Assembly (NCBI GenBank): GCA_049642465.1
Contig: JBAROV010000039.1
Location: 5,567-69,566 of the forward strand
Length of the DNA: 64,000 nt
Source: Vicinamibacterales bacterium
Lineage (GTDB): Bacteria; Acidobacteriota; Vicinamibacteria; Vicinamibacterales; 2-12-FULL-66-21
Reading direction: 5' to 3'
The notes beneath the pieces are model-generated. The model was not told the DNA's origin. It saw only the letters and a list, made by a program, of their open reading frames with translations, and did not search any database. The position numbers and the translations under genes were made by a program. Below are positions 1 to 64,000 of the stretch, piece after piece (position 1 is the first letter of the stretch; each line of letters opens with the position of its first letter).

Positions 1-1
1 G

Positions 2-895
2 GAGCTGCCGACCGGCTGGTTCGCCGATCGCTTCGGGCACCGAGCCAGCTTGATCATCGGTTCGTTCGTCCAGATCCTGGGCATGGGGTGGTGTTGGTTT
101 GGTCAAGGTGTGCCGGGCCTGCTCACCGCGAGCGTGCTCGTCGCGCTCGGAGACGCCTTCCGCTCCGGCGCGAACCAGGCCCTCCTCTATCGGACGTGCC
201 TCGCGCTCGATCGCGAACACGATTTTCAGAGAATTGAAGCGAAGACCGAAGCGATCGCGCTCGTCGCGCTCGTCGTTCTGGTCCTCATGGGTGGCGTCAT
301 CGTCCAGGCCGAAGGTTTCGCTGGGGGGTGGCTCGCCGAAGTCATCCTGTGCAGCGTGGGTCTCGTGATCGCGTGCGGGATGGTGGAGCCTCCGGCGCAG
401 TCGAACGGGACGATCGAGCAAAGAGCTGCAAAGGAGGCGACAACGATTCCGTACAAGAGGCTGGCGGCGTTGATCATGCCGGCGGCCCTCCTGGGAGGCG
501 CCGCGTCCGCCGCATCGTTTCTCGCGCAGACGGTGGGAACCTACAGTCCCGCCGAAGTCACTCTACTTGTTGCAGCGCTGACCGCCGCCGAAGCGGGAGG
601 TTCCGCGCTCGTGTCCCGATTGCCACTCGCCACTCTGCGTGATCAAGTCAAGGTAACCGCGCTGGGGGGAATTTTCGTCATCACGGCAATCGCCTGGCCT
701 CCGAGTCTGCCGGTTGGGGCCGTTATCCTCGGTTTTCTACTGGGTATCGCGCAGCCACTGCGCGCCGCTGCCATCCAGCGCCTCGCGAGCGACGACATCC
801 GCGCTCGAGCCGCGTCCGCGGCCAGCGCGTGCGACATGGCCATCAGCGTGCTCGTGCTGCCGCTCGCGGGTCTCGGACGCAGCCGGCGAACATAA
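2..895 (+). CDS. MFS-type transporter, C-terminal part (5' end lies outside the window)
   Basis: The reading frame is open from the window edge (ELPTGWFADRFGHRASLIIGS...). 'ADRFGHR' matches the MFS motif-A loop (GxLaDrfGrr). The rest is a run of hydrophobic helices. Confidence 0.6.
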   Translation, partial: ELPTGWFADRFGHRASLIIGSFVQILGMGWCWFGQGVPGLLTASVLVALGDAFRSGANQALLYRTCLALDREHDFQRIEAKTEAIALVALVVLVLMGGVIVQAEGFAGGWLAEVILCSVGLVIACGMVEPPAQSNGTIEQRAAKEATTIPYKRLAALIMPAALLGGAASAASFLAQTVGTYSPAEVTLLVAALTAAEAGGSALVSRLPLATLRDQVKVTALGGIFVITAIAWPPSLPVGAVILGFLLGIAQPLRAAAIQRLASDDIRARAASAASACDMAISVLVLPLAGLGRSRRT

Positions 896-940
896 CCACG
901 CCCGCCGCCGCGAGCCCCGAGCCCTCGAGCCTCGAGTAGT

Positions 941-1546
941 CTAGTTTTTCGGAAACTTCGGGTCCGCCTTGATCTCGCGGATCTGCAGGATGTGCCGCTG
1001 TTCGTGCGTCGAAATAAGAAGTGCCCACTGATACGCGTCGGAGCCCTGACGCTCCACGAGGCGGCTTCTCAGATCATCCTTCGTCGTCTTGACGTATTCG
1101 AGCAACTTCGCATGATGCTGGCGATAGGCGTCGAGACCTGCACGAAGGTCGCGAAGCTTCCCTGGCGGGTTCTCTGAGGGAATGGCAGTTTCGCGGTGGG
1201 TCCGATCGATGCCATACCAGAGAATGTCCTCGTCGCGGCTCGTCATCGGCCGTCCCGCCGCTCCACTCTTCACGGCCTTCTGCAGGTCGTTCCAGTAGAT
1301 CGGTCGCACGACGACGAGATGCTCGACAACCTCGAGGATGGTCCACGACCCGGGCGCGCGGCGAAACTCGAGCTGGCTCTGCGAAAGGTTGGAGACCTCG
1401 TCGATCAACCAGCTCGAGGTCATCTCCAGGTGTGAGACGAGACGTTGCCGCTCGAGCGAGGTGATCTGGGCCGCGACCGGCGAGGCGGTCGCGCATAAGG
1501 CGAGCGCCCCGACGAGTGCGGCCCCGAGTGCACTGTTCCCCACCAT
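941..1546 (-). CDS. DinB-family protein with N-terminal signal peptide
   Basis: Signal-like N-terminus MVGNSALGAALVGALALCATASPVAAQ. DinB_2-like His-containing helices (EVVEHLVVV ... STHEQRHILQIREI). Confidence 0.7.
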   Translation of the reverse strand: MVGNSALGAALVGALALCATASPVAAQITSLERQRLVSHLEMTSSWLIDEVSNLSQSQLEFRRAPGSWTILEVVEHLVVVRPIYWNDLQKAVKSGAAGRPMTSRDEDILWYGIDRTHRETAIPSENPPGKLRDLRAGLDAYRQHHAKLLEYVKTTKDDLRSRLVERQGSDAYQWALLISTHEQRHILQIREIKADPKFPKN

Positions 1547-1603
1547 CTGATTAGTCGTCAGACGAAAGCGTTGACGTCACGCCAAGCAAAGCGCCCTCGA
1601 CCG

Positions 1604-2386
1604 TTACGCCTTCTTCGAGTGCAACGAGAACGCGGCCCCCTGCGGATCCATGGCGTTCACGATCCAGTCGCCGCCCGGAACCTCCATCGGGCCGTTGAGA
1701 ACCTGCCCGCCGTTCGCCTTGATGCGCTCGGTCGCGGCGTTGATGTCCGGCACGCGGAAGTAAATCGCCCAATTCGGCGGGACGTGGGCCAGCTCGGGCG
1801 GCTTGTTCATCATGCCGCCGATCATTCCGTGCGGACGATTGAACATGTGGTATTTCCCCATCGGCCCCATATCCATCGTCTCGCTGGGCTGCCACCCGAA
1901 GACTTCGCTGTAGAACTTCATCGCCGCTTCCGCGTCGGTGGTCATCAGCTCGTGCCACGAGGCATCGCCCACTTCCGGGGCCGCTTCAGGCCGCTCCTCT
2001 CTCGATGCTGGCTGAATGATGTAGAACGCTGCGCCTTGCGGATCCTTCATCATCTGCATGCGGCCGACGGTGGGCACCTCGATGATCGGCGACAGCTCGC
2101 TTCCGCCAAGTCTCTTGATCTGAGCCACCGTATCCTCGAGCTTCGGAGTGCCGATGTACATCGACCAGAATGGCGGCATGTTCATGCCTTCGGGCCGCTT
2201 CATCAGGCCGCCAATTCCAACCTGACCCGCGCGGTTGATGACCGTGTAAGGCGTAGGCGACTTATCGAATGGCGCAGTGGTCCAGCCAACGACCTTCTTG
2301 TAAAAGGTCTCCGCGGCCGCGGTGTCCGTGGTCATCAACTCGTACCAAACGGGCCGACCGAGTAAACGTGAAGCGGTTGTCGTCAT
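1604..2386 (-). CDS. VOC (glyoxalase/bleomycin-resistance fold) family protein, two tandem domains
   Basis: Two repeats of the pattern 'W(Y/H)ELMTTD..AA..FY..V(V/F)GW' typical of VOC-family duplications. A strong GGAGG lies upstream of the ATG (reverse complement of 2387-2400). Confidence 0.75.
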   Translation of the reverse strand: MTTTASRLLGRPVWYELMTTDTAAAETFYKKVVGWTTAPFDKSPTPYTVINRAGQVGIGGLMKRPEGMNMPPFWSMYIGTPKLEDTVAQIKRLGGSELSPIIEVPTVGRMQMMKDPQGAAFYIIQPASREERPEAAPEVGDASWHELMTTDAEAAMKFYSEVFGWQPSETMDMGPMGKYHMFNRPHGMIGGMMNKPPELAHVPPNWAIYFRVPDINAATERIKANGGQVLNGPMEVPGGDWIVNAMDPQGAAFSLHSKKA

Positions 2387-2630
2387 TAAGACCTCCTCAG
2401 AAATCCAGAGCGATCAATCGATCAGTCTGTCACAACCGAGTCGAAGCGCGCATCACCCGTTCACTGATCTGCTGGGACGAACCGCGGAGCGAATGGCTCG
2501 GGTGCGAGCAGAATGGCTGGGTGCGTCGCCTGCGCCGCCCGACGCCAGCCGTGATGCCCAGCGCACCCGAAGTGACCCGCAGCAGCGTCGCCGGCTCTGG
2601 TACAGGGTCGACTCGATAACGACGCAACGT

Positions 2631-3329
2631 CTACTGCGATGCGTGCTGCGAGTGCCCGAGATCGGGCGCGTGCCCTACGGATGCCGGGGCGATACCGCGC
2701 GCGAGCAACATCACACCTGCGAGTGCAAGGACGACGGGCATCAGGGGACGCAAACGTAGACGCAATGCGGGAGGAATTGCGGAGGCGGAGATTGATACAG
2801 CGGTCAGCGCCGGCAGTGTTCCCACAGCGAACCCGGCCATCAGCAATGCGGCATCACTGATCTCACCGAACGCCGCTGCCGCCGCCACGGCTGCGTAAAC
2901 AAGACCGCATGGGAGCAAGCCGTTCGCCGCACCAGTCGCGAGCGGTCCGGCAGCGGGATGTGCGCGGCTCCACCGCGCAGCAGCGCCGCACGCGCGCGCT
3001 CCGACAGACGCGCCGATACGTGGAAGGCGGCCGAGCGGTACTGGGCGAATCGATCGGAGCGCGGCAAGGATGAGCAGGATTCCAGCAGCAACGGCTATCA
3101 CCCGCCCGAATCCGCGCGCCGTCAGAGCCCCGCCGATCAGGCCGGTCATGAACCCGAGCGCCACGTATGTCAGCACTCTCCCCAATTGATAGAGCGCGGC
3201 ATGTCGAACTCGATCGCGGCGGGAGCCGCACTGCCGGCGTCCGAGCGTCAAGACGAGCGGCCCACACATGCCCGCGCAGTGAAGACTGCCGCCAATGCCA
3301 AGCGCGATCCCCGTGAGCAGCGCGGTCAT
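2631..3329 (-). CDS. TauE/SafE- or DsbD_2-like integral membrane protein, last gene of the cbb3 cluster
   Basis: N-terminus GIALGIGGSLHCAGMCGPLV. Polytopic and hydrophobic. Its start overlaps the fixH stop by 4 nt (ATGA). This position is conserved in FCB-type cco clusters (from memory). Confidence 0.65.
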   Translation of the reverse strand: MTALLTGIALGIGGSLHCAGMCGPLVLTLGRRQCGSRRDRVRHAALYQLGRVLTYVALGFMTGLIGGALTARGFGRVIAVAAGILLILAALRSIRPVPLGRLPRIGASVGARACGAAARWSRAHPAAGPLATGAANGLLPCGLVYAAVAAAAAFGEISDAALLMAGFAVGTLPALTAVSISASAIPPALRLRLRPLMPVVLALAGVMLLARGIAPASVGHAPDLGHSQHASQ

Positions 3330-3772
3330 TGGACGAACACCGGTTGTTCGACGTAGTAGTCGCGCCCCGACACCGTCCAGCGGACCTGCACGAGCCAGCT
3401 TCCGATTTGCATCTGATCGATCTGGAGGCGCTGCTCGCCGTCAGTGCTCAATGCAAGGAGGAAGACTTTATCGGCATGTGAATCCGAGGGACGGTAGAAC
3501 GTGATCGTGCCTCGCGCCATTGGCGCGTGAGCCGGCGGCAGAACGATCTCCGCAACGCGGCCGATGACCCGAATGCGAGGCGCCGGCTGGAGTGTCCGGG
3601 CATTGCGCTCGGCGTCCATCCGTTGGTCCTGACGCAGCGACTCTGCGTAATAGTCCGGACTCACCAGGTCAACGGACCGGCCCATCGCAAAGGCCACGAA
3701 CCCGGTCGTCGCAACGGCGAAGGTGGTGTAGGCGAGCGCGATGCCGGTACCCCAGTTCATCTCGATGCGCAT
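3326..3772 (-). CDS. ccoH: FixH/CcoH-family cbb3 oxidase assembly protein
   Basis: N-terminus NWGTGIALAYTTFAVATTGFVAFAM...LVSPDYY is characteristic of the FixH family. It lies between ccoG and the TauE-like gene. Confidence 0.75.
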   Translation of the reverse strand: MRIEMNWGTGIALAYTTFAVATTGFVAFAMGRSVDLVSPDYYAESLRQDQRMDAERNARTLQPAPRIRVIGRVAEIVLPPAHAPMARGTITFYRPSDSHADKVFLLALSTDGEQRLQIDQMQIGSWLVQVRWTVSGRDYYVEQPVFVQ

Positions 3773-3797
3773 ATCGAAAACCCCTATTTACCGTTCC

Positions 3798-5225
3798 TCA
3801 CCGCGCCGGTCCGAGGAACGCCGATTCGATCACCTGCTCCACTCCCTCGTCTGTCCTCACCGAAAAGCGCACTGGCGTGCTCGCGCCTGCGAGCGCTGTG
3901 GGCGGCAGCCGCAAAAGCACTCGTCCCTCGCTCAACCCGTACGGCGACACGACACCGAGTTCGCCGAGCGGGGTGATCGTGGCGCCCGCCGGCTCGGTCA
4001 CCTGAATGCTGTAATGTCGCGCCCGAGCGGTGCGGTTGAGCGCCTGCACGTTGTAGAAATTCGCCACGTCTCCACCCGCCACAACCGTGTAGATCGTCCC
4101 GGGCTGACGCAGGATCAGGACATCGACGTCCCGGCGCCCTGCCTGAACGACGGCCACGACGCCGACCAGGACGACCCAGACGGCTCCGTATGCTGCCGCC
4201 CGCGCGCTCACCCAGCGAGCCACGCCGTTACGCACGGCGTGCTCGGATGTGAACCGAATCAAGCCGCGCGGACGGTCGATACGCGTCATTACCGCATCGC
4301 ACGCATCAATGCACGCCGTGCAGTTCACGCATTCGAGCTGGATGCCGTCTCGAATGTCGATGCCGGTCGGGCACACCGTGACGCACTGATGGCAGTCAAT
4401 GCAGTCGCCGGCGGCTCGAGCTTGATCCTCTGCCCGAGTGCGAAGCAGCCGACTCCGCGGCTCGCCGCGACGCCAGTCATAGGTGATCGTGACGGTTTGT
4501 GAGTCGGTGAGCGCCGAAAGCATGCGGCCGTATGGGCAGGCGAGAACGCAGGCCTGCTCACGAAATCTGACGAACACCAGATAGAACACGAAGGTGAAGA
4601 TCAGGATGGCGATCAGACCGACCAGATGTTTCGAGGGTGGGTCGGTGACGATGCTTTTCAGCTCGCCGGCGCCGATGATCCAGGCAAGGAATACATTCGC
4701 AATCACGAACGACAGTCCAAAAAAGACAGCGTGCTTGACCAACCGGCGCAGTGCCGCTTCAAACGTCCACGGATTGCGTTGGCGGCGAACCTGCTGCTCT
4801 GCAGATCCTTCAATCAGATATTCCAGCTTGCGAAACAGCATCTCCATGAACACCGTCTGCGGACATAACCAACCGCACCAGACGCGTCCGACAACGACGG
4901 TGGTCAGCACGAGCGTCACGAGCAGCGTCAGCGCCAGCAGCACGACGACGTGGAAATCCTGCGGCCGGAACAGCACGCCCAGGAGCACGAAGCGTCGCTC
5001 CAATACGTTGAGCATCATCAGCGGTTGCCCGCGGACCGTCACGAACGGAGCGAGGAACAGAAACGCGAGCAGGAACCAACTCAGAATCGTGCGTGCTCGA
5101 TAGAACCGCCCGGACGGCTGGCGCGCGTAGATCCATTTCCGCCGGCCGTCGCGGGCGACGCTGGCGAGTTCGTTGCGAAAGTGTTCGTGTTCCGCCGGGA
5201 GCGTGAGCGCTGATGACATGGCCAT
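3798..5225 (-). CDS. ccoG: Cytochrome c oxidase accessory protein CcoG/FixG (4Fe-4S ferredoxin-type)
   Basis: Two ferredoxin-type Cys clusters (CIDCHQCVTVCP ... CVNCTACIDAC). N-terminal 'RRKWIYARQPSGRFYRAR' CcoG signature. Abuts the ccoP stop with no gap. Confidence 0.9.
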   Translation of the reverse strand: MAMSSALTLPAEHEHFRNELASVARDGRRKWIYARQPSGRFYRARTILSWFLLAFLFLAPFVTVRGQPLMMLNVLERRFVLLGVLFRPQDFHVVVLLALTLLVTLVLTTVVVGRVWCGWLCPQTVFMEMLFRKLEYLIEGSAEQQVRRQRNPWTFEAALRRLVKHAVFFGLSFVIANVFLAWIIGAGELKSIVTDPPSKHLVGLIAILIFTFVFYLVFVRFREQACVLACPYGRMLSALTDSQTVTITYDWRRGEPRSRLLRTRAEDQARAAGDCIDCHQCVTVCPTGIDIRDGIQLECVNCTACIDACDAVMTRIDRPRGLIRFTSEHAVRNGVARWVSARAAAYGAVWVVLVGVVAVVQAGRRDVDVLILRQPGTIYTVVAGGDVANFYNVQALNRTARARHYSIQVTEPAGATITPLGELGVVSPYGLSEGRVLLRLPPTALAGASTPVRFSVRTDEGVEQVIESAFLGPAR

Positions 5226-5825
5226 TCAGCGGCAGATCTTGTCGCGCTCCGGATCGATTGGCTTGGGGCTCGCCGGCGTCGTTCCACGCTTCGACACGAC
5301 GTAGCTGGCCACCTGGACGACCTGATCGTCGGTCAACGGTTTGCCCGTACCGAATGGCATCATGCCCTTCAGCGGATAGCCGGTCTTGATGCTTTCGGCG
5401 ATCTCGTGCACGGAGCAGCCATGCAGCCAATACTCGTCGGTCAGGTTTGGACCGACCATCCCTCCGAGGTCGGGCCGATGGCAGGACGCGCACACATTGT
5501 CAACGCTTTCAAACACGGCACGCCCCTTCGCGAGGCTGTCGGCGTCCGTCAGAGGCGCGACGTCATGAGCCGTGTGTGAGGGCGCGGCGCTCGCAATCTT
5601 CCCTGCCGCCTCGATCTCGGCGTTGTACTCTGCGACCATCCCCGCTTTTCCAAACAGCGGCTGAGCGAGGACGTGATAGTTCAGCATGTAAACGACGGCG
5701 AATCCGATAGTGAAATAGAACCCATACAGCCACCACCTGGGCAGCGCGTTATCGAACTCGCGGATGCCGTCCGCCTCGTGATCGAGCAGTGCATCGCGCT
5801 TGCTGTCTTCTCCCTGGCGACTCAT
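5226..5825 (-). CDS. ccoP: cbb3-type cytochrome c oxidase subunit III-like (CcoP), monoheme
   Basis: CcoP N-terminal domain (HEADGIREFDNALPRWWLYGFYFTI). A single CxxCH motif (CASCH) in 199 aa. Confidence 0.8.
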   Translation of the reverse strand: MSRQGEDSKRDALLDHEADGIREFDNALPRWWLYGFYFTIGFAVVYMLNYHVLAQPLFGKAGMVAEYNAEIEAAGKIASAAPSHTAHDVAPLTDADSLAKGRAVFESVDNVCASCHRPDLGGMVGPNLTDEYWLHGCSVHEIAESIKTGYPLKGMMPFGTGKPLTDDQVVQVASYVVSKRGTTPASPKPIDPERDKICR

Positions 5826-6025
5826 GATTGGACCTCCGCTTCACCGCGCGCGACCGTGTCGAGCGGCCCATCGAGTGGAAGCCCGGAGAGCCGCTGCACT
5901 TCAGCCCGATCCATCTGAATCGTGCGCCACAGCACGGACGCGAACACCGCGACGAACAACAGCAACGAGATCACCGGAAAGATGCCGATGTCCGTGATGC
6001 TGCGCAAAATCTCTTTGTGCATCAC
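5822..6025 (-). CDS. ccoQ: CcoQ/FixQ-like small membrane subunit
   Basis: 67 aa with one TM helix (GIFPVISLLLFVAVFASVLW). ATGA overlaps with both the ccoNO stop and the ccoP start. Call rests mainly on position in the operon. Confidence 0.55.
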   Translation of the reverse strand: MMHKEILRSITDIGIFPVISLLLFVAVFASVLWRTIQMDRAEVQRLSGLPLDGPLDTVARGEAEVQS

Positions 6026-8241
6026 TGGCCTCCCGGGCGGCCGCCCACTGTCGGTCGGGAATCGTGCGCCTGGTTTTGAACGGCGGGCGTCTTGATGTCC
6101 GTACCGAGGCGCTGCAGGTAGGCGATGAGCGCGATGATTTCTCGATCGGCCTGGGTCTCGAACCCGCCCCGCGTCAAGCCATCCGCAATCGTGACGGCCT
6201 GGCTACGAAGGTCCGACTCCGCCTGGCGCTCGTAACCATCGCCATATGGCACGCCCAGGCGTCGCAACGTGATGATCTTGCCTTCGATATGCGACGTGTC
6301 CAGCTTGGTCTGAAACATCCACAGATAGCCGGGCATGAGCGAACGCGGCGACGTCGCGGTCGGCGTCCTCATGTGCACGAAGTGCCAGGAATCCGGATAC
6401 TTGCCGCCGACGCGGTGCAGATCGGGTCCGGTCCGCTTCGAGCCCCACAAGAATGGATGATCGAAAACGAACTCACCAGCCTTGGAATACTCGCCATAGC
6501 GGGCCGTTTCCGAGCGCATCGGCCTCACCATCTGCGAATGGCACCCGACGCAACCTTCGCGGATGTAGAGGTCGCGCCCTTCGATCTCGAGCGGCGTGTA
6601 CGGCTTGACCGAGGCGATCGTCGGGACGTTCGAGCGGACGAGGGCGGTCGGCACGAACTCGACGACACCGCCGACGACCACCGCCACAAACGTGAGCACC
6701 GCGAACTGGACGGGTCGCGACTCGAGCCGGCGATGCCACGCGCCGGGGGTCGTGCCTGACGCATGCGCGAGCCGCGGCGCCTGCGCCTCTTCAGCGGCGA
6801 CGAATGTTCCGTGACGCGCGGTGAGATAGAGGTTCAGAACGGCGATGCATGCGCCAGCCAGATACAGCGTCCCGCCCGCCGCCCGCAACGCATACATCGG
6901 AGCCAGGCGTACAACGGTCTCGAGGAAATTGGGGTTGCGCAGCGTCCCCTGCGCGGTGAACTCCTGCCACATGAGACTCTGCGTGATTCCCGCCACGTAC
7001 AACGGGATGGCGTAGAACAGGATCCCGAGCGTCGCCAGCCAGAAGTGCACGTTCGCCAACCGCACCGAATACAACTTCGTTCCGTAGATGCGCGGGATGA
7101 TGTAGTAGAGCATGGCGAAAGCGAGTCCGCCGTTCCATGCGAGGGCGCCCAGATGGACGTGGCCGATGATGTAGTCCGTGTAGTGCGTGAGCGCGTTGAC
7201 GTTCTTGAGGGACATCATCGGCCCCTCGAACGTGGACATGCCGTACGCGGTGACGCCGACGACCATGAACTTGAGCACCGGGCTCTCGCGCACGCGATCC
7301 CAGGCGCCCCGAAGCGTCAGCAATCCGTTCACCATCCCGCCCCATGAGGGCGCGATGAGCATGACCGAGAACACCGTGCCGAGCGACTGGGCCCAGTCGG
7401 GAAGCGCCGTGTACAGGAGGTGATGCGGGCCGGCCCAGATGTAGAGAAAGATCAGCGACCAGAAATGGACGATCGACAGCCGATAGGAGAATACCGGCCG
7501 ATTCGCCACTTTGGGAATGAAGTAATACATCACTCCGAGAAACGGCGTCGTCAGGAAAAAGGCGACGGCATTGTGTCCGTACCACCACTGCACGAGCGCA
7601 TCCTGCACGCCCGCATACATCGAATAACTTTTCAGCAGGCTGACGGGCAGTTCGAGCGAATTGACGACGTGCAGGAGCGCGACCGTGACGAACGTGGCGA
7701 GATAGAACCAGATCGACACGTACATGTGGCGTTCGCGGCGTTTCGCGATGGTGCCGAGCATGTTCCATCCGAACACCACCCAGACCAGCGTGATCAGGAT
7801 GTCAATCGGCCATTCGAGTTCCGCGTACTCCTTGCTCGTCGTGATGCCGAGCGGAAGCGTCAGCGCCGCGAGAACGATGATGAACTGCCAACCCCAGAAA
7901 TGGATGGCGCTCAGGCGGTCGCTGAACATGCGGGCTTTGCAGAGGCGCTGGAGCGAGTAGTAGACGCCGACGAAGATGGCGTTGCCGGCAAAGGCGAAGA
8001 TCGCGGCGTTGGTGTGCAGCGGCCGCAAGCGGCCGTACGACAGGTACGGGATGTCAGGCAGGAGCCACGGAAACACCAGCTTCAGCGCAACGATCAGGCC
8101 GACGAGGAAGGCGACAAGCCCCCAGGCGGCTGTTGCGATCGCGAATTTCCGAACAACCACGTTGTCGTAGGCAAACGTCTCAACGCCCATGTCCCGTTCG
8201 GGGACCTTGGCGACGGCAGTCTCGGTAATCAACATCGGCAT
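6022..8241 (-). CDS. ccoNO: Fused cbb3-type cytochrome c oxidase subunits I+II (CcoN-CcoO)
   Basis: Long polytopic heme-copper oxidase region followed by the CcoO signature (GCVGCHSQMVRP...RYGEYS...FLWGSKRTGPDLHRVGGKY..WH..H). Start placed at ATG 8241 (MPMLITE), 2 nt after the ccoS stop. The ORF-track start at 8343 would overlap ccoS by about 100 nt. Confidence 0.9.
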   Translation of the reverse strand: MPMLITETAVAKVPERDMGVETFAYDNVVVRKFAIATAAWGLVAFLVGLIVALKLVFPWLLPDIPYLSYGRLRPLHTNAAIFAFAGNAIFVGVYYSLQRLCKARMFSDRLSAIHFWGWQFIIVLAALTLPLGITTSKEYAELEWPIDILITLVWVVFGWNMLGTIAKRRERHMYVSIWFYLATFVTVALLHVVNSLELPVSLLKSYSMYAGVQDALVQWWYGHNAVAFFLTTPFLGVMYYFIPKVANRPVFSYRLSIVHFWSLIFLYIWAGPHHLLYTALPDWAQSLGTVFSVMLIAPSWGGMVNGLLTLRGAWDRVRESPVLKFMVVGVTAYGMSTFEGPMMSLKNVNALTHYTDYIIGHVHLGALAWNGGLAFAMLYYIIPRIYGTKLYSVRLANVHFWLATLGILFYAIPLYVAGITQSLMWQEFTAQGTLRNPNFLETVVRLAPMYALRAAGGTLYLAGACIAVLNLYLTARHGTFVAAEEAQAPRLAHASGTTPGAWHRRLESRPVQFAVLTFVAVVVGGVVEFVPTALVRSNVPTIASVKPYTPLEIEGRDLYIREGCVGCHSQMVRPMRSETARYGEYSKAGEFVFDHPFLWGSKRTGPDLHRVGGKYPDSWHFVHMRTPTATSPRSLMPGYLWMFQTKLDTSHIEGKIITLRRLGVPYGDGYERQAESDLRSQAVTIADGLTRGGFETQADREIIALIAYLQRLGTDIKTPAVQNQAHDSRPTVGGRPGGQ

Positions 8242-8243
8242 GT

Positions 8244-8444
8244 TCAGCACCTTCTCGAATCGACCTTCGGCTCGCTCTGGCCACGCTGCGCCGTGGCGCA
8301 CTCGTCGTGGTGATCCAGCAGCACGCGCATGGCAGGGGTGCACGTGTCGTCAAATTGCCCCGACCTGACGGCCCAGACGAACGCGCCCAGAAACCCGGCG
8401 GCCACGAGTCCTCCTGCCACGATGAGCAGCACGATGACACTCAT
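8244..8444 (-). CDS. ccoS: cbb3 oxidase maturation protein CcoS/FixS
   Basis: MSVIVLLIVAGGLVAAGFLGAFVWAVRSGQFDD matches the CcoS signature. The start is internal to the track ORF 8244..8609 and forms an ATGA overlap with the ccoI stop (8441-8444). Confidence 0.85.
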   Translation of the reverse strand: MSVIVLLIVAGGLVAAGFLGAFVWAVRSGQFDDTCTPAMRVLLDHHDECATAQRGQSEPKVDSRRC

Positions 8445-10876
8445 GACGGGAGGATCCTGCGCGCCGAGAGGCGCATCGCGGCGGAGCTGATTCCGACAAC
8501 CGTGAGCGAACTGACCGGCATCAGCACCGCGGAGGCGAGTGGTGTCAGCGCGCCCGCGAGCGCGAAAGCCAATCCAATCGCGTTGTAAACCACGGAGATG
8601 ACGAAGCACGTGACCACCACCTGCCGTGCCAAACGCGTGTAACGAAGAAACGCAGGGAGATCGGCGAGTCGACCGCCGCTGATGATCGCGTCGCAGGCGG
8701 GCGCGAGACAGGACGTTCCGTCCGAGACGGCCATCCCGACATCCGCAGCCGCAAGCGCGCCGGCATCGTTGAGACCGTCACCCACCATCAGCACGTGGCG
8801 CCGGGCGGACTGCGCTGCACGGATGTAGGTCAGCTTGTCTTCAGGCGACTGCCTGAACCGCATGCGTTCGCCGAAGACCTCTCGCCACCGCACGCTCTCG
8901 CCGGCATGATCGCCGGACAACAGTGCGAGATCGTGGAGCCGCGAGAGATCTCGCGTCGCCTCCTCGATCCCTGGCCGCGCGGCCGCCGTCACCCGGATCC
9001 ATCCGCGCTCGTTCCCGACCGCAACGAACGTCACGTCAGGCGGCCCCACCATCGCGAACCCGAGCTGCTCCGACAGGAAGTCACGCGTGCCGATGATCAC
9101 TGCCCGCTCGTCGACACAGCCGCGAATACCCTGACCGGGTGCTTCGCATACATCGCGAGCCACCGGGCTCTCGGCCCGTGTCGCGATCGCGATGCGGCGG
9201 AGAGCACCGGCCATCGCGCGGCTGAGCGGATGCACCGATTCGGCAGCGAGGCGGCCAATCCGAACCAGGGCCAGCTGGCTGAGGCCGCTGTGTTCGATCT
9301 CGACCGCGCGGTCGGCCGTCGTGAGCGTGCCCGTTTTGTCGAACACCACGGAATCGACACGGCTCAGATCGAGGGCGACGGCGGGATTCCGCAAATACAA
9401 CCCACGTGTGCCCAAAAGGCCCATCGCGGTGCCAAGCGTGACCGGCGCCGAGAGCGTCAACGCGCATGGACACGCAATGATCAACACCGCCGTCGCAACG
9501 CTGGCGCTCTTGGCCGCGTCCGGCCACCAGGCGATGGCGCCCGCCGCGGCGAGCGCGAGCGCACCCACGGTGAACCATGCGCCAAAACTCGTGGTCACGC
9601 TTGTCAACCAGTGCGATTTGGCACGCGCGAAGACCTGATCACTCCAGAATGCGGCCAGACGGCTGTGCGAGACGGGCCGCACCACTTCGAGCCGCGTCGC
9701 GCGGCCAACGACGCGGCCGCCTGCGCGCACCGGCTGGCCCGGGTCGAGCACAACGGGTTTCCCCTCACCAGTCAGAAATGCGTAATCGAGATCGGCGGCG
9801 CGGTCGAGCAGAACCGCGTCCGCCGGCACGATCTCCTGCGGGCGCACGACGATTCGATCGCCCGGACGAAGTTCGCCAATCGGTACGATCTCGAGCAACT
9901 CCCCCGCTTCACGCTGAACGGAGAGAGGCAGAAAGGATCGAAACGTTCGATCGAAGGCGACGCGATCGAACACTTTCTGTTGAAAGAGTCGGCCGATGAG
10001 CAGGAAGAACACGAGCCCGGCGAACGAATCGAGGAATCCTTCGCCCCGCCCGGTCGCGATATCCACGACGCTGCGACCGAACAGCACGGCAAGCCCGATG
10101 GCAACGGGCACTTCGAGTGCGATCGTCCGGGCCTGCAGCGCCCGCCACGCGGTGCGGAAGTAATCCGCCGCGCTGAAGAGCAGCACCGGCAGGGCGAAGA
10201 GCACGTTCAGCGCATCGAAGAGCCGTTGGAATCCGGGTTCCAGCGGACCGCCGTTCGCGTAGCGCGGAATGCTGAAGAGCATGATGTTGCCGAACGCGAA
10301 ACCCGCGACTCCCAGTTGCAGATAGAGGCGGCGCGGAATCGAAGGGGCGGAGGACAATCGGCCTTCTTCAGCCGTGATAGCGGGTTCGTAACCGAGTCTG
10401 GCGAGGTGTTCCGCGATCTTTCGCAGCGACGTGACCTTCGGGTGAAAATCAATGCGCAGCGTGCGCCGCACGACATCGACTTCAGCATGGGTGACGCCTG
10501 AATCGAATCGCCACAACTGTTCGAGCAGCCAGACACAGGACGCGCAATGGATCGCCGGGATTGGCAGCACCCCACGCGCCACCCGGCCATCGTCAAACTG
10601 GACGAACGCGGCGGCAAGCTGAGGATCGTCCAGCGCCGCAAATCGCGACGTGTCCCGTGCTTCGGCGTCTTTTTGCGAAAGCCCCGGCTTGATGTCGCAC
10701 GTGTAGAAACCCTCGAGCTGATGCGCTTTCAGAATCGAATAGACGCTCTCGCAGCCGCGGCAGCAGAAGCGTCCATCAATAGACAGAATCGCCTCGGACT
10801 CACACCGATCACCGCAGTGGCGACAAAGTAATGAAGGATCGACGGATGGGTCCAGCAGCGGAGCAACGACAGCCAT
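8441..10876 (-). CDS. ccoI: Copper-translocating P1B-type ATPase CcoI/FixI
   Basis: CPC (IIACPCALT), DKTGTLT and MVGDGLNDAGAL motifs. Cys-rich N-terminal metal-binding domain (CRHCGDRC...FCCRGCESVY). Confidence 0.9.
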   Translation of the reverse strand: MAVVAPLLDPSVDPSLLCRHCGDRCESEAILSIDGRFCCRGCESVYSILKAHQLEGFYTCDIKPGLSQKDAEARDTSRFAALDDPQLAAAFVQFDDGRVARGVLPIPAIHCASCVWLLEQLWRFDSGVTHAEVDVVRRTLRIDFHPKVTSLRKIAEHLARLGYEPAITAEEGRLSSAPSIPRRLYLQLGVAGFAFGNIMLFSIPRYANGGPLEPGFQRLFDALNVLFALPVLLFSAADYFRTAWRALQARTIALEVPVAIGLAVLFGRSVVDIATGRGEGFLDSFAGLVFFLLIGRLFQQKVFDRVAFDRTFRSFLPLSVQREAGELLEIVPIGELRPGDRIVVRPQEIVPADAVLLDRAADLDYAFLTGEGKPVVLDPGQPVRAGGRVVGRATRLEVVRPVSHSRLAAFWSDQVFARAKSHWLTSVTTSFGAWFTVGALALAAAGAIAWWPDAAKSASVATAVLIIACPCALTLSAPVTLGTAMGLLGTRGLYLRNPAVALDLSRVDSVVFDKTGTLTTADRAVEIEHSGLSQLALVRIGRLAAESVHPLSRAMAGALRRIAIATRAESPVARDVCEAPGQGIRGCVDERAVIIGTRDFLSEQLGFAMVGPPDVTFVAVGNERGWIRVTAAARPGIEEATRDLSRLHDLALLSGDHAGESVRWREVFGERMRFRQSPEDKLTYIRAAQSARRHVLMVGDGLNDAGALAAADVGMAVSDGTSCLAPACDAIISGGRLADLPAFLRYTRLARQVVVTCFVISVVYNAIGLAFALAGALTPLASAVLMPVSSLTVVGISSAAMRLSARRILPS

Positions 10877-11016
10877 GGGACGTTCCCCGGTGAAAAGGCA
10901 AGCACGGTGCCCTGCTCCAAATCGAAGTGTTGTTGGGGAATTAGCACGCTCGCACTCGTCTCGGGACGCCTGGAACGGGGAATATTTCGCAGGGGTGGGG
11001 AGTTCTTGGCAGCGAC

Positions 11017-11054
11017 TTGACGGCAGACACTGCGGGATCTAGAGTTGCCGTCAA
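11017..11054. promoter_or_regulatory. 9-bp perfect inverted repeat TTGACGGCA-N20-TGCCGTCAA in the divergent ccoI / hypothetical-gene intergenic region
   Basis: Read directly at 11017-11025 and 11046-11054. Ends 24 nt upstream of ATG 11079. Confidence 0.4.
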
Positions 11055-11078
11055 CAACCAGTCTTCGAGGAGTCCATC

Positions 11079-11585
11079 ATGATTCCCTGGATCCTCGGCC
11101 TCGCCTTCCTGACGACGCCAGCCGGCACTGACATGCAGGACCCCTGTTCGTCAGGCCGTCCAGTTCGTCTCGTCTCCAACGTGATTCCGGCGCTCGGGCA
11201 GGGCCCGATATGGGCCGCAACCGGAGGTAAACCACTGGCCTGGGAAGACGCGAGAACACCCGTGCGGGTGCTCTGGCTACGGGACGTCACCGCCCGAGGA
11301 CCGGCGTTCCTGTCGGGGGCGCTGGTCGGTAAAGAGGGCAAGGGGGCGCCCACCGCGACATTCGCGACGTCTATGTACGGCAGTCGGCTCCCGCGCCTGA
11401 CGCTCGATCAGATTGGGGACAAGCCGAACGGGGTCAAGGATGTCGACCTCAAGAAGTACGCGTTCCACTGGACCTTCATGTGGTTCCCCAGTCCAGGGTG
11501 TTACGCGATTACGGGCAGCGTGGGCAGTCGGAAGTCTGTGATCTATCTGAGTGTCGCGCCCTCCAGCGGCAAAAAGGGCACGTAA
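11079..11585 (+). CDS. Hypothetical protein (no recognised domain)
   Basis: 168-aa ORF with G/C-rich third codon positions like its neighbours. GAGGAG lies 5 nt upstream of the ATG. Confidence 0.55.
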   Translation: MIPWILGLAFLTTPAGTDMQDPCSSGRPVRLVSNVIPALGQGPIWAATGGKPLAWEDARTPVRVLWLRDVTARGPAFLSGALVGKEGKGAPTATFATSMYGSRLPRLTLDQIGDKPNGVKDVDLKKYAFHWTFMWFPSPGCYAITGSVGSRKSVIYLSVAPSSGKKGT

Positions 11586-11600
11586 ACCGCCTTCGCCAAG

Positions 11601-11903
11601 CTACTTCGCGGACGTCTTGAGGGTCAGCGCCAGGGCCTTGAGGTCATCCCTCGTGACGGCCAGATCTGCCTGCGCGAATCGTCCGGGGTACAGGATCATC
11701 CGATATTTTGCGTGGGATTCCAGCGCCTGCATCTGGTGGTCGACGGGAAGATCGGCCGGGACCCTGGCCCGTGTGGGAGTCACGTCGGAGATCGCATCCT
11801 GTAGCGAAGCTGCTTGCGGGGAGGAGGCTGCTCCGCTGAACGCAGAGCCGAAACCCAGAGCCAGCATCCAGACCGCCAGAACCATCAGGAAACGCCCGGG
11901 CAT
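11601..11903 (-). CDS. Small secreted hypothetical protein
   Basis: Internal start MPGRFLMVLAVWMLALGFGSAFSG (signal-peptide-like) preceded by GGGGAG with a 6-nt spacer. No recognised domain. Confidence 0.45.
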   Translation of the reverse strand: MPGRFLMVLAVWMLALGFGSAFSGAASSPQAASLQDAISDVTPTRARVPADLPVDHQMQALESHAKYRMILYPGRFAQADLAVTRDDLKALALTLKTSAK

Positions 11904-11998
11904 TGCTTGCTCCCCGCTAATCATAAGGCTGGGAACCGTTTCACTCAATTGTCGTCTATCCATCATTACGTAAACGACGGACTCCACCGGAGACGGTC

Positions 11999-12682
11999 AT
12001 GCGTGAATCCTTCAGCTACCCAATCGCGATGATGACTGCCGTTGTACTCGCGGCATCTGTGAGTGGCGAATCGCCGCAGCAGCCCACTAGCACACAGCAA
12101 ATCGACCTCGCGGAGCGGCTGACGGTCGGGAAACTGCGGGGCGTCAATCGCGAGGCGACGGCGCTGACCGGTGGCCGGCGCGGCGTGCATCTCGATGCGA
12201 AGCCCGGCAATGGTGTGATCTGGATTGAGGGGACCGATTTCGCGCAAGGCGCGATCGAACTGGACGTGCGGGGAAAAGATGTCATGGGGCAGAGTTTTCT
12301 CGGCGTGGCCTTCCACGGTAAGGATGACAACACCTACGAAGCCGTGTATCTCCGCCCGTTCAATTTCCGCGCGGAGGATCCCGCGCGGCACCAGCACGCG
12401 GTGCAGTACATCTCGCTCCCCGACTATGACTGGCCACGGCTGCGGAAGGAGTTCCCGGAGGAATTCGAAAATCCGGTCGATCCGTCCGTTTCGCCAACCG
12501 AGTGGGTGCCTCTGCGCGTGGTCGTGAAGGGGCAGACGATCCAGATCTTCGTCGGCCCCGTGAAAACTCCCGCACTCGAAGTGCGCAAACTCGGCTCGTT
12601 GGACCGAGGCCGGGTCGGCTTGTGGGTCGGCAACACCAGCGACGGCGACTTCGCGAACCTGCGGATCACTCCCATGAAGTGA
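11999..12682 (+). CDS. Secreted ConA/LamG-like jelly-roll protein (DUF1080-like)
   Basis: Signal-like N-terminus. The C-terminal pattern WVPLRVVVKGQTIQIFVG...GRVGLWVGNTSDGDFANLRI resembles the DUF1080 / 3-keto-disaccharide hydrolase family. Family assignment is from memory. Confidence 0.5.
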   Translation: MRESFSYPIAMMTAVVLAASVSGESPQQPTSTQQIDLAERLTVGKLRGVNREATALTGGRRGVHLDAKPGNGVIWIEGTDFAQGAIELDVRGKDVMGQSFLGVAFHGKDDNTYEAVYLRPFNFRAEDPARHQHAVQYISLPDYDWPRLRKEFPEEFENPVDPSVSPTEWVPLRVVVKGQTIQIFVGPVKTPALEVRKLGSLDRGRVGLWVGNTSDGDFANLRITPMK

Positions 12683-12693
12683 TCGCCACGAAT

Positions 12694-13509
12694 TCACCGC
12701 TTTGTCACGACAACTTCGACGTACTCGGCAGGAACCACCATGGTCGAATCGCCACTGACGTTGAATTCGTCGATGAGTTCGGTCAGGTCGCGCTCCAGCC
12801 GCTGCTGCGCGTCCGCGGACATACCGGCAAATGCCTTGTGAATCGGCCCGTACCATTCCCGGAACACGTCGACCCAGTGCGCAGCCGAGCGATATCGAAA
12901 TGCGAAGTTGCGCGGCGTGAGCGTGATCTCGGACGCCGAGGGGCGGAAGAGAGTCTCCACCTGATCCTGCGTTCCCCATCGCGACGGTGGCGTAATCCCG
13001 GGCGGCGGCGGGACGTGTCGTCCGATCAGGCTGAACAGTCGTCCGATAAACCCCGCAGGCGTCCAGTTGGCGAGACCTATTCGGCCGCCGCGGCGGCAGA
13101 CGCGGAGCAGTTCGCTGGCGGTCCTGACATGGTTGGGCGTAAACATCACGCCGAACGATGAGAGCACCGCGTCGAACTCCTCGTTCTGGAAGGGCAGCGC
13201 CTCTGCGTCAGCCACCTGAAAACGGATCGAGAGCCGCTCGCCCGCGGCGCGTCGTCGTCCATCCTCGAGGAGTGATGGGACGTAGTCGGTGGAGGTCACG
13301 TCGCAAAAACGGCGGGCCGCCGCCAACGAACAGTTGCCGTTGCCTGCGGCTACGTCCAGCACTTTCCAACCCGCCCGCAGGTCGACTGCTTCGCACAGCA
13401 ACTCGCCGACGATTTGCAGTCTCGTGCCGATGACTCCGTAATCGCCTGACGCCCACGTGGCGTGCTGTCGTTCTTTGATCGCGTCCAGATCGGCAACTGT
13501 GGTCACCAC
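12694..13509 (-). CDS. Class I SAM-dependent methyltransferase
   Basis: Motif I VLDVAAGNGN and the downstream acidic motif (TSTDY), then FDAVLSSFGVMF. 1-nt gap to the upstream DUF4242 gene. Confidence 0.8.
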   Translation of the reverse strand: MVTTVADLDAIKERQHATWASGDYGVIGTRLQIVGELLCEAVDLRAGWKVLDVAAGNGNCSLAAARRFCDVTSTDYVPSLLEDGRRRAAGERLSIRFQVADAEALPFQNEEFDAVLSSFGVMFTPNHVRTASELLRVCRRGGRIGLANWTPAGFIGRLFSLIGRHVPPPPGITPPSRWGTQDQVETLFRPSASEITLTPRNFAFRYRSAAHWVDVFREWYGPIHKAFAGMSADAQQRLERDLTELIDEFNVSGDSTMVVPAEYVEVVVTKR

Positions 13510-13510
13510 C

Positions 13511-13762
13511 TTACACCCCCTCTTTCACTTCAATCAGTTGATCGGCGACGAGACCGTGCGCTTCGCGATGAACGGCGATCGCCGATTCCTTGTCGGGCGC
13601 CTCGATCAAACAAAAGACCTTGCCGGTCGCTTCGTCATACCAGTATTTCAGGTACTTGACTCCGTACTTTCCCTGGGTCTTCAGGTCTGCCTGATGTGCG
13701 TCGGCAACGGCATCTGCAGTGAGCCCGTCAACGTGATTGTGGACATCCATGAACAGTGGCAT
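13511..13762 (-). CDS. DUF4242-domain protein (SCO4226-like small alpha/beta protein)
   Basis: MPLFMDVH...DLKTQGKYGVKYLKYWYDE..GKVFCLIEAPDKE...VHREAHGL is the typical DUF4242 pattern. Confidence 0.7.
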   Translation of the reverse strand: MPLFMDVHNHVDGLTADAVADAHQADLKTQGKYGVKYLKYWYDEATGKVFCLIEAPDKESAIAVHREAHGLVADQLIEVKEGV

Positions 13763-13879
13763 CGGGTTACCCTCGTGTCTTTGAAAGGTGATCTACTAGT
13801 AAGATCGATCTGCATCGAACAGTGCGAGTGTAGCGAGCGCCCGTGGACACCCGAATGACCTCGCGTCCGCGGGAGCTTG

Positions 13880-13904
13880 CCAGGCGTCCGAATAAGACGC
13901 CTGG
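13880..13904. other. Perfect 9-bp stem / 7-nt loop hairpin CCAGGCGTC-CGAATAA-GACGCCTGG
   Basis: Read directly. Lies in the divergent DUF4242 / AraC intergenic region, 50 nt upstream of the AraC start. Confidence 0.4.
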
Positions 13905-13953
13905 CTGCTCGAGCGTCCGGCGGTCTTGCTCGATCGTCCGCGGAGGGTCAGCC

Positions 13954-14928
13954 ATGGATGCGTTGTCGGATGTCCTGCGGGCGGTGCGTCTCTCCGGCGC
14001 CATCTTCTTCGACGTCTGCGCGTCGGCTCCATGGGTTGCCGAGACGCCAGCAGGTCGATCGATTGTCGGAAAGATGTTCCCGGGGGCCGAACATCTCATC
14101 TCGTATCACGTGATCACGCACGGCGGCTGCTGGGCGAGCGTTGCCGGCGAACCTGCCATGCAGTTGTCGGCCGGCGACGTCGTTGTTTTTCCGCACGGCG
14201 ATGCGCATGCGATGTCGAGCGCGCCTGGCTTGCGCAATCCGCCGAATCTCGCGCTGTATCGACGGCCGAACGACGGCCAGCTGCCGTTTACCATGACGGT
14301 CGGCACGACCGGCCAGGACTCGGCGCGTTTTGTGTGCGGGTTTCTCGGGTGCGATGCGCGGCCGTTCAATCCACTGCTGGACGCCCTCCCGCGAGCCATC
14401 CACGTCAGCGATCGCGCGGGCGGTCCGATCTCCTCGTTCGTGCAGTTCGCCGTGGCGGAGTCAAAGGAGCCGCGTATCGGCGGCGAGTGCGTGCTCGGGC
14501 GCCTCAGCGAGCTGATGTTCGTGGACGTCGTCCGCCGGTACATGGAGACGCTGTCAGACGACCGCGGGGGCTGGTTGGCGGGGCTGCGCGAACCATTCGT
14601 CGGTCGCGCCCTCGCGGCACTTCATCGCAGCCCCACTCGTGAGTGGACGATCGAATCGTTGGCGCGTGAAGTCGGACTGTCGCGGTCTGTGCTCGCGGAG
14701 CGATTCACGCAGTACGTGGGGCAACCACCAATCCAGTACCTGACCAACTGGAGGATGCAACTCGCGGCGAACTATCTGCTGAGCGGCACGGACAGCGTCG
14801 CGGCCATCGCCGATCGCGTCGGCTACGAGTCTGAAGCGGCATTCAGCCGGGCGTTCAAGAAAGCGGTGGGCCGGCCACCCGCGGAATGGCGGAAGATCCG
14901 AACCGGCCGGGCGCAAGCCGTCTGCTAA
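13954..14928 (+). CDS. AraC-family transcriptional regulator with N-terminal cupin-type sensor domain
   Basis: N-terminus [19 protein letters not shown] (AraC_N/cupin_6 type). C-terminal double HTH ([16 protein letters not shown] ... [19 protein letters not shown]). Start moved to ATG 13954, which is preceded by GGAGGG. Confidence 0.85.
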
Positions 14929-16709
14929 AATCCGCCGCCACCGCCGCCACCGAAACCGCCGCCGCTCGACCCGCCGCTGAATCCGGATCCGCCACTGCTC
15001 CTCGGCGCCGACGCCATCGTCGACGCCGCGGCCGTGGACATCACACCCAGGTTGCGCGTGAACGAGGTCGGATGGAAGGTGGTCATGCCGCCAGGACCGC
15101 TGTACCAGGACGGCGGCTCGGTGTAGATCCCTTCGAAGGCCTTGGCCCAGTTCCCCTCGACGCCGAGCGCCATCGCATACGGCAGAAACCTCTCGAACAT
15201 CGCCGGCGTCTTCACCATGCGATCGAGCCGGTCGCCTTCCACCCGTGCGAGAAATTCACGGAACCCCAGCACCTTCTCGAGCTCGCGCGTGCCACGAGTT
15301 GTCCGCGACGGCATGAACCACCCAAAGACCGCAATGACAATGGCGGAAAGGATGCCCGCCGCGATGCCGGCCGCTGGCTGCATGCCAAGTGACGTCAGAA
15401 TCACGGCGCTGGCCACGCCAACCACCACGCCAACGACGAGACCGCCCACGATGTAGAGAACGCGCACGTGATCCGGGCGGCCCGAGTAGTAGCCATCCTT
15501 GACCAGCTTGCCGTACAGCTCGTCGCGCAAGCCGGGCAGGTTCTTATAGAACTTGTTCTTGAGATCGGACAACGTCACCGTGTTTTCAGCGCCGGTGAAC
15601 ATGGCCTTCAACAGATCGCGCTCGTGGGCTTTGATCGCACTCCACTCGCTGCGATCCTTTGTGAGCGTGAACGTATAGTCCTTGTCGGACCATAGTCCGA
15701 AGAGTCGCTCGTTTTCCTTCTCGGCGATGTGCAGGTATCCGCGCACCGCGAGATCGACGATGCTTGCCGTGATGTCGCGCATGTCCGGCTTGCCGTCGAT
15801 GAGCGTTCCGAGCTCCGCCGGCGTCATCTGAGCCGGCGGCTCGTACTGGGTCGTAATCGGCGCCAGTTCCGGGTCGCGGCCGCGCTTGCGCCACAGGCGA
15901 AACATCGCGAGAAACACCAGCGGCGGAATGGCAAGGGGCAAGTTGCTCGAAACGACCGCTGTCGTCTTCTCGACAGCCGTCGGTCGGTGAACGACGCCCG
16001 GGTTCCAGCCAACGACGACAGTCAGACCTTCGCGCATGCCGAGACCGCGACTCGTTTGAACGTGCACGCCGTCTGGCCGAAGGGACACGTCAGACTGTTC
16101 GGTCGAGCCGTAGGCACCACGGAACGCCGTAGCACGGACCCCCGATGCTCCAGCCGGAAGTCTGACATCCGCCGCTGCCGACTCGATCGGCACTTCCCAC
16201 TCGTCGCCGGTGACGTTCCAGTACAGCTCGTCGTGCTCATCGAAGAAGCGCAGGCCGTTTGCGACCCGATATCGCAATTTGACGACGCGAGTCGTGTCCG
16301 TAGCGCCAGGGACCCAGATCTTGATTTTGCGATAGTGCCGCTCGCGGCTGCTCTCGTACTTCAAATCGGTTCCCTCATCATCCGTGACCGAGTCGACGTT
16401 CAGGCGCAGCGTGTAATTGAGCCCCTGCGGCGTGCGGTACTCGATCGGAATCGTGCGGAAGATGCCGTTCCACGAACCAGTGAAGCGAGCGACGATCGTC
16501 TCCTCGACCAGCAGCGACCCATCTGCCGCAACCGTGATGGTCGCATCGAGACTTTGAATGACGAGCGTTCGATCCGCGGCAGCTGGCGCGGCGCTGAGCA
16601 GCAGGAGGAGCGCCAGAGCCGCGGCTGGGCGGTATCCGCCTCCGCGCGAAGCCCTAGCGCGCAATCCCGACGAAGCTCGAAGAGCGATGTCGGGGCGAAG
16701 GCGAATCAT
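14925..16709 (-). CDS. DUF2207-domain membrane protein with Gly-rich C-terminal tail
   Basis: Signal peptide, large extracytoplasmic N-domain, three TM helices and the tail [23 protein letters not shown]. Start codon abuts the lemA stop with no gap. Confidence 0.75.
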
Positions 16710-17264
16710 TCAGAACTTCACCTGCGGTACGGCTTTCTCGGTGTCGGGAACCTCGAAGAACTCCCGATTCTTGAATCCAAACATGCCGGCGATGATGTTG
16801 GAAGGGAACTGCTGAATGCGCGTATTGAGATCGCGCACCACGGCGTTGTAATAGCGGCGGGCATTCTGGATCGCGTCTTCAATCTGGGAGAGCGTGCCCT
16901 GGAGCTGCGCGAAATTCTCAGCCGCACGAAGCTGTGGATACGACTCGGCCAGCGCGAACAGCCCGCGCAACGCTCCGGTCAGGGCGCCCTCCGCCTGCCC
17001 GCGCTCGGCAGGCCCGGCCCCCTGGACGGAGACGGCGCGGTTCCTGGCGTTGATGACCGCTTCAAGAGTCTGCCGCTCGTGGCTGGCGTAGCCCTTGACG
17101 GTTTCAACGACGTTCGGAATGAGATCGTAGCGGCGCTTCAACTGCACGTCGATGTCCGCCCAGGCATTGTTCGTCTGGACGTTCAAGCGTACCAAGCCGT
17201 TGTAAATCGAGATGACCGCCACGGCAATCACGGCCAGCGCGATCAAGACAATGATGGGAATCAT
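16710..17264 (-). CDS. lemA: LemA-family protein
   Basis: N-terminal TM helix then YNGLVRL....NAWADIDVQLKRRYDLIPN.VETVKGYA.HE, the LemA signature. Start at ATG 17264 is preceded by GAGGA. Confidence 0.85.
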   Translation of the reverse strand: MIPIIVLIALAVIAVAVISIYNGLVRLNVQTNNAWADIDVQLKRRYDLIPNVVETVKGYASHERQTLEAVINARNRAVSVQGAGPAERGQAEGALTGALRGLFALAESYPQLRAAENFAQLQGTLSQIEDAIQNARRYYNAVVRDLNTRIQQFPSNIIAGMFGFKNREFFEVPDTEKAVPQVKF

Positions 17265-17293
17265 GCAGTCCTCGTCCTCTCGGCGCCACACCC

Positions 17294-18643
17294 CTAGTCG
17301 TTCGTGGTCCTGGCGATTGTCGGTACTACGAATGGCGGACGATATTGGTTGCGTGTGAACAGCGCCGTCGCCTCGGGATCACCCTTACAGGTGTAGGTGA
17401 CCGGATCGAACTGCAGTGTTCGCCCCGTCTTGTAGGAGATGTTCGCCAAATGAATCAGCATCGTCGAGATCGCCCCATCCTCAATTTCCGCGAGCTGGTC
17501 TTCGCGTTTACGGCTGCGTATCACGTCGATGAAGTTGACGAAGCCGCCGACTCCTGCGCCGGCTTCCGACTTCGGACCCGCTGCCTGCTCCGGGCCCATG
17601 AACGTCTGCCATCCGCCGGCAGACGTCGCCATATACCCTTTCGATCCGTACCAGATGTTACCGACCGTTTGCCGCGGCTCCGCAGTCGCGCCGGCGGCAG
17701 GTGCCGGCCGCTCCCCAATGCCGGCCTCATTGTTTGTCATCCAGTGGCGCACTTCGAAGACGAGGAGCTTCTTCTTGCCGCCGTCCTGAAATTCGAAGGT
17801 CGCGAGCTGCGTATTCGGCGTCTCCTGGTCGTCGTCGAACAGGTAATGTCCGCCCATCGAGCTGATCTGAGTCGGGTACTTCACGCCAAGCGCCAGACGT
17901 GCCGCGTGCAGCTGGTGCGCCCCCTGGTTGCCGATATCCCCGTTGCCGTAATCCCACTGCCAGTGCCAGTTGTAATGGAAGCGGTTTCGGGTGAACGGCT
18001 TGGTTGGCGCAGGGCCAATCCATAAATCGTACGCAACGTTGGCCGGCGCGGGTTCCTCCTTCGCTCGCCCAATGGTGTCGCGCCACTTGAAGCAGAGGCC
18101 TCGCGCCATGTAGACCTCGCCGATGAGTCCTTGCTGCAACCGCTGCCTCGCCTCGTGGAGCCACGCCTGCGCGCCGGTGCCGTGCTGGACGATGCGGTTG
18201 TATTTGCGCGACGCAGCGATGATCTGCTGCGCTTCGAACATGTTGTACGAGCAAGGCTTCTCGACGAGAACGTCCTTCCCTGCCTGGACGGCCCAGATGG
18301 TCTGCAGCGCGTGATGAAAGTTCGGGGTGGCGAGTGACACGGCATCGATGCTCTTGTCTTCGAGCAGCTTGCGAAAATCCGTGTACGTCGCCGGCCGCTT
18401 TTTGCCTGCCTTCTCGATCATTCGACAGCCGTTTTCGATAACCGACTGATCGACGTCGCAGAGCGCGGCGATCTCCACGTTGGGGATCTTCAGATACGCG
18501 GAAATGTGCGCTCTGCCTCGGCCGTTGAATCCGACGAAGGCGACTCTGACGGTATCGTTCTGACTGGGAAGCGCACTGGCCTTGAGGGCGACGGGCAGCG
18601 TCAGGGAACTCATCAGGAAATGCCTGCGATCCACCTTCGTCAT
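17294..18643 (-). CDS. Gfo/Idh/MocA-family oxidoreductase with twin-arginine signal
   Basis: MTKVDRRHFLMSSLTLPVALKASA (Tat motif), Rossmann motif VAFVGFNGRGRAH. Start at 18643 is preceded by GGAGGAG. Confidence 0.85.
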   Translation of the reverse strand: MTKVDRRHFLMSSLTLPVALKASALPSQNDTVRVAFVGFNGRGRAHISAYLKIPNVEIAALCDVDQSVIENGCRMIEKAGKKRPATYTDFRKLLEDKSIDAVSLATPNFHHALQTIWAVQAGKDVLVEKPCSYNMFEAQQIIAASRKYNRIVQHGTGAQAWLHEARQRLQQGLIGEVYMARGLCFKWRDTIGRAKEEPAPANVAYDLWIGPAPTKPFTRNRFHYNWHWQWDYGNGDIGNQGAHQLHAARLALGVKYPTQISSMGGHYLFDDDQETPNTQLATFEFQDGGKKKLLVFEVRHWMTNNEAGIGERPAPAAGATAEPRQTVGNIWYGSKGYMATSAGGWQTFMGPEQAAGPKSEAGAGVGGFVNFIDVIRSRKREDQLAEIEDGAISTMLIHLANISYKTGRTLQFDPVTYTCKGDPEATALFTRNQYRPPFVVPTIARTTND

Positions 18644-18781
18644 GATCTCCTCCATCGCTTCAGGGTGCCGTCGCACTGGTCAAAAAGGCTGTACGAACGT
18701 GTAGCTTAAATCAGTTCGGGAACAAAGGCATCACCGAGTATGGGCCGCGGCGCTCGAGCCTGCACAGATATTTCGTCGCGA

Positions 18782-21499
18782 TTAATTGTCAGCGCGCGTG
18801 ATGACGAGCGGATCTACAGCCAACGCGCGAAACGCTGGAATCACGCTCGCCAAGGCAACCGCGCCCAGTAGGACGACTGGCGCCGCAAGCCAGATCCACA
18901 CATCGACAGGACTACCGTTTGGAGCCACTCCGCGGAGCAGTCGAACTGCGAGGAGCGACATCAACATCCCGGCCGCCGTTCCCGCAGCCGCGAGCCGCGC
19001 CCCTTCCTCAACGAGTTGACGGATCACGCGCCAGCCGTACGCGCCCAAAGCAATTCGTAAAGCGATCTCGCGGCGACGTTGGCGGGCCGCATCTGACAGT
19101 GCGCTATACAAACCGAGGACACCTAGTGCGACGGCAGTGGCGGCGAACGCCGAGACGAGTAGAGTCGCAATGCGCAAAGGCGCAAGCGCGGTTTGCCGGA
19201 GATGCGTATCCAGCGTTTTCACAATCGGCGGCGAAAAACCACCACGCACGACTTCAAGACGACGTCTCAGTGACGCCAACCAGTCGTCACCGACCCGGCC
19301 GGCGCGAAGGATCAGCGTCATGCGTGGTGTGAAATCCTCAGCCATCGGGTAGTAAATCGCAGGTTCCGCGGCGCGCTGGAATGTCTGGAGCGGGGGCGAC
19401 TGCACAACCCCGACAATTTCCGTCCGCCGACCAGAGCTGTCGATAACCGCGGTGCCGATGGGGTCCCCGCCGAAGTACCGTTCGGCCGCTTGCTGATTGA
19501 CCACCGCGACCCGGCACGCGACCTTCCGCCTCAGAGCGGAAGCTACTGTGGCCTTTTCGTCGCCTCCGGCCTCAGCGGGAAGAATCATGCGGAACCCCAT
19601 CCGGTCGAAATAGTCCGGCGAGACGATGTTGACGTCGAGCACGGCGGTCGCCAGGTTCTGAACCGCAGATGCGCGAACGCGCGATGGACCGAACCAGTCA
19701 TAGGGTTCCCCGTTCTGCTCTGGGTAGTAGTAAAGCGTCGGGAGGATTGGCACGTCTTCACCCTTCCTGCGAGCGGCGACGACGCCGATGATCTCGACGG
19801 GCTGACCGGCCGAGTCGAGGATCAAGCGGCCGGCGGCATTGCCGCCAAACATTTCGTCGGCCGCTTCTTCATTCACGATAGCCACGCGGCAGCTCTGTGC
19901 GGTGTCCTGGATGCCAAACATCCGGCCCGAGACAGGCGGAAGCCTAACGAGCGCGTGCGACTCCGGAGTGAATGCGGTAATCCGGACTGTGACCTCCCGA
20001 AGGGGGACGTTTGCCGGTTCGATCCGGAGGGACTGCCACACGGCTTGCGCGCCGGGCAGGCGTCCCACCCACGTCGACTCGAATACTCCCGCCATCGATA
20101 CCGCTGCGGCCTCGATGTCTTCGAAGTAGCGCAGCCCGACTACCGGACTTGTGTGGACGGTAGCGAGAATTGCGTCGGAAACCTCACGGCCGGGAGCGGT
20201 CCGAAGCGAGGCACGAAATCCCTGGAGAAGAAAAGCGGTCGAGATGACGAGCACGCAACAGCAGGTCATTTGCGCAACGACGAGTCCCGCGCGCAGCCGT
20301 CGCGTGCGACCCGAGGGCCCCGAACTTTCGCGCTGAAGTACCGCCGCGGGGCGATCGGTTCGCATCTCGAGCATGGGTAGCAGCCCGCAGGCGATCGTGA
20401 CGACACCGCACAGAGCCGCGGTCAGAAGGATTCGAGATGCGTCAGGCGCGAAGACGAGATGTTCGGCGTCCTCCTGGAACAGGAATGCGGGAATCACGCT
20501 GGAGGTCCAGAGCGCCAGCAACAAGCCTGATGCCACGCCGGTCACCGAGATCAGGACGCTGTCGCTCAGCAGTTGCCTCGCCAGTTGCCCGCGGCCGGCA
20601 CCAAGCGCGACGCGAACCGAGGTTTCCTGCGAACGAGCAGAAGCGCGGCCAAGCAAGAATGACGCGACGTTCGCGCACGCGATGAAAAACACCGCTGCCG
20701 ATGCAATGACCAGGACGGTGCTCATGCGAGAAAAGCCGTCGCTCATTTCGGGGGTCATTCCCGTGTATCTCGCAACCCCGATCGCGCTGGAGCCGTCCCG
20801 GCTCCCGTTCAAAGCCGCTCGTGCTTGCGCAACGGATACGCCGGACCGCAATCGGGCAAAGATCCTGTAGCTCCGGCTGGTTCGGTCTTCTGTCTCGAGC
20901 GATTCATCCCGCAGCGGCATCCAGACATCAACGGCGCTTCCCGCATACAAGCCCTCGAGCCATTCAGGTGCCACATCATTGACGCGATCGCTAAGGTCAG
21001 CGACGCGAATTTGAGTCCCGCGAACGTCGAGCCTCCCGTTGAACTCGCTTTGCCACAGGCGATGGCTGATGACCGGGCCACCGAGCGCCAGATCGAAAAC
21101 ACCCGCGAGTTCGGGCGTGACACTCGCCACCGCAACGATCGCGGATCGATTGGCGCTGAAGAGCGTGCCTCGAGTCTCACGCGCGACTCCGATCCACTCG
21201 AATACCGCGCTCTGAGCCTTGACGGAGAGGTATTCGTCGTACGAGAAAGCGCCTCCCACGCGCTGCGCATCTGTCACGAACAGGGAGACGACGCGGTCCT
21301 GCTTCAGGCGCAAACCATCCCGGGCAATCAGGCCATTCGCAAAGCCGTGGACGGCTGCATTACTGCCGACACCCAGGGCAATCGAGATGAGCAGCGCCAG
21401 CGTCAACCCGGGCGTGCGGGCGAAGCTTCTCGCCGAGTAGCGGATTTCCTTCAAAGCGACAGCCACCAAGGGATCATCCTGACGCAAGCGGGCGGCCAC
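18782..21499 (-). CDS. ADOP-family duplicated FtsX/MacB-like permease
   Basis: 905 aa. N-terminus IRYSARSFARTPGLTLALLISIALGVGSNAAV. Two MacB_PCD-plus-FtsX halves. Confidence 0.85.
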   Translation of the reverse strand: MAARLRQDDPLVAVALKEIRYSARSFARTPGLTLALLISIALGVGSNAAVHGFANGLIARDGLRLKQDRVVSLFVTDAQRVGGAFSYDEYLSVKAQSAVFEWIGVARETRGTLFSANRSAIVAVASVTPELAGVFDLALGGPVISHRLWQSEFNGRLDVRGTQIRVADLSDRVNDVAPEWLEGLYAGSAVDVWMPLRDESLETEDRTSRSYRIFARLRSGVSVAQARAALNGSRDGSSAIGVARYTGMTPEMSDGFSRMSTVLVIASAAVFFIACANVASFLLGRASARSQETSVRVALGAGRGQLARQLLSDSVLISVTGVASGLLLALWTSSVIPAFLFQEDAEHLVFAPDASRILLTAALCGVVTIACGLLPMLEMRTDRPAAVLQRESSGPSGRTRRLRAGLVVAQMTCCCVLVISTAFLLQGFRASLRTAPGREVSDAILATVHTSPVVGLRYFEDIEAAAVSMAGVFESTWVGRLPGAQAVWQSLRIEPANVPLREVTVRITAFTPESHALVRLPPVSGRMFGIQDTAQSCRVAIVNEEAADEMFGGNAAGRLILDSAGQPVEIIGVVAARRKGEDVPILPTLYYYPEQNGEPYDWFGPSRVRASAVQNLATAVLDVNIVSPDYFDRMGFRMILPAEAGGDEKATVASALRRKVACRVAVVNQQAAERYFGGDPIGTAVIDSSGRRTEIVGVVQSPPLQTFQRAAEPAIYYPMAEDFTPRMTLILRAGRVGDDWLASLRRRLEVVRGGFSPPIVKTLDTHLRQTALAPLRIATLLVSAFAATAVALGVLGLYSALSDAARQRRREIALRIALGAYGWRVIRQLVEEGARLAAAGTAAGMLMSLLAVRLLRGVAPNGSPVDVWIWLAAPVVLLGAVALASVIPAFRALAVDPLVITRADN

Positions 21500-21746
21500 T
21501 GAAAGGTCATGGTTTTACGGGACTGAATCGGACAGCAGCCGTGCGTTCCCGCGCACCGTCGTCCCACACACGGACAACAGGACCATTGAGGGCTGACGAC
21601 TTCCCGTCGACATCTTGACAACCTAAAGGTCAGTGTGCTTCTCTGGTTACCCTAAAGGAGCGGCGGCGGGTCGAAAACAGCTCGAACAACACCGGGAGCG
21701 CTCAGGATCGGATCACGTTGGCAATTACCAGTGTGCTGGAGGGGGC

Positions 21747-24410
21747 ATGACGCTGTTGCACCGCCTCGCGTCTGTATTGGATTGGCTGCTCCGCCGCGAC
21801 CGCGCCGAGCGGGGACTCGATGAAGAACTGCAAGCGTATCTCGAGCTCTCGGCGGCGGAAAAGATGCGGGACGGCGTCTCACCTGCCGAGGCACGGCGCC
21901 TGGCGAGGATCGAACTTGGCGGCCTCGAACAGGCGAAGGAACGGGTCCGGACCTACCGTCACGGCGCGCGCCTCGACGAAATTTTGCGCGACGTTCGCTA
22001 CGCCGTTCGGATGTTCCGCAGAAACCCGGGCTTCACGATCGCCATTGTGCTGACGCTGGCGCTCGGGATTGGAGCCAACACCGCGATCTTCAGTTTGATC
22101 GATGCCTTGATGCTGCGATGGCTGCCGGTGAGGAATCCGCACGAACTCGTACAAATCTCCCTGCAACCCCGCGGTGCCACGCGTCCGGGCGGCGAAAGCC
22201 TCTCGTATGCCATCGTCCGCGCTCTGGCCGAGCGGCGCGACATCTTTGCGGGCGTGACCGGCTTCAGCGCGTCCACCTTCGACGTGGGACTCCCGGGCGC
22301 GGCCACGCGAGTGCGTGGAGCGGTGGTCACTGGCGATTTCTACGACACCCTGGGCCTCACCCCGGTTGTGGGACGCCTGATCACAAAGCAGGATGATGCG
22401 CCTGGCGCGCCGCTGGTCGCCGTGCTCGGTTATGCATTCTGGGAGCAGCAGTTCGCACGCAGTCCGAATGCCGTCGGCCAGATGCTTCGCGTCAGCGGGG
22501 TGCCGGTTTCGGTCATTGGAGTCAGCCCTGCCGGGTTCCTCGGCGCCAACGTCGGAGCCAGGGCAGACCTCACCATCGCCGTCGCAGGCCTCCCGCAGGT
22601 CAATCCCTCGTGGGCATCGCTCCTCGGTCCGGGAAATTTCTGGCTGCGAGTGCTGGCGAGGCCACAGCCGCGACTGTCGAACGAGCAAGCGGCAACACAT
22701 CTCAATGCGACCTGGCCGCAAATGGCCGAGGACGTCATCGCACCGCATTGGCCGGTAAGTCGGCGCAAAGAGATGGCCGAGTCAGTCTTTCACTTCGTGC
22801 CGGGCGGCACCGGCTGGACACGCCTCAGAGAGATCTACGCGAAACCGCTGTTCGTGTTGATGGCAGTCGTCGGCCTGGTGCTGTTCATCGCCTGCGCAAA
22901 CGTGGCAAGTCTGCTGCTGGCACGCGCGTCGACGCGCCGGAGGGAAATGGCGGTGCGGCTCGCCATGGGTGCCGGCCGTGGACGAGTCGTGCGCCAGCTC
23001 CTCATTGAAAGCACCCTCCTTTCGTCGATCGGTGCATCGGCCGGCATTTTCCTGGCGTGGGCTTCGGGACAGTTCCTGATCGATCTGATATCCCGCGAAC
23101 CGGCTGAAATCGTTCTCGACCTGACGCCAAACGCGCACATCCTTGCGTTTACCGCCGCCGTGGCGATGGCGACGGGTATCCTCTTCGGTCTCGCACCCGC
23201 GTCCCAGGCGACGTCAGCCGGACCCTCCACGGCGTTGAAGGACGACTCGCGAACGAGCGGATCACGATCGCGGCTCCTTCCATGGCTCGTGACTGGGCAA
23301 GTGGCGATCTCGCTGGTTCTCCTTGCGGGAGCCACGCTGTTCGTCCGCACGCTGCAGAACCTTCACCATCTCGATCCGGGCTTCACGGCGGAGGGCGTCC
23401 TGCTCGCCGAAATCGACGGCCGGCGGCCGGCGCTTCCGCAGCAAATCATCGACGATCTTCGTCGGCTGCCAGGCGTCGTCTCCGTAGCCTTGACGACGCA
23501 TACGCCCCTCAGCGGATCGACGTGGAGCGAACCCGCTGTCGCCGCAGGTCAACCAATTCCGGAGCGGGACAACGCGCTTTTCGTGGGCGCGGGACCCCGA
23601 TTCTTCGAAACGATGCAGATTCCGTTGCTTGCCGGGCGGGAATTCACCGACAGCGACACGGCGTCCCGGCCAGGACTTGCCATCGTCAACGAGGCGTTCG
23701 CCCAGCGCCATTTCGCCGGCGTCCCGCCGGTCGGGCAGCGTCTCTCCACGCGAATCGACGGGCAACGACGCGATCTCGAAATCGTCGGGCTCGTTCGAGA
23801 CACGCGCTGGAGGGATCTGCGCACCGCGCCATATCCAACGGTGTACGTCGCGTACGCGCAAATCTCAGGCGAGACCTTCAACACGATTGCCATTCGAGCG
23901 ACAGGCGGCCTTGGCCGATTGACCACCGATCTCCGGCAGTCGCTGCAATCGACTGTTCCGGGAGCGTCCTTCGACGTGCATCCGCTTTCGACCCAGGTGC
24001 AAGCCACGCTCGTTCAGGAACGGATGATGGCCACACTCGCGGGCGCATTCGGTCTGCTGGCGCTGTCGCTGGTCTGCGTCGGGCTTTACGGGCTGCTGGC
24101 GTACAGCGTGGCGCAGCGGACGAAAGAGATCGGCATTCGAATGGCGCTCGGCGCGCAAGCGGGATTGGTCGTGCGGTTGGTGCTGCGCGATGGCGCGCGG
24201 CTCATTGCGATCGGCGTTGCCCTTGGGCTGCCGGCCGCTTGGGTGGCGTCGCGCTGGACGAAGTCGATGCTGTTTGGTGTGACGCCGACCGATCCCGGAG
24301 CGATCGGCACCGCGCTCGCCGTGCTGACTGTCGCTGCGCTCGTGGCAGCTTATCTGCCCGCGCGGCGTGCGTCGCGGCTCGATCCATTGACTGCCTTGCG
24401 GCACGAATGA
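21747..24410 (+). CDS. ADOP-family duplicated FtsX/MacB-like permease
   Basis: DVRYAVRMFRRNPGFTIAIVLTLALGIGANTAIFS and a duplicated FtsX architecture. Start set at ATG 21747, which is preceded by GGAGGGGG. Confidence 0.85.
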   Translation: MTLLHRLASVLDWLLRRDRAERGLDEELQAYLELSAAEKMRDGVSPAEARRLARIELGGLEQAKERVRTYRHGARLDEILRDVRYAVRMFRRNPGFTIAIVLTLALGIGANTAIFSLIDALMLRWLPVRNPHELVQISLQPRGATRPGGESLSYAIVRALAERRDIFAGVTGFSASTFDVGLPGAATRVRGAVVTGDFYDTLGLTPVVGRLITKQDDAPGAPLVAVLGYAFWEQQFARSPNAVGQMLRVSGVPVSVIGVSPAGFLGANVGARADLTIAVAGLPQVNPSWASLLGPGNFWLRVLARPQPRLSNEQAATHLNATWPQMAEDVIAPHWPVSRRKEMAESVFHFVPGGTGWTRLREIYAKPLFVLMAVVGLVLFIACANVASLLLARASTRRREMAVRLAMGAGRGRVVRQLLIESTLLSSIGASAGIFLAWASGQFLIDLISREPAEIVLDLTPNAHILAFTAAVAMATGILFGLAPASQATSAGPSTALKDDSRTSGSRSRLLPWLVTGQVAISLVLLAGATLFVRTLQNLHHLDPGFTAEGVLLAEIDGRRPALPQQIIDDLRRLPGVVSVALTTHTPLSGSTWSEPAVAAGQPIPERDNALFVGAGPRFFETMQIPLLAGREFTDSDTASRPGLAIVNEAFAQRHFAGVPPVGQRLSTRIDGQRRDLEIVGLVRDTRWRDLRTAPYPTVYVAYAQISGETFNTIAIRATGGLGRLTTDLRQSLQSTVPGASFDVHPLSTQVQATLVQERMMATLAGAFGLLALSLVCVGLYGLLAYSVAQRTKEIGIRMALGAQAGLVVRLVLRDGARLIAIGVALGLPAAWVASRWTKSMLFGVTPTDPGAIGTALAVLTVAALVAAYLPARRASRLDPLTALRHE

Positions 24411-24423
24411 GCCCTACATCCGG

Positions 24424-25368
24424 CTACTGTCGTCCTATTCCAACCTCCGAGCCCGGAAGCGCGATGTCCGTGACGACGGGATAATGATCCGCCGCCAGGT
24501 TCGTCTGCACATCGATTGGAACGTAAGCGCTGCTGACTGACACCTGAGCGGACGCGAACGTGTAGTCGATGCGGCTCGTGGGATTGCCGGTCAGCCGACC
24601 GGGAGACGTGTTCCCATTGGGATTGTCAGCAGTCGGCACGCCGGCTTGCAGCCAGCCATCGACGAAACGCGCATTGATCGGCACCATTTCAGCCGTCGTG
24701 GGACGAGCGTTGAAGTCCCCGACGAGGACCTTCGATCCTTCGGGCGCGGCATCGATGACAGTTGCGATGACTGCCGTCTGCAACAGACGATCGGTGGCGG
24801 TCGTGTGCAGGTGGGTGTTGTAGAACTGCAGAGGAACGCCGCGCACATTGATCAACGCGAGTGTGAGCCCGCGCTGCTCGTTGTTCCCGGTTCGAGGCAG
24901 CAGCGTATTCGCGCACTCGAGGATCGGGAACTTGCTGAGAATGACCGTCCCGTACTGGTGCGGAACGTTGGAATGCGTGTCCGGCACATGATCGAGGTTC
25001 GGGGCGTAGCAGTAATGATTCATGCCCAGCGCCTCGGAGAGCACTGCCGGTTCGTCCAGGTACGAGCTGCGGGCCCAGAAGCGATCGATTTCCTGCATCC
25101 CGATGATGTCAGGGTTGTGCGCGCGAATGACCTCGATCGAGGCGTTCAGATCGAGATTACAGTCCGGAAACGGCGGCTGGCCGGGAATGCGCGGCGGCTG
25201 GGTGCAGCTCGCGTTCGTCTGACCGTGCTTGATGTTGTAGGTCATGATCCGCAGGGTGCGCGGCTTCGCCTGCGGTTCCTGATCCTGCGCGATCGCGCCA
25301 CTCGGCGTATTTCCAACGATGGCCCAGATCAGCACGGCAACAACGGTCATTCTCGCGGGGCAGCTCAT
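24424..25368 (-). CDS. Secreted endonuclease/exonuclease/phosphatase (EEP) family protein
   Basis: Signal peptide. IMTYNIKHG near the N-terminus and DHYPVVTDI near the C-terminus, which are EEP catalytic motifs. Confidence 0.75.
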   Translation of the reverse strand: MSCPARMTVVAVLIWAIVGNTPSGAIAQDQEPQAKPRTLRIMTYNIKHGQTNASCTQPPRIPGQPPFPDCNLDLNASIEVIRAHNPDIIGMQEIDRFWARSSYLDEPAVLSEALGMNHYCYAPNLDHVPDTHSNVPHQYGTVILSKFPILECANTLLPRTGNNEQRGLTLALINVRGVPLQFYNTHLHTTATDRLLQTAVIATVIDAAPEGSKVLVGDFNARPTTAEMVPINARFVDGWLQAGVPTADNPNGNTSPGRLTGNPTSRIDYTFASAQVSVSSAYVPIDVQTNLAADHYPVVTDIALPGSEVGIGRQ

Positions 25369-25852
25369 CTGTAATAGTCCTCCAGCATGGGTCGCAGCCC
25401 GAGATGATACTCAAGTCGGCGACGCTGTGCGCAAAAGCCGACGATACGGCACCGGCGAAACAGCGTCGAGCCGGGAGGAAAACCATCGTGCGATGGCCAG
25501 AACCTGTCGAACCACGAGATCCCGCAGGTAGCCCCAAAACAGATGGACGGCTGGAACGTCAGTCGCACATGCATCCCGCGGTAGAACCGAGACGCGTCTC
25601 GGCTCAATGTAGGTGGGAAGGACAACGGTTGCCGTGAGCCCGGTATCTACGGTCAGGCGATGAACGAGATCCCGAGGCGTGGGCCATACCAGACTGCACA
25701 ACACGGCGATCGCGAGGACCAGGAATCGATGAGCAGTAGCCATGCGCCACAGGCTAAACGCCACAGTGGAGGCTCGCAAGACGCATCCGGTCGATGGTAT
25801 TCACCGGCGGCGAACGGACGTTTTCAGGCGGCGGATAGCGGCGTCCGCCTTC

Positions 25853-25870
25853 GCGCTTCGCGCTACGGCG
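25853..25870. repeat. Dispersed 18-mer GCGCTTCGCGCTACGGCG, copy A (10 nt 3' of the LytTR gene stop)
   Basis: Identical 18-mer at 30344-30361. Flanks are also similar (GTCCGC upstream, RGGMAGGC downstream). Confidence 0.7.
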
Positions 25871-25879
25871 AGGCAGGCG

Positions 25880-26629
25880 TCAGCGGCCCAGTTCGCGCAG
25901 CACGCGCGAGCGTTGCCGGCTCGCCATCAGGGTGCGGCCCGTGCGAAGCGTGATCTGTAGACGCGATCCATCGTACGGAGTCCACGATGCGACGTGGTCC
26001 AGATTGACGAGGTGCGAGCGATGCACCCGGACGAAGATGCGGGGATCGAGCCGCCGCTCGAGATCTGACAGCGTCAGGTTCACGCGGAACTGTCGCCCGC
26101 CGGCGTGAACGACGACGAAATCATCGCAGGCCTGGAGCCACTCGATCGACGCGACTCGCAGCGGAACAATGCGACCGGCTTCCCGGACGAACAACCGGGG
26201 TACCGTACCTTCGGTCATCACCTCGCGTGCACGATCGACGGTTGCCGAGTCGACCTGGCGTTCGAGTAGCGGACGGGCGCGTTCGATCGCGCGGGCAAAG
26301 CGCTCGCGGCCGAACGGCTTCAGCAGATAGTCGAGCGCCGCCAGCTCGAAGGCGGTGATTGCGAACTGATCGTGCGCCGTGGTGAAGATGACGGCTGGCG
26401 TGTGGCGAACGCGCGTGAGCACGTCGATGCCGGAACAGCCGGGGAGTTGAACGTCGAGGAACACGAGATCCGGCTGCAGTTCGTCGATCGCCGCGATCGC
26501 CGCCCGCCCAGTCGTTGCTTCGCCGACGCAGTGCAGCCAGGCCACGTCTCGAATCAGTTCGCGCAGCCGCCGGCGTGCGAGCGGCTCGTCTTCGACAATC
26601 AGTGCGGTGATCGATGGCGTTGCGTTCAT
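25880..26629 (-). CDS. LytTR-family response regulator
   Basis: Receiver domain (ALIVEDEPLARRRL...DLVFLDVQLPG) plus C-terminal LytTR domain (FVRVHRSHLVNLDHV). Start at ATG 26629 forms an ATGA overlap with the kinase stop. Confidence 0.85.
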   Translation of the reverse strand: MNATPSITALIVEDEPLARRRLRELIRDVAWLHCVGEATTGRAAIAAIDELQPDLVFLDVQLPGCSGIDVLTRVRHTPAVIFTTAHDQFAITAFELAALDYLLKPFGRERFARAIERARPLLERQVDSATVDRAREVMTEGTVPRLFVREAGRIVPLRVASIEWLQACDDFVVVHAGGRQFRVNLTLSDLERRLDPRIFVRVHRSHLVNLDHVASWTPYDGSRLQITLRTGRTLMASRQRSRVLRELGR

Positions 26630-27660
26630 GCCGCGGACCCCAGGTCTGCGGTCTTCAGTGGCAGCGTGATCGAGACGGTGCATCCGGCCGGATGACTGTC
26701 GATTTCCACTATCGCTCGATCGCCGTACACTGCGGCGAGCCGGCGGCGGACCGAACCGAGCCCGAGGCCGTCGGCCGCACCTTTCGCGCCACGCCCATCA
26801 TCACGAACGCACAGCACAAGACGGTCCTGTTCCAGATCTGCGCGAAGCGTCACGTGACCACCTTCTGCCCGATCGGCGATCCCGTGCCGCACCGCATTTT
26901 CAACGATCGGCTGCAGGATGAGCGGCGGAACCATGATCGACAGCGCGTCAGCGTCTGCCTGTGCGTCGATCCGCAGTCTGTCCCCGAGGCGCAGCTGCTC
27001 GAACGAAAGATAGTTCTTTGTAAACGTCCATTCCTGTGCGAGCAGCACCTCGTTCTCCGTCCCAAGCGCGTAGCGAAGCAGATCGCCCAGGCACTCGAGC
27101 GCCTCGTCTGCGCGCGCCGGATCGCTCGAGACGAGCGCACCCACTGAGTGAAGCGCATTGAAGAGGAAGTGCGGATTGATTTGCGCGCGCAGCGCCACGA
27201 GCTGCGCTTGCTGCGCCAGCAGACGCGCCTCGCTCGCCGCGGCTTCCTGCGCACGAACGCGACGGTTCGCGCGCACCGCATACGACAATCCAGCGATGAG
27301 CACGTACAACCAGCAACCCATCAACAGGTTCCAGATCAGAACCGGTGAGGTGCGAAACGCCTGGGCCGCAGCACCGAAGCGTCCAAGGACGAGATCGGGC
27401 CAGGCCCACGAAACCGAGTAGACAAGACTAAACAGCGTGAGGCCGGCGGCGTGAATGAAATAGAAGGATGCGGAACGCCAGTTCCAATCCAGGCGGGCGG
27501 TCAGGCGCCAGATCGCCACCCCCATGATCGCCGCAGATCCCATCGCCAGAAGACCATAGGGCAGGGTCTCGAGCGGCGACATCCGTCCTGAGGACGCGGC
27601 GGCAACCGCCCAGAACAACGCGCTAGCGAGCCACGCAACGATGTACGCGATCCAGCCCAT
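26626..27660 (-). CDS. LytS/YpdA-type sensor histidine kinase
   Basis: Multiple N-terminal TM helices. His_kinase box INPHFLFNALHSV. HATPase region (PPLILQPIVENAVRHG). Confidence 0.85.
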   Translation of the reverse strand: MGWIAYIVAWLASALFWAVAAASSGRMSPLETLPYGLLAMGSAAIMGVAIWRLTARLDWNWRSASFYFIHAAGLTLFSLVYSVSWAWPDLVLGRFGAAAQAFRTSPVLIWNLLMGCWLYVLIAGLSYAVRANRRVRAQEAAASEARLLAQQAQLVALRAQINPHFLFNALHSVGALVSSDPARADEALECLGDLLRYALGTENEVLLAQEWTFTKNYLSFEQLRLGDRLRIDAQADADALSIMVPPLILQPIVENAVRHGIADRAEGGHVTLRADLEQDRLVLCVRDDGRGAKGAADGLGLGSVRRRLAAVYGDRAIVEIDSHPAGCTVSITLPLKTADLGSAA

Positions 27661-27719
27661 GGCGAAGAACCTCGGGACGGTTCGGATCGTGGCACGCGCG
27701 TCTTGCGCTGTCCAGTTAT

Positions 27720-27752
27720 CGTCCGTTCACCGCTGCAAGCGTCCGTTCACCG
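27720..27752 (-). promoter_or_regulatory. Two perfect 13-bp direct repeats CGTCCGTTCACCG with 20-bp periodicity upstream of the LytS-like/LytTR operon (candidate LytTR box pair)
   Basis: Copies at 27720-27732 and 27740-27752, 60-92 nt upstream of the kinase start codon (27660). Confidence 0.4.
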
Positions 27753-27759
27753 GCAGCAG

Positions 27760-30288
27760 CTAGTTTCTCAGCGCTGTTGCTGGATTGACCAACGCGGCAC
27801 GCCGCGCCGGGAGAACGGCCGCAGCAAGCGCGCTCAGTACGAGCACGGTAATGGCCCCCGCAAAGACCCGCAGATTGATCCCCTCAACGCCATAGAGTTG
27901 TGCGCTGATGGCGCGCGCGGTCACGAACGCGCCAAGCAGGCCAATCGACAGTCCGATGACGGTCTGGAGAAACGGTCCCCTCACGCAGGTGCGAATGATC
28001 TGGCCGGGATCCGCGCCGAGGGCCATGCGGACGCCGATCTCACGAGTTCGCTGAGACACGCCGTACGCCGTCACGCCGTACAGCCCGAGCGACGCGAGCG
28101 CGAGTGCGAGCAAGCCGTAGACCGACGTCAGGCGCGCCATCAGCCGTTCCATCCGGAAATTCGCATTCACCTGCAGCGTCATCGCTACGATGCGGATGAC
28201 ATTGATGTCGGGATCCGCGTCTGCGAAAGCCCGCCGGATCGACGCTTCGATGTTCCTCGTGCCAGCCGCGACCTGGATGACGACGGCACGCGGTAAGGTT
28301 GAACGGGCCTGCACGTTGCGGGCCGTCAGATCTTTGTATTCCACGACCTGAAAGGACGGCAGGAATAACATCGGCCGAACGTCGGGCTGTGTGGCGCCCG
28401 TGTACTTGACGTCCTCGACGACGCCGACAATCTCGAAATCGGCCGCATGATCGATGTTACCGATGCCGGCGGTTCCGCCGATCGGATCACGTTCGGCCAA
28501 GAACCGGCGCACGAAGGTTTCATTCACGACGGCAACCCGCTTGCTTGACGGCGTGTCGCGCTCGTCGATCGTTCGGCCGCGGAGCACGCGAGTCCCCACC
28601 GTCTCGAAAAACCCTGCGCTGACGCGGTTCCACGAACTGGAATCGGGGCGACCCGGATCCGGCGTGCGCCCGGCAATGCTTACTGTCGAGGACCAGTTGT
28701 TCCCCTCCATCGGGCTGTACATCGCGTAGCAGACTCGCTCGACACCAGGTGCCTTTCGCAGGTTCTCCTCCACACGGCTGAACAGGTTCACCAAGCGCGG
28801 GATGTCCCCAGCGATCGCGGGTGGATCGATCCGAACGACAAAACGATTTGCCGGCGTGAACCCAAGCGGCTGCCGTTCGAGTTTTCCCAGGCTCGTGGCG
28901 AGCAGACCGGCCGTCGAGAGGAGGACGAGCGAAAGAGCGACCTGAATGATGAGCAGTGAGCCACGAGGCACCAGCGAACGCGCCTGTCCGCTCCGGCCGA
29001 CGCCGGACACTGCGTCGAGCGGCGGCGTCCGCGACATCGTCCAGGCGGGTACGGCAGTGAAGAGCGCGCCTGTCACGATCGAAAGCGCCAGCGCGAACAG
29101 CCAGATGGATGCGGAAGGCGTCACGTTCACGGGAACGAACGCCACCATGGGAAACGCCACCTTTATTAATAGGCGTGCGCTGAGGGCGGCCATGCCGAGA
29201 CCCACCAGTCCACCAAGGAGCGACAAGAGGATCCCCTCTGTGAGCGCCTGCCGAATCAGCCGACCGCTCGATGCACCGAGCGCGAGCCGAATCGCTGCCT
29301 GCCCGCGATCGGCGCGGGCGAGGAGCAAGTTGGCAAGATTGGCGACAGCAATGAGCAGCACCATCGCCGACGCGGCCAACAGCAGGTTCAGCGAACGCCC
29401 GTACTGTTCGCGCGCTACACCCACGCCTCCGGGCGCCGGCACGACGACGATATGTTGCCGAGGGATTTCAGAGCGGTTGGCGTCGCTGACGAATGGCTGT
29501 TCGGCGAGCCAATTCTGCAACGCGGTCGTCAGACGAGCGCTCGGCTGCTCCACGCGCACGCCGGGAACCATTCGTCCGATCGAGTAGAGCCAGTTTTGAT
29601 CGGCTCGATCGATGATCGAAGCCGCGCCGCGAAGCGTTGGTTCCTGAGCGATAGGCATCCACAGCGCCGCGGGATCAGGGCGGATCGTGTCTCCAAAGAA
29701 TGTTGCAGACGCGACGCCGACGATCGTCATCGGCTTGCCGTTGATGACAAAGGCGCTGCCAACAACGGACGGGTCGGCTCCGTAGTGCTGTGTCCACGCG
29801 CGGTGGCTCAAGACGGCCACGGCCGCCGCGTCGCGCGTGTCATCGTCGGGCGTCAGCAGGCGTCCGGCTGCCGGACGCACGCCGAACATCACGAAATAGT
29901 TCCCCGAGACGAATGATCCCGGCATAGCGATGGAGACGCGCTCCCCCGGGCGCCGCACACCAAACGAAATCGTTGTCGCCTGAAAAGCCGCCAGCTCGGA
30001 GAACTCCGGCGCGTTGGCCTTCAGGTGCTCGAACAACTTGTTGGAGAACAGGGAGTAGCTGGTGGCCAGACCGGAATTGACGCAGCAGTCGTTAGTGTCC
30101 CCCAGCCGAAACAGCTCGCTCGGCCGCTCGACTGGAAGCGTCCGCAGCACCAAGGCGTGGATCAGAGTGAAGACCGCAATGTTGGCACCGAGACCAAGCG
30201 CGAGGGTCGCGATTACGACTGCGGTGAAACCGGGCTGCTGCGAAAGGCGGCGGAACGCCAGCCGGATATCGTCGCGAAGGTGACTCAT
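27760..30288 (-). CDS. ADOP-family duplicated FtsX/MacB-like permease
   Basis: DIRLAFRRLSQQPGFTAVVIATLALGLGANIAVFT and a duplicated FtsX architecture, 842 aa. Confidence 0.85.
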   Translation of the reverse strand: MSHLRDDIRLAFRRLSQQPGFTAVVIATLALGLGANIAVFTLIHALVLRTLPVERPSELFRLGDTNDCCVNSGLATSYSLFSNKLFEHLKANAPEFSELAAFQATTISFGVRRPGERVSIAMPGSFVSGNYFVMFGVRPAAGRLLTPDDDTRDAAAVAVLSHRAWTQHYGADPSVVGSAFVINGKPMTIVGVASATFFGDTIRPDPAALWMPIAQEPTLRGAASIIDRADQNWLYSIGRMVPGVRVEQPSARLTTALQNWLAEQPFVSDANRSEIPRQHIVVVPAPGGVGVAREQYGRSLNLLLAASAMVLLIAVANLANLLLARADRGQAAIRLALGASSGRLIRQALTEGILLSLLGGLVGLGMAALSARLLIKVAFPMVAFVPVNVTPSASIWLFALALSIVTGALFTAVPAWTMSRTPPLDAVSGVGRSGQARSLVPRGSLLIIQVALSLVLLSTAGLLATSLGKLERQPLGFTPANRFVVRIDPPAIAGDIPRLVNLFSRVEENLRKAPGVERVCYAMYSPMEGNNWSSTVSIAGRTPDPGRPDSSSWNRVSAGFFETVGTRVLRGRTIDERDTPSSKRVAVVNETFVRRFLAERDPIGGTAGIGNIDHAADFEIVGVVEDVKYTGATQPDVRPMLFLPSFQVVEYKDLTARNVQARSTLPRAVVIQVAAGTRNIEASIRRAFADADPDINVIRIVAMTLQVNANFRMERLMARLTSVYGLLALALASLGLYGVTAYGVSQRTREIGVRMALGADPGQIIRTCVRGPFLQTVIGLSIGLLGAFVTARAISAQLYGVEGINLRVFAGAITVLVLSALAAAVLPARRAALVNPATALRN

Positions 30289-30343
30289 GACGTAATCTCC
30301 CTCGCCTTAGACGACGGGCGTTCCGCCGACGTTGTCCGCGTGC

Positions 30344-30361
30344 GCGCTTCGCGCTACGGCG
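30344..30361. repeat. Dispersed 18-mer GCGCTTCGCGCTACGGCG, copy B (14 nt 3' of the DUF4242 gene stop)
   Basis: Identical to 25853-25870. Related fragments (GCTACGGCGG, GCGTAGCGC) occur in the 59.1-59.24 kb intergenic region. Confidence 0.7.
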
Positions 30362-30374
30362 CGGAAGGCTGAGA

Positions 30375-30677
30375 CTACAGCCTCGCGGCGCGCAATTGCG
30401 CGCCAACCTCGGACGTCTGGGGATCGATCACCGCCCTGACTTCAGAGATCTTCGTGACGGGGAATCCCCCTCGCGCCGCGTGCTCCCGGATGATCTGTTC
30501 GTTGGGCGCCAGATAGATGCAGGTGATTTTGTCGTCGGTCACGTAGCTCTGCACCCACTGGATCTGAGGACCCAGGTCGTTGAGCACGTCGCACGACTTC
30601 CTGGCGATTCCCTGCAGCTCGTTTGACGAAAGATCCCCGGCGCCGGGGAGCTGGCGTTCGATCAGATAGCGCGGCAT
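30375..30677 (-). CDS. DUF4242-domain protein (second paralog)
   Basis: MPRYLIER...IQWVQSYVTDDKITCIYLAPNEQIIREHA is the DUF4242 pattern. Confidence 0.7.
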   Translation of the reverse strand: MPRYLIERQLPGAGDLSSNELQGIARKSCDVLNDLGPQIQWVQSYVTDDKITCIYLAPNEQIIREHAARGGFPVTKISEVRAVIDPQTSEVGAQLRAARL

Positions 30678-30714
30678 GTGTGGTCTCCTTATGGGTTACG
30701 AACAATTCTGGCGG

Positions 30715-31260
30715 TCATTGTCCGGGCTTCGCCGACCAGGGGGGCACGACACCGTTCACGCGCGCGTAGGCGATCAACTGCCCCATGTGTTCGTGGTTAT
30801 GCACGAGCAGGCGGAGGAGCACACCGTCCACCGTGGCCTCCTTCCCGAAGAACTTCGCCGGCTTCGTTCGGTCCGCCGTCTTCACGGCAGCGCGCACGGC
30901 GTCGAACGAACCCGTCAGAAATTTGCTGACTTCCGCTTTGGTGGTGAGCGCCTTCTCCGGTTCTTTGCCGAGCTTTGAGAGATCCGGCGGCTTGAAGCCG
31001 GCCTGTCCGAGCAGAAGGTGATTTCCCAGGGCAATGTGCATCAGCACTTCGCTGGTGGACCTCACACCGGGACCCGGCCGCCACGTGAACTTGTCTGCCG
31101 GAAACGCCTCTGCCAACTGCGTCAACTGACGCGCCGCATGGTCGAACTCCCCGTCCCAACCGTCCCCCGCGCCCGTCGGTGGCTGAGCGGACGGATGGTG
31201 CGCGAATGTGAAGCCGAGCGCCGCGAGCACACACGCCCCGACTGCGACTCTGATGTTCAT
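30715..31260 (-). CDS. DinB-family protein with signal peptide
   Basis: MNIRVAVGACVLAALGFTFA signal. His-containing DinB helices (EVLMHIALGNH ... LLVHNHEHMGQLIAY). Confidence 0.7.
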   Translation of the reverse strand: MNIRVAVGACVLAALGFTFAHHPSAQPPTGAGDGWDGEFDHAARQLTQLAEAFPADKFTWRPGPGVRSTSEVLMHIALGNHLLLGQAGFKPPDLSKLGKEPEKALTTKAEVSKFLTGSFDAVRAAVKTADRTKPAKFFGKEATVDGVLLRLLVHNHEHMGQLIAYARVNGVVPPWSAKPGQ

Positions 31261-31294
31261 GAACACCTCGCCACGAGACGGTGACGTTAGCACG

Positions 31295-31403
31295 AAAAAG
31301 GGGACTGTCCCCTTTTCCCAAAACCGGACACTTCGGGAAAATGGGGACAGTCCCCCTTTTTCAAGAGTGTCCGATTTCGCAAAAGGGGGACTGTCCCCTT
31401 TTT
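31295..31403. repeat. Composite palindromic element made of three A-tract/GGGGAC(T/A)GTCCCC/T-tract hairpins
   Basis: Hairpins at 31295-31316, 31338-31361 (core inverted) and 31381-31403. Spacers CCGGACAC and GTGTCCG are mutually inverted. Confidence 0.8.
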
Positions 31404-31448
31404 CCGGCAGACAGCCGATCTGGTAGCCTACGCCCGGAGAATGACCCC

Positions 31449-34298
31449 ATGAGCCAACCCGTCCGCGCGACGGCGCGGGTCGCCGTCGCCGCCATGCTCT
31501 TGATCTGCACCCGCGGGGATCTCTCGAGCCAGGCCCAGCCGACCGCCACTCCCGACCGCGAATACATGCTGGAAACCACGATTCTCGGCTACCGGGGGGT
31601 CGGCGGAGAGATCGACGGCGTTCGCAATCCGACCTTGTGGGCCCGGACCGGCGACATGGTCCGCATCACCATCGTCAACGGTGAGCTGATGGTCCATGAC
31701 ATCGTCATCGAGAAGCTCGACGTGCGGAGCACGCAGATCCTCGACAAAGGGGCCAAGACGAGCATCACCTTCAAGGCGACGCAGAGCGATACCTACTTCT
31801 GTTCGCTGCCCGGCCACAGGGTCGCCGGAATGGAGGGGCGGATCGACGTTTCCGACACACCGCGGACGCAGCCCGAAGGCGAGCCGCCGATGTCAGACGG
31901 CCGGGCACTCGATCTGGATTTCGAGAACGGCACGCTCGAGAACTGGACGGCCACGGGCGATGCATTCGAGGTGATGAAAGTGGACGCTTCGTCCGAGACG
32001 GCGCAGCGTCGGAACGGTCATTTCGGTTCCTACTGGGTGACGAGCGGCCTGCGCGGCGGATCGCGGCGCGGGGTGCTCTCGTCGGTGCCGTTCCGCGTGA
32101 CCAAGCCGTACGCGAGCTTTCTCGTGTCAGGCGGCGCATTCTCCAGCACGCGCGTCGAACTGGTCACCGCCGCAGACAAGAGGGTCATCTACACGATCTC
32201 AGGCGCCGATCAGGCGACGCTGCGACCCGCGATCGTCGATTTGAGCGCCTACGTGGGAAAGGACATCTTCGTCCGCCTCGTGGACGAGGATACGGGAATG
32301 TCCACGGCGGCCTACATCCGCGAGAATCCATGGGCGCACATCAACTTCGATCACTTCCGTTTCCACGAGACGAAGCCAACGTTCGTCAACGAGATCGCAC
32401 CTGCTGACATCAACGCCATGCCGCCGATCGACCCGGTGCTGCACGCGGGATTGTCGGCATCCGAAGCGGCGAAAGCGATGACGGTGGCGAAGGGGTTCAC
32501 CGTGAAGCTTGCCGCGTCCGAACCGGACGTGGTTCGGCCGATCGGTTTCACGCTGGACGATCGGGGCCGGCTCTGGGTTGCCGAGGCACACACATATCCG
32601 ACACGCGCCGCTGAAGGCGAGGGGAAAGACCGCATTCTCATCCTCGAAGACACGGATGGCGATGGACGCCTGGACAAACGCAAGGTCTTCATCGAGGGCC
32701 TCAACCTCGTCAGCGGAATCGAGGTGGGCTTCGGTGGCGTCTGGATTGGCGCCGCGCCAAACCTCTTGTTCATCCCTGTGAAAGATGGAACGGACGTGCC
32801 CGCTGGTCCGCCGCAAGTCCTGCTCGACGGTTGGGGGTATCAGGACACGCACGAAACGCTCAACACATTTACCTGGGGACCCGATGGCTGGCTCTACGGC
32901 ACGCACGGCGTGTTCACGCACTCAAACGTCGGCAAACCGGGAGCGCCAGACTCAGAACGCCAGCGGCTGAACGCGGGCATCTGGCGTTATCACCCGACGA
33001 AGCACGCGTTCGAGGTGTTTGCTGAAGGGACGAGTAATCCGTGGGGACTCGATTTCAACGATTACGGCCACGCGTTCACGACGGCGTGCGTCATCGAGCA
33101 CCTCTACCACGTCGTTCAAGGCGCGCGCTACAAGCGGCAGGCGGGCAAGCATTTCAACCCGTACATCTACGACGACATCAAGACCATTGCAGACCACGTG
33201 CATTGGGTTGGAAAGAAAGGCCCACATGCGGGCAACGCGCGTTCGGGTTCGGCAGGCGGTGGTCACGCCCATGCGGGCGCGATGATCTATCTCGGCGGCG
33301 ACAACTGGCCGCGCGAATATCGCAATTCAATCTTCATGAACAACATCCACGGGAATCGGGCGAACACCGATCTGCTGAGGCGTGCCGGTTCGGGCTACAC
33401 GGCAACGCACGGACCGGATTTTCTGCTCACCAATGACTCGTGGAGCCAGATGCTCAACTTCCGCTACGGGCCAGACGGTTCCGTCCACGTCATCGACTGG
33501 TACGACAAGAACCAATGCCACAGCACCAATCTGGAAATCCATCAGAAGACGCTCGGACGCATCTTCAAGATCAGCCATCAGCGAGACAAATGGGTCCAGG
33601 TCGACCTGAAGAAGTTGTCATCCGAAGCACTGGTCGATCTTCAACTCAATCGCAACGACTGGTACGTGCGCCATGCGCGCCGGATTCTGCATGAGCGAGG
33701 GCCCAATCCGAAGGTCCATGCACAGTTGAGGGTCATCCTCCGCGACAACCCCGACGTGACCCGCAAGCTGCGCGCGCTTTGGGCGCTGTATGTCACGAAC
33801 GGATTAACTCAATCGGACATGCTCGAGCTGCTCGGTCACGAGAGTGAGTACCTGCGCAGCTGGGGCGTGTATCTGCTCGTGCAGGACCAGCAGCCGTCGG
33901 AGGAAGCGGTCCGTCGCTTCGCGGCACTTGCGCGGCAGGATGCGTCACCGCTGGTACGGCTCTATCTCGCGAGCGCGCTGCAGCGAGTGCCGGTCGAGAG
34001 ACGCTGGGACGTCATCACGGCTCTCCTGACCCACGACGAGGATCGCTTGGACCATAACCTTCCGATGATGGTGTGGTACGCCGCCGAGCCGCTGGCGGCG
34101 GGCGACAAGGCCCGCGCGCTGACACTCGCGCTCGACGCGAAGATGCCACGCCTGTTTCCGTTCACCGTGCAGCGAATCGCCGCGTTGCAGACGCAGGATG
34201 CGCTGCGCGTCCTTGCCGAGCAACTCGCGCGCACGACTGATGCAGCGCAACAAACGGAGCTGGTGAACGGGATCAATCTAGCCGTGAAGAAGAAGTGA
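31449..34298 (+). CDS. Secreted multidomain protein: type-1 copper cupredoxin + beta-sandwich + PVC-type 'membrane-bound dehydrogenase' beta-propeller domain + HEAT repeats
   Basis: Signal peptide (MSQPVRATARVAVAAMLLIC). Cupredoxin ligand pattern H83...C118-x4-H123-x4-M128 (VHDIVI...YFCSLPGHRVAGMEGRIDV). Dehydrogenase-domain signature (GFTVKLAASEPDVVRPIGFTLDDRGRLWVAE...ILEDTDGDG). C-terminal HEAT-like repeats. Start moved to ATG 31449, because the track extension reads through a repeat element. Confidence 0.8.
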   Translation: MSQPVRATARVAVAAMLLICTRGDLSSQAQPTATPDREYMLETTILGYRGVGGEIDGVRNPTLWARTGDMVRITIVNGELMVHDIVIEKLDVRSTQILDKGAKTSITFKATQSDTYFCSLPGHRVAGMEGRIDVSDTPRTQPEGEPPMSDGRALDLDFENGTLENWTATGDAFEVMKVDASSETAQRRNGHFGSYWVTSGLRGGSRRGVLSSVPFRVTKPYASFLVSGGAFSSTRVELVTAADKRVIYTISGADQATLRPAIVDLSAYVGKDIFVRLVDEDTGMSTAAYIRENPWAHINFDHFRFHETKPTFVNEIAPADINAMPPIDPVLHAGLSASEAAKAMTVAKGFTVKLAASEPDVVRPIGFTLDDRGRLWVAEAHTYPTRAAEGEGKDRILILEDTDGDGRLDKRKVFIEGLNLVSGIEVGFGGVWIGAAPNLLFIPVKDGTDVPAGPPQVLLDGWGYQDTHETLNTFTWGPDGWLYGTHGVFTHSNVGKPGAPDSERQRLNAGIWRYHPTKHAFEVFAEGTSNPWGLDFNDYGHAFTTACVIEHLYHVVQGARYKRQAGKHFNPYIYDDIKTIADHVHWVGKKGPHAGNARSGSAGGGHAHAGAMIYLGGDNWPREYRNSIFMNNIHGNRANTDLLRRAGSGYTATHGPDFLLTNDSWSQMLNFRYGPDGSVHVIDWYDKNQCHSTNLEIHQKTLGRIFKISHQRDKWVQVDLKKLSSEALVDLQLNRNDWYVRHARRILHERGPNPKVHAQLRVILRDNPDVTRKLRALWALYVTNGLTQSDMLELLGHESEYLRSWGVYLLVQDQQPSEEAVRRFAALARQDASPLVRLYLASALQRVPVERRWDVITALLTHDEDRLDHNLPMMVWYAAEPLAAGDKARALTLALDAKMPRLFPFTVQRIAALQTQDALRVLAEQLARTTDAAQQTELVNGINLAVKKK

Positions 34299-35038
34299 TG
34301 ACGTCACAGTCGAAGCGGATGGTCGTGCTCGGGTTACTCGTGGTGTCGCTGGCGCTGCTGCTCCCGGGTATTCTTGCGCCGGTCCTCACGATCCGGGGCG
34401 TGCTGACGCGCGAGGGTGTCGCGCATGTCGCGCCGATGATGCTGGAGCGGGGCCTGAGCGATGAGACGATCGCGACCCTGAAATCAATGATGAACCCCGC
34501 CATCGTGTCGTTCCTGAACGCGACCGGCGGCGATCTGCGCAAGATCATCCTCGAGAGGCTGAGCCCCCAGATCACCGCGTCGCTGCAGAAAAACGTCAGC
34601 GAGGTGCCCATCTACGAGCAGACACGCAGCATCCTGGGGTCGGTCAGGCGACTCTATGAAGTAGGCAGTCCCGTGCCGGCGACACTGATTCTGCTCTTCA
34701 GCGTGATCGTGCCCTTCGGGAAAGCCACGCTGGTCGCGTGGACCGTGTTCATGGTCAACGAAGGCAGGCGTCTCCGCACGCTCCGGTTCGTGGAAGCGAT
34801 CGCAAAGTGGTCGATGGCCGACGTGTTCGTCGTCGCGCTCTTCATCGCCTACCTCGCCGCACAGGCGAGCCAGACGGCGGCCAGCGATCCCAACGCGGCG
34901 CCGCCGCTCATCGCCTTCACGGCCCACTTTGGACCAGGCTTCTACTGGTTCACCGCGTACTGCATCTTCTCACTGGCGTCCCAGCAGTACACGCGAAGGT
35001 TGGCATCGCGAGCGCAAGACGTCGCGCCGGCGGCTTGA
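34295..35038 (+). CDS. PqiA-family (paraquat-inducible protein A-like) membrane protein, single repeat
   Basis: LILLFSVIVPFGKA...FVEAIAKWSMADVFVVALFIAYL is the PqiA signature. The start (GTG 34295 or ATG 34298) overlaps the stop of the upstream gene. Confidence 0.6.
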   Translation: MMTSQSKRMVVLGLLVVSLALLLPGILAPVLTIRGVLTREGVAHVAPMMLERGLSDETIATLKSMMNPAIVSFLNATGGDLRKIILERLSPQITASLQKNVSEVPIYEQTRSILGSVRRLYEVGSPVPATLILLFSVIVPFGKATLVAWTVFMVNEGRRLRTLRFVEAIAKWSMADVFVVALFIAYLAAQASQTAASDPNAAPPLIAFTAHFGPGFYWFTAYCIFSLASQQYTRRLASRAQDVAPAA

Positions 35039-35774
35039 GTGTCTGTTCCTTCACATACGGCCGCAGCTCCGGAACCACCTCTTGCAGCGCATCGACCACG
35101 AACTGCGCGACCACCGCGCTTCCCTTGCCGTTCAGATGGGTGCGATCGACTTGCCCCTTGTCGTCGCGCGGACTCAAATCCGCCCACACATCGTCGCCCG
35201 TCTGCTCCGCGTCGTCTTTGCTGATCGCGTGTAGATCCACAAGCGGGACGTTCTTTTCCTTTGCCAATGCCCGGACGGCCTCGACGTACGGGGTTTGCGT
35301 CGTCCTGATGGATCCATCCTCGTTGTAGATCCGGCGGACCAGTGAGGTGACAAGGATCGGCTTCGCGCCGATGGCGCGCGCCTCGTCCACATAGCGAGAC
35401 ATGTAGGTACGAAACGTGGTCGCCGGATCCGTTTCGCGCTCCGGACCCTTTCCCGGTTCGTCGTTGTGCCCGAACTGAATCAAGTAGTACTGGCCCTTCT
35501 TGCCCAGCGCCTCCGTCCAGCGTCCCTCGTCGATGAAACTCTTCGAACTGCGTCCGCCGGCTGATTCATTGATGACTTCGACCTTGTCGGTGACGAGCTG
35601 ACGAAATCCTGCACCCCACCCCGCTTCGTCCGTGACCGTCGAGTCGCCGACGAGGACGATGCGGGTAGCGGCCGGGAGTGGACCTTGGGCCCTTAGGAAG
35701 GCCGGCACCGGCGTAATGAGCAGAACGATGAAAAGCGAGATAAACCGCGAATGTCCGTCAGGTGGAAATCTCAT
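34950..35774 (-). CDS. SGNH/GDSL hydrolase (rhamnogalacturonan acetylesterase-like), secreted
   Basis: Signal peptide. Block I IVLVGDSTV. Block V DRTHLNGKG (DxxH). Confidence 0.75.
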   Translation of the reverse strand: MRFPPDGHSRFISLFIVLLITPVPAFLRAQGPLPAATRIVLVGDSTVTDEAGWGAGFRQLVTDKVEVINESAGGRSSKSFIDEGRWTEALGKKGQYYLIQFGHNDEPGKGPERETDPATTFRTYMSRYVDEARAIGAKPILVTSLVRRIYNEDGSIRTTQTPYVEAVRALAKEKNVPLVDLHAISKDDAEQTGDDVWADLSPRDDKGQVDRTHLNGKGSAVVAQFVVDALQEVVPELRPYVKEQTLKPPARRLALAMPTFACTAGTPVRRCSTR

Positions 35775-35813
35775 TGCAGGGGACCCGGCAAGTCTAGATC
35801 CGATTCGACTGCG

Positions 35814-36626
35814 TCATGCCGGCCGCGCGATGCCGGCATCGGAAATTGCGGTGCCCAACTCGCGCGCTTCACGCTCGTCAGGGAGGCGGTGAGCGAAGGG
35901 CGGGTCGACGGCCGTACACACAACCGTCTGCGCAAATGCTTCCGACGCGCGAAAGTCGATCCGGAACCCGGCCGTCTGGAGCAGCGACATCAAGCAACTT
36001 GGACTGAGGCCCCAAAACCAATTGCCGTACCCTTCGTGCGGCTGGAATTCATTGCTGATGCCCGATTGATGCTGGACGCCGAGGCTCCTCAGGTTCCACA
36101 GCTGGCGACCGTTCTCGTTGAGCATCGGATAATAGACCGCCGCGTTGGGCAACCCTCGCACTTCCGGGATCGTGGAGCTGCGGAGGATTAGCGTTTCACA
36201 GCAGATTCGTCGCAGGGCGCTGAGCAGATTGAACGGACTGGGGTGATGGTAGAGCACGCCGGCGCAGAACACGACGTCAACGATGCCGACGCGCGAGATC
36301 GTGTCAGTTTGCACGATATCGCCAAGGATGAATTCCACTCGCGATGAGCGTGTTCGCTTTTTCTCGAGAAATTCAGGCGTGGGCCCGAAGACGTCGACAG
36401 CTTTCACGCTCGACGCGCCCGCCGCTTCAGCAAGGAACGCGTACTCGCCGTTGACACCCCACATGCAGCCGATATCTGCAAAGGACTTTCCGGGCGCGTG
36501 CCTGCGGATGTATTCGGGAAGTCGATCGTAGGAACCGATGATGTCGCCGCGTCGCGCACGCCAGCCGCGCCACCACAGGTTGACGCGTGGGATTTTCAGG
36601 GCCCGGACTTTCCAGCGGTACAGCAC
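35814..36626 (-). CDS. Putative class I SAM-dependent methyltransferase
   Basis: FADIGCMWGVNG (motif I-like) ... VKAVDVF ... VDVVFCAGVLYH. Last gene of the 43662-35814 operon. Confidence 0.6.
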   Translation of the reverse strand: MLYRWKVRALKIPRVNLWWRGWRARRGDIIGSYDRLPEYIRRHAPGKSFADIGCMWGVNGEYAFLAEAAGASSVKAVDVFGPTPEFLEKKRTRSSRVEFILGDIVQTDTISRVGIVDVVFCAGVLYHHPSPFNLLSALRRICCETLILRSSTIPEVRGLPNAAVYYPMLNENGRQLWNLRSLGVQHQSGISNEFQPHEGYGNWFWGLSPSCLMSLLQTAGFRIDFRASEAFAQTVVCTAVDPPFAHRLPDEREARELGTAISDAGIARPA

Positions 36627-36633
36627 GCGTCGT

Positions 36634-37851
36634 TTACTCCGTCATCCCGGCAATCCCAAGATAACTGAACACGAGCAACGTCGCGACGAGTAGCGCGTTG
36701 ACGGCCCAGCCGTTCCGAAGCTGACCAACCCACCTGCGCCGGTTGTTCATAATAAGCAACGTAACGGCCAAAAGCGGGAGAAATGCCGCGCCGACAGTCG
36801 CGTAGATCAGTTGGATCGTCCGCACGGGGGCCCACAGCCAGATGAGCGAAATCACGGCAAGCGCAAGGAGATACCCGCGATATTCCGGGCGCTCATCGAC
36901 GTCTCCCAGTGCCGGCCGTGCGGCGGCTGGCGATCGGCGGAGAGCAAGAAAGTCGGCAAACAAGTACGGCGTGCTTTGCCAGACGCCCAGCACGCTCGAA
37001 AACACCGCGCCCCAGAAGCCAAGCAGAAACGCGCCCCGTCCGATCGGCCCGAGCACCGATCCAATCTGTGCCGCGATATCCAGAGCGACTCCCGCTCCCC
37101 TGCCGCTGATTGAAATGCGCGAACCAATGACGATCATCGACACGCCGAAGAGCGCGGTCATCGCATAGCCGACGCCAAGATCGACTCGACACTCAATGAG
37201 TCCGCTGCGACCCGATCGCTTGCGATCTGCGATCCAGTAGCCGTAGGAGAGAAGCGTCACCGTTCCGCCGACGCCGCCGAGCACCGCCAGCGCCCAGCGG
37301 CTGAGAGCCATCGGCGCGGAGACCGCGTCCAGTACCGGCGCAGGAGACCCGGCGAGCATGGCAGCCGTGACGATCACGCCGGCGACCATCACCGCGACGC
37401 ACAGCCCCATGGCCCCTTCAAACCACTTGAACCCGCCGCGAACAACGATGACGACGGCGAGCAGGGAGTGCACGACGCCCCAGACGATCTTCGAGGTGTT
37501 GGCATCGCCGATCGGAAACAAGCTCGCGCCGGCGACGCCGCAGGCGTTCACCAGCGCACCGCCGACGACGAAGCTCCAGAGAAGAAAATAGACGAGGAAC
37601 GCCCACTGGACGATCGGATGCAGGCGAAGGATCCAGCCTTCGAGGAGCGTCGTGCCAGTGGCCATCTGCCAGCGCGCGATGCCTTCGTTCAGCGTCCACT
37701 TCAGCAGAGCGCCAACGACAGCAGCCCAGGCGACGATGACGCCAACTTCAGAGCCGGCAAGGCTGGCGGTGATGAGATCGCCGGCGCCGACACCGGTCGC
37801 GGCAATCAACAGGCCGGGACCGAGCGTCGACAGCGCGAGGCGCGGAGCCAC
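36634..37851 (-). CDS. Divergent Nramp-family transporter (canonical metal-site motifs absent)
   Basis: Nramp-like TM1 region LGPGLLIAATGVGAGDLITAS and about 11 TM helices. GVGAGD replaces the canonical DPGN. No MPH motif is seen in the TM6-equivalent region. Confidence 0.7.
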   Translation of the reverse strand: MAPRLALSTLGPGLLIAATGVGAGDLITASLAGSEVGVIVAWAAVVGALLKWTLNEGIARWQMATGTTLLEGWILRLHPIVQWAFLVYFLLWSFVVGGALVNACGVAGASLFPIGDANTSKIVWGVVHSLLAVVIVVRGGFKWFEGAMGLCVAVMVAGVIVTAAMLAGSPAPVLDAVSAPMALSRWALAVLGGVGGTVTLLSYGYWIADRKRSGRSGLIECRVDLGVGYAMTALFGVSMIVIGSRISISGRGAGVALDIAAQIGSVLGPIGRGAFLLGFWGAVFSSVLGVWQSTPYLFADFLALRRSPAAARPALGDVDERPEYRGYLLALAVISLIWLWAPVRTIQLIYATVGAAFLPLLAVTLLIMNNRRRWVGQLRNGWAVNALLVATLLVFSYLGIAGMTE

Positions 37852-37852
37852 C

Positions 37853-39211
37853 TCAGATGCGCGAGGGTTGCGGCGCGGTCTTCGCTAACTGCGATGCGTG
37901 GGTCTGGACCTTTCTGATCGCCTCGGCGATGTCGTCCATATCCTTCTTCGGCCCGAGCAGCATGGTCTGCGTCAGCCATACCGCTTCCGAGCAGAGACGG
38001 TCGTTCTGCGGACACTGGCTTTGCTCGCGCCATGAATCGAGGCGCGCCCTTGGGTACACGCCCTGAAGCCCCGGACGCGACAGCGCAGCCAGTATGAACG
38101 GTTCCTTGTTGAGCGGCGAGTAACCGCCAGAGGCGGGGATACCTTCGGCGCTGAGCGCTTTCAGGAACGATGGGCGCGGAAGTCCCGAGAACGAGGCGGA
38201 GTCGTAGCGGAACATATATAGATGATAGGCATTGCGCGTGCAGCCCTCGTACATCCGCGCCGGTCTGATGCCGGGAATCTGCTTCAGCAGGCTCGTGAGG
38301 TACGCGGCGTTCTGCTCACGGGTGCGCGACTGCTCTTCGAGCCGCGTCATCTGCGCCAGCAGCAACGCCGCCTGAAACTCCGTCATCCGTAAATTCGCGC
38401 CGGTGCTCTGGTAGGAAAAGTCGGCACCAGTATTTCTGCGGCCGCGGCTGTTATTGTGGAATCGGTAGCAGGCTTCGAGAAGCGCATCGTCATCCGTCAG
38501 GATCGCGCCTCCCTCGCCGGAGTTCAGGTTCTTGCTTGCCTGAAAACTGAAGCATCCGGTTCGACCGTACGTCCCAACCTTGCGGCCGCGCCATTCAGCC
38601 AGATGCGACTGACAGGCGTCTTCAACCACGGTCACGTTGCGCTTCTTCGCAATACCGAGAATCGTGTCGAGATCCGCAGCCGCCCCGCCAAGGTGCACGG
38701 GAAGAATCGCGCGGGTCCTCTCGGTGATGGCCTGTTCGACCTTGTGCGCATCGATCTGGAACGTCTCGATGTCGCTGTCCACGAACACCGGCATCGCGTG
38801 CATCAGGAGGACGGCGTTGATCGTGGCAATGAACGTGTACGGCGGGACGATGACTTCGTCTCCGGGCCCGATGCCAAGCGCCGAGAGCGACGTGATGAGC
38901 GCGCTCGTGCCGTTGGCTGTCGCGAGGCAACCCCTGGCGCCCGTCAGCTTGGCGTAGGCCGTTTCGAACGCCGTCACGTTCTGTCCGCGAAACCACTTGC
39001 CGCTGCGGACCAGATCGACGAGCGCCTTCTCTTCGCGCGCGTCGGCGACCGGCCAGGACGGAAATGGCTGGCGACGGACGGGTGCGCCGCCGAGGATCGC
39101 GGCGCTCGCCTGCGTGGTGCGCAGGCGCCCCTGTGAAGGACGCGCAGCAGCCAACGTGCCGCCGGCCACGACGGTTCCGATGAACTTGCGACGGGTGAGC
39201 TGTTTCTTCAC
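37853..39211 (-). CDS. DegT/DnrJ/EryC1/StrS-family PLP aminotransferase with twin-arginine signal
   Basis: [23 protein letters not shown] Tat motif. PLP-Lys region [16 protein letters not shown]. Overall DegT pattern. Confidence 0.85.
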
Positions 39212-39250
39212 GATGGCTCCCTCGAGGTGCTTCCGCCTGCACGCGGACGA

Positions 39251-40618
39251 TCACGCTCTCGACATCAACTCTCGGACCTTACCCACGATCAGTTCTTCGA
39301 CTTCTTCAGTGAACGGGCCCGGGCGGCCGTAGTAGATCATCGCGTCTGCGCCCTCGTAACCGCCTTCGCGCAACACGCGAAGAGACGGCACGTAGCCAAA
39401 GACGTCGTTGCTATAGCCAGCGACCCACATCGTCTCGTTCTTGTTTTCGCCGGCCAGCCGCAGCGCGTAGTCGACAACGACTTCCCCGCCGAGGGCAACC
39501 ATGGTGAAATTTCCCTTCGACTCGCCAGCGGCACCGGCGCGCTCGCTCAGGGCAGGCCCAAACCGCCACACCTGCACAGGGTCCGGCTGCTTCGTCGGCA
39601 ATGGGCCCTGTCGCGCCATCAACGCATCGTAACGCTGGAGATATACCGAGTCCACTTTCAGTTGCTGCTTCCAGCGCTCGCGCGCGTCGGAACCGACGAA
39701 CGGTAGATCGACGGTGCCATACGAGGTGCGCAGCGACGAAGCAATGGCTGTCGCTGAGGGGAGTGCGCGGTCGACCGCGTCAGCGAGCGCGACGCCATGC
39801 GACTGAACAAGCTCGGGCGTCCCGCGCGGGCTTGGATTGGCATCAGCGCCGCAGCCTGCCACGAAGAGCGCCGTGGCGCCTTGATGTCGCTTTTCTAGCT
39901 CGGCCTGCGCGACACCGGCGTAATCCCCGTGGTATTGCACGAAGGCGTCGCCCAGCGTGGTGTTGTGGCACGCGTAGCCGAAGACCATCGCGACAGGCGT
40001 ACCGTTCGCATTGTCGATCCGGAGAATCGGTACCGAATGATCGACCGGTCCGAGCGGCTTGAAACTCACGCGCCGATTCGCGGCAAACGTTGCCTCGCCG
40101 CGCGAGTAACCGACACGGGCAGGGGCCAACCGCTTCAATGCTTCGCTCACGACAGCGATCAGCTGCTCCTCGAGTTTTTCGGAGTACGACCGGATGTCAG
40201 CCCATTGCTCCGGTGTGAGGTCATAGGCGACTGAAAGCTGTTCGTCGACGACCGGGCCGCAGTGCGTGTGGCTGGCGTTGAAAAGCAGATCCGCTCGCCG
40301 AATGCGATGCTGCTGTTGCAGGGCGGCCGAGACGCGATCCGTGATCCGTGCCGTGAGGCCGAGCAAATCCGTGGTGACCAGCACCACTGGATTGCCCGTG
40401 CCCGCCTGCAGCGCGAGCGCCTTTGCGTGGAGCGGTAGCGAGACACCCTGCGACGCCTGCTTGCGGCGCGCAAAGCCAGCCATCCACAGCGAGCGGTCGG
40501 GCGTGATGTTGATGGTCGCGACGCCGGCCTTCCAGGCAGGAGACCGCTGGGGCCTGATCAGAAATGCCGGTGCCACTGCCCCAGCAACAATGCTGCCGAG
40601 AAACGTGCGGCGATCCAT
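39251..40618 (-). CDS. Neutral/alkaline ceramidase N-terminal-domain-like hydrolase with twin-arginine signal
   Basis: MDRRTFLGSIVAGAVAPAF Tat motif. AGVATINITPD...WMAGFA...LHAKALAL...NASHTHCGP resembles the ceramidase_alk N-domain. Confidence 0.7.
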   Translation of the reverse strand: MDRRTFLGSIVAGAVAPAFLIRPQRSPAWKAGVATINITPDRSLWMAGFARRKQASQGVSLPLHAKALALQAGTGNPVVLVTTDLLGLTARITDRVSAALQQQHRIRRADLLFNASHTHCGPVVDEQLSVAYDLTPEQWADIRSYSEKLEEQLIAVVSEALKRLAPARVGYSRGEATFAANRRVSFKPLGPVDHSVPILRIDNANGTPVAMVFGYACHNTTLGDAFVQYHGDYAGVAQAELEKRHQGATALFVAGCGADANPSPRGTPELVQSHGVALADAVDRALPSATAIASSLRTSYGTVDLPFVGSDARERWKQQLKVDSVYLQRYDALMARQGPLPTKQPDPVQVWRFGPALSERAGAAGESKGNFTMVALGGEVVVDYALRLAGENKNETMWVAGYSNDVFGYVPSLRVLREGGYEGADAMIYYGRPGPFTEEVEELIVGKVRELMSRA

Positions 40619-40620
40619 GG

Positions 40621-43600
40621 TTATTGTCTCCCCACAATGAACTGCAGCAGATCGGCCATGTCTTGCTGCGACAATCCATCCTCGAGTCCTTCGGGCATCA
40701 TCGACTGCTCGAGACTCTTGATCCCCACGATGTTCGCCCGCTGCACCACGACAGGCTGGGCAAACGGCGGCCGCAGGGTCACGCTGATCTGCGTCTCGTT
40801 CTGCATGATGCCACTGAGGCTGCTGCCGTCCTTCAGTTCGACAAGATACAGTCGGTATCGAGCCTCCACCGTGCGATTCGGCTCGACGATGTGGGTCAGA
40901 ATCTCTTCCCGGTTCCAGCTCTTCACGGTCGTCAAGCTCGGGGCCACGACGTTGCCGTCGCTGCCGGGATCATGGCAGACCGCGCATCGCGCCTTGTAGG
41001 TTGACTGTCCTCTCAGGTCGCTGCCGCGGAGATCGAGAGCCGGCCGGTATCGTTCGATGACAGCGCGTCGATCGCCGGCCGCGGCACGGCTGAACAGTGG
41101 CGCTGCAGCCTCGCGCACCTCTTGATTCCGATGCGCCATCAGGAATGCCGTCTGCGTCGGCGTCAGCTCGTTGCGCAGCACCAGTCCGGACGCGATCGCC
41201 TTGACCAACGCCATGGCGCGTTCGGGACGCGCCAGCAGCACAGGAAGAAGCTCGCGGCGCTGGAGCGGCGTGAAACGCGACCAGCGTTGAATGATTCCAC
41301 CGGCGAGATCCGGGCGATCAAGCCTGTTCAATGCACCGAGGGCGGCGGACTGCACGGCCCGAGCCTCGTTGGTCGTCAGCAGCGTCCTCAGAGTCGCTGA
41401 CAGATCGGAGGTCGGCGACGTCAGGCCCAGCAGCTCAATCGCCTGCACGCGTGTCGATTCGACTGCCTTTGGATCCCTGACGGTTGTCAGCGCGTGATCG
41501 ATGAGCGGCTGCAATCTCGATTGAAACAGTGCCAGTGGAACATCGGCGCGCTGAAGGCCATCAGCAAATCCGGAGAGATACGCAAACGCGAGTCGCCGAT
41601 CCTTGACGGAATCGAGAAAGCCGAGCGCCGCGAGCAACTCGCGCCCCTTGTTGCGGCTGCCGATAACGCGCAGCAAGTCTCGCAGGAAGGTCTGACCGGA
41701 CGAAGACGCCGTCAGTGTGGCGTCAGAGGCAAGCCGTGAGAATACCTCGCCAGTGCCCTCCGCAAGCGAGGTCAGGACCGCGACGTGCATCCACGACTGG
41801 TCGACGTCCCGCTTCAGGAGTTCCGCGAGGGCGGAATTGCGATCGGGATGGGACAGTTCGCCGAGCGTGAATGCCGTCTGATATCGCACGCGCGCATCCT
41901 GATCGTCTACCCGTGCTCGCACCTGCCGCCAGAGCGCTTCGGATAGGTGCGCAGCAAACCTCTCCGACAGGCGGACGGCGTGTTCGCGAACGCCGGCTTC
42001 GGGATCCGCAAGCCCGCGGAGCACATCTGATTCGGACAGCGCGTCGAGACCCTCGAGCGCGTAGAGGGCGTGCAGACGACCCATCGCAGAAGAGGACTCC
42101 TCGAGCAAGCGCACGAGAGCGGGAATTGCGGACTTGTCCTGGCGTTCGTAGAGCAAGCGGGCCGCGGTTTCGCGGTGCCACGCGTTGGTGTGCGCCAGCG
42201 TGGCGACGAGTTCTGCCGTGGTGAGCCGACCAAGCCTCACGGGAGCAGGTCGACGGAATCGGTCTGGAACGATCCGATAGATCCGACCGCGATCGTTGCC
42301 GCGGTTCAGATCCTTGACGCGCTTGATCGATTCGGGGATGCCGTCTGAAAAGTCGAGAATCTCGCGATAGAGATCCGCCACATACAGCGCGCCGTCCGGT
42401 CCATTGGCGAACGCGACGGGTCGAAACCAGAGGTCGGTGGACGCGAGAAACTCTTCACTCGTCTCATCGGCCGCTCGCCTCGCGCGAAGCCCGACACCGC
42501 TGGTCGTGAGCGTACGATGGTGGACGAGGTTGTTGCCGGCCACTCCGACAAACGCGCTGTGCCGGTAGTCGGGAGGAAACGCGTCGCCGCGATAGAGCGT
42601 GACGCCGCTCGAGGCGATGAGGTACGCGGGCGGCTGCGGCGGCGGTCCGGCGAACACGCCTTCGGCACGCCACCGGTTCCGGATGCGACGCCAGGGATCT
42701 TCGGGGCTGATGCGATGGACCAGTTGCCGGTCATTCGTCTCGCCCTGGTCGAGCGCGATATCGATGCGCGCCGGCGGCGGTGAATAGTTGGGGTTCCGTC
42801 CGGCATAGCGATCTTCGTACATCAACATCTGCACCGCGTTCGTTTGCGTGCAGACGAACTTGCGTCCGTAGTCGTCAAAGCTCAGGCCCTGCTTGCCGCC
42901 TCCACTCTCGGCGCGCAGGCGGTGGCTACGCGGATCGAACGAGAAATCACGTCCACGAAGATCGAGCGGCGGCTCGCCGGTGGCGGCGACGGACACGATC
43001 GTGCCGCCGTGCCCCTTCGCTCCGTGAATGCGGTTGTCCAGACTCCACGTCAGGCTGTTCATGAACATCTGACTGTCGAGACGGTCTCGCTGATTGCCGA
43101 ACCCGGTGAACACCACCTGACGGATGTCTGCCACACCGTCGCCGTTGATGTCCTTCATATAGAGGAGATCTGGCTCCAGCCCGACGTAGACGCCGCCGTT
43201 GTAAGGAAACACGGCCGACGGATACCGCAGCTTGTCCGCGAAGATCGTGCTCTTCTCGAATGTGCCGTCGCCGTTCGAGTCCTCGAGGAGACGAATGCGT
43301 CCAATGCGTTCGTCGAACATCAGGTCGGTGCGCGTTTCGGATTGATACCAGCGCATCTCGACGACATAGAGGCGGCCGTCCTCGTCAAACGCGAGCTGGA
43401 TGGGATCGACGACGAGTGGTTCATGCGCGACGAGCTCGAGGCGGAAGCCTTGCTTGATGCGAAACGTCTCGAGCGCGTGCTCGGGTTCGACCGGCGGAAT
43501 GTCAGGGATATCGCGGGGATCGACTTCGAGGCCGAGAGAGATGTCGGTTTCGCGTGGATTGAGATACCTGTCGCGCGTCTCCGTACCGGCCGGCGGCTTC

Positions 43601-43662
43601 TGCTGGCTTTGTGCGGCGGCCACAGCCCCCGCCAGCAACAGCAGCGCTCCGATGGTTCGCAT
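40621..43662 (-). CDS. PVC-type dehydrogenase domain + HEAT repeats + C-terminal monoheme cytochrome c protein
   Basis: Sec signal (MRTIGALLLLAGAVAAAQS). Dehydrogenase signature (GFRLELVAHEPLVVDPIQLAFDEDGRLYVVE...LEDSNGDG). HEAT repeats. CAVCH at nt 40972-40986 in the heme-binding tail. Confidence 0.85.
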   Translation of the reverse strand: MRTIGALLLLAGAVAAAQSQQKPPAGTETRDRYLNPRETDISLGLEVDPRDIPDIPPVEPEHALETFRIKQGFRLELVAHEPLVVDPIQLAFDEDGRLYVVEMRWYQSETRTDLMFDERIGRIRLLEDSNGDGTFEKSTIFADKLRYPSAVFPYNGGVYVGLEPDLLYMKDINGDGVADIRQVVFTGFGNQRDRLDSQMFMNSLTWSLDNRIHGAKGHGGTIVSVAATGEPPLDLRGRDFSFDPRSHRLRAESGGGKQGLSFDDYGRKFVCTQTNAVQMLMYEDRYAGRNPNYSPPPARIDIALDQGETNDRQLVHRISPEDPWRRIRNRWRAEGVFAGPPPQPPAYLIASSGVTLYRGDAFPPDYRHSAFVGVAGNNLVHHRTLTTSGVGLRARRAADETSEEFLASTDLWFRPVAFANGPDGALYVADLYREILDFSDGIPESIKRVKDLNRGNDRGRIYRIVPDRFRRPAPVRLGRLTTAELVATLAHTNAWHRETAARLLYERQDKSAIPALVRLLEESSSAMGRLHALYALEGLDALSESDVLRGLADPEAGVREHAVRLSERFAAHLSEALWRQVRARVDDQDARVRYQTAFTLGELSHPDRNSALAELLKRDVDQSWMHVAVLTSLAEGTGEVFSRLASDATLTASSSGQTFLRDLLRVIGSRNKGRELLAALGFLDSVKDRRLAFAYLSGFADGLQRADVPLALFQSRLQPLIDHALTTVRDPKAVESTRVQAIELLGLTSPTSDLSATLRTLLTTNEARAVQSAALGALNRLDRPDLAGGIIQRWSRFTPLQRRELLPVLLARPERAMALVKAIASGLVLRNELTPTQTAFLMAHRNQEVREAAAPLFSRAAAGDRRAVIERYRPALDLRGSDLRGQSTYKARCAVCHDPGSDGNVVAPSLTTVKSWNREEILTHIVEPNRTVEARYRLYLVELKDGSSLSGIMQNETQISVTLRPPFAQPVVVQRANIVGIKSLEQSMMPEGLEDGLSQQDMADLLQFIVGRQ

Positions 43663-43840
43663 GGATGGCGGCAGTCTACCGCTGCATGCGGACTGGCGTC
43701 GAGCAGCAAGCGCTGAACACGCCGACGGCTCTCACGACGACACGACGCAGGACGCTGGCACGCCCCGACCGGGCAATCACGAAGGGCCTCTGTCTGCGAC
43801 TGTCGCTGCAGCTACTCTCGTCCGACGGTCGCTCGAAGAC

Positions 43841-43869
43841 TTGACATTCGGCCCGACGACTGTCATACT
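43841..43869 (+). promoter_or_regulatory. Sigma70-like promoter TTGACA-17 nt-CATACT for the gntR-ABC operon
   Basis: TTGACA at 43841-43846, a 17-nt spacer, and CATACT at 43864-43869. This is 16 nt before ATG 43885, implying a very short leader. Confidence 0.5.
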
Positions 43870-43882
43870 GTCATATGACAGT
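43867..43882. promoter_or_regulatory. Perfect 16-bp palindrome ACTGTCATATGACAGT (candidate YtrA/GntR operator)
   Basis: Overlaps the -10 element and ends 2 nt before the gntR ATG. An extra half-site copy ACTGTCAT lies immediately upstream (43859-43866). Confidence 0.55.
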
Positions 43883-43884
43883 CA

Positions 43885-44289
43885 ATGCTATTCCAACTGA
43901 ACTTCAAGTCCGGCAAAGCGGTCTACCTCCAGCTGGTGGACCAGGTGAAGGTCGCGGCAGCGTCGGGAGCCGTGCAGCCCGGCGACCCCCTCCCCGGCAT
44001 CCGGCCGCTCGCCGAGCAACTGCGCGTGAACCGGAACACGGTGGCGAAAGCGTACGCGGAGCTTGAAAGCCAGGGCGTAATCGAAACCGTCGCCGGTAAA
44101 GGCTGCTTCGTTCGGCCGAACAGCTCCCCGTTCCGGAAGGATGTCCGTCGCAAGCTGCTCGCCGAAACGATAGACGAAGCCGTCGTCCACGCACATCACC
44201 TTCAGATCGGAAAAACGGATTTCCTGCGGCTGGCCGAGGAACGCTTCGACGCGCTCGAAGACAAGCGGGCCCGCGCCGCGCAGTCATGA
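43885..44289 (+). CDS. GntR-family transcriptional regulator, YtrA subfamily
   Basis: 134 aa. Winged HTH PGDPLPGIRPLAEQLRVNRNTVAKAYAELESQGVIETVAGKGCFV with a short C-terminal extension. 4-nt overlap with the downstream ABC ATPase. Confidence 0.85.
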   Translation: MLFQLNFKSGKAVYLQLVDQVKVAAASGAVQPGDPLPGIRPLAEQLRVNRNTVAKAYAELESQGVIETVAGKGCFVRPNSSPFRKDVRRKLLAETIDEAVVHAHHLQIGKTDFLRLAEERFDALEDKRARAAQS

Positions 44290-45200
44290 CGCCTATGACC
44301 ATCCAACCAGCGATCCAGATCGACGGGCTTGTCCGGCGCTACGGCCGCACCGAGGCGGTCAACGGCCTCAGCCTCCGCGTGCAGCCGGGCCGCTGCTACG
44401 GATTCTTCGGCCGGAACGGCGCGGGCAAGACGACGACGATCAAGTGCCTGCTGAACCTGCTGCGGCCGACCAGCGGCGACGTGAGGGTGTTCGGACGCGA
44501 TCCCGCGCGAGATGAAGTCGGCGTGAAGTCACGAATCGCCTACGTGCCCGATTACGTGGCGTTCTATCCGTGGATGACCGTACGGCAGACGCTCGATTAC
44601 TTCGCGTCCTTCCGCCGCCGCTGGAACGAAGCGACAGAGGCCGCTCTCCTCGGTCAGTTCCGGTTGGATCCGCGTCAGAAGACGAGCCACCTGTCCAAGG
44701 GACAACGCACGCAGCTCGCGCTGATTGCTGCAATCTGCCCGGAGCCCGACCTTCTCGTCCTCGACGAACCCACGTCTGGTCTCGACCCGATCGTCAGACG
44801 CGAATTCATTGAAACCGTCATCGGGGCGTATCAGGAAGGCGCGCCCGGGACGCGCACGGTGTTCGTTTCGACACACCTCATCTCTGAATTCGAGGGTCTG
44901 ATCGACGAGTTCACCATCATCGATGCCGGTCGAGAAGTGCTGACGCTCGAGGCGGATACTGCGCGCGAACGGTATCAGAAGATCTACGCCCGCTTCTCCC
45001 GTGAGCCCGAGCGGCTCGACCTCGCGAATGTCAGCCTGCTCCGTCACGAGGGGCGGGAGATCGAAATCGTCGTCAACGGAGACTCCGCCGAGATCATCGA
45101 GCGTCTGAGAGCCCGTTCGCCCGACCACCTCAGTATGGAAGCCCTGACGCTCGAGGAGATCTTCGTCTCCACGCTCAAACCTCGGGCGGTCGTGGCATGA
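44286..45200 (+). CDS. ABC transporter ATP-binding protein
   Basis: Walker A GRNGAGKTT, signature LSKGQRTQ, Walker B LLVLDEPTSGLD. Confidence 0.9.
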   Translation: MTPMTIQPAIQIDGLVRRYGRTEAVNGLSLRVQPGRCYGFFGRNGAGKTTTIKCLLNLLRPTSGDVRVFGRDPARDEVGVKSRIAYVPDYVAFYPWMTVRQTLDYFASFRRRWNEATEAALLGQFRLDPRQKTSHLSKGQRTQLALIAAICPEPDLLVLDEPTSGLDPIVRREFIETVIGAYQEGAPGTRTVFVSTHLISEFEGLIDEFTIIDAGREVLTLEADTARERYQKIYARFSREPERLDLANVSLLRHEGREIEIVVNGDSAEIIERLRARSPDHLSMEALTLEEIFVSTLKPRAVVA

Positions 45201-46648
45201 GCCCGCCGGCGCTGTTCTCACCGGGTGTGACGAAAGAGATCCGCGCGCTGCTGCCGACCTGGCTCGGATCCGCCGGCGCCGTGATTGCCGCTGCGCTCAT
45301 CTCAGATCGCAGCGTCGTCGCGATCGACGCCTTGGGCTACGTCGGGATGCTCGCGCTCGGCGCGCAATCCATCGGGCACGAGTACACATATCGGACCCTC
45401 GCCGGCGTGTTGTCCTTGCCACTGGATCGACATCGGCTGCTGCTGAGGAAAGTCATCGTCCTGGCCGCGATGCTGGCGACGCTGAGCGCACTAGCGTGGA
45501 TCGTGCTGTTCAACAATCCGCAGTTCGTACGGCCCCGGCTCGATCAGCAAGTGTTGGTTGTGACCGTACTGTCAGCGTTCTTTCTGGCGCCGTGGCTGAC
45601 GATGATCTGCAGGAGTTCGCTCGCCGGCATTGTCTTCAGCATCGCCGTCCCTGCCGTCATCCTCATGGCGGGTGACTTGATCGGCTTGGCACGCTACGGA
45701 TCCGGCGGCGGCGCGCTCATCGACAACTTCAAGCTGTCATTCTTCTGGCGCGGCCTGTTCCTCGTCTGCGCCGCGGCTGCGGTGTCGGGCTGGCGCATGT
45801 TCGCACGGCTGGAAGCGATTGAAGGTCCAGGTGCCGAGATTCAGGCGCCCAAGTGGTTGTCGGGCGATACTTCGGCCGACACGACCGTTCCGCTTCGGCG
45901 GCACCATCCATATTGGTTGCTTGCCAGGAAGGAACTCCGACTTCAGCAGATGACCTTCGCCGTCGTAATTCTCTTTAGTGCTGGCTGGGCGGCGCTGACC
46001 GTGTTGGCCAGTCTCACCAGGCAGCTGCCACTCATACCGCTCGACGCAATCGCCGTGCTGTACTTCGCGATCCTCACTATTCTGATTGGCTCGCTGGCGA
46101 GTGCCGAGGAGCGTCACATGGGTACGCTCGAATGGCAAACGCTGCTTCCGATCGCGTCATGGAAGCAGTGGATGGTCAAGATCGGGATCGTGTTCGGACT
46201 CGTGTCGGTGCTCGGAATCGTACTCCCTGCCATCCTGATGGGCATGTTCGGACGGGTGGCGCCAGTCCTGCAGCTCGGCGGGACCATTCTTTTCGTGACG
46301 ACCATCAGCCTGTACATTTCGTCGCTCTCGACAAGCGGCGTCAAAGCGATGGTTTTGACGCTCCCGGCAATCGTCGGCGTGTTCACTTGTATCCACCTCA
46401 TCACGATGACCGCATTTCGCATGAGAGTCGGGCGCGGCATAGGCGTTGCGCGGGCCCCTCTTTTCGCACCATTCCCGATGGACGTCATCGTCTGGACCGC
46501 ATTGTTGTCAGGGTTCATCGCCGTGGCGCTGCGGTTCGCATATCTCAACCACCGCTCCCAGGAGCGGAGCGTGAGAGGCGTGCTGAGGCAGACCGGCACA
46601 CTGGCGGCCTACCTCGTCATTGCACTTGCGGCAATGGTGTTCTTCTAG
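45197..46648 (+). CDS. Polytopic membrane protein, putative ABC-2-type permease partner
   Basis: 483 aa with 10 or more hydrophobic helices. 4-nt overlap with the ATPase gene. No specific motif recognised. Confidence 0.6.
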   Translation: MSPPALFSPGVTKEIRALLPTWLGSAGAVIAAALISDRSVVAIDALGYVGMLALGAQSIGHEYTYRTLAGVLSLPLDRHRLLLRKVIVLAAMLATLSALAWIVLFNNPQFVRPRLDQQVLVVTVLSAFFLAPWLTMICRSSLAGIVFSIAVPAVILMAGDLIGLARYGSGGGALIDNFKLSFFWRGLFLVCAAAAVSGWRMFARLEAIEGPGAEIQAPKWLSGDTSADTTVPLRRHHPYWLLARKELRLQQMTFAVVILFSAGWAALTVLASLTRQLPLIPLDAIAVLYFAILTILIGSLASAEERHMGTLEWQTLLPIASWKQWMVKIGIVFGLVSVLGIVLPAILMGMFGRVAPVLQLGGTILFVTTISLYISSLSTSGVKAMVLTLPAIVGVFTCIHLITMTAFRMRVGRGIGVARAPLFAPFPMDVIVWTALLSGFIAVALRFAYLNHRSQERSVRGVLRQTGTLAAYLVIALAAMVFF

Positions 46649-46702
46649 ACGATACAAACCACCAACCGGACCAATGGTCCGGGGCGTCGCGGCGTTTTAC
46701 CC

Positions 46703-49300
46703 TTGATCTTCCCCTCCCCGGCTCCCGATAATTCGGCGTACGTGCGTACGAATCTTGCCGCCCTGCTTGTCTTCCTGCTCGCTCTCCTGGGCTCGGCCCA
46801 GCGGGAGAACGTGGTGCGCGCGGCCGCAAACAGCGGTCAGCAGTCAACGCGTGCTTCGCGTCAACCGGTCCACGCCTCGCCCGCCGAAGGCTTCGAAACC
46901 GTCGTCAAGCCGTTTCTCGCGCGCCACTGCTACGAGTGCCACGGGAATAAAGGAGAACCCGAGAAGGGGCTGAACCTTCAGTCGTTCGAGTCAGTCGCGT
47001 CGCTGGTCGAACATCGCGACCGCTGGGACATGGTCGTCGAGAAGCTGCGTGGAAGCGAGATGCCGCCTCTCGAGGAAGAACAGCCGCCGGAAGAACGTCG
47101 CCAGGCGGTCGCCACGTGGCTCGCGAACGAGTTGGATCGAATCGACCGCACGACGCCGCCCGATCCCGGTCGCGTCACCGCGCGGCGCCTCAATCGCAAC
47201 GAATACAACAACACGGTACGAGAGCTCCTCGGCGTAGACATTCGCCCCGCCGACGACTTCCCGCAAGACGACTCCGGCTACGGCTTCGACAACATCGGCG
47301 ACGTGCTGTCGCTCTCTCCGGCGTTGATGGAGAAGTACATGACGGCCGCCGACCGCGTCGCCCGGCGCGCCGTGTTCGGTCCTGCAAAGATGGAAGCGAC
47401 GCTGACACGATTGCGATCGGACGGCCGGCGTGTCAAGGAGAACCGGACCGTTCCTGAGCACTACGACGTCACCGGTTTGAGCCTGCCGAACGCGTTTCAC
47501 TCGATTCATCGCATCCCGGTGGATGGCGAATATGCGCTGCGCGTCACGCTTGGTGGGGTTCGACCAAAAGGCTCGGAACCAGTCACGGTGTCGTTGTGGA
47601 TCGATCAGAAAGAAGTGAAGTCCGCTGTGCACGATCCGGAGCGATCGGCGACCTTCTCCGACGATCGGCAGGACTTTGGCGGCCAGACGCTCGAGTTCCG
47701 CGTCAACCTGAAAGCTGGAGATCGATGGATCGCCGTCGCAATTCCACGGATTTACGAAGGCCTCCCCCTCCGATACGCGGGGCCGAATCCGTCGAAACGG
47801 CCACCGCCTCCCGCGCCGCAATTCAGACCGCCACCCAATGCCACGCCCGAACGCATCGAGCAGGCGCGCAAGCGGTTCGAGGAGACGCTGGCGGAACTCG
47901 AGAAGCTGCCGATCAACGGCGTTCGCGTCAACGCGCTGGACTTCGCAGGTCCTTACTCCTACGCGAAGGGTCCGTCTGTCGAGAGCGTCGCGAAGGTCTA
48001 TACGTGCGGACACCGCAATGGCGCGCACCAGAACTGGTGCACCGCGCGAATCATCGGCAGCCTCGCCAGGCGCGCATTCCGCCGGCCTGTTCCCGCGGCC
48101 GAGGTGAAACCGTTCGTCGATCTCGCGCGGCGCGCGCAGGAAGAAGAACAATCGTTCGAGGAAGGACTCGTGGTCGGAATCCAGGCTCTGCTCGTATCGC
48201 CTGACTTCCTGTTCCGAATCGAGCGCAACCGTCCGGGTGTCGCCTCGCATCAGATCACGCAGCACGAACTGGCGACGCGGCTGTCCTACTTCATCTGGGC
48301 GAGCATGCCGGATGCTGCACTCCGTCGTGCCGCCGACGCGGGGACGCTGCGACAGCCTCAAGTCCTCGCGGCACAGGTCCGCCGCATGCTGCGCGACCCG
48401 AAATCGCGCGCGTTGGCCGAGCACTTCGGCGGCCAGTGGCTGCAGTTCCGCGCACTCGAATCAGTGACACGCGATCGCGAACGCTTCCCCGACTTCGAAG
48501 ACTATCTGCGACTGTCGATGCGGCGCGAAACCGAGCTCTTCTTCGAGCACATCGTCCGTGATGACCGGAGCATCCTGGACTTCCTCGACGCGCAGTACTC
48601 GTACGTAAACGAACGGCTGGCCAAACATTACGGACTCATTGGAGTGACCGGCCCGGAGTTCCGAAAAGTGGATTTGAGCGGATCGCCTCGACGGGGTGTG
48701 GTCACCCAGGGCAGCGTGCTGACTGTTTCGTCCTATGCGACCCGCACGTCACCGGTCCTGCGCGGCAAATGGATTCTCGAAAACCTGCTCAACGCGCCGC
48801 CTCCAGAACCGCCGGCCGATGTCCCGAACCTGGATGAGACGACGATCGGCACAACCGCCACGATGCGCGAGCAGCTCGAGGAACACCGCAAGAACCCCAC
48901 CTGCGCCTCCTGCCACCGGCGGATGGATCCGCTGGGTTTTGGCCTCGAAAACTTCGACGCCGTGGGCGCATGGCGGACGATGGACGGAAAATTCCCGGTG
49001 GACGCTTCCGGGACCCTGCCCGATGGACGGTCGTTTTCCGGCCCCGAGGAGCTGGCAACCATCCTCAAGGGGGACCGGGAGGCTTTCGGCCGAGCCATTA
49101 CGTCCAAGCTCCTGACCTATGCCCTGGGAAGGGGTCTGGAGCGTTATGATAATCAGACGGTCAGGCGCATCGCGAGCCGGCTGCCGCGATACGAGTACCG
49201 CTTTTCGGGCCTGGTGCTGGAGATAGCCAGGAGCCTGCCGTTCCAGTCACGGCGCGTCACTGAACGGACAGTCGCTTCGAGTCAGCGGCCCGAGCGATAG
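46703..49300 (+). CDS. DUF1592/DUF1595/DUF1588/DUF1587/DUF1585-type protein with N-terminal CxxCH (planctomycete cytochrome-like)
   Basis: CYECHG heme motif near the N-terminus and a second CASCHRRMDPLGFGLENFD motif near the C-terminus. Characteristic architecture. The true start may be GTG 46742 (MRTNLAALLVFLLALLGSAQ). Confidence 0.8.
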   Translation: MIFPSPAPDNSAYVRTNLAALLVFLLALLGSAQRENVVRAAANSGQQSTRASRQPVHASPAEGFETVVKPFLARHCYECHGNKGEPEKGLNLQSFESVASLVEHRDRWDMVVEKLRGSEMPPLEEEQPPEERRQAVATWLANELDRIDRTTPPDPGRVTARRLNRNEYNNTVRELLGVDIRPADDFPQDDSGYGFDNIGDVLSLSPALMEKYMTAADRVARRAVFGPAKMEATLTRLRSDGRRVKENRTVPEHYDVTGLSLPNAFHSIHRIPVDGEYALRVTLGGVRPKGSEPVTVSLWIDQKEVKSAVHDPERSATFSDDRQDFGGQTLEFRVNLKAGDRWIAVAIPRIYEGLPLRYAGPNPSKRPPPPAPQFRPPPNATPERIEQARKRFEETLAELEKLPINGVRVNALDFAGPYSYAKGPSVESVAKVYTCGHRNGAHQNWCTARIIGSLARRAFRRPVPAAEVKPFVDLARRAQEEEQSFEEGLVVGIQALLVSPDFLFRIERNRPGVASHQITQHELATRLSYFIWASMPDAALRRAADAGTLRQPQVLAAQVRRMLRDPKSRALAEHFGGQWLQFRALESVTRDRERFPDFEDYLRLSMRRETELFFEHIVRDDRSILDFLDAQYSYVNERLAKHYGLIGVTGPEFRKVDLSGSPRRGVVTQGSVLTVSSYATRTSPVLRGKWILENLLNAPPPEPPADVPNLDETTIGTTATMREQLEEHRKNPTCASCHRRMDPLGFGLENFDAVGAWRTMDGKFPVDASGTLPDGRSFSGPEELATILKGDREAFGRAITSKLLTYALGRGLERYDNQTVRRIASRLPRYEYRFSGLVLEIARSLPFQSRRVTERTVASSQRPER

Positions 49301-49313
49301 CGAGGGCTGGCAG

Positions 49314-49337
49314 GTCGTGGGGGTGGGGCCCCACGAC
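49314..49337 (+). other. Intercistronic GC-rich hairpin GTCGTGGGG-GTGGGG-CCCCACGAC between the DUF1592 and DUF1552 genes
   Basis: 9-bp perfect stem read directly. Begins 14 nt after stop 49300 and ends 22 nt before start 49360. Confidence 0.4.
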
Positions 49338-49359
49338 AAATCAATAAAAGAGAGGGCAA

Positions 49360-50706
49360 GTGATCATCACGCGCAAGCATCTGCCCCGTCGGACGTTCCT
49401 CAGAGGGATGGGCGCCATCATTGCCCTGCCGGCGCTCGACGCGATGACGCCTGCGTTTGCGGCGGCTGGTCGCGCCGCAAAATCTCCCCTGCGCCTCGCG
49501 TTCACCTACGTGCCCAACGGCATCACGATGAACGAGTGGACCCCGAAGGGTGACGGCCGCGGCTTCATCTACTCCCGCGTGATGAAGCCGCTCGAACGGT
49601 TCCGTGAAGATACGGTCGTCCTGTCAGGGCTGGCGCACCGCAACGGTTACGCGCTCGGCGACGGCCCGGGGGATCACGCTCGTGCCGCCGCGTCGTACCT
49701 CACCGGAGTTCACCCGAAAAAGACGGCCGGCGCAGACATTCAGAACGGCATCTCGGTCGACCAGCTCGCCGCGCAGCATCTCGCGTCAGAAACTCGTTTC
49801 TCTTCGATCGAACTCGGCTGCGACGATTCGCGGACGATCGGCAACTGTGATTCCGGCTACTCGTGCGCCTACACGAACAGCCTCGCGTGGCGCGGTCCGG
49901 CCACACCGATGCCTCCCGAGACGAACCCGCGCCTGGTGTTCGAACGGCTATTCGGCGACATCGACACGAGCCTGCCGGCTGAAGTCCGCGCGCGCCGGCT
50001 GCATCATCGGCGCAGCATCCTCGATCTCGTCGCAGGCCGCACGGCGCAGCTCACCTCAGAGCTTGGCACCACCGATCGGCGAAAGCTCGATGAGTATCTG
50101 TCGTCAATTCGCGAGATTGAACGTCGAATCGAACAGTCCGAAAAGGATCTGACCGGCCTCAATCCGGCGATCGACAAGCCAACCGGCATCCCGGTGCTGT
50201 ACGCGGACTACGTGAAGTTGATGTTCGACCTGCAGCTCGTCGCGTTCCAGACCGATCTCACGCGCGTCGTGACGATGATGATGGGACGGGAGGGCAGCAT
50301 GCGGACGTATCCGGAGATCGGCGTGCCGGATCCGCATCACCCGCTCACGCACCATCGCGGGAACGCGGAGTGGATTGAAAAGGTTACGCAGGTAAACACG
50401 CTGCACATGGAGCTGTTCGCCGGGTTCATCGACAAACTCAAGGCAACGCCCGACGGCGACGGGACGCTTCTCGATCACTCAATCGTGGTGTACGGCAGCG
50501 GCCTGGCCGACGGCAATCGTCATACCCACAACGACCTGCCCGTGCTGATGGTGGGACGCGGCGCTGGGTTCAAGACCGGCACGCACATCGTGTATCCGAA
50601 GGACACGCCGATGACGAACCTCTATCTGACGCTGCTGGACAAGATAGGGGTGCAACAGGAGCAGCTCGGGGATAGTACGGGTCCGATTGGGGAACTGACG
50701 CTGTAA
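49360..50706 (+). CDS. DUF1552-domain protein with twin-arginine signal
   Basis: ITRKHLPRRTFLRGMGAIIALPALDAM is a Tat motif. Canonical partner of DUF1592 genes. Confidence 0.8.
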   Translation: MIITRKHLPRRTFLRGMGAIIALPALDAMTPAFAAAGRAAKSPLRLAFTYVPNGITMNEWTPKGDGRGFIYSRVMKPLERFREDTVVLSGLAHRNGYALGDGPGDHARAAASYLTGVHPKKTAGADIQNGISVDQLAAQHLASETRFSSIELGCDDSRTIGNCDSGYSCAYTNSLAWRGPATPMPPETNPRLVFERLFGDIDTSLPAEVRARRLHHRRSILDLVAGRTAQLTSELGTTDRRKLDEYLSSIREIERRIEQSEKDLTGLNPAIDKPTGIPVLYADYVKLMFDLQLVAFQTDLTRVVTMMMGREGSMRTYPEIGVPDPHHPLTHHRGNAEWIEKVTQVNTLHMELFAGFIDKLKATPDGDGTLLDHSIVVYGSGLADGNRHTHNDLPVLMVGRGAGFKTGTHIVYPKDTPMTNLYLTLLDKIGVQQEQLGDSTGPIGELTL

Positions 50707-50707
50707 C

Positions 50708-50746
50708 AAGGGAGAAGGGAAAAGGGAGAATTTTCCCTTCTCCCTT
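50708..50746. terminator. Perfect 16-bp stem / 7-nt loop hairpin between convergent genes (candidate bidirectional terminator)
   Basis: AAGGGAGAAGGGAAAA-GGGAGAA-TTTTCCCTTCTCCCTT. Starts 2 nt after stop 50706 and ends 4 nt before the minus-strand stop at 50750. The arms are homopurine and homopyrimidine. Confidence 0.55.
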
Positions 50747-50749
50747 TCC

Positions 50750-51688
50750 TCAGTGCATCTCGACGGCACACGTGCCGAGACCCCCGCGAAAGTAATTGAA
50801 CTGCACGTTGGGATGATCGCCCAGCAGAGACATCGGCACTGACGCATCGACTATCCGCTTCGAGATCATATAGGCGGTGAGACGCTGGCCGAAGGGGTTG
50901 TCGTGCTGACCGGCATGCCAGATGGAGACCTTCTCGGCCTTCCAGGTTTCGGCCGGACCAACCGTGATGGCGCGCGTCGGTACCAGGGAAATGTTTCCTC
51001 CACCGCTCGTGCGGGCATTCTGCGCGATCGTCAACGGATGGAGATCCACGACGCGGGTGGTCAGCTTGCGATAGTCCGATGCCGGCGGAGGCGCATCCTT
51101 GTATTTTCCCTTTCGCTGCAGCGGATCGTTGAACGCCCAGTGCTTCACATCTCCCTGACCACCCTGCATGACGGCGCAGCGAATGCCTGTCTCCCACGTG
51201 GCGCGATAAGCGCGCGTGTCCGCTTTCGGAAAGTGAAGATGCGAATCCGGCATCCGCAGCGAACGCTGAATGCGGTTGAAGCACAGCTCCCTGTCTGCAC
51301 GTTCGAAGCTCAGCGGATGCGTCACTGGTACTTCACGGTCGGTTGAGGTATCGAACCATTCGTCCATCCCCCAGAAATGGCCGGAACGGACGTCGTCCCC
51401 CAGTGCATTGACGATTCGAGCGACGAGCGGCAACTGCTCGGTCGGACCGATTGGTCCGCAGATCCCGACAGGATTGTCGTCCGTGCTTTGGCGCCAGGCG
51501 TCCACGTATTCCAGCGCTTCGGCGAGGTAGAACTCCTCGAGGGTGTCGTAGAGGAGGACGGTAAATCCCGGCCGGGATAGTTTCAGGAGATCTTTCGGAG
51601 TGAGTCGCGCCGCCGCGTCGATGAGATCGGCGTCGAGGGTGGTGTAGTCCCACCAGTCGGGGGCGATGGTGCTCGGTGGGCGACTCAT
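50750..51688 (-). CDS. Glucosamine-6-phosphate deaminase/isomerase (NagB/6-phosphogluconolactonase superfamily)-like protein
   Basis: [12 protein letters not shown]...HFWGMDEW resembles the NagB substrate-binding motifs. 312 aa, which is longer than canonical NagB. Confidence 0.6.
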
Positions 51689-51691
51689 GTC

Positions 51692-51754
51692 GTCTCTGGT
51701 CTTTGGTCTTTGGTCTTTGGTCTTCGGTCTCTGGTCTTCGGTCTTCGGTCTCTG
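51692..51754. repeat. Tandem heptamer array (GTCTYYG)x9
   Basis: GTCTCTG GTCTTTG x3 GTCTTCG GTCTCTG GTCTTCG x2 GTCTCTG, then a degenerate tenth unit. Begins 3 nt upstream of the NagB-like start codon. Confidence 0.85.
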
Positions 51755-51770
51755 GCTTTGATCGTTAGAC

Positions 51771-51805
51771 CAAAGACAAATGACTAAAGACCAAAGACGA
51801 GAGAC
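51771..51805. repeat. Five in-phase inverted heptamers (NNNNGAC: CAAAGAC AAATGAC TAAAGAC CAAAGAC GAGAGAC) complementary to the 51692-51754 array
   Basis: Read directly. The last unit overlaps the first base (51805) of the PIG-L stop codon. Confidence 0.75.
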
Positions 51806-52611
51806 TAAAGCCCATCATCGAGCGCTCGCTCGTACCGCACATTCACGAGATATTTCGATCCCAACGCGTCACGCAGCGGATCCGCGGAGTCGGCACAGAA
51901 ACCGAGATGCAAGTGGCGCCGCCAACCTTCCGCGAAGCGGAACTTGCGAGAAAGCCTGCCGACTTCCAGGCTGAACTCCTCCATTGTCCGCACGAAGCTG
52001 TCCATACCCTGGGTCGCGTCCAGAAACGTGCCCTGGCTGACGTGGCACGCGAGCGCGGTGCGTTTCACCGCGTGAACGGTGCTGGTATCGACGAAGGCAC
52101 CCGGGTGCACCCGGCGTCGAAGGCCATCCCGCAGTCCGTGCGGGCTCGCGTGATAGATCGTGACCTCGCGAGCGGCCGGCTTGCGCGCGGGAGCCGTGCG
52201 ATATCCGGGCATGCCGCGGACGAATGCCGCCGACACGGCGAGTCGTGCCGTGATCATGTGATCCTCCATATAGTCTTGCGGAGAATGCGTGAGGACCACG
52301 TCGGGATCGACTTCGCGCACGATTGCGCCAAGCCGGCGGAGTGTGCGGTTCTCGTAGAAGATTTCCAAATCGTCGCAGATCGGCGCGTGCCAGACGGCGC
52401 GGAGCACGTCGGCCGCGGCGCGCGCCTCGCGCCGTCGTGAGCGTGCCGTCTCCACCGGCGACATTCTGAGACTCCCGAGATTGCCGCTCGACACATTCAG
52501 GTAATGAATTTCCCAGCCCCGCTCCCTGAGCAGCAGCAGCGTGCCCGCCATCATGAATTCGATGTCGTCCGGGTGCGCCGCGACCGCGAGCGCCCGGTGC
52601 ACGCGGCTCAT
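51805..52611 (-). CDS. PIG-L/LmbE-family deacetylase
   Basis: [18 protein letters not shown] is the AHPDD motif. Start at ATG 52611 (MSRVHR) forms an ATGA overlap with the upstream gene. The track ORF extension is an Arg-rich out-of-context N-terminus. Confidence 0.75.
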
Positions 52612-53675
52612 TCCGTACGGATCTCGGAGATCTTGACGGAACGCCGGTCGGCCGCGGATTTGTCTGCCGCCGCGATGACGCGATGCGTCGCAAATGCGTC
52701 GGCAAAGCTGGTGAGCGGCATGTCCTGACCGGCGTCCAGCGCGTCGAAGAACGCCTGGAACTGCGTCTGATACGGATGGTCGGCCACGTCGCCGCTGTCG
52801 AGCATGCGCATCGAAAGCTGGCTCCAGGCGTGCCGATTCAGGCCGGCAAGCCTCTGCGAGTGGAACTTGTTGTCGAGCAAGCTCCCTTCGCTGCCGACGA
52901 GATGCGCGTGGAAGTAATACGGCTGCAGGCAATCGACAATCGCAGCAGTCTTGCCGACGCTCCCCCCCTTGAATCTCAGGATCGTCGTCGCGCTGGTTTG
53001 ATACTCGTACGGCGTGAACAACGGACTGGCGCTTTGCGTCGCGTAACTCGTCACCTCGTCCACCTGGTCATCCATGCAGAGAAGCAACGCATCGAGAGCG
53101 TGACATCCGGCCGTCAGCAGTGCGCTCCCCCCCATGTCCTTTCGCGTGTTCCATCGGTATTGGCCGTACCAGGGTCCGATACCGTGGTAGTAGTCCACTT
53201 CGCCGTAGTGGAGTTTGCCCAGCAGCCCTGCATCGATGACCGCTTTGGTGGCGAGGAACTGCGACGAGAAGCGGCATTCGAAGCACACGCACGTCCTGAC
53301 GCGCGCTTCGGCGACCGCTTTCTTCATCTGCACGATCTCGTTCCAGTCAACCGCCAGCGGCTTCTCAATGATGATGTGCTTGCCGTGGCGCGCGGCCTGA
53401 ATGAACTGCTCGGCATGCTGATTTGGATAACTCGTGATATCGACGACGTCGATGTCGGGGCTCGACAGCATCGCCGTGAGATCCGAGTACACGCGGATGG
53501 GCGTGCCGTGGCGTGCGCTCAACTCGTCTGACGACAGCGGCCGCGAGGACCACACCGCCGTGACCTGCCCCTGCCGCGTGCCCTGGATGGCTCCGATGTG
53601 GGCGGTGGCCGCCCAGCTGTAGCCGATGACGCCCACGTTGTGTTTTTTCATGAGTTCGTCTGAATGCAACGTCAA
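52608..53675 (-). CDS. Gfo/Idh/MocA-family oxidoreductase (cytoplasmic)
   Basis: HNVGVIGYSWAATAHIGAI Rossmann region ... HIIIEKPLA motif. Confidence 0.85.
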   Translation of the reverse strand: MTLHSDELMKKHNVGVIGYSWAATAHIGAIQGTRQGQVTAVWSSRPLSSDELSARHGTPIRVYSDLTAMLSSPDIDVVDITSYPNQHAEQFIQAARHGKHIIIEKPLAVDWNEIVQMKKAVAEARVRTCVCFECRFSSQFLATKAVIDAGLLGKLHYGEVDYYHGIGPWYGQYRWNTRKDMGGSALLTAGCHALDALLLCMDDQVDEVTSYATQSASPLFTPYEYQTSATTILRFKGGSVGKTAAIVDCLQPYYFHAHLVGSEGSLLDNKFHSQRLAGLNRHAWSQLSMRMLDSGDVADHPYQTQFQAFFDALDAGQDMPLTSFADAFATHRVIAAADKSAADRRSVKISEIRTE

Positions 53676-54400
53676 TGCGTAAAGCGCTCCTGAAACTTCC
53701 TTAGGCTTTCCACGGTCAATCCCGGTTTCTTCACGAACTCCAGCACCTCGCGCTCGTACGCTCGCACGCGCATCGCCTCTTCTGCCACACGTTCGGCGAC
53801 TGCGTCAGGAATCGTGAGCAGCCCATTCACATCGCCGTGAAGCACATCGCCCGGTTGGACGGCGAGACCGTCAAGCGTCACCGGCACATTCACCTCACAG
53901 ATCACCGGGTTGCCATGCGAGACGACGAAACCCGGGCAGAAATACTGGATGCCGAGCGCGCGCACTTCATTGACGTCGCGCAGGCCGCCATCAGAAACGC
54001 ATCCCACCGCACCCAGCGCCTTTGCGGTCGTGGCCATGACTTCGCCCATGTGGCACGAGCGGCTGGGCTCCGGGCCGATGTCCTTGATCACGATCACCGC
54101 GGGCTTCGGTGCCTGCTCGACTGCCGCCCACAAGCGAAGCAATCCACGTTCATCGCGGCGGGATTCGCTCGTACTGTCGGCGGTGCACGTGACCGCATAG
54201 CCAATCGTGGAACCAAGCTCGGGAAAGGCACATCGAAGGTGCCAGCCGGCAAAACCGTCGACCCGTCGGCGAACGCCGAATCGCTCAATGGCGTTTGAGA
54301 CGGTCGGGCTGTCGATTCGGCGCAGCGCATCGAGCTGCTCGTCGCTCAAGCGAACCAGGAAACCTCCTTTACTCAGCGCGGAGCGTATTGTATTAAACAA
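53672..54400 (-). CDS. RraA-family protein (RraA / 4-hydroxy-4-methyl-2-oxoglutarate aldolase-like)
   Basis: VIVIKDIG...MGEVMATTAKALGAVGCVSDGGLRDVNEV is the RraA-like pattern. Confidence 0.7.
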   Translation of the reverse strand: MFNTIRSALSKGGFLVRLSDEQLDALRRIDSPTVSNAIERFGVRRRVDGFAGWHLRCAFPELGSTIGYAVTCTADSTSESRRDERGLLRLWAAVEQAPKPAVIVIKDIGPEPSRSCHMGEVMATTAKALGAVGCVSDGGLRDVNEVRALGIQYFCPGFVVSHGNPVICEVNVPVTLDGLAVQPGDVLHGDVNGLLTIPDAVAERVAEEAMRVRAYEREVLEFVKKPGLTVESLRKFQERFTH

Positions 54401-54473
54401 AACCTCTGTAGTAGAAATGAAACCTCGTTTTCAAAAACCCTGCACGCGCTCACGCCCTCTCGGAGGTCTGCCC

Positions 54474-56930
54474 ATGCGTCCGCCTTTCGCTTCGCGATTT
54501 GCGATGTCTGTCTCGACAGCCCTCCTCCTTTTCAGCGCCTCGACGTCACACCCTGCCGCCCAACGCACGCTCTCATCCCCTTCGGCTGATGATCCGTCGT
54601 TGATCGATGTCACACGCGCGACGGTTGTCACGCCCGCCGGGTTGAACGTCCAGGAGCGAACCGCTGTGCGCGTGCTCGTCGAAGAAGTGGCGCGACGGAC
54701 GAACGTCAGGATGCCAGTGGCGACTGAATGGCCAGCCGACTCGGTTGCCGTCATCGCCGTGGGTCCCGTCGCCAGCTCGTCAAACTGGGCAGCGAGAGGA
54801 CTCAGGAATGCGGGGGCCGCAGCAAATCCCGCTCGTGAGGGGTATCGGCTGTCGCTGAACAAAACCGGACGTGGCGCGCCGACGGTTCTCGTGCTCGGCG
54901 CCGATTCGCGCGGCGTGCTTTTCGGCGTCGGTCGCCTGCTGCGAGAGCTGCGCATGGCGCCAGCGTCCATCCGCGTGCCTGACGGACTGGCAATCGTGTC
55001 GGCACCATACGTGGCACTGCGCGGACATCAGCTCGGATATCGTCCCAAAACAAATGCCTACGACGCGTGGGACGTGCCGATGTGGGAGCAGTACATCCGC
55101 GATCTTGCGGTCTTCGGCACCAACGCCATCGAGCTGATTCCGCCGCGTTCGGACGATGCGCCCGACAGCCCGCATTTTCCGCTGCCGCAGATCGACATGA
55201 TGGTGGAGATGTCGCGCATCGCCGACGAGTACGGACAGGACGTCTGGATCTGGTACCCCGCGCTCGACAAGGACTACGGCGACCCGAAGCAAGTGGAATT
55301 CGCGCTGCAGGAATGGGCGGAGGTGTTTTCGAAGCTGCCGCGCATCAACGCCATCTTCGTCCCCGGCGGCGATCCGGGTCACACGCAACCGAGGCACATG
55401 ATGGCGCTCCTCGAGAAGCAGACCGCGAGCCTTCACAAATACCACCCCAAGGCTGAAATGTGGATGTCGCCGCAAGGCTTCACCAAGGAGTGGATGGACG
55501 AGTTCTACGGCATCCTCAAGACCGAACCCACCTGGCTGACGGGCATCGTGTTTGGTCCGCAGGTCCGCGACAGCCTGCCGGTCCTGCGCGCCAGCCTCCC
55601 GAAACGTTATCGGATCCGCCATTATCCCGACATCACCCACAGCCTTCGCAGCCAGTATCCCGTCCCGGACTGGGACGTCGCCCACGCGCTGACCTCGAAC
55701 CGCGAACAAATCAATCCAAGGCCGCTCGATCAGGCACTTATCTTCCGTTCGCTGCTGCCCTACGTGTCGGACTTCATCACTTACTCAGAAGGGGCGAACG
55801 ACGATGTGAACAAGATTGTGTGGAGCGGATTGGGTTGGGATCCGAAGACCGATGTGCTGCAGATCCTCCACGACTACAGTCGCTACTTCCTCGGCGAGCG
55901 CTACACCGACTCATTCGCGCAAGGGTTACTTGCGCTCGAGCGGAACTGGCGCGGCCCTCTGGCTTCCAATACATCCGTCTACACCACGCTCGAGCAATTC
56001 CAGGCGATGGAACGCGCCGCGACTCCGCGAGATCTCAGGAACTGGCGCTTTCAGCAGGCGCTCTATCGCGCCTACTACGACGCCTACGTGCGAAGCCGGC
56101 TGCTGCACGAGACGGCCATCGAGGAACGCGCGCTCGATCGGCTGCGCGGTGCGACACGAGGCGCGACGCGCGACGCCATGGTTGACGCCCGCCGAATCCT
56201 GGACGACGTGCAGCAGAAACCCGCGCCGGAATGGCGCCTCCGTGTCTACACCCTGGCCGAGGCGCTCTTTCAGAGCATCCGTCAGCAACTGAGTGTGGAG
56301 CGCTACCGCGCGATTGCCGTCGGTCGAGGCGCGACGCTCGACAGCCTCGAAACCCCCTTGAACAACCGCGGCTGGCTGTTGGCGCGCTTCGAGGAAATCT
56401 CCGCCCTCCCGAGCGAAGACGATCGTATGTCAGCAATCGACCGGGTCGTCCGATGGACCGATCCAGGACCCGGCGGGTATTACGACGATCTCGGAAATCC
56501 CAACCAGCAGCCGCATCTGTTGCGCGGGTTGCCGTATGAAGAGGATCCGCAGCGGTTCAAATCCACGATGACCGGGTTCGGTTATCGGCCGGATTGGCGG
56601 CTATCCTGGATGACACACGCGGAGTCGTTCTGGGAGGCGCCGCTGCAGATGCGATACACGAGTCTCGATCCGGCGGCGCGCTATCGCATCCGGATCGTGT
56701 ACGCAGGCGACGTCTTCAGCATGACGACGCTGATCAAGCTGGTGGCGAACGACCGCTACGAAATTCACCCGCCGCTGCGAAAGGAGTCGCCGATCAAGCC
56801 GGTGGAGTTCGACATTCCCCTCGAGGCCACGCGCGGCGGCGAGCTGACCTTGACGTTCAGTGCACCGCCTGGAATGGGAAGCGCCGGCCGCGGCAATCAA
56901 ATCGCTGAAGTCTGGCTGATGAAAAAGTAG
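54474..56930 (+). CDS. Large secreted protein, putative glycoside hydrolase-like (family not assigned)
   Basis: Start at ATG 54474 is preceded by GGAGG. Signal peptide (MRPPFASRFAMSVSTALLLFSAS). The N-terminal region resembles the GH67N/GH20b/DUF4838-type lid followed by a TIM-barrel-like segment (LRGHQLGYRPK...AIELIPP). Family call is tentative. Confidence 0.5.
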   Translation: MRPPFASRFAMSVSTALLLFSASTSHPAAQRTLSSPSADDPSLIDVTRATVVTPAGLNVQERTAVRVLVEEVARRTNVRMPVATEWPADSVAVIAVGPVASSSNWAARGLRNAGAAANPAREGYRLSLNKTGRGAPTVLVLGADSRGVLFGVGRLLRELRMAPASIRVPDGLAIVSAPYVALRGHQLGYRPKTNAYDAWDVPMWEQYIRDLAVFGTNAIELIPPRSDDAPDSPHFPLPQIDMMVEMSRIADEYGQDVWIWYPALDKDYGDPKQVEFALQEWAEVFSKLPRINAIFVPGGDPGHTQPRHMMALLEKQTASLHKYHPKAEMWMSPQGFTKEWMDEFYGILKTEPTWLTGIVFGPQVRDSLPVLRASLPKRYRIRHYPDITHSLRSQYPVPDWDVAHALTSNREQINPRPLDQALIFRSLLPYVSDFITYSEGANDDVNKIVWSGLGWDPKTDVLQILHDYSRYFLGERYTDSFAQGLLALERNWRGPLASNTSVYTTLEQFQAMERAATPRDLRNWRFQQALYRAYYDAYVRSRLLHETAIEERALDRLRGATRGATRDAMVDARRILDDVQQKPAPEWRLRVYTLAEALFQSIRQQLSVERYRAIAVGRGATLDSLETPLNNRGWLLARFEEISALPSEDDRMSAIDRVVRWTDPGPGGYYDDLGNPNQQPHLLRGLPYEEDPQRFKSTMTGFGYRPDWRLSWMTHAESFWEAPLQMRYTSLDPAARYRIRIVYAGDVFSMTTLIKLVANDRYEIHPPLRKESPIKPVEFDIPLEATRGGELTLTFSAPPGMGSAGRGNQIAEVWLMKK

Positions 56931-56938
56931 AGGACGTC

Positions 56939-57736
56939 ATGGAATCGCCCTGGGAGAGCCCGATCCGCCGGCGTCTGCGCGAGTCCCAGCCCGTGTTCGG
57001 CTGCACTATTACGTCGACGAGTCTGGAAATTGCCGCGCGCGCGGCGTCCGCAGGCTTTCATTTTCTCTGGCTCGAGCTCGAGCACTCGCCCGTCACCCTC
57101 GAAACCGTTCGCCATATCGTGCTCGCCACGCGCGACCTGCCGGCCGTGCCGTTCGCGCGGGTTCCGGTGACCGAGACGTGGACGGCCAAGCGGGTGCTCG
57201 ACGCAGGCGTTCACGGCGTCGTGTTCCCGTTCGTCAGCACGCCGGCGCTTGCGAAACAGGCGGCTGAGGCATGTCGCTATCCGCCGGCCGGCCGGCGCGG
57301 GTCCGGTGCAAGTCTCGCCACCAGCTGCTGGCCAGATCCGGATCGCTATCACGACTCTGCCGATCTCAACGTCATCGTTGTCGTCATTGTCGAGGAAGCA
57401 GCCGCGCTGCCGCACGTCGATCGCATTGCGGCGACCGAAGGCGTGGACGTGGTGTTTGTCGGCACCGGTGATTTGTCGTTCTCGCTGGGATTGCGCGGAC
57501 AGCAAAGCCACCCGCAGGTGGAAGAAGCCGCAAGTCAGGTGCTTGCCGCGGCGAAGCGTCACGGCAAAGTGGCCGGACGGCCTGCCGCTTCTCAGGAACA
57601 GACGCAGCGCTACATCGATCAGGGGTTCCTCTTCTTTCAGGCGCCATCCGAGCTTGCGCTGTTCGAAGCCGGTGCGCAGCAGTTTCTGGCGCCATACGGC
57701 ATTCGCCCTGCCCTCCGTCAGCGGACGTTGTACTAA
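56939..57736 (+). CDS. HpcH/HpaI-family (class II, 2-keto-3-deoxy-acid) aldolase
   Basis: GFHFLWLELEHSP...ARVP......VLDAGVHGVVFPFV...VVIVEE are family motifs. Confidence 0.75.
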   Translation: MESPWESPIRRRLRESQPVFGCTITSTSLEIAARAASAGFHFLWLELEHSPVTLETVRHIVLATRDLPAVPFARVPVTETWTAKRVLDAGVHGVVFPFVSTPALAKQAAEACRYPPAGRRGSGASLATSCWPDPDRYHDSADLNVIVVVIVEEAAALPHVDRIAATEGVDVVFVGTGDLSFSLGLRGQQSHPQVEEAASQVLAAAKRHGKVAGRPAASQEQTQRYIDQGFLFFQAPSELALFEAGAQQFLAPYGIRPALRQRTLY

Positions 57737-59046
57737 TGACGAAGCACTACAAGTGGTGGGTCGTCGCGATGCTGTGGTTGATCTCGTTCTTCAACTACGC
57801 CGATCGGCAGGCGATTTTTTCGGTGTTTCCGCTGCTCGAGCGCGAGATGCACCTCAACTCGGTGCAGCTTGGACTCCTCGGTTCAGCCTTCGCGTGGGTT
57901 TACGGCCTCGGCGCGCCGTTTGCCGGCATGATCGTGGACCGCGTTCGGCGCAAGACGGCCATCCTTGGCGGACTGCATGCCTGGAGTCTTATCTGCATGG
58001 CGACCGTGGTGTCGTCCGACTTCAAGCACCTCTTCTTCTGGCGAGCCGCGGAAGGGCTCGGTGAAACGTTTTACTTCCCGGCGTCGATGTCGCTCATCAG
58101 CGACTATCACGGCCGCCGCACCCGTTCGCGCGCGATGGGCCTGCACCAGACCAGCGTGTACATGGGGACGATCGGCGGCGGCTTCTTCGCCGGGCTCATC
58201 GGTCAGCACTACGGATGGCGCTGGTCGTTCATTGTGTTCGGCGGACTCGGTGTCCTCCTGGGCATCGTGCTGAACCGTTACCTCGTCGAACCCGAACGCG
58301 GCGCCGCGGAAACCGCCGACGCAGCGGGCGACCCAGGCGCGGCGGCGCCCGCGCCGGCGCTGACGACGCGGCTGTCGTTTGCGGAGTTCGTGCGATTGGT
58401 CGGGCGAACTCCGACCCTGCTGTGTCTGATGGGCGCCTTCATGTGCGCCAACTTCGTCGCGGTCGTCCTGCTCTCGTGGATGCCGAAATTCCTGTACGAC
58501 AAGTTCAGCATGAGCCTGGCGACCGCCGGCCTCACCGCCACGATCTTCGTCCAGCTCGCCAGCATGGTCGGATCGCCGACGGGTGGGTGGTTGGCCGATA
58601 CACTCAGGCGCCGCTCACCGCGCGGCCGGATCGCAGTCCAGATGCTGGGAGTGCTCTGCGGCGCACCGTTCGTGATGCTCTGCGGCCTCACACCCTCGGT
58701 CGGGACGCTGATCCTGGCGTTGACCGCCTGGGGTTTCTTCAAGGGACTCTACGACGCGAACATCTTTGCGTCGGCATTCGATGTGGTTCGGCCCGAGGCA
58801 CGCGGGTCAGCGGCAGGTTTCATGAACGCCGTCGGCTGGCTCGGGGGCGGTGGAACCGCGCCGGTCGTGATTGGATGGATCGCGCAGCGCCAGAGTCTCG
58901 GTGAGGCGATTGCGCTTGCCTCGACGGTTTACATTGCGGCGGCCGTACTGCTGCTCATCGCTATGCTGTTTTTCGTCAGGCGAGATATGTCGCGGATGCA
59001 GGCAGAGTTGGTTGCGGCTGATGCCGGTTCGAGGGACAGCCGCTGA
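57736..59046 (+). CDS. MFS transporter
   Basis: 12-TM pattern. Motif A GMIVDRVRRKT. Its start overlaps the HpcH stop by 1 nt (TAATG). Confidence 0.85.
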   Translation: MTKHYKWWVVAMLWLISFFNYADRQAIFSVFPLLEREMHLNSVQLGLLGSAFAWVYGLGAPFAGMIVDRVRRKTAILGGLHAWSLICMATVVSSDFKHLFFWRAAEGLGETFYFPASMSLISDYHGRRTRSRAMGLHQTSVYMGTIGGGFFAGLIGQHYGWRWSFIVFGGLGVLLGIVLNRYLVEPERGAAETADAAGDPGAAAPAPALTTRLSFAEFVRLVGRTPTLLCLMGAFMCANFVAVVLLSWMPKFLYDKFSMSLATAGLTATIFVQLASMVGSPTGGWLADTLRRRSPRGRIAVQMLGVLCGAPFVMLCGLTPSVGTLILALTAWGFFKGLYDANIFASAFDVVRPEARGSAAGFMNAVGWLGGGGTAPVVIGWIAQRQSLGEAIALASTVYIAAAVLLLIAMLFFVRRDMSRMQAELVAADAGSRDSR

Positions 59047-59286
59047 CGGGAGAACGAGCCAACGTGCACTGGCGCTTGCGCGCCAACACGACGACACGAC
59101 CGCCTCCGCCAAGGCTACGGCGGTCCGCCGAAGCTTCAGCGAAGGCGGAAGACACGACGAGCACGAAGAAAACCAGCGCGCTGAGCGTCGATTGGCCCGC
59201 CGGGTTGCCGGCCTACGGCCGGCGTAGCGCAGCGCGCGGCCCGGCGCGCCAATCGACCGTCGCTATCTGCGTGTCAGAGACCGTCT

Positions 59287-59354
59287 CCTTCGTGGTCGTC
59301 GTATCTTCGTGGTCTTCGTGGTCTTCGTGGTCGTCGTGTCGTCGTGTCGTCGTG
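59287..59354. repeat. Tandem 9-mers CTTCGTGGT (x4, one interrupted) followed by 8-mers CGTCGTGT (x3)
   Basis: Read directly. Inverted partners lie at 59085-59099 (ACACGACGACACGAC) and 59147-59167 (GAAGACACGACGAGCACGAAG, 19/21 complementary to 59287-59307). Confidence 0.8.
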
Positions 59355-59404
59355 AAGGCACTCGTTCCGTCGTCTCGCTGGCGGGCGGCTGTCGTTCGAA
59401 GAAG

Positions 59405-60358
59405 CTACGCTCCGCGGATCTTGGTCGGCGCCGAAACACCCCGATCCAGACCATTCGCCGCTAGCCACCCTGGCAGCCACTCTGTAAATGCGCGGATCTG
59501 CTGCTTTCGTTCGGCAGTGAGGGGCAGCGGCAATGGACCTGTCTCGATCCCGCGCGCCGCGAGCCCAATTCGGATGCCCCACGGCGTGGGGAAAATGGAC
59601 ACATGTGAGATCAACTCGTCCAGCAGTCGCTGCAGTCGGGCGGTTTCATCGAACCGGCCCGCTCGGTAACTCTGGTACAACGCGACGAGCAACTCCGGAC
59701 AGAACCCCGCGATGCCCGAAATACTGCCGTTCCATCCGGCCCGCAGCCCCTTCTCGAGCACTGCATCGTCGCCGACGAGCAGTGTCCAGGGGGCATCTCC
59801 TTTCTCGCTGGCGAACAACTCCAGGTGTTCACGCCGTCCGCTGCTGTCTTTGATCCCGACGATGAACTCTTCCTGGCGCAGCAGCTTCAGGATGGTTGGG
59901 GCGTTCAGACCGTTGGTGAAGTCCGGCAGGTTATACAACAGACACGGAGCCCGCAGGGCACTGCTCAGGTGAGCGCAGAACGCTGCCAGATCGTCCTGCT
60001 CGTAGCGAAAGAACATGGGCATCGGCAGCAGCAGCGCACGGCTGCCGGATTCGAGTGCCGCGCGGCCCAGAGCCAGCGTATGGCGGATCGACACGCCACC
60101 AATTCCGACGAGGAGGGCACGATCTCGCGGCAACCGCCTCGCCGCACGCGCGACGAGTGCCGTGCGATCGCTGGATTCGAAGTGCGGGTATTCCCCCGTT
60201 GCGCCGCCGAGGCAGAGGCCAGAGACGTCCCGTTCGAGAAGGAAGTCGATCAATCGGTCGAGTGTTCCGAAATCGACGCTTCCATCCGCGTGGACTGGCG
60301 TGGCGACCGCGGCAAACAGTCCCGCGATCGCCTCGCCGTTGGCCGAGTGATGATTCAT
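59405..60358 (-). CDS. DapA/DHDPS-family class I aldolase (N-acetylneuraminate lyase-like)
   Basis: GLFAAVATPVHADGSVDFGTLDRLIDFLLERDVSGLCLGGATGEY is the DHDPS-family N-terminus. TGATG overlap with the upstream receptor gene. Confidence 0.8.
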   Translation of the reverse strand: MNHHSANGEAIAGLFAAVATPVHADGSVDFGTLDRLIDFLLERDVSGLCLGGATGEYPHFESSDRTALVARAARRLPRDRALLVGIGGVSIRHTLALGRAALESGSRALLLPMPMFFRYEQDDLAAFCAHLSSALRAPCLLYNLPDFTNGLNAPTILKLLRQEEFIVGIKDSSGRREHLELFASEKGDAPWTLLVGDDAVLEKGLRAGWNGSISGIAGFCPELLVALYQSYRAGRFDETARLQRLLDELISHVSIFPTPWGIRIGLAARGIETGPLPLPLTAERKQQIRAFTEWLPGWLAANGLDRGVSAPTKIRGA

Positions 60359-63300
60359 CAGAACGACAGGCGCACGGCAGCCTGCATGACCCGGGCGGCC
60401 TCAGCGGCCGTGATCCGTCCAAAGTTCGAATTGTTCTGTGCCGTATTCGGTGGCCTGAGGTTCACCCAGTTGAACACGTTGAACGCCTCGATCCGAACCT
60501 GCAACTGGGTGCTGCCACCCGTCGCGAAAGTCTTGTGCAGCCCCAGATCGACGTTCTTGAAACCTGGCCCGCGCAGGCTGTTACGCCCGGAGTTGCCGAA
60601 CGTGCCGAGCGCGTTCGGCGCATAGACCGACGTATTGAACCACCGGAGGATCTTCTCCTCGTTCGTCCGATCATCCGGCAGAACGGGATCACCCGAGATG
60701 TCCGCACGCTGACCACCCGTGCCCGAACGCGCATTGTCCACGCCGCTCGTCACCGTGAAAGCGCCACCGCTCTGCATCGAGACGATTCCGGTCAGCGACC
60801 AGCCGCCAAGCGCACCCGCAGCAATGGGATTGGCGAATTGCCCCGGAAGTTGCCACAGGAACGACGACACGAAGCGGTGGCGGCGATCGGCGTTCGACGG
60901 TCCCCAGTCGAATTCGAGATCGAATGGGTTGGTTTGCGTCACGCCCGTCTGCTTCGCTTCGCCGGCGTGATCCATGTTCTTCGACAGCGTGTAGCTGCTC
61001 AGGATCGAAAAGTGTTTGCTCATCCGCTTGTCGAGCGTGAGTTGCAGCGAGTGGTACGTCGATCTGCCGGTGGACTCGATCGTTGTCAGGTTGTTGAATG
61101 TCGGAAACAGCGGCCGCCGCTGATTCGTCGTCGCAGTGGTTACGCCCGGAGCGTAAATCGCCGGGTTCAGCTCACGCCCCATCGCGAGGCGATCGCCGTG
61201 GGAACCGGCATAACCCACGCGCACCAGGTAGGTCGGCAGTACCTCCCGTTCGACCGTCAGGTTCCAGGACTGGAGCCTGCCGTTCCTCAGGTTCGGGTCG
61301 TAGCTGAACGCCGTGTGCGGAAGGAAGAACTGCGCGTCGCGGGGGACGTTGAACGGATCCGCCGGGAACGGATTGACTCGGCCGGCATACGGATTGGCGA
61401 CGCTGTTGGTCGCATCGCCGGGGAACGACACCAGCGTGCCGAACGGTCCCTGGTTCGCCGGACTGTTCGTCGAGATCGTGTTGGGCCGATCGTAGTAGAT
61501 GCCGTACCCTGCGCGCACGCTGCTCTTGCCGTCGCCGAACGGATCGTAGGCGAGGCCAATCCGTGGACCAAAGTCCGTCCACGACGCGCCGTAGCCTCCT
61601 TTCGGGCACGCCGGATCGCCGGGGTAGACAATGCCCTCCGGCGCATTCACGTAGACCTGCGACCGTTGTCCGGGGCGATAGCACGCGAGCCGGTTGTTGA
61701 CGTCCGCGTACGGGAAGAACGGATCCCAGCGCAGCCCGAGATTCAGCGTCAGCTGACGGTTGATACGGAACGTGTCCTGGACGAAGGTGGCGAGGAAATG
61801 CATGCGCGTGTTCTTGTACTCGCCGATCCCCTGCTCGAAGCTGGAGAACTTTCCGAGGAAGAAATCCGCCAGTGCGTCTCCAGTGAAGGGTGCCGCGTTC
61901 GAAAACGTGAACCGTCCGTTGGCGCGAAAATTGTTGACGATGTCTCCCTGGCCGTAGCTGTAGTCGACGCCAGCGGCCACCTCGTGTCGCCCTTTTGTCC
62001 ACCTCACTGTGTCCACGAACTGCACCTCGTTGCGAAGGAATGTGTTCGTGTCACCGCTGTTGATCCCGAAATAACCCGACACGTTGAAGAACCACTGCGG
62101 CGTATCGTCGTTATGGACGTTGATGCCGAGCGTCGAGTAATCGGGCGGATAGATCTGAAAATTGGAATTGTTCGTTCGATTGAACGTGACGACGACGTTG
62201 TTCAACAGATTCGGGCCGAACAAGTAGGTGTCGTTGACTGACACGACGGTGTTCTGCCAGGTCCTTCCGAACGCGCTCGTCAAGATGTTTCCGCTTTCGA
62301 GGACCGGCGGAGTCGACGCGCGCGAGACCCAGAACCGCCCGTAGGCGCGGTGGTTGTTGTTGAAGCTGTGATCCACCCGGCCCAGGTACTGATGATCGTC
62401 TCCGTCCATCGGCTGCGGGAACCTGAGCGTCAGCGGGTTGTCGTTTCCCACGGGATTGGGCAGCGGCAGCCACTCATTTAAGATCTTGACGGCCGCTGGA
62501 CTGAACAGCGATGTCGGGATCTGATTGTTTGCAAACGGCTCTCCGGTGAAGGGATTGCGCAGCTGACGCGTGATGGCAGAGAAGTTCCCCGATCTCATGG
62601 CCGCCGTCGGCACGAGGCCGGACCGCTGGGTCGGCCGGCGCCGTTCGTTCGTGCCTTGATACGAGCCGAAGAAGAACGTGCGGTTCCGCGCGATCGGCCC
62701 GCCCATGGTGCCGCCGTACTGCGCTCGTTTCAACCCGTCGTCGACGCCAGGCGTGAAGAAGTTCGTGGCGTTGAACTTGTAGTGCCGGAAATAGCCGTAG
62801 CCGAGGCCGTGGTACTGATTCGTGCCCGCACGGGTCACGGCGTTGACGATCGCGCCTACGTTCCGGCCGTATTCGGCGCTGAAACTGTTGGTCTGCACGC
62901 TGAACTCCTGGAGCGCATCGGGGTTCGGCATCGGGTTGGGACCGTTGCTGTAGTGGTCGTTGTTCGATCCCCCGTCGAGCACGTAATTGGTCGTGTTGCC
63001 GCGCGCGCCGCTTGAAGACACGGCTGACGTCCCCGGATACGTGGCGCCTGACGTGAGATCGGTCCGATCCGGCAGGACACCGGCAACGAGCGTCATCAAC
63101 TGCGTGGGATTCCGACCGTTCAGCGGCAGGTTCTCGATACGTTCCTGATCGACAACCGTCCTCAGCGTGCCGCTCACGGTGTCAACAGTCGATGCCGCAC
63201 CGCTTACGGTGACCATCTCTGAGACAGCCCCAACCTTGAGACCGATGTCCAATCTGACGTCCTCGTTGACGCGCACGACGACGTCGGTGTTTTTCGACGT

Positions 63301-63591
63301 CTGGAATCCGGAAAGCTCCGCGACGACGGTGTAACGGCCAACGGGCAGGCCCCGCAACACATAGACGCCGACCTCGTTACTGGCGGCAGCCGTCTCCGCA
63401 TTCGTAGCTTCGTGGGTGGCCTTGACGGTCACACCCGGCAGCACCGCGCCGGCAGCATCCTTGATCACGCCGGTAATTCCACCGGTCGTCGTCTGCGCGG
63501 CGGCGGTGGAGCCGAGAGCCGCACACGTGAGGACCACAACCATCGCCCGTGCGACTGTCTGATAGCAGGCGAGAAGACTTGTTCCCTTCAT
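60358..63591 (-). CDS. TonB-dependent receptor-like outer-membrane protein with CarboxypepD_reg N-terminal domain
   Basis: Signal peptide. GITGVIKDAAGAVLPGVTVKATH...GVYVLRGLPVGRYTV (CarboxypepD_reg). Long beta-barrel-type sequence ending in a terminal Phe. Start at ATG 63591 is preceded by GGAGGAGG. Confidence 0.85.
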   Translation of the reverse strand: MKGTSLLACYQTVARAMVVVLTCAALGSTAAAQTTTGGITGVIKDAAGAVLPGVTVKATHEATNAETAAASNEVGVYVLRGLPVGRYTVVAELSGFQTSKNTDVVVRVNEDVRLDIGLKVGAVSEMVTVSGAASTVDTVSGTLRTVVDQERIENLPLNGRNPTQLMTLVAGVLPDRTDLTSGATYPGTSAVSSSGARGNTTNYVLDGGSNNDHYSNGPNPMPNPDALQEFSVQTNSFSAEYGRNVGAIVNAVTRAGTNQYHGLGYGYFRHYKFNATNFFTPGVDDGLKRAQYGGTMGGPIARNRTFFFGSYQGTNERRRPTQRSGLVPTAAMRSGNFSAITRQLRNPFTGEPFANNQIPTSLFSPAAVKILNEWLPLPNPVGNDNPLTLRFPQPMDGDDHQYLGRVDHSFNNNHRAYGRFWVSRASTPPVLESGNILTSAFGRTWQNTVVSVNDTYLFGPNLLNNVVVTFNRTNNSNFQIYPPDYSTLGINVHNDDTPQWFFNVSGYFGINSGDTNTFLRNEVQFVDTVRWTKGRHEVAAGVDYSYGQGDIVNNFRANGRFTFSNAAPFTGDALADFFLGKFSSFEQGIGEYKNTRMHFLATFVQDTFRINRQLTLNLGLRWDPFFPYADVNNRLACYRPGQRSQVYVNAPEGIVYPGDPACPKGGYGASWTDFGPRIGLAYDPFGDGKSSVRAGYGIYYDRPNTISTNSPANQGPFGTLVSFPGDATNSVANPYAGRVNPFPADPFNVPRDAQFFLPHTAFSYDPNLRNGRLQSWNLTVEREVLPTYLVRVGYAGSHGDRLAMGRELNPAIYAPGVTTATTNQRRPLFPTFNNLTTIESTGRSTYHSLQLTLDKRMSKHFSILSSYTLSKNMDHAGEAKQTGVTQTNPFDLEFDWGPSNADRRHRFVSSFLWQLPGQFANPIAAGALGGWSLTGIVSMQSGGAFTVTSGVDNARSGTGGQRADISGDPVLPDDRTNEEKILRWFNTSVYAPNALGTFGNSGRNSLRGPGFKNVDLGLHKTFATGGSTQLQVRIEAFNVFNWVNLRPPNTAQNNSNFGRITAAEAARVMQAAVRLSF

Positions 63592-63838
63592 GCGTCCTCC
63601 TCCCATGGGCTCCGCCCCATACCCGGCGCCGTGCGCGGCTCGGAGCATGGTCCAGACGGGCTCCTGGATTTCGCGAGTGCCAGTAAAACGCAGCGGCGTG
63701 TGGAGGTCAAACGGAATCTTCATCCGACGGCGTCGAAAATGAACGCTATTTCGAAACGTATTGCCAAGCGTGCCACCCGCTTGTTACTTTGCGCTTTTCC
63801 GTGAGGAACGACATCGCCGGCTGATGACTGGAGGCGCG

Positions 63839-64000
63839 ATGGGTAAGGTGGTCAGTATCGTCGTAGCTGCGCTCGTGGCGGCCGTTTCAACGAGCGGCCT
63901 TGCTGACAGCCAGGGGACCGAACGCCCGTTTCTCGAGGCCGAGCTGATCTTCCCGCTCGAACATTGGCACAACCACGCATCGATGGTCGTGGAGCTGCCA
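63839..64000 (+). CDS. Secreted BNR/sialidase-like protein, N-terminal fragment (runs off the window)
   Basis: ATG 63839 is preceded by GGAGG. Signal peptide MGKVVSIVVAALVAAVSTSGLA. LIFPLEHWHNHASMVVEL resembles the conserved N-terminal strand of the exo-alpha-sialidase/BNR family. It has no stop because it is truncated by the window end, so it is absent from the ORF track. Confidence 0.45.
   Translation, partial: MGKVVSIVVAALVAAVSTSGLADSQGTERPFLEAELIFPLEHWHNHASMVVELP

Follow-up and report, generated by a model that had tools for sequence, protein, structure and literature searches.

The locus considered here raises the question of which of its genes work together, and on what. It lies in a 64,000-nucleotide stretch of DNA (the window) from a soil acidobacterium of the Vicinamibacterales, in which a sequence-only reading had picked out five packed minus-strand genes as a candidate periplasmic pathway; the ORF coordinates bore out the packing, with gaps of 2, 39, 1, and 7 nt. 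A sixth co-directional gene, missed by that reading and located another 39 nt further on, encodes an exported SGNH/GDSL esterase (gene 6; 34950..35774, minus strand, 274 aa, Sec-type signal, GDST at residue 43). We propose, with an even chance of being right, that the conserved unit is not a five-gene pathway but an extracytoplasmic enzyme module around CerL, the ceramidase-like zinc hydrolase encoded by gene 2, whose substrate class and chemistry we infer below.

CerL (39251..40618, minus strand, 455 aa) matched the Ceramidase_alk N-terminal domain with 60.5 bits (cut-off 32.1) and carried the twin-arginine motif DRRTFLG at residues 2-8 (RRTFLG at 3-8), both as initially read; against the NCBIfam neutral-ceramidase equivalog it reached 32 bits only (cut-off 1200). 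The motif was kept in 115 of 120 CerL homologues, the remaining 5 being N-terminally truncated. A structure prediction, suggested with the initial reading, was run for this protein, and the model (pLDDT 92.9) matched neutral ceramidases only (Foldseek probability 1.0, TMq 0.68-0.71), with the catalytic residue set intact. The residues that would bind Zn or take part in catalysis are H117, H119, N181, R182, H218, E379, Y409, and Y421. Of these, the three histidines, the glutamate, and both tyrosines were invariant across 79 diverse homologues and lined up with HxH, H, E, and Y of the ceramidases. From the model, CerL looks like a zinc hydrolase that has the catalytic fold of the neutral ceramidases together with their full zinc and catalytic residue set. 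With the neutral/alkaline ceramidases, such as Pseudomonas aeruginosa CerN (PDB 2ZWS/2ZXC) and human ASAH2 (PDB 4WGK), it shares the catalytic-domain fold, the residue set HxH, NR, H, E, Y, Y, and, judging by its signal, a location outside the cytoplasm. It differs from them in that the identity is merely 14-17%, in that the 455-aa protein lacks the C-terminal domain of the 630- to 690-aa ceramidases, in the Tat signal of its clade where theirs is a Sec signal, and in its carbohydrate-active genomic and fusion partners.

Gene 3 (37853..39211, minus strand, 452 aa) was confirmed as a DegT/DnrJ/EryC1-family PLP aminotransferase (DegT_DnrJ_EryC1, E 1.4e-98), with the twin-arginine motif TRRKFIG at residues 6-12 (RRKFIG at 7-12) on an N-terminal extension of about 35 residues. 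The motif was kept in 117 of 120 homologues, and the other 3 were truncated at the N terminus. The Schiff-base Lys227 and Asp198 are retained, and the best solved relatives were 2-deoxy-scyllo-inosose aminotransferases (PDB 5W70 and 2C7T) and AHBA synthase (PDB 1B9H), near full length and with E values of 1e-65 to 1e-63, which share the catalytic Lys and the PLP-binding Asp. The principal substrates of these relatives carry no nucleotide, which suits the periplasm, a compartment without NDP-sugars. Unlike DegT, with its Tat extension and its setting among hydrolases, they are cytoplasmic, biosynthetic enzymes of antibiotic gene clusters.

The Tat motif had been taken to imply export of this folded enzyme, of a classically cytoplasmic family. 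PtaA and PvdN belong to an aminotransferase fold class other than that of DegT. For both of them, Tat export of a PLP transaminase is experimentally established in pyoverdine maturation (PMC6206403), so the export of a folded enzyme of this kind is not exceptional in itself. The likeness lies in the Tat signal, PtaA and PvdN being exported folded and PLP-loaded and active in the periplasm; the difference is that they tailor a siderophore side chain and that no ceramidase-like partner is described for them.

We determined how far the gene order is conserved. Among 78 genome loci retrieved by the CerL profile, about 23 had a co-directional Tat-type DegT gene immediately downstream of CerL, at a median distance of about 21 nt in a crude ORF-based cluster analysis, and about 55 had no adjacent DegT; the loci counted are phylogenetically non-independent. 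The pair also occurred in both metagenome contexts examined for DegT homologues, and it recurs across Acidobacteriota and some Planctomycetota. With motif detection that was crude, DegT pairing was seen in 17/27 loci whose CerL has a Tat motif and in 7/53 of those without. None of the 78 CerL-centred loci had an adjacent PVC-type protein, and a Tat-signal Gfo/Idh/MocA oxidoreductase was encoded near CerL in 9 loci. Close relatives kept CerL-DegT-GDSL while the other genes varied, the gene 1 counterpart being present, displaced, or absent. One syntenic relative (L086) has the order GntR-ABC / CerL-DegT-GDSL / PqiA, and the cytochrome protein, the transporter, and the methyltransferase are all absent from that locus; in another (L085), the cytochrome protein and CerL are separated by about 9.4 kb of other genes. 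Judged by gene order, the SGNH/GDSL esterase belongs to the conserved core.

The co-conservation of the five genes as a set failed at genes 4 and 5, and in L086 at the cytochrome gene too. Gene 4 (36634..37851, minus strand, 405 aa) encodes a membrane transporter with the Nramp-related LeuT fold (64.6 bits against Nramp), matched above cut-offs by the Pfam and NCBIfam Nramp models. The metal-binding motifs of Nramp/MntH transporters are absent, as had been noticed: the family-invariant GAGD and TLLSY stand in place of DPGN (as in Escherichia coli MntH) and MPH, and a sequence search yielded no solved Nramp structure matching the protein. Gene 5 (35814..36626, minus strand, 270 aa) gave weak class I SAM-methyltransferase matches, consistent with the family first named, and its product has no signal peptide. 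Neither the Nramp-like gene nor the methyltransferase gene occurred in any of the 78 CerL-centred genome loci. The Nramp-like gene was also missing from all 80 loci built around methyltransferase homologues, and the three contexts of Nramp homologues that were examined contained none of the string's other genes. A link of either gene to the others was never found outside the closest relatives. By this gene-order evidence, both are recent, lineage-specific insertions that showed no functional link to the core; they are probably co-transcribed with the string, and their membership in the pathway is unsupported.

Gene 1 (40621..43662, minus strand, 1,013 aa), the PVC-type haem-binding protein, comprised DUF7133 (E 5e-110), HEAT, and cytochrome c domains in HMM searches and scored 273.7 bits against TIGR02604 (cut-off 122) and 107 bits against TIGR02603 (cut-off 68). 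A Sec-type signal (residues 1-18) is followed by the DUF7133 beta-propeller (60-466), HEAT repeats (about 483-604), and a C-terminal mono-haem cytochrome c domain (884-1009) with CAVCH at 893 and SMMPEG at 987. A search for a solved relative of the DUF7133 domain found none, and a match to GSDH (aldose dehydrogenase) within it was sub-threshold (E 0.0047). The architecture is thus as initially read, whereas "dehydrogenase" is an unproven annotation label: the sole assayed TIGR02604-HEAT-cytochrome c protein, Lac161_ORF7 (AGW45552), hydrolysed lactose (PMC5342196). That protein has the identical three-domain architecture but, unlike gene 1, no CerL or DegT partner described; lactose hydrolysis was its only assay, and no role of the haem domain was described (PMC5342196). 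TIGR02604, DUF1080, and Gfo/Idh/MocA are the three families listed as putative glycoside hydrolases outside CAZy (PMC7397252); of the latter two, DUF1080 (together with ThuA) was found fused to CerL, and Tat-type Gfo/Idh/MocA genes lie near it. DUF7133 proteins are abundant, and a second one is encoded 6 kb away within the window.

Protein fusions were surveyed in the family clusters closest to CerL, 149 in number at 50% identity. In 31 of them, CerL and a DUF7133-HEAT-cytochrome c protein, complete or partial, form one polypeptide, and both domain orders occur; one such fusion (P0374) also has a RefSeq entry (WP_210653111.1) that bears the name Gemmata and comes from an 8.3-Mb contig. These proteins are more distant family members with Sec-type signals (1/27 with RR), and it is they that suggest the link between CerL and the cytochrome protein; some fusions, coming from metagenome gene calls, could be artefacts. 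A domain scan of 34 proteins with other partners revealed AXE1, DLH, glucuronoyl-esterase-like, and BD-FAE hydrolases (five), 3-keto-disaccharide hydrolase (two), SASA acetylesterase, GH16, GH5, ThuA, a pectate-lyase-like beta-helix, an SMP-30/gluconolactonase-like (SGL) domain, and dockerin. There were also two CerL-GDSL fusions (P0445 and P0463), and RidA imine/enamine deaminase was the partner in three clusters. These partners are mostly biased to carbohydrate-active domains. One fusion carried a GDPD phosphodiesterase domain and one a GT2 glycosyltransferase.

Adjacency and fusions thus argue for a functional linkage of CerL, DegT, and the cytochrome protein, and this part of the proposed pathway stood while the transporter and the methyltransferase dropped out. 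The module looks like a periplasmic route for the removal of acyl groups and amino groups from compounds resembling sugars. CerL would remove the N-acyl group from an amino sugar, an amino glycoside, or a similar amino-polyol, and the SGNH esterase would take O-acyl groups off the same substrate. DegT would turn the freed amine of a nucleotide-free substrate into a ketone, or work in the opposite direction, and the DUF7133-HEAT-cytochrome c protein would act, probably oxidatively, on the same sugar-like skeleton, its haem domain passing electrons to the respiratory chain. What each step does chemically, and in which order and direction the steps run, is proposed. No keto-acid or amino-donor co-substrate, which a periplasmic transaminase requires, was evident, and no characterised pathway of matching composition was found in the literature, as had been stated at the outset.

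Could CerL instead be a genuine ceramidase and yield a sphingoid base (a 2-amino-1,3-diol), which DegT deaminates and the cytochrome-linked protein oxidises in sphingolipid catabolism and detoxification? Neutral ceramidases are its only structural and sequence relatives, their catalytic residues are all kept, the nearest solved DegT relatives use amino-polyol-like substrates, and the GDPD fusion would fit. Moreover, the sphingosine (SphR) regulon of P. aeruginosa unites the same four functional types outside the cytoplasm, in the secreted ceramidase CerN, the Tat-exported oxidoreductase SphC, the periplasmic cytochrome c SphB, and the predicted PLP enzyme SphD, with a sphingoid base as the substrate (PMC11893366). 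However, only the ceramidase fold is shared, SphC being a predicted FMN-linked oxidoreductase and SphD a predicted PLP aldolase, and cerN stands outside the sphBCD operon (PMC11893366). Given also the missing C-terminal domain, the equivalog score far below its cut-off, fusion partners that are chiefly carbohydrate- and not lipid-active, and no lipid-binding or lipid-transport gene conserved near CerL, we consider this unlikely.

It is likewise improbable that the string is a mosaic of independent exported enzymes, common in these genomes and brought together by rearrangement. The differing gene content of close relatives, the unrelated contexts of the Nramp-like and methyltransferase genes elsewhere, and the abundance of DUF7133 proteins, with the second copy 6 kb off, speak for it; it suits the two inserted genes but not the core, where chance hardly explains a CerL-DegT pair that recurs in two phyla or the 31 independent clusters of CerL fused to the cytochrome protein.

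A sub-variant of the favoured module, not independent of it, dispenses with transamination: CerL would deacetylate an N-acetyl hexosamine, the cytochrome protein would oxidise C1 to a lactone/aminoaldonate, and DegT would be an eliminating PLP deaminase of the glucosaminate ammonia-lyase type, requiring no keto-acid co-substrate. This would avoid the periplasmic co-substrate problem, and AHBA synthase, one of the nearest DegT relatives of solved structure, is a DegT-fold enzyme that performs eliminations. The SGL and RidA fusions and the GSDH similarity point the same way, but that similarity is sub-threshold, SGL and RidA genes are absent from the window's cluster, and DegT has the standard aminotransferase Lys and no lyase-specific feature, which leaves this variant quite doubtful.

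Pairing a dehydrogenase with a DegT enzyme is the classical logic of amino-sugar biosynthesis (NtdC/NtdA, GnnA/GnnB, WbpB/WbpE). Biosynthetic tailoring of an envelope component or exopolymer, in which the cytochrome enzyme would oxidise a glycan or lipid hydroxyl, DegT aminate the ketone, CerL act in reverse or remodel N-acyl groups, and the SGNH enzyme edit O-acetylation, is very improbable despite that logic, the GT2 fusion, and PtaA and PvdN as periplasmic PLP enzymes maturing a secreted product (PMC6206403), since it requires an amino donor in the periplasm, no glycosyltransferase, flippase, or polymerase is conserved near CerL-DegT, and the partners are chiefly degradative (esterases, GH5, GH16, 3-keto-disaccharide hydrolase).

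As to expression of the proposed module, no terminator-like site was found within any intergenic gap of the string, and we infer that it is co-transcribed. The module is presumed to be transcribed from a promoter in the interval that separates gene 1 (minus strand) from the GntR-ABC operon, which diverges from it on the plus strand (43663..43884, read from the sequence); no minus-strand promoter consensus was found there. A promoter scan upstream of gene 1 gave a plus-strand sigma-70-like site at 43841-43869, and a palindrome with a tandem repeat, ACTGTCAT, lies at 43858-43883, beside the GntR start codon.

The five genes that the sequence-only reading had taken as a compact operon for a candidate periplasmic pathway were found again in the six-frame list of open reading frames, all on the minus strand: gene 1 (40621-43662), coding for a PVC-type DUF7133-HEAT-cytochrome c protein; CerL (39251-40618), a ceramidase-like hydrolase; DegT (37853-39211), a pyridoxal phosphate (PLP) aminotransferase; an Nramp-like transporter gene (36634-37851); and a methyltransferase gene, MT (35814-36626). 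The gaps of 2, 39, 1, and 7 nt between them were reproduced, and the family named for each gene was borne out by Pfam and NCBIfam (DUF7133/TIGR02604-HEAT-TIGR02603, Ceramidase_alk, DegT_DnrJ_EryC1, Nramp, and, weakly, class I methyltransferase). A sixth co-directional gene, which had been overlooked, lies 39 nt past MT (34950-35774, minus strand) and codes for an SGNH/GDSL esterase (GDSL) with a Sec-type signal (PF13472, 59.4 bits against a cut-off of 32.9; GDST at residue 43); it shares its last 89 nt with the 3' end of a convergent PqiA-like gene (34295-35038, plus strand). Putative ribosome-binding sites precede the starts of CerL and DegT, no terminator-like sites were found within the intergenic gaps (all of 39 nt or less), and across the gene-string region such sites were fewer than in shuffled sequence. 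At the other end, gene 1 faces, across a 222-nt intergenic region, a GntR(YtrA-like)-ABC-permease operon that runs divergently. Just 5' of the GntR(YtrA-like) start codon (43885), ACTGTCAT at 43858-43883 is repeated in tandem and also makes up a perfect inverted repeat (GACTGTCATA / TATGACAGTC), overlapping a sigma-70-like site on the plus strand; as a candidate operator, it might influence the divergent module too.

The five genes are not conserved as a set. Close relatives show four different arrangements, some of them lacking the Nramp-like gene and MT, and co-conservation of the five was rejected. The window's own arrangement recurs in the related loci L003 and L004, while in L085 (89% identical) the order is CerL-DegT-Nramp-MT-GDSL, with the cytochrome protein gene about 9.4 kb away. 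One contig carries cytochrome protein-CerL-DegT-GDSL without Nramp or MT, and L086 shows ABC-GntR / CerL-DegT-GDSL / PqiA-DUF7133b, syntenic at 77-92% identity and devoid of the cytochrome protein, the Nramp-like gene, and MT. GDSL sits straight after DegT in close relatives. In L085, the stretch between the cytochrome protein and CerL genes (615-9869) codes for a sensor kinase (Y_Y_Y/HisKA_3), a response regulator (GerE), proteins of cohesin-like and Lcl_C type, and a 1307-aa CBM96 protein. In three further contexts the Nramp-like gene had unrelated neighbors, and 80 metagenome loci with MT homologues (62-77% identical) held none of the other string genes and no Nramp homologue. A mobile Nramp-MT pair was also considered and rejected, because the neighbor of a 75%-identical Nramp homologue was unrelated to MT and the 80 MT loci lacked Nramp. 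The Nramp-like gene and MT are lineage-specific, recent insertions. What stands of the proposed five-gene pathway is the cytochrome protein, CerL, and DegT, to which GDSL has to be added; close spacing by itself had overstated the pathway, two of its five genes being recent insertions.

The Nramp-fold protein does lack the canonical metal site, as had been read from the sequence. In an hhalign comparison with Escherichia coli MntH, DPGN of TM1 is replaced by GAGD and the MPH region of TM6 by TLLSY, both invariant in the subfamily, and a search of the PDB gave spurious low-complexity matches to retroviral protease only. With 4,040 clusters at E<=1e-5, this Nramp-related subfamily (family A2) is widespread, and in it the places of the metal-binding sites are taken by two invariant motifs, GVGAGD and GGVGGTVTLLSYGYW; the Mn2+/Fe2+ transporter annotation carried throughout it is probably wrong.

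Within CerL (455 aa), residues H117, H119, H218, E379, Y409, and Y421 do not vary among 79 homologues of 35-89% identity, and N181 and R182 hardly do; we take these residues (HxH, NR, H, E, Y, Y) to be Zn-binding or catalytic, as in the published ceramidase structures. They align with the HTH, H, GE, and Y motifs of the ceramidases 2ZWS and 4WGK. An AF2 model built from the 79-sequence alignment (pLDDT 92.9), which superseded a poor one from 17 close homologues (pLDDT 57.5), matched the neutral ceramidases with the catalytic residue set complete. The only significant Foldseek matches of the model in the PDB were 2ZWS, 2ZXC, and 4WGK (probability 1.0, TMq 0.68-0.71, 14-17% identity), and a CerL profile run against PDB sequences retrieved the same two neutral-ceramidase families and nothing besides. 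The N-terminal ceramidase domain (PF04734) scored 60.5 bits against a cut-off of 32.1 in Pfam, whereas the C-terminal domain had no Pfam match, the protein stopping at residue 455, and the NCBIfam ceramidase_neut equivalog scored 32 bits against a cut-off of 1200. CerL thus shares with CerN/ASAH2 the fold and residues of the catalytic domain but lacks their C-terminal domain and falls below the equivalog cut-off, which argues for an active-looking member of the neutral ceramidase superfamily that is not an orthologue of known ceramidases. An exhaustive HMMER search put the size of the CerL family at 12,329 clusters at E<=1e-3.

DegT (452 aa) matched PF01041 (DegT/DnrJ/EryC1/StrS) with 330.9 bits against a cut-off of 19.8, and its K227 (in FQASK) and D198 align with the Schiff-base lysine and PLP-binding aspartate of RbmB (PDB 5W70). 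Among solved structures it comes closest to 2-deoxy-scyllo-inosose aminotransferases and AHBA synthase, enzymes whose principal substrates carry no nucleotide. It scored far under the NCBIfam equivalog cut-offs of all NDP-sugar aminotransferases (WecE, PseC, ArnB, LegC, DesI, RfbH), e.g., 208 versus 375 and 206 versus 423.

Both proteins carry a twin-arginine motif, and both motifs proved to be conserved in homologues; export itself is predicted. As a Tat signal we counted an N-terminal S/T-R-R-x-F-L-x motif that is followed by a moderately hydrophobic stretch and kept among homologues. CerL begins with MDRRTFLGSIVAGAVAPAF, in which DRRTFLG is followed by SIVAGAVAPAF, and DegT has TRRKFIG before a hydrophobic stretch, with about 35 N-terminal residues that are absent from its cytoplasmic relatives. 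The RR motif was present in 115 of 120 CerL homologues and 117 of 120 DegT homologues, the exceptions being truncated N-termini. Tat export of the PLP transaminases PtaA and PvdN has been shown experimentally, and the co-substrate question for a periplasmic transaminase has been raised for PtaA too (PMC6206403). Among distant representatives of the CerL family the RR motif was found in 9/67 only, and fusions of CerL to a cytochrome protein have Sec-type signals (RR in 1/27), as expected for c-type cytochromes, so that the Tat signal is a property of the window's CerL clade. In genome loci, DegT adjacency accompanied a CerL Tat motif in 17 of 27 cases and its absence in 7 of 53, counts that rest on crude motif detection and phylogenetically non-independent loci.

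A CerL profile scan over one genome per species revealed at least 573 CerL-encoding stretches, from which 80 loci were kept and 78 analysed. In about 23 of these 78, mainly from Vicinamibacteria, Terriglobia, and other Acidobacteriota, with some from Planctomycetota, DegT was the next gene 3' of CerL in the same orientation, and the pair was also present in both of two DegT-centred look-ups. A Tat-signal Gfo/Idh/MocA oxidoreductase was found near CerL in nine loci. In the Sedimentisphaerales locus L043 (10001-15708), two Tat-type DegT paralogues, which share 51-53% identity with DegT of the window, stand in tandem behind CerL, and the opposite strand carries a second, divergent CerL-like gene. 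In L001, a 1.4-Mb contig found via a DegT homologue with relatives named Vicinamibacterales, a GNAT N-acetyltransferase gene (8115-8576) lies 20 nt 5' of CerL-DegT and may be the acylation counterpart of the deacylase.

Fusion proteins tie CerL to two other members of the string, the cytochrome protein and GDSL. In 31 of the nearest 149 of the 12,329 family clusters, CerL is fused to a DUF7133-HEAT-cytochrome c protein; these fusions align over almost all of gene 1 at 29-35% identity and occur in both domain orders, one being RefSeq WP_210653111.1, named for Gemmata and located on an 8.3-Mb contig. The contexts of two such fusion genes had no extra partner in common. Given these fusions, the 2-nt spacing from gene 1 to CerL reflects a real functional link, though the adjacency is not widely conserved. 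Seven further clusters among the nearest 149 (P0361, P0362, and five others) are tandem CerL-CerL proteins of about 880-905 aa, which hints that CerL may act in twos, either as a dimer or with two specificities combined. A fusion-partner scan of 34 further CerL-family proteins longer than 600 aa found esterases (GDSL, twice; AXE1/DLH/glucuronoyl-esterase-like/BD-FAE hydrolases, five times; a sialate-type acetylesterase, SASA), glycan-active domains (GH16, GH5, 3-keto-disaccharide hydrolase [DUF1080] twice, ThuA, a pectate-lyase-like beta-helix, an SMP-30/gluconolactonase-like domain, dockerin, and GT2), and others (RidA, three times; HEAT and a beta-lactamase fold, twice each; M23+PKD; GDPD), while eight of the 34 had no recognisable additional domain. 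The partners are biased to carbohydrate processing, notably to the group of TIGR02604, DUF1080, and Gfo-Idh-MocA, which have been listed among putative glycoside hydrolases that CAZy does not yet include (PMC7397252).

Gene 1 (1013 aa) is a PVC-type haem-binding CxxCH protein by both models and by motif (TIGR02604, 273.7 bits versus 122.2; TIGR02603, 107.1 versus 68.15; CAVCH at residue 893). Single-sequence and profile searches of the PDB found no solved relative of the DUF7133 propeller, a GSDH match (PF07995) inside DUF7133 stayed under its cut-off (E 0.0047; 16.7 bits versus 25), and Lac161_ORF7, the sole protein with these domains to have been assayed, hydrolyses lactose with a Km of 1.8 mM (PMC5342196). 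Taken together, these data indicate that the "dehydrogenase" label is annotation, the haem domain being the sole direct sign of a redox function.

The core of the module would then be a CerL that is predicted to be exported and to have an intact catalytic site, next to a DegT likewise predicted to be exported, the cytochrome protein and the SGNH esterase both matching domains fused to CerL in other genomes. In the periplasm, an amino sugar, a glycoside, or a related amino-polyol would lose its N-acyl group to CerL and its O-acyl groups to the SGNH enzyme, DegT would interconvert the amine freed by CerL and a ketone, and the cytochrome-linked protein would act on the same skeleton, probably oxidatively. 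We tentatively suggest, as a possibility on which we would not yet rely, that CerL represents a large family of exported ceramidase-fold carbohydrate N-deacylases, effectively a new carbohydrate-esterase-type family, and that with the Tat-exported DegT and the DUF7133-cytochrome c enzyme it forms an undescribed periplasmic pathway of soil Acidobacteriota and Planctomycetota that deacylates and deaminates amino sugars (or related amino-polyols) and passes electrons to the respiratory chain. Sphingoid or ceramide substrates instead of sugars, by analogy with the CerN/SphBCD system of Pseudomonas aeruginosa (PMC11893366), appear improbable. Less probable still is an oxidative route via an aminoaldonate and PLP-dependent elimination, to which the RidA and lactonase-like fusions of CerL would point. 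A role in biosynthetic tailoring we consider very unlikely.

All parts of the suggested deacylating and deaminating pathway come from known superfamilies, and neither periplasmic cytochrome-linked catabolism nor Tat export of PLP enzymes is new in kind. Neither Tat-type DegT nor CerL-type proteins, nor an association of the two, were found described in literature whose coverage was incomplete, which makes this weak evidence. Soil metagenomes abound in both CerL-like and Tat-type DegT proteins (at least about 7,900-8,000 close clusters each in a word-index search), and all these clusters are annotated "neutral ceramidase" or "perosamine synthetase", both labels being probably wrong. Should N-acylated amino sugars or glycosides prove to be its substrates, the module would bring a new enzyme family into the carbohydrate turnover of Acidobacteriota and Planctomycetota, offer a first clue to the function of the abundant DUF7133-HEAT-cytochrome c proteins, and extend Tat-exported PLP chemistry beyond pyoverdine maturation.

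A second DUF7133 protein (31281-34298, plus strand; 1005 aa), only 27% identical to gene 1, has a plastocyanin/azurin-like copper-binding match in place of the cytochrome c domain; there is a 4-nt overlap between the stop of its gene and the start of the PqiA-like gene, and it is syntenic in L085 and L086. At 46703-50706 (plus strand) lie a Planctomycete-type PSCyt/PSD multi-domain cytochrome protein (DUF1592, DUF1588, DUF1587, DUF1585, DUF1595) and, after it, a DUF1552 (HXXSHH) protein; PVC-like genomes typically have this pair, which is found here in an acidobacterial window.
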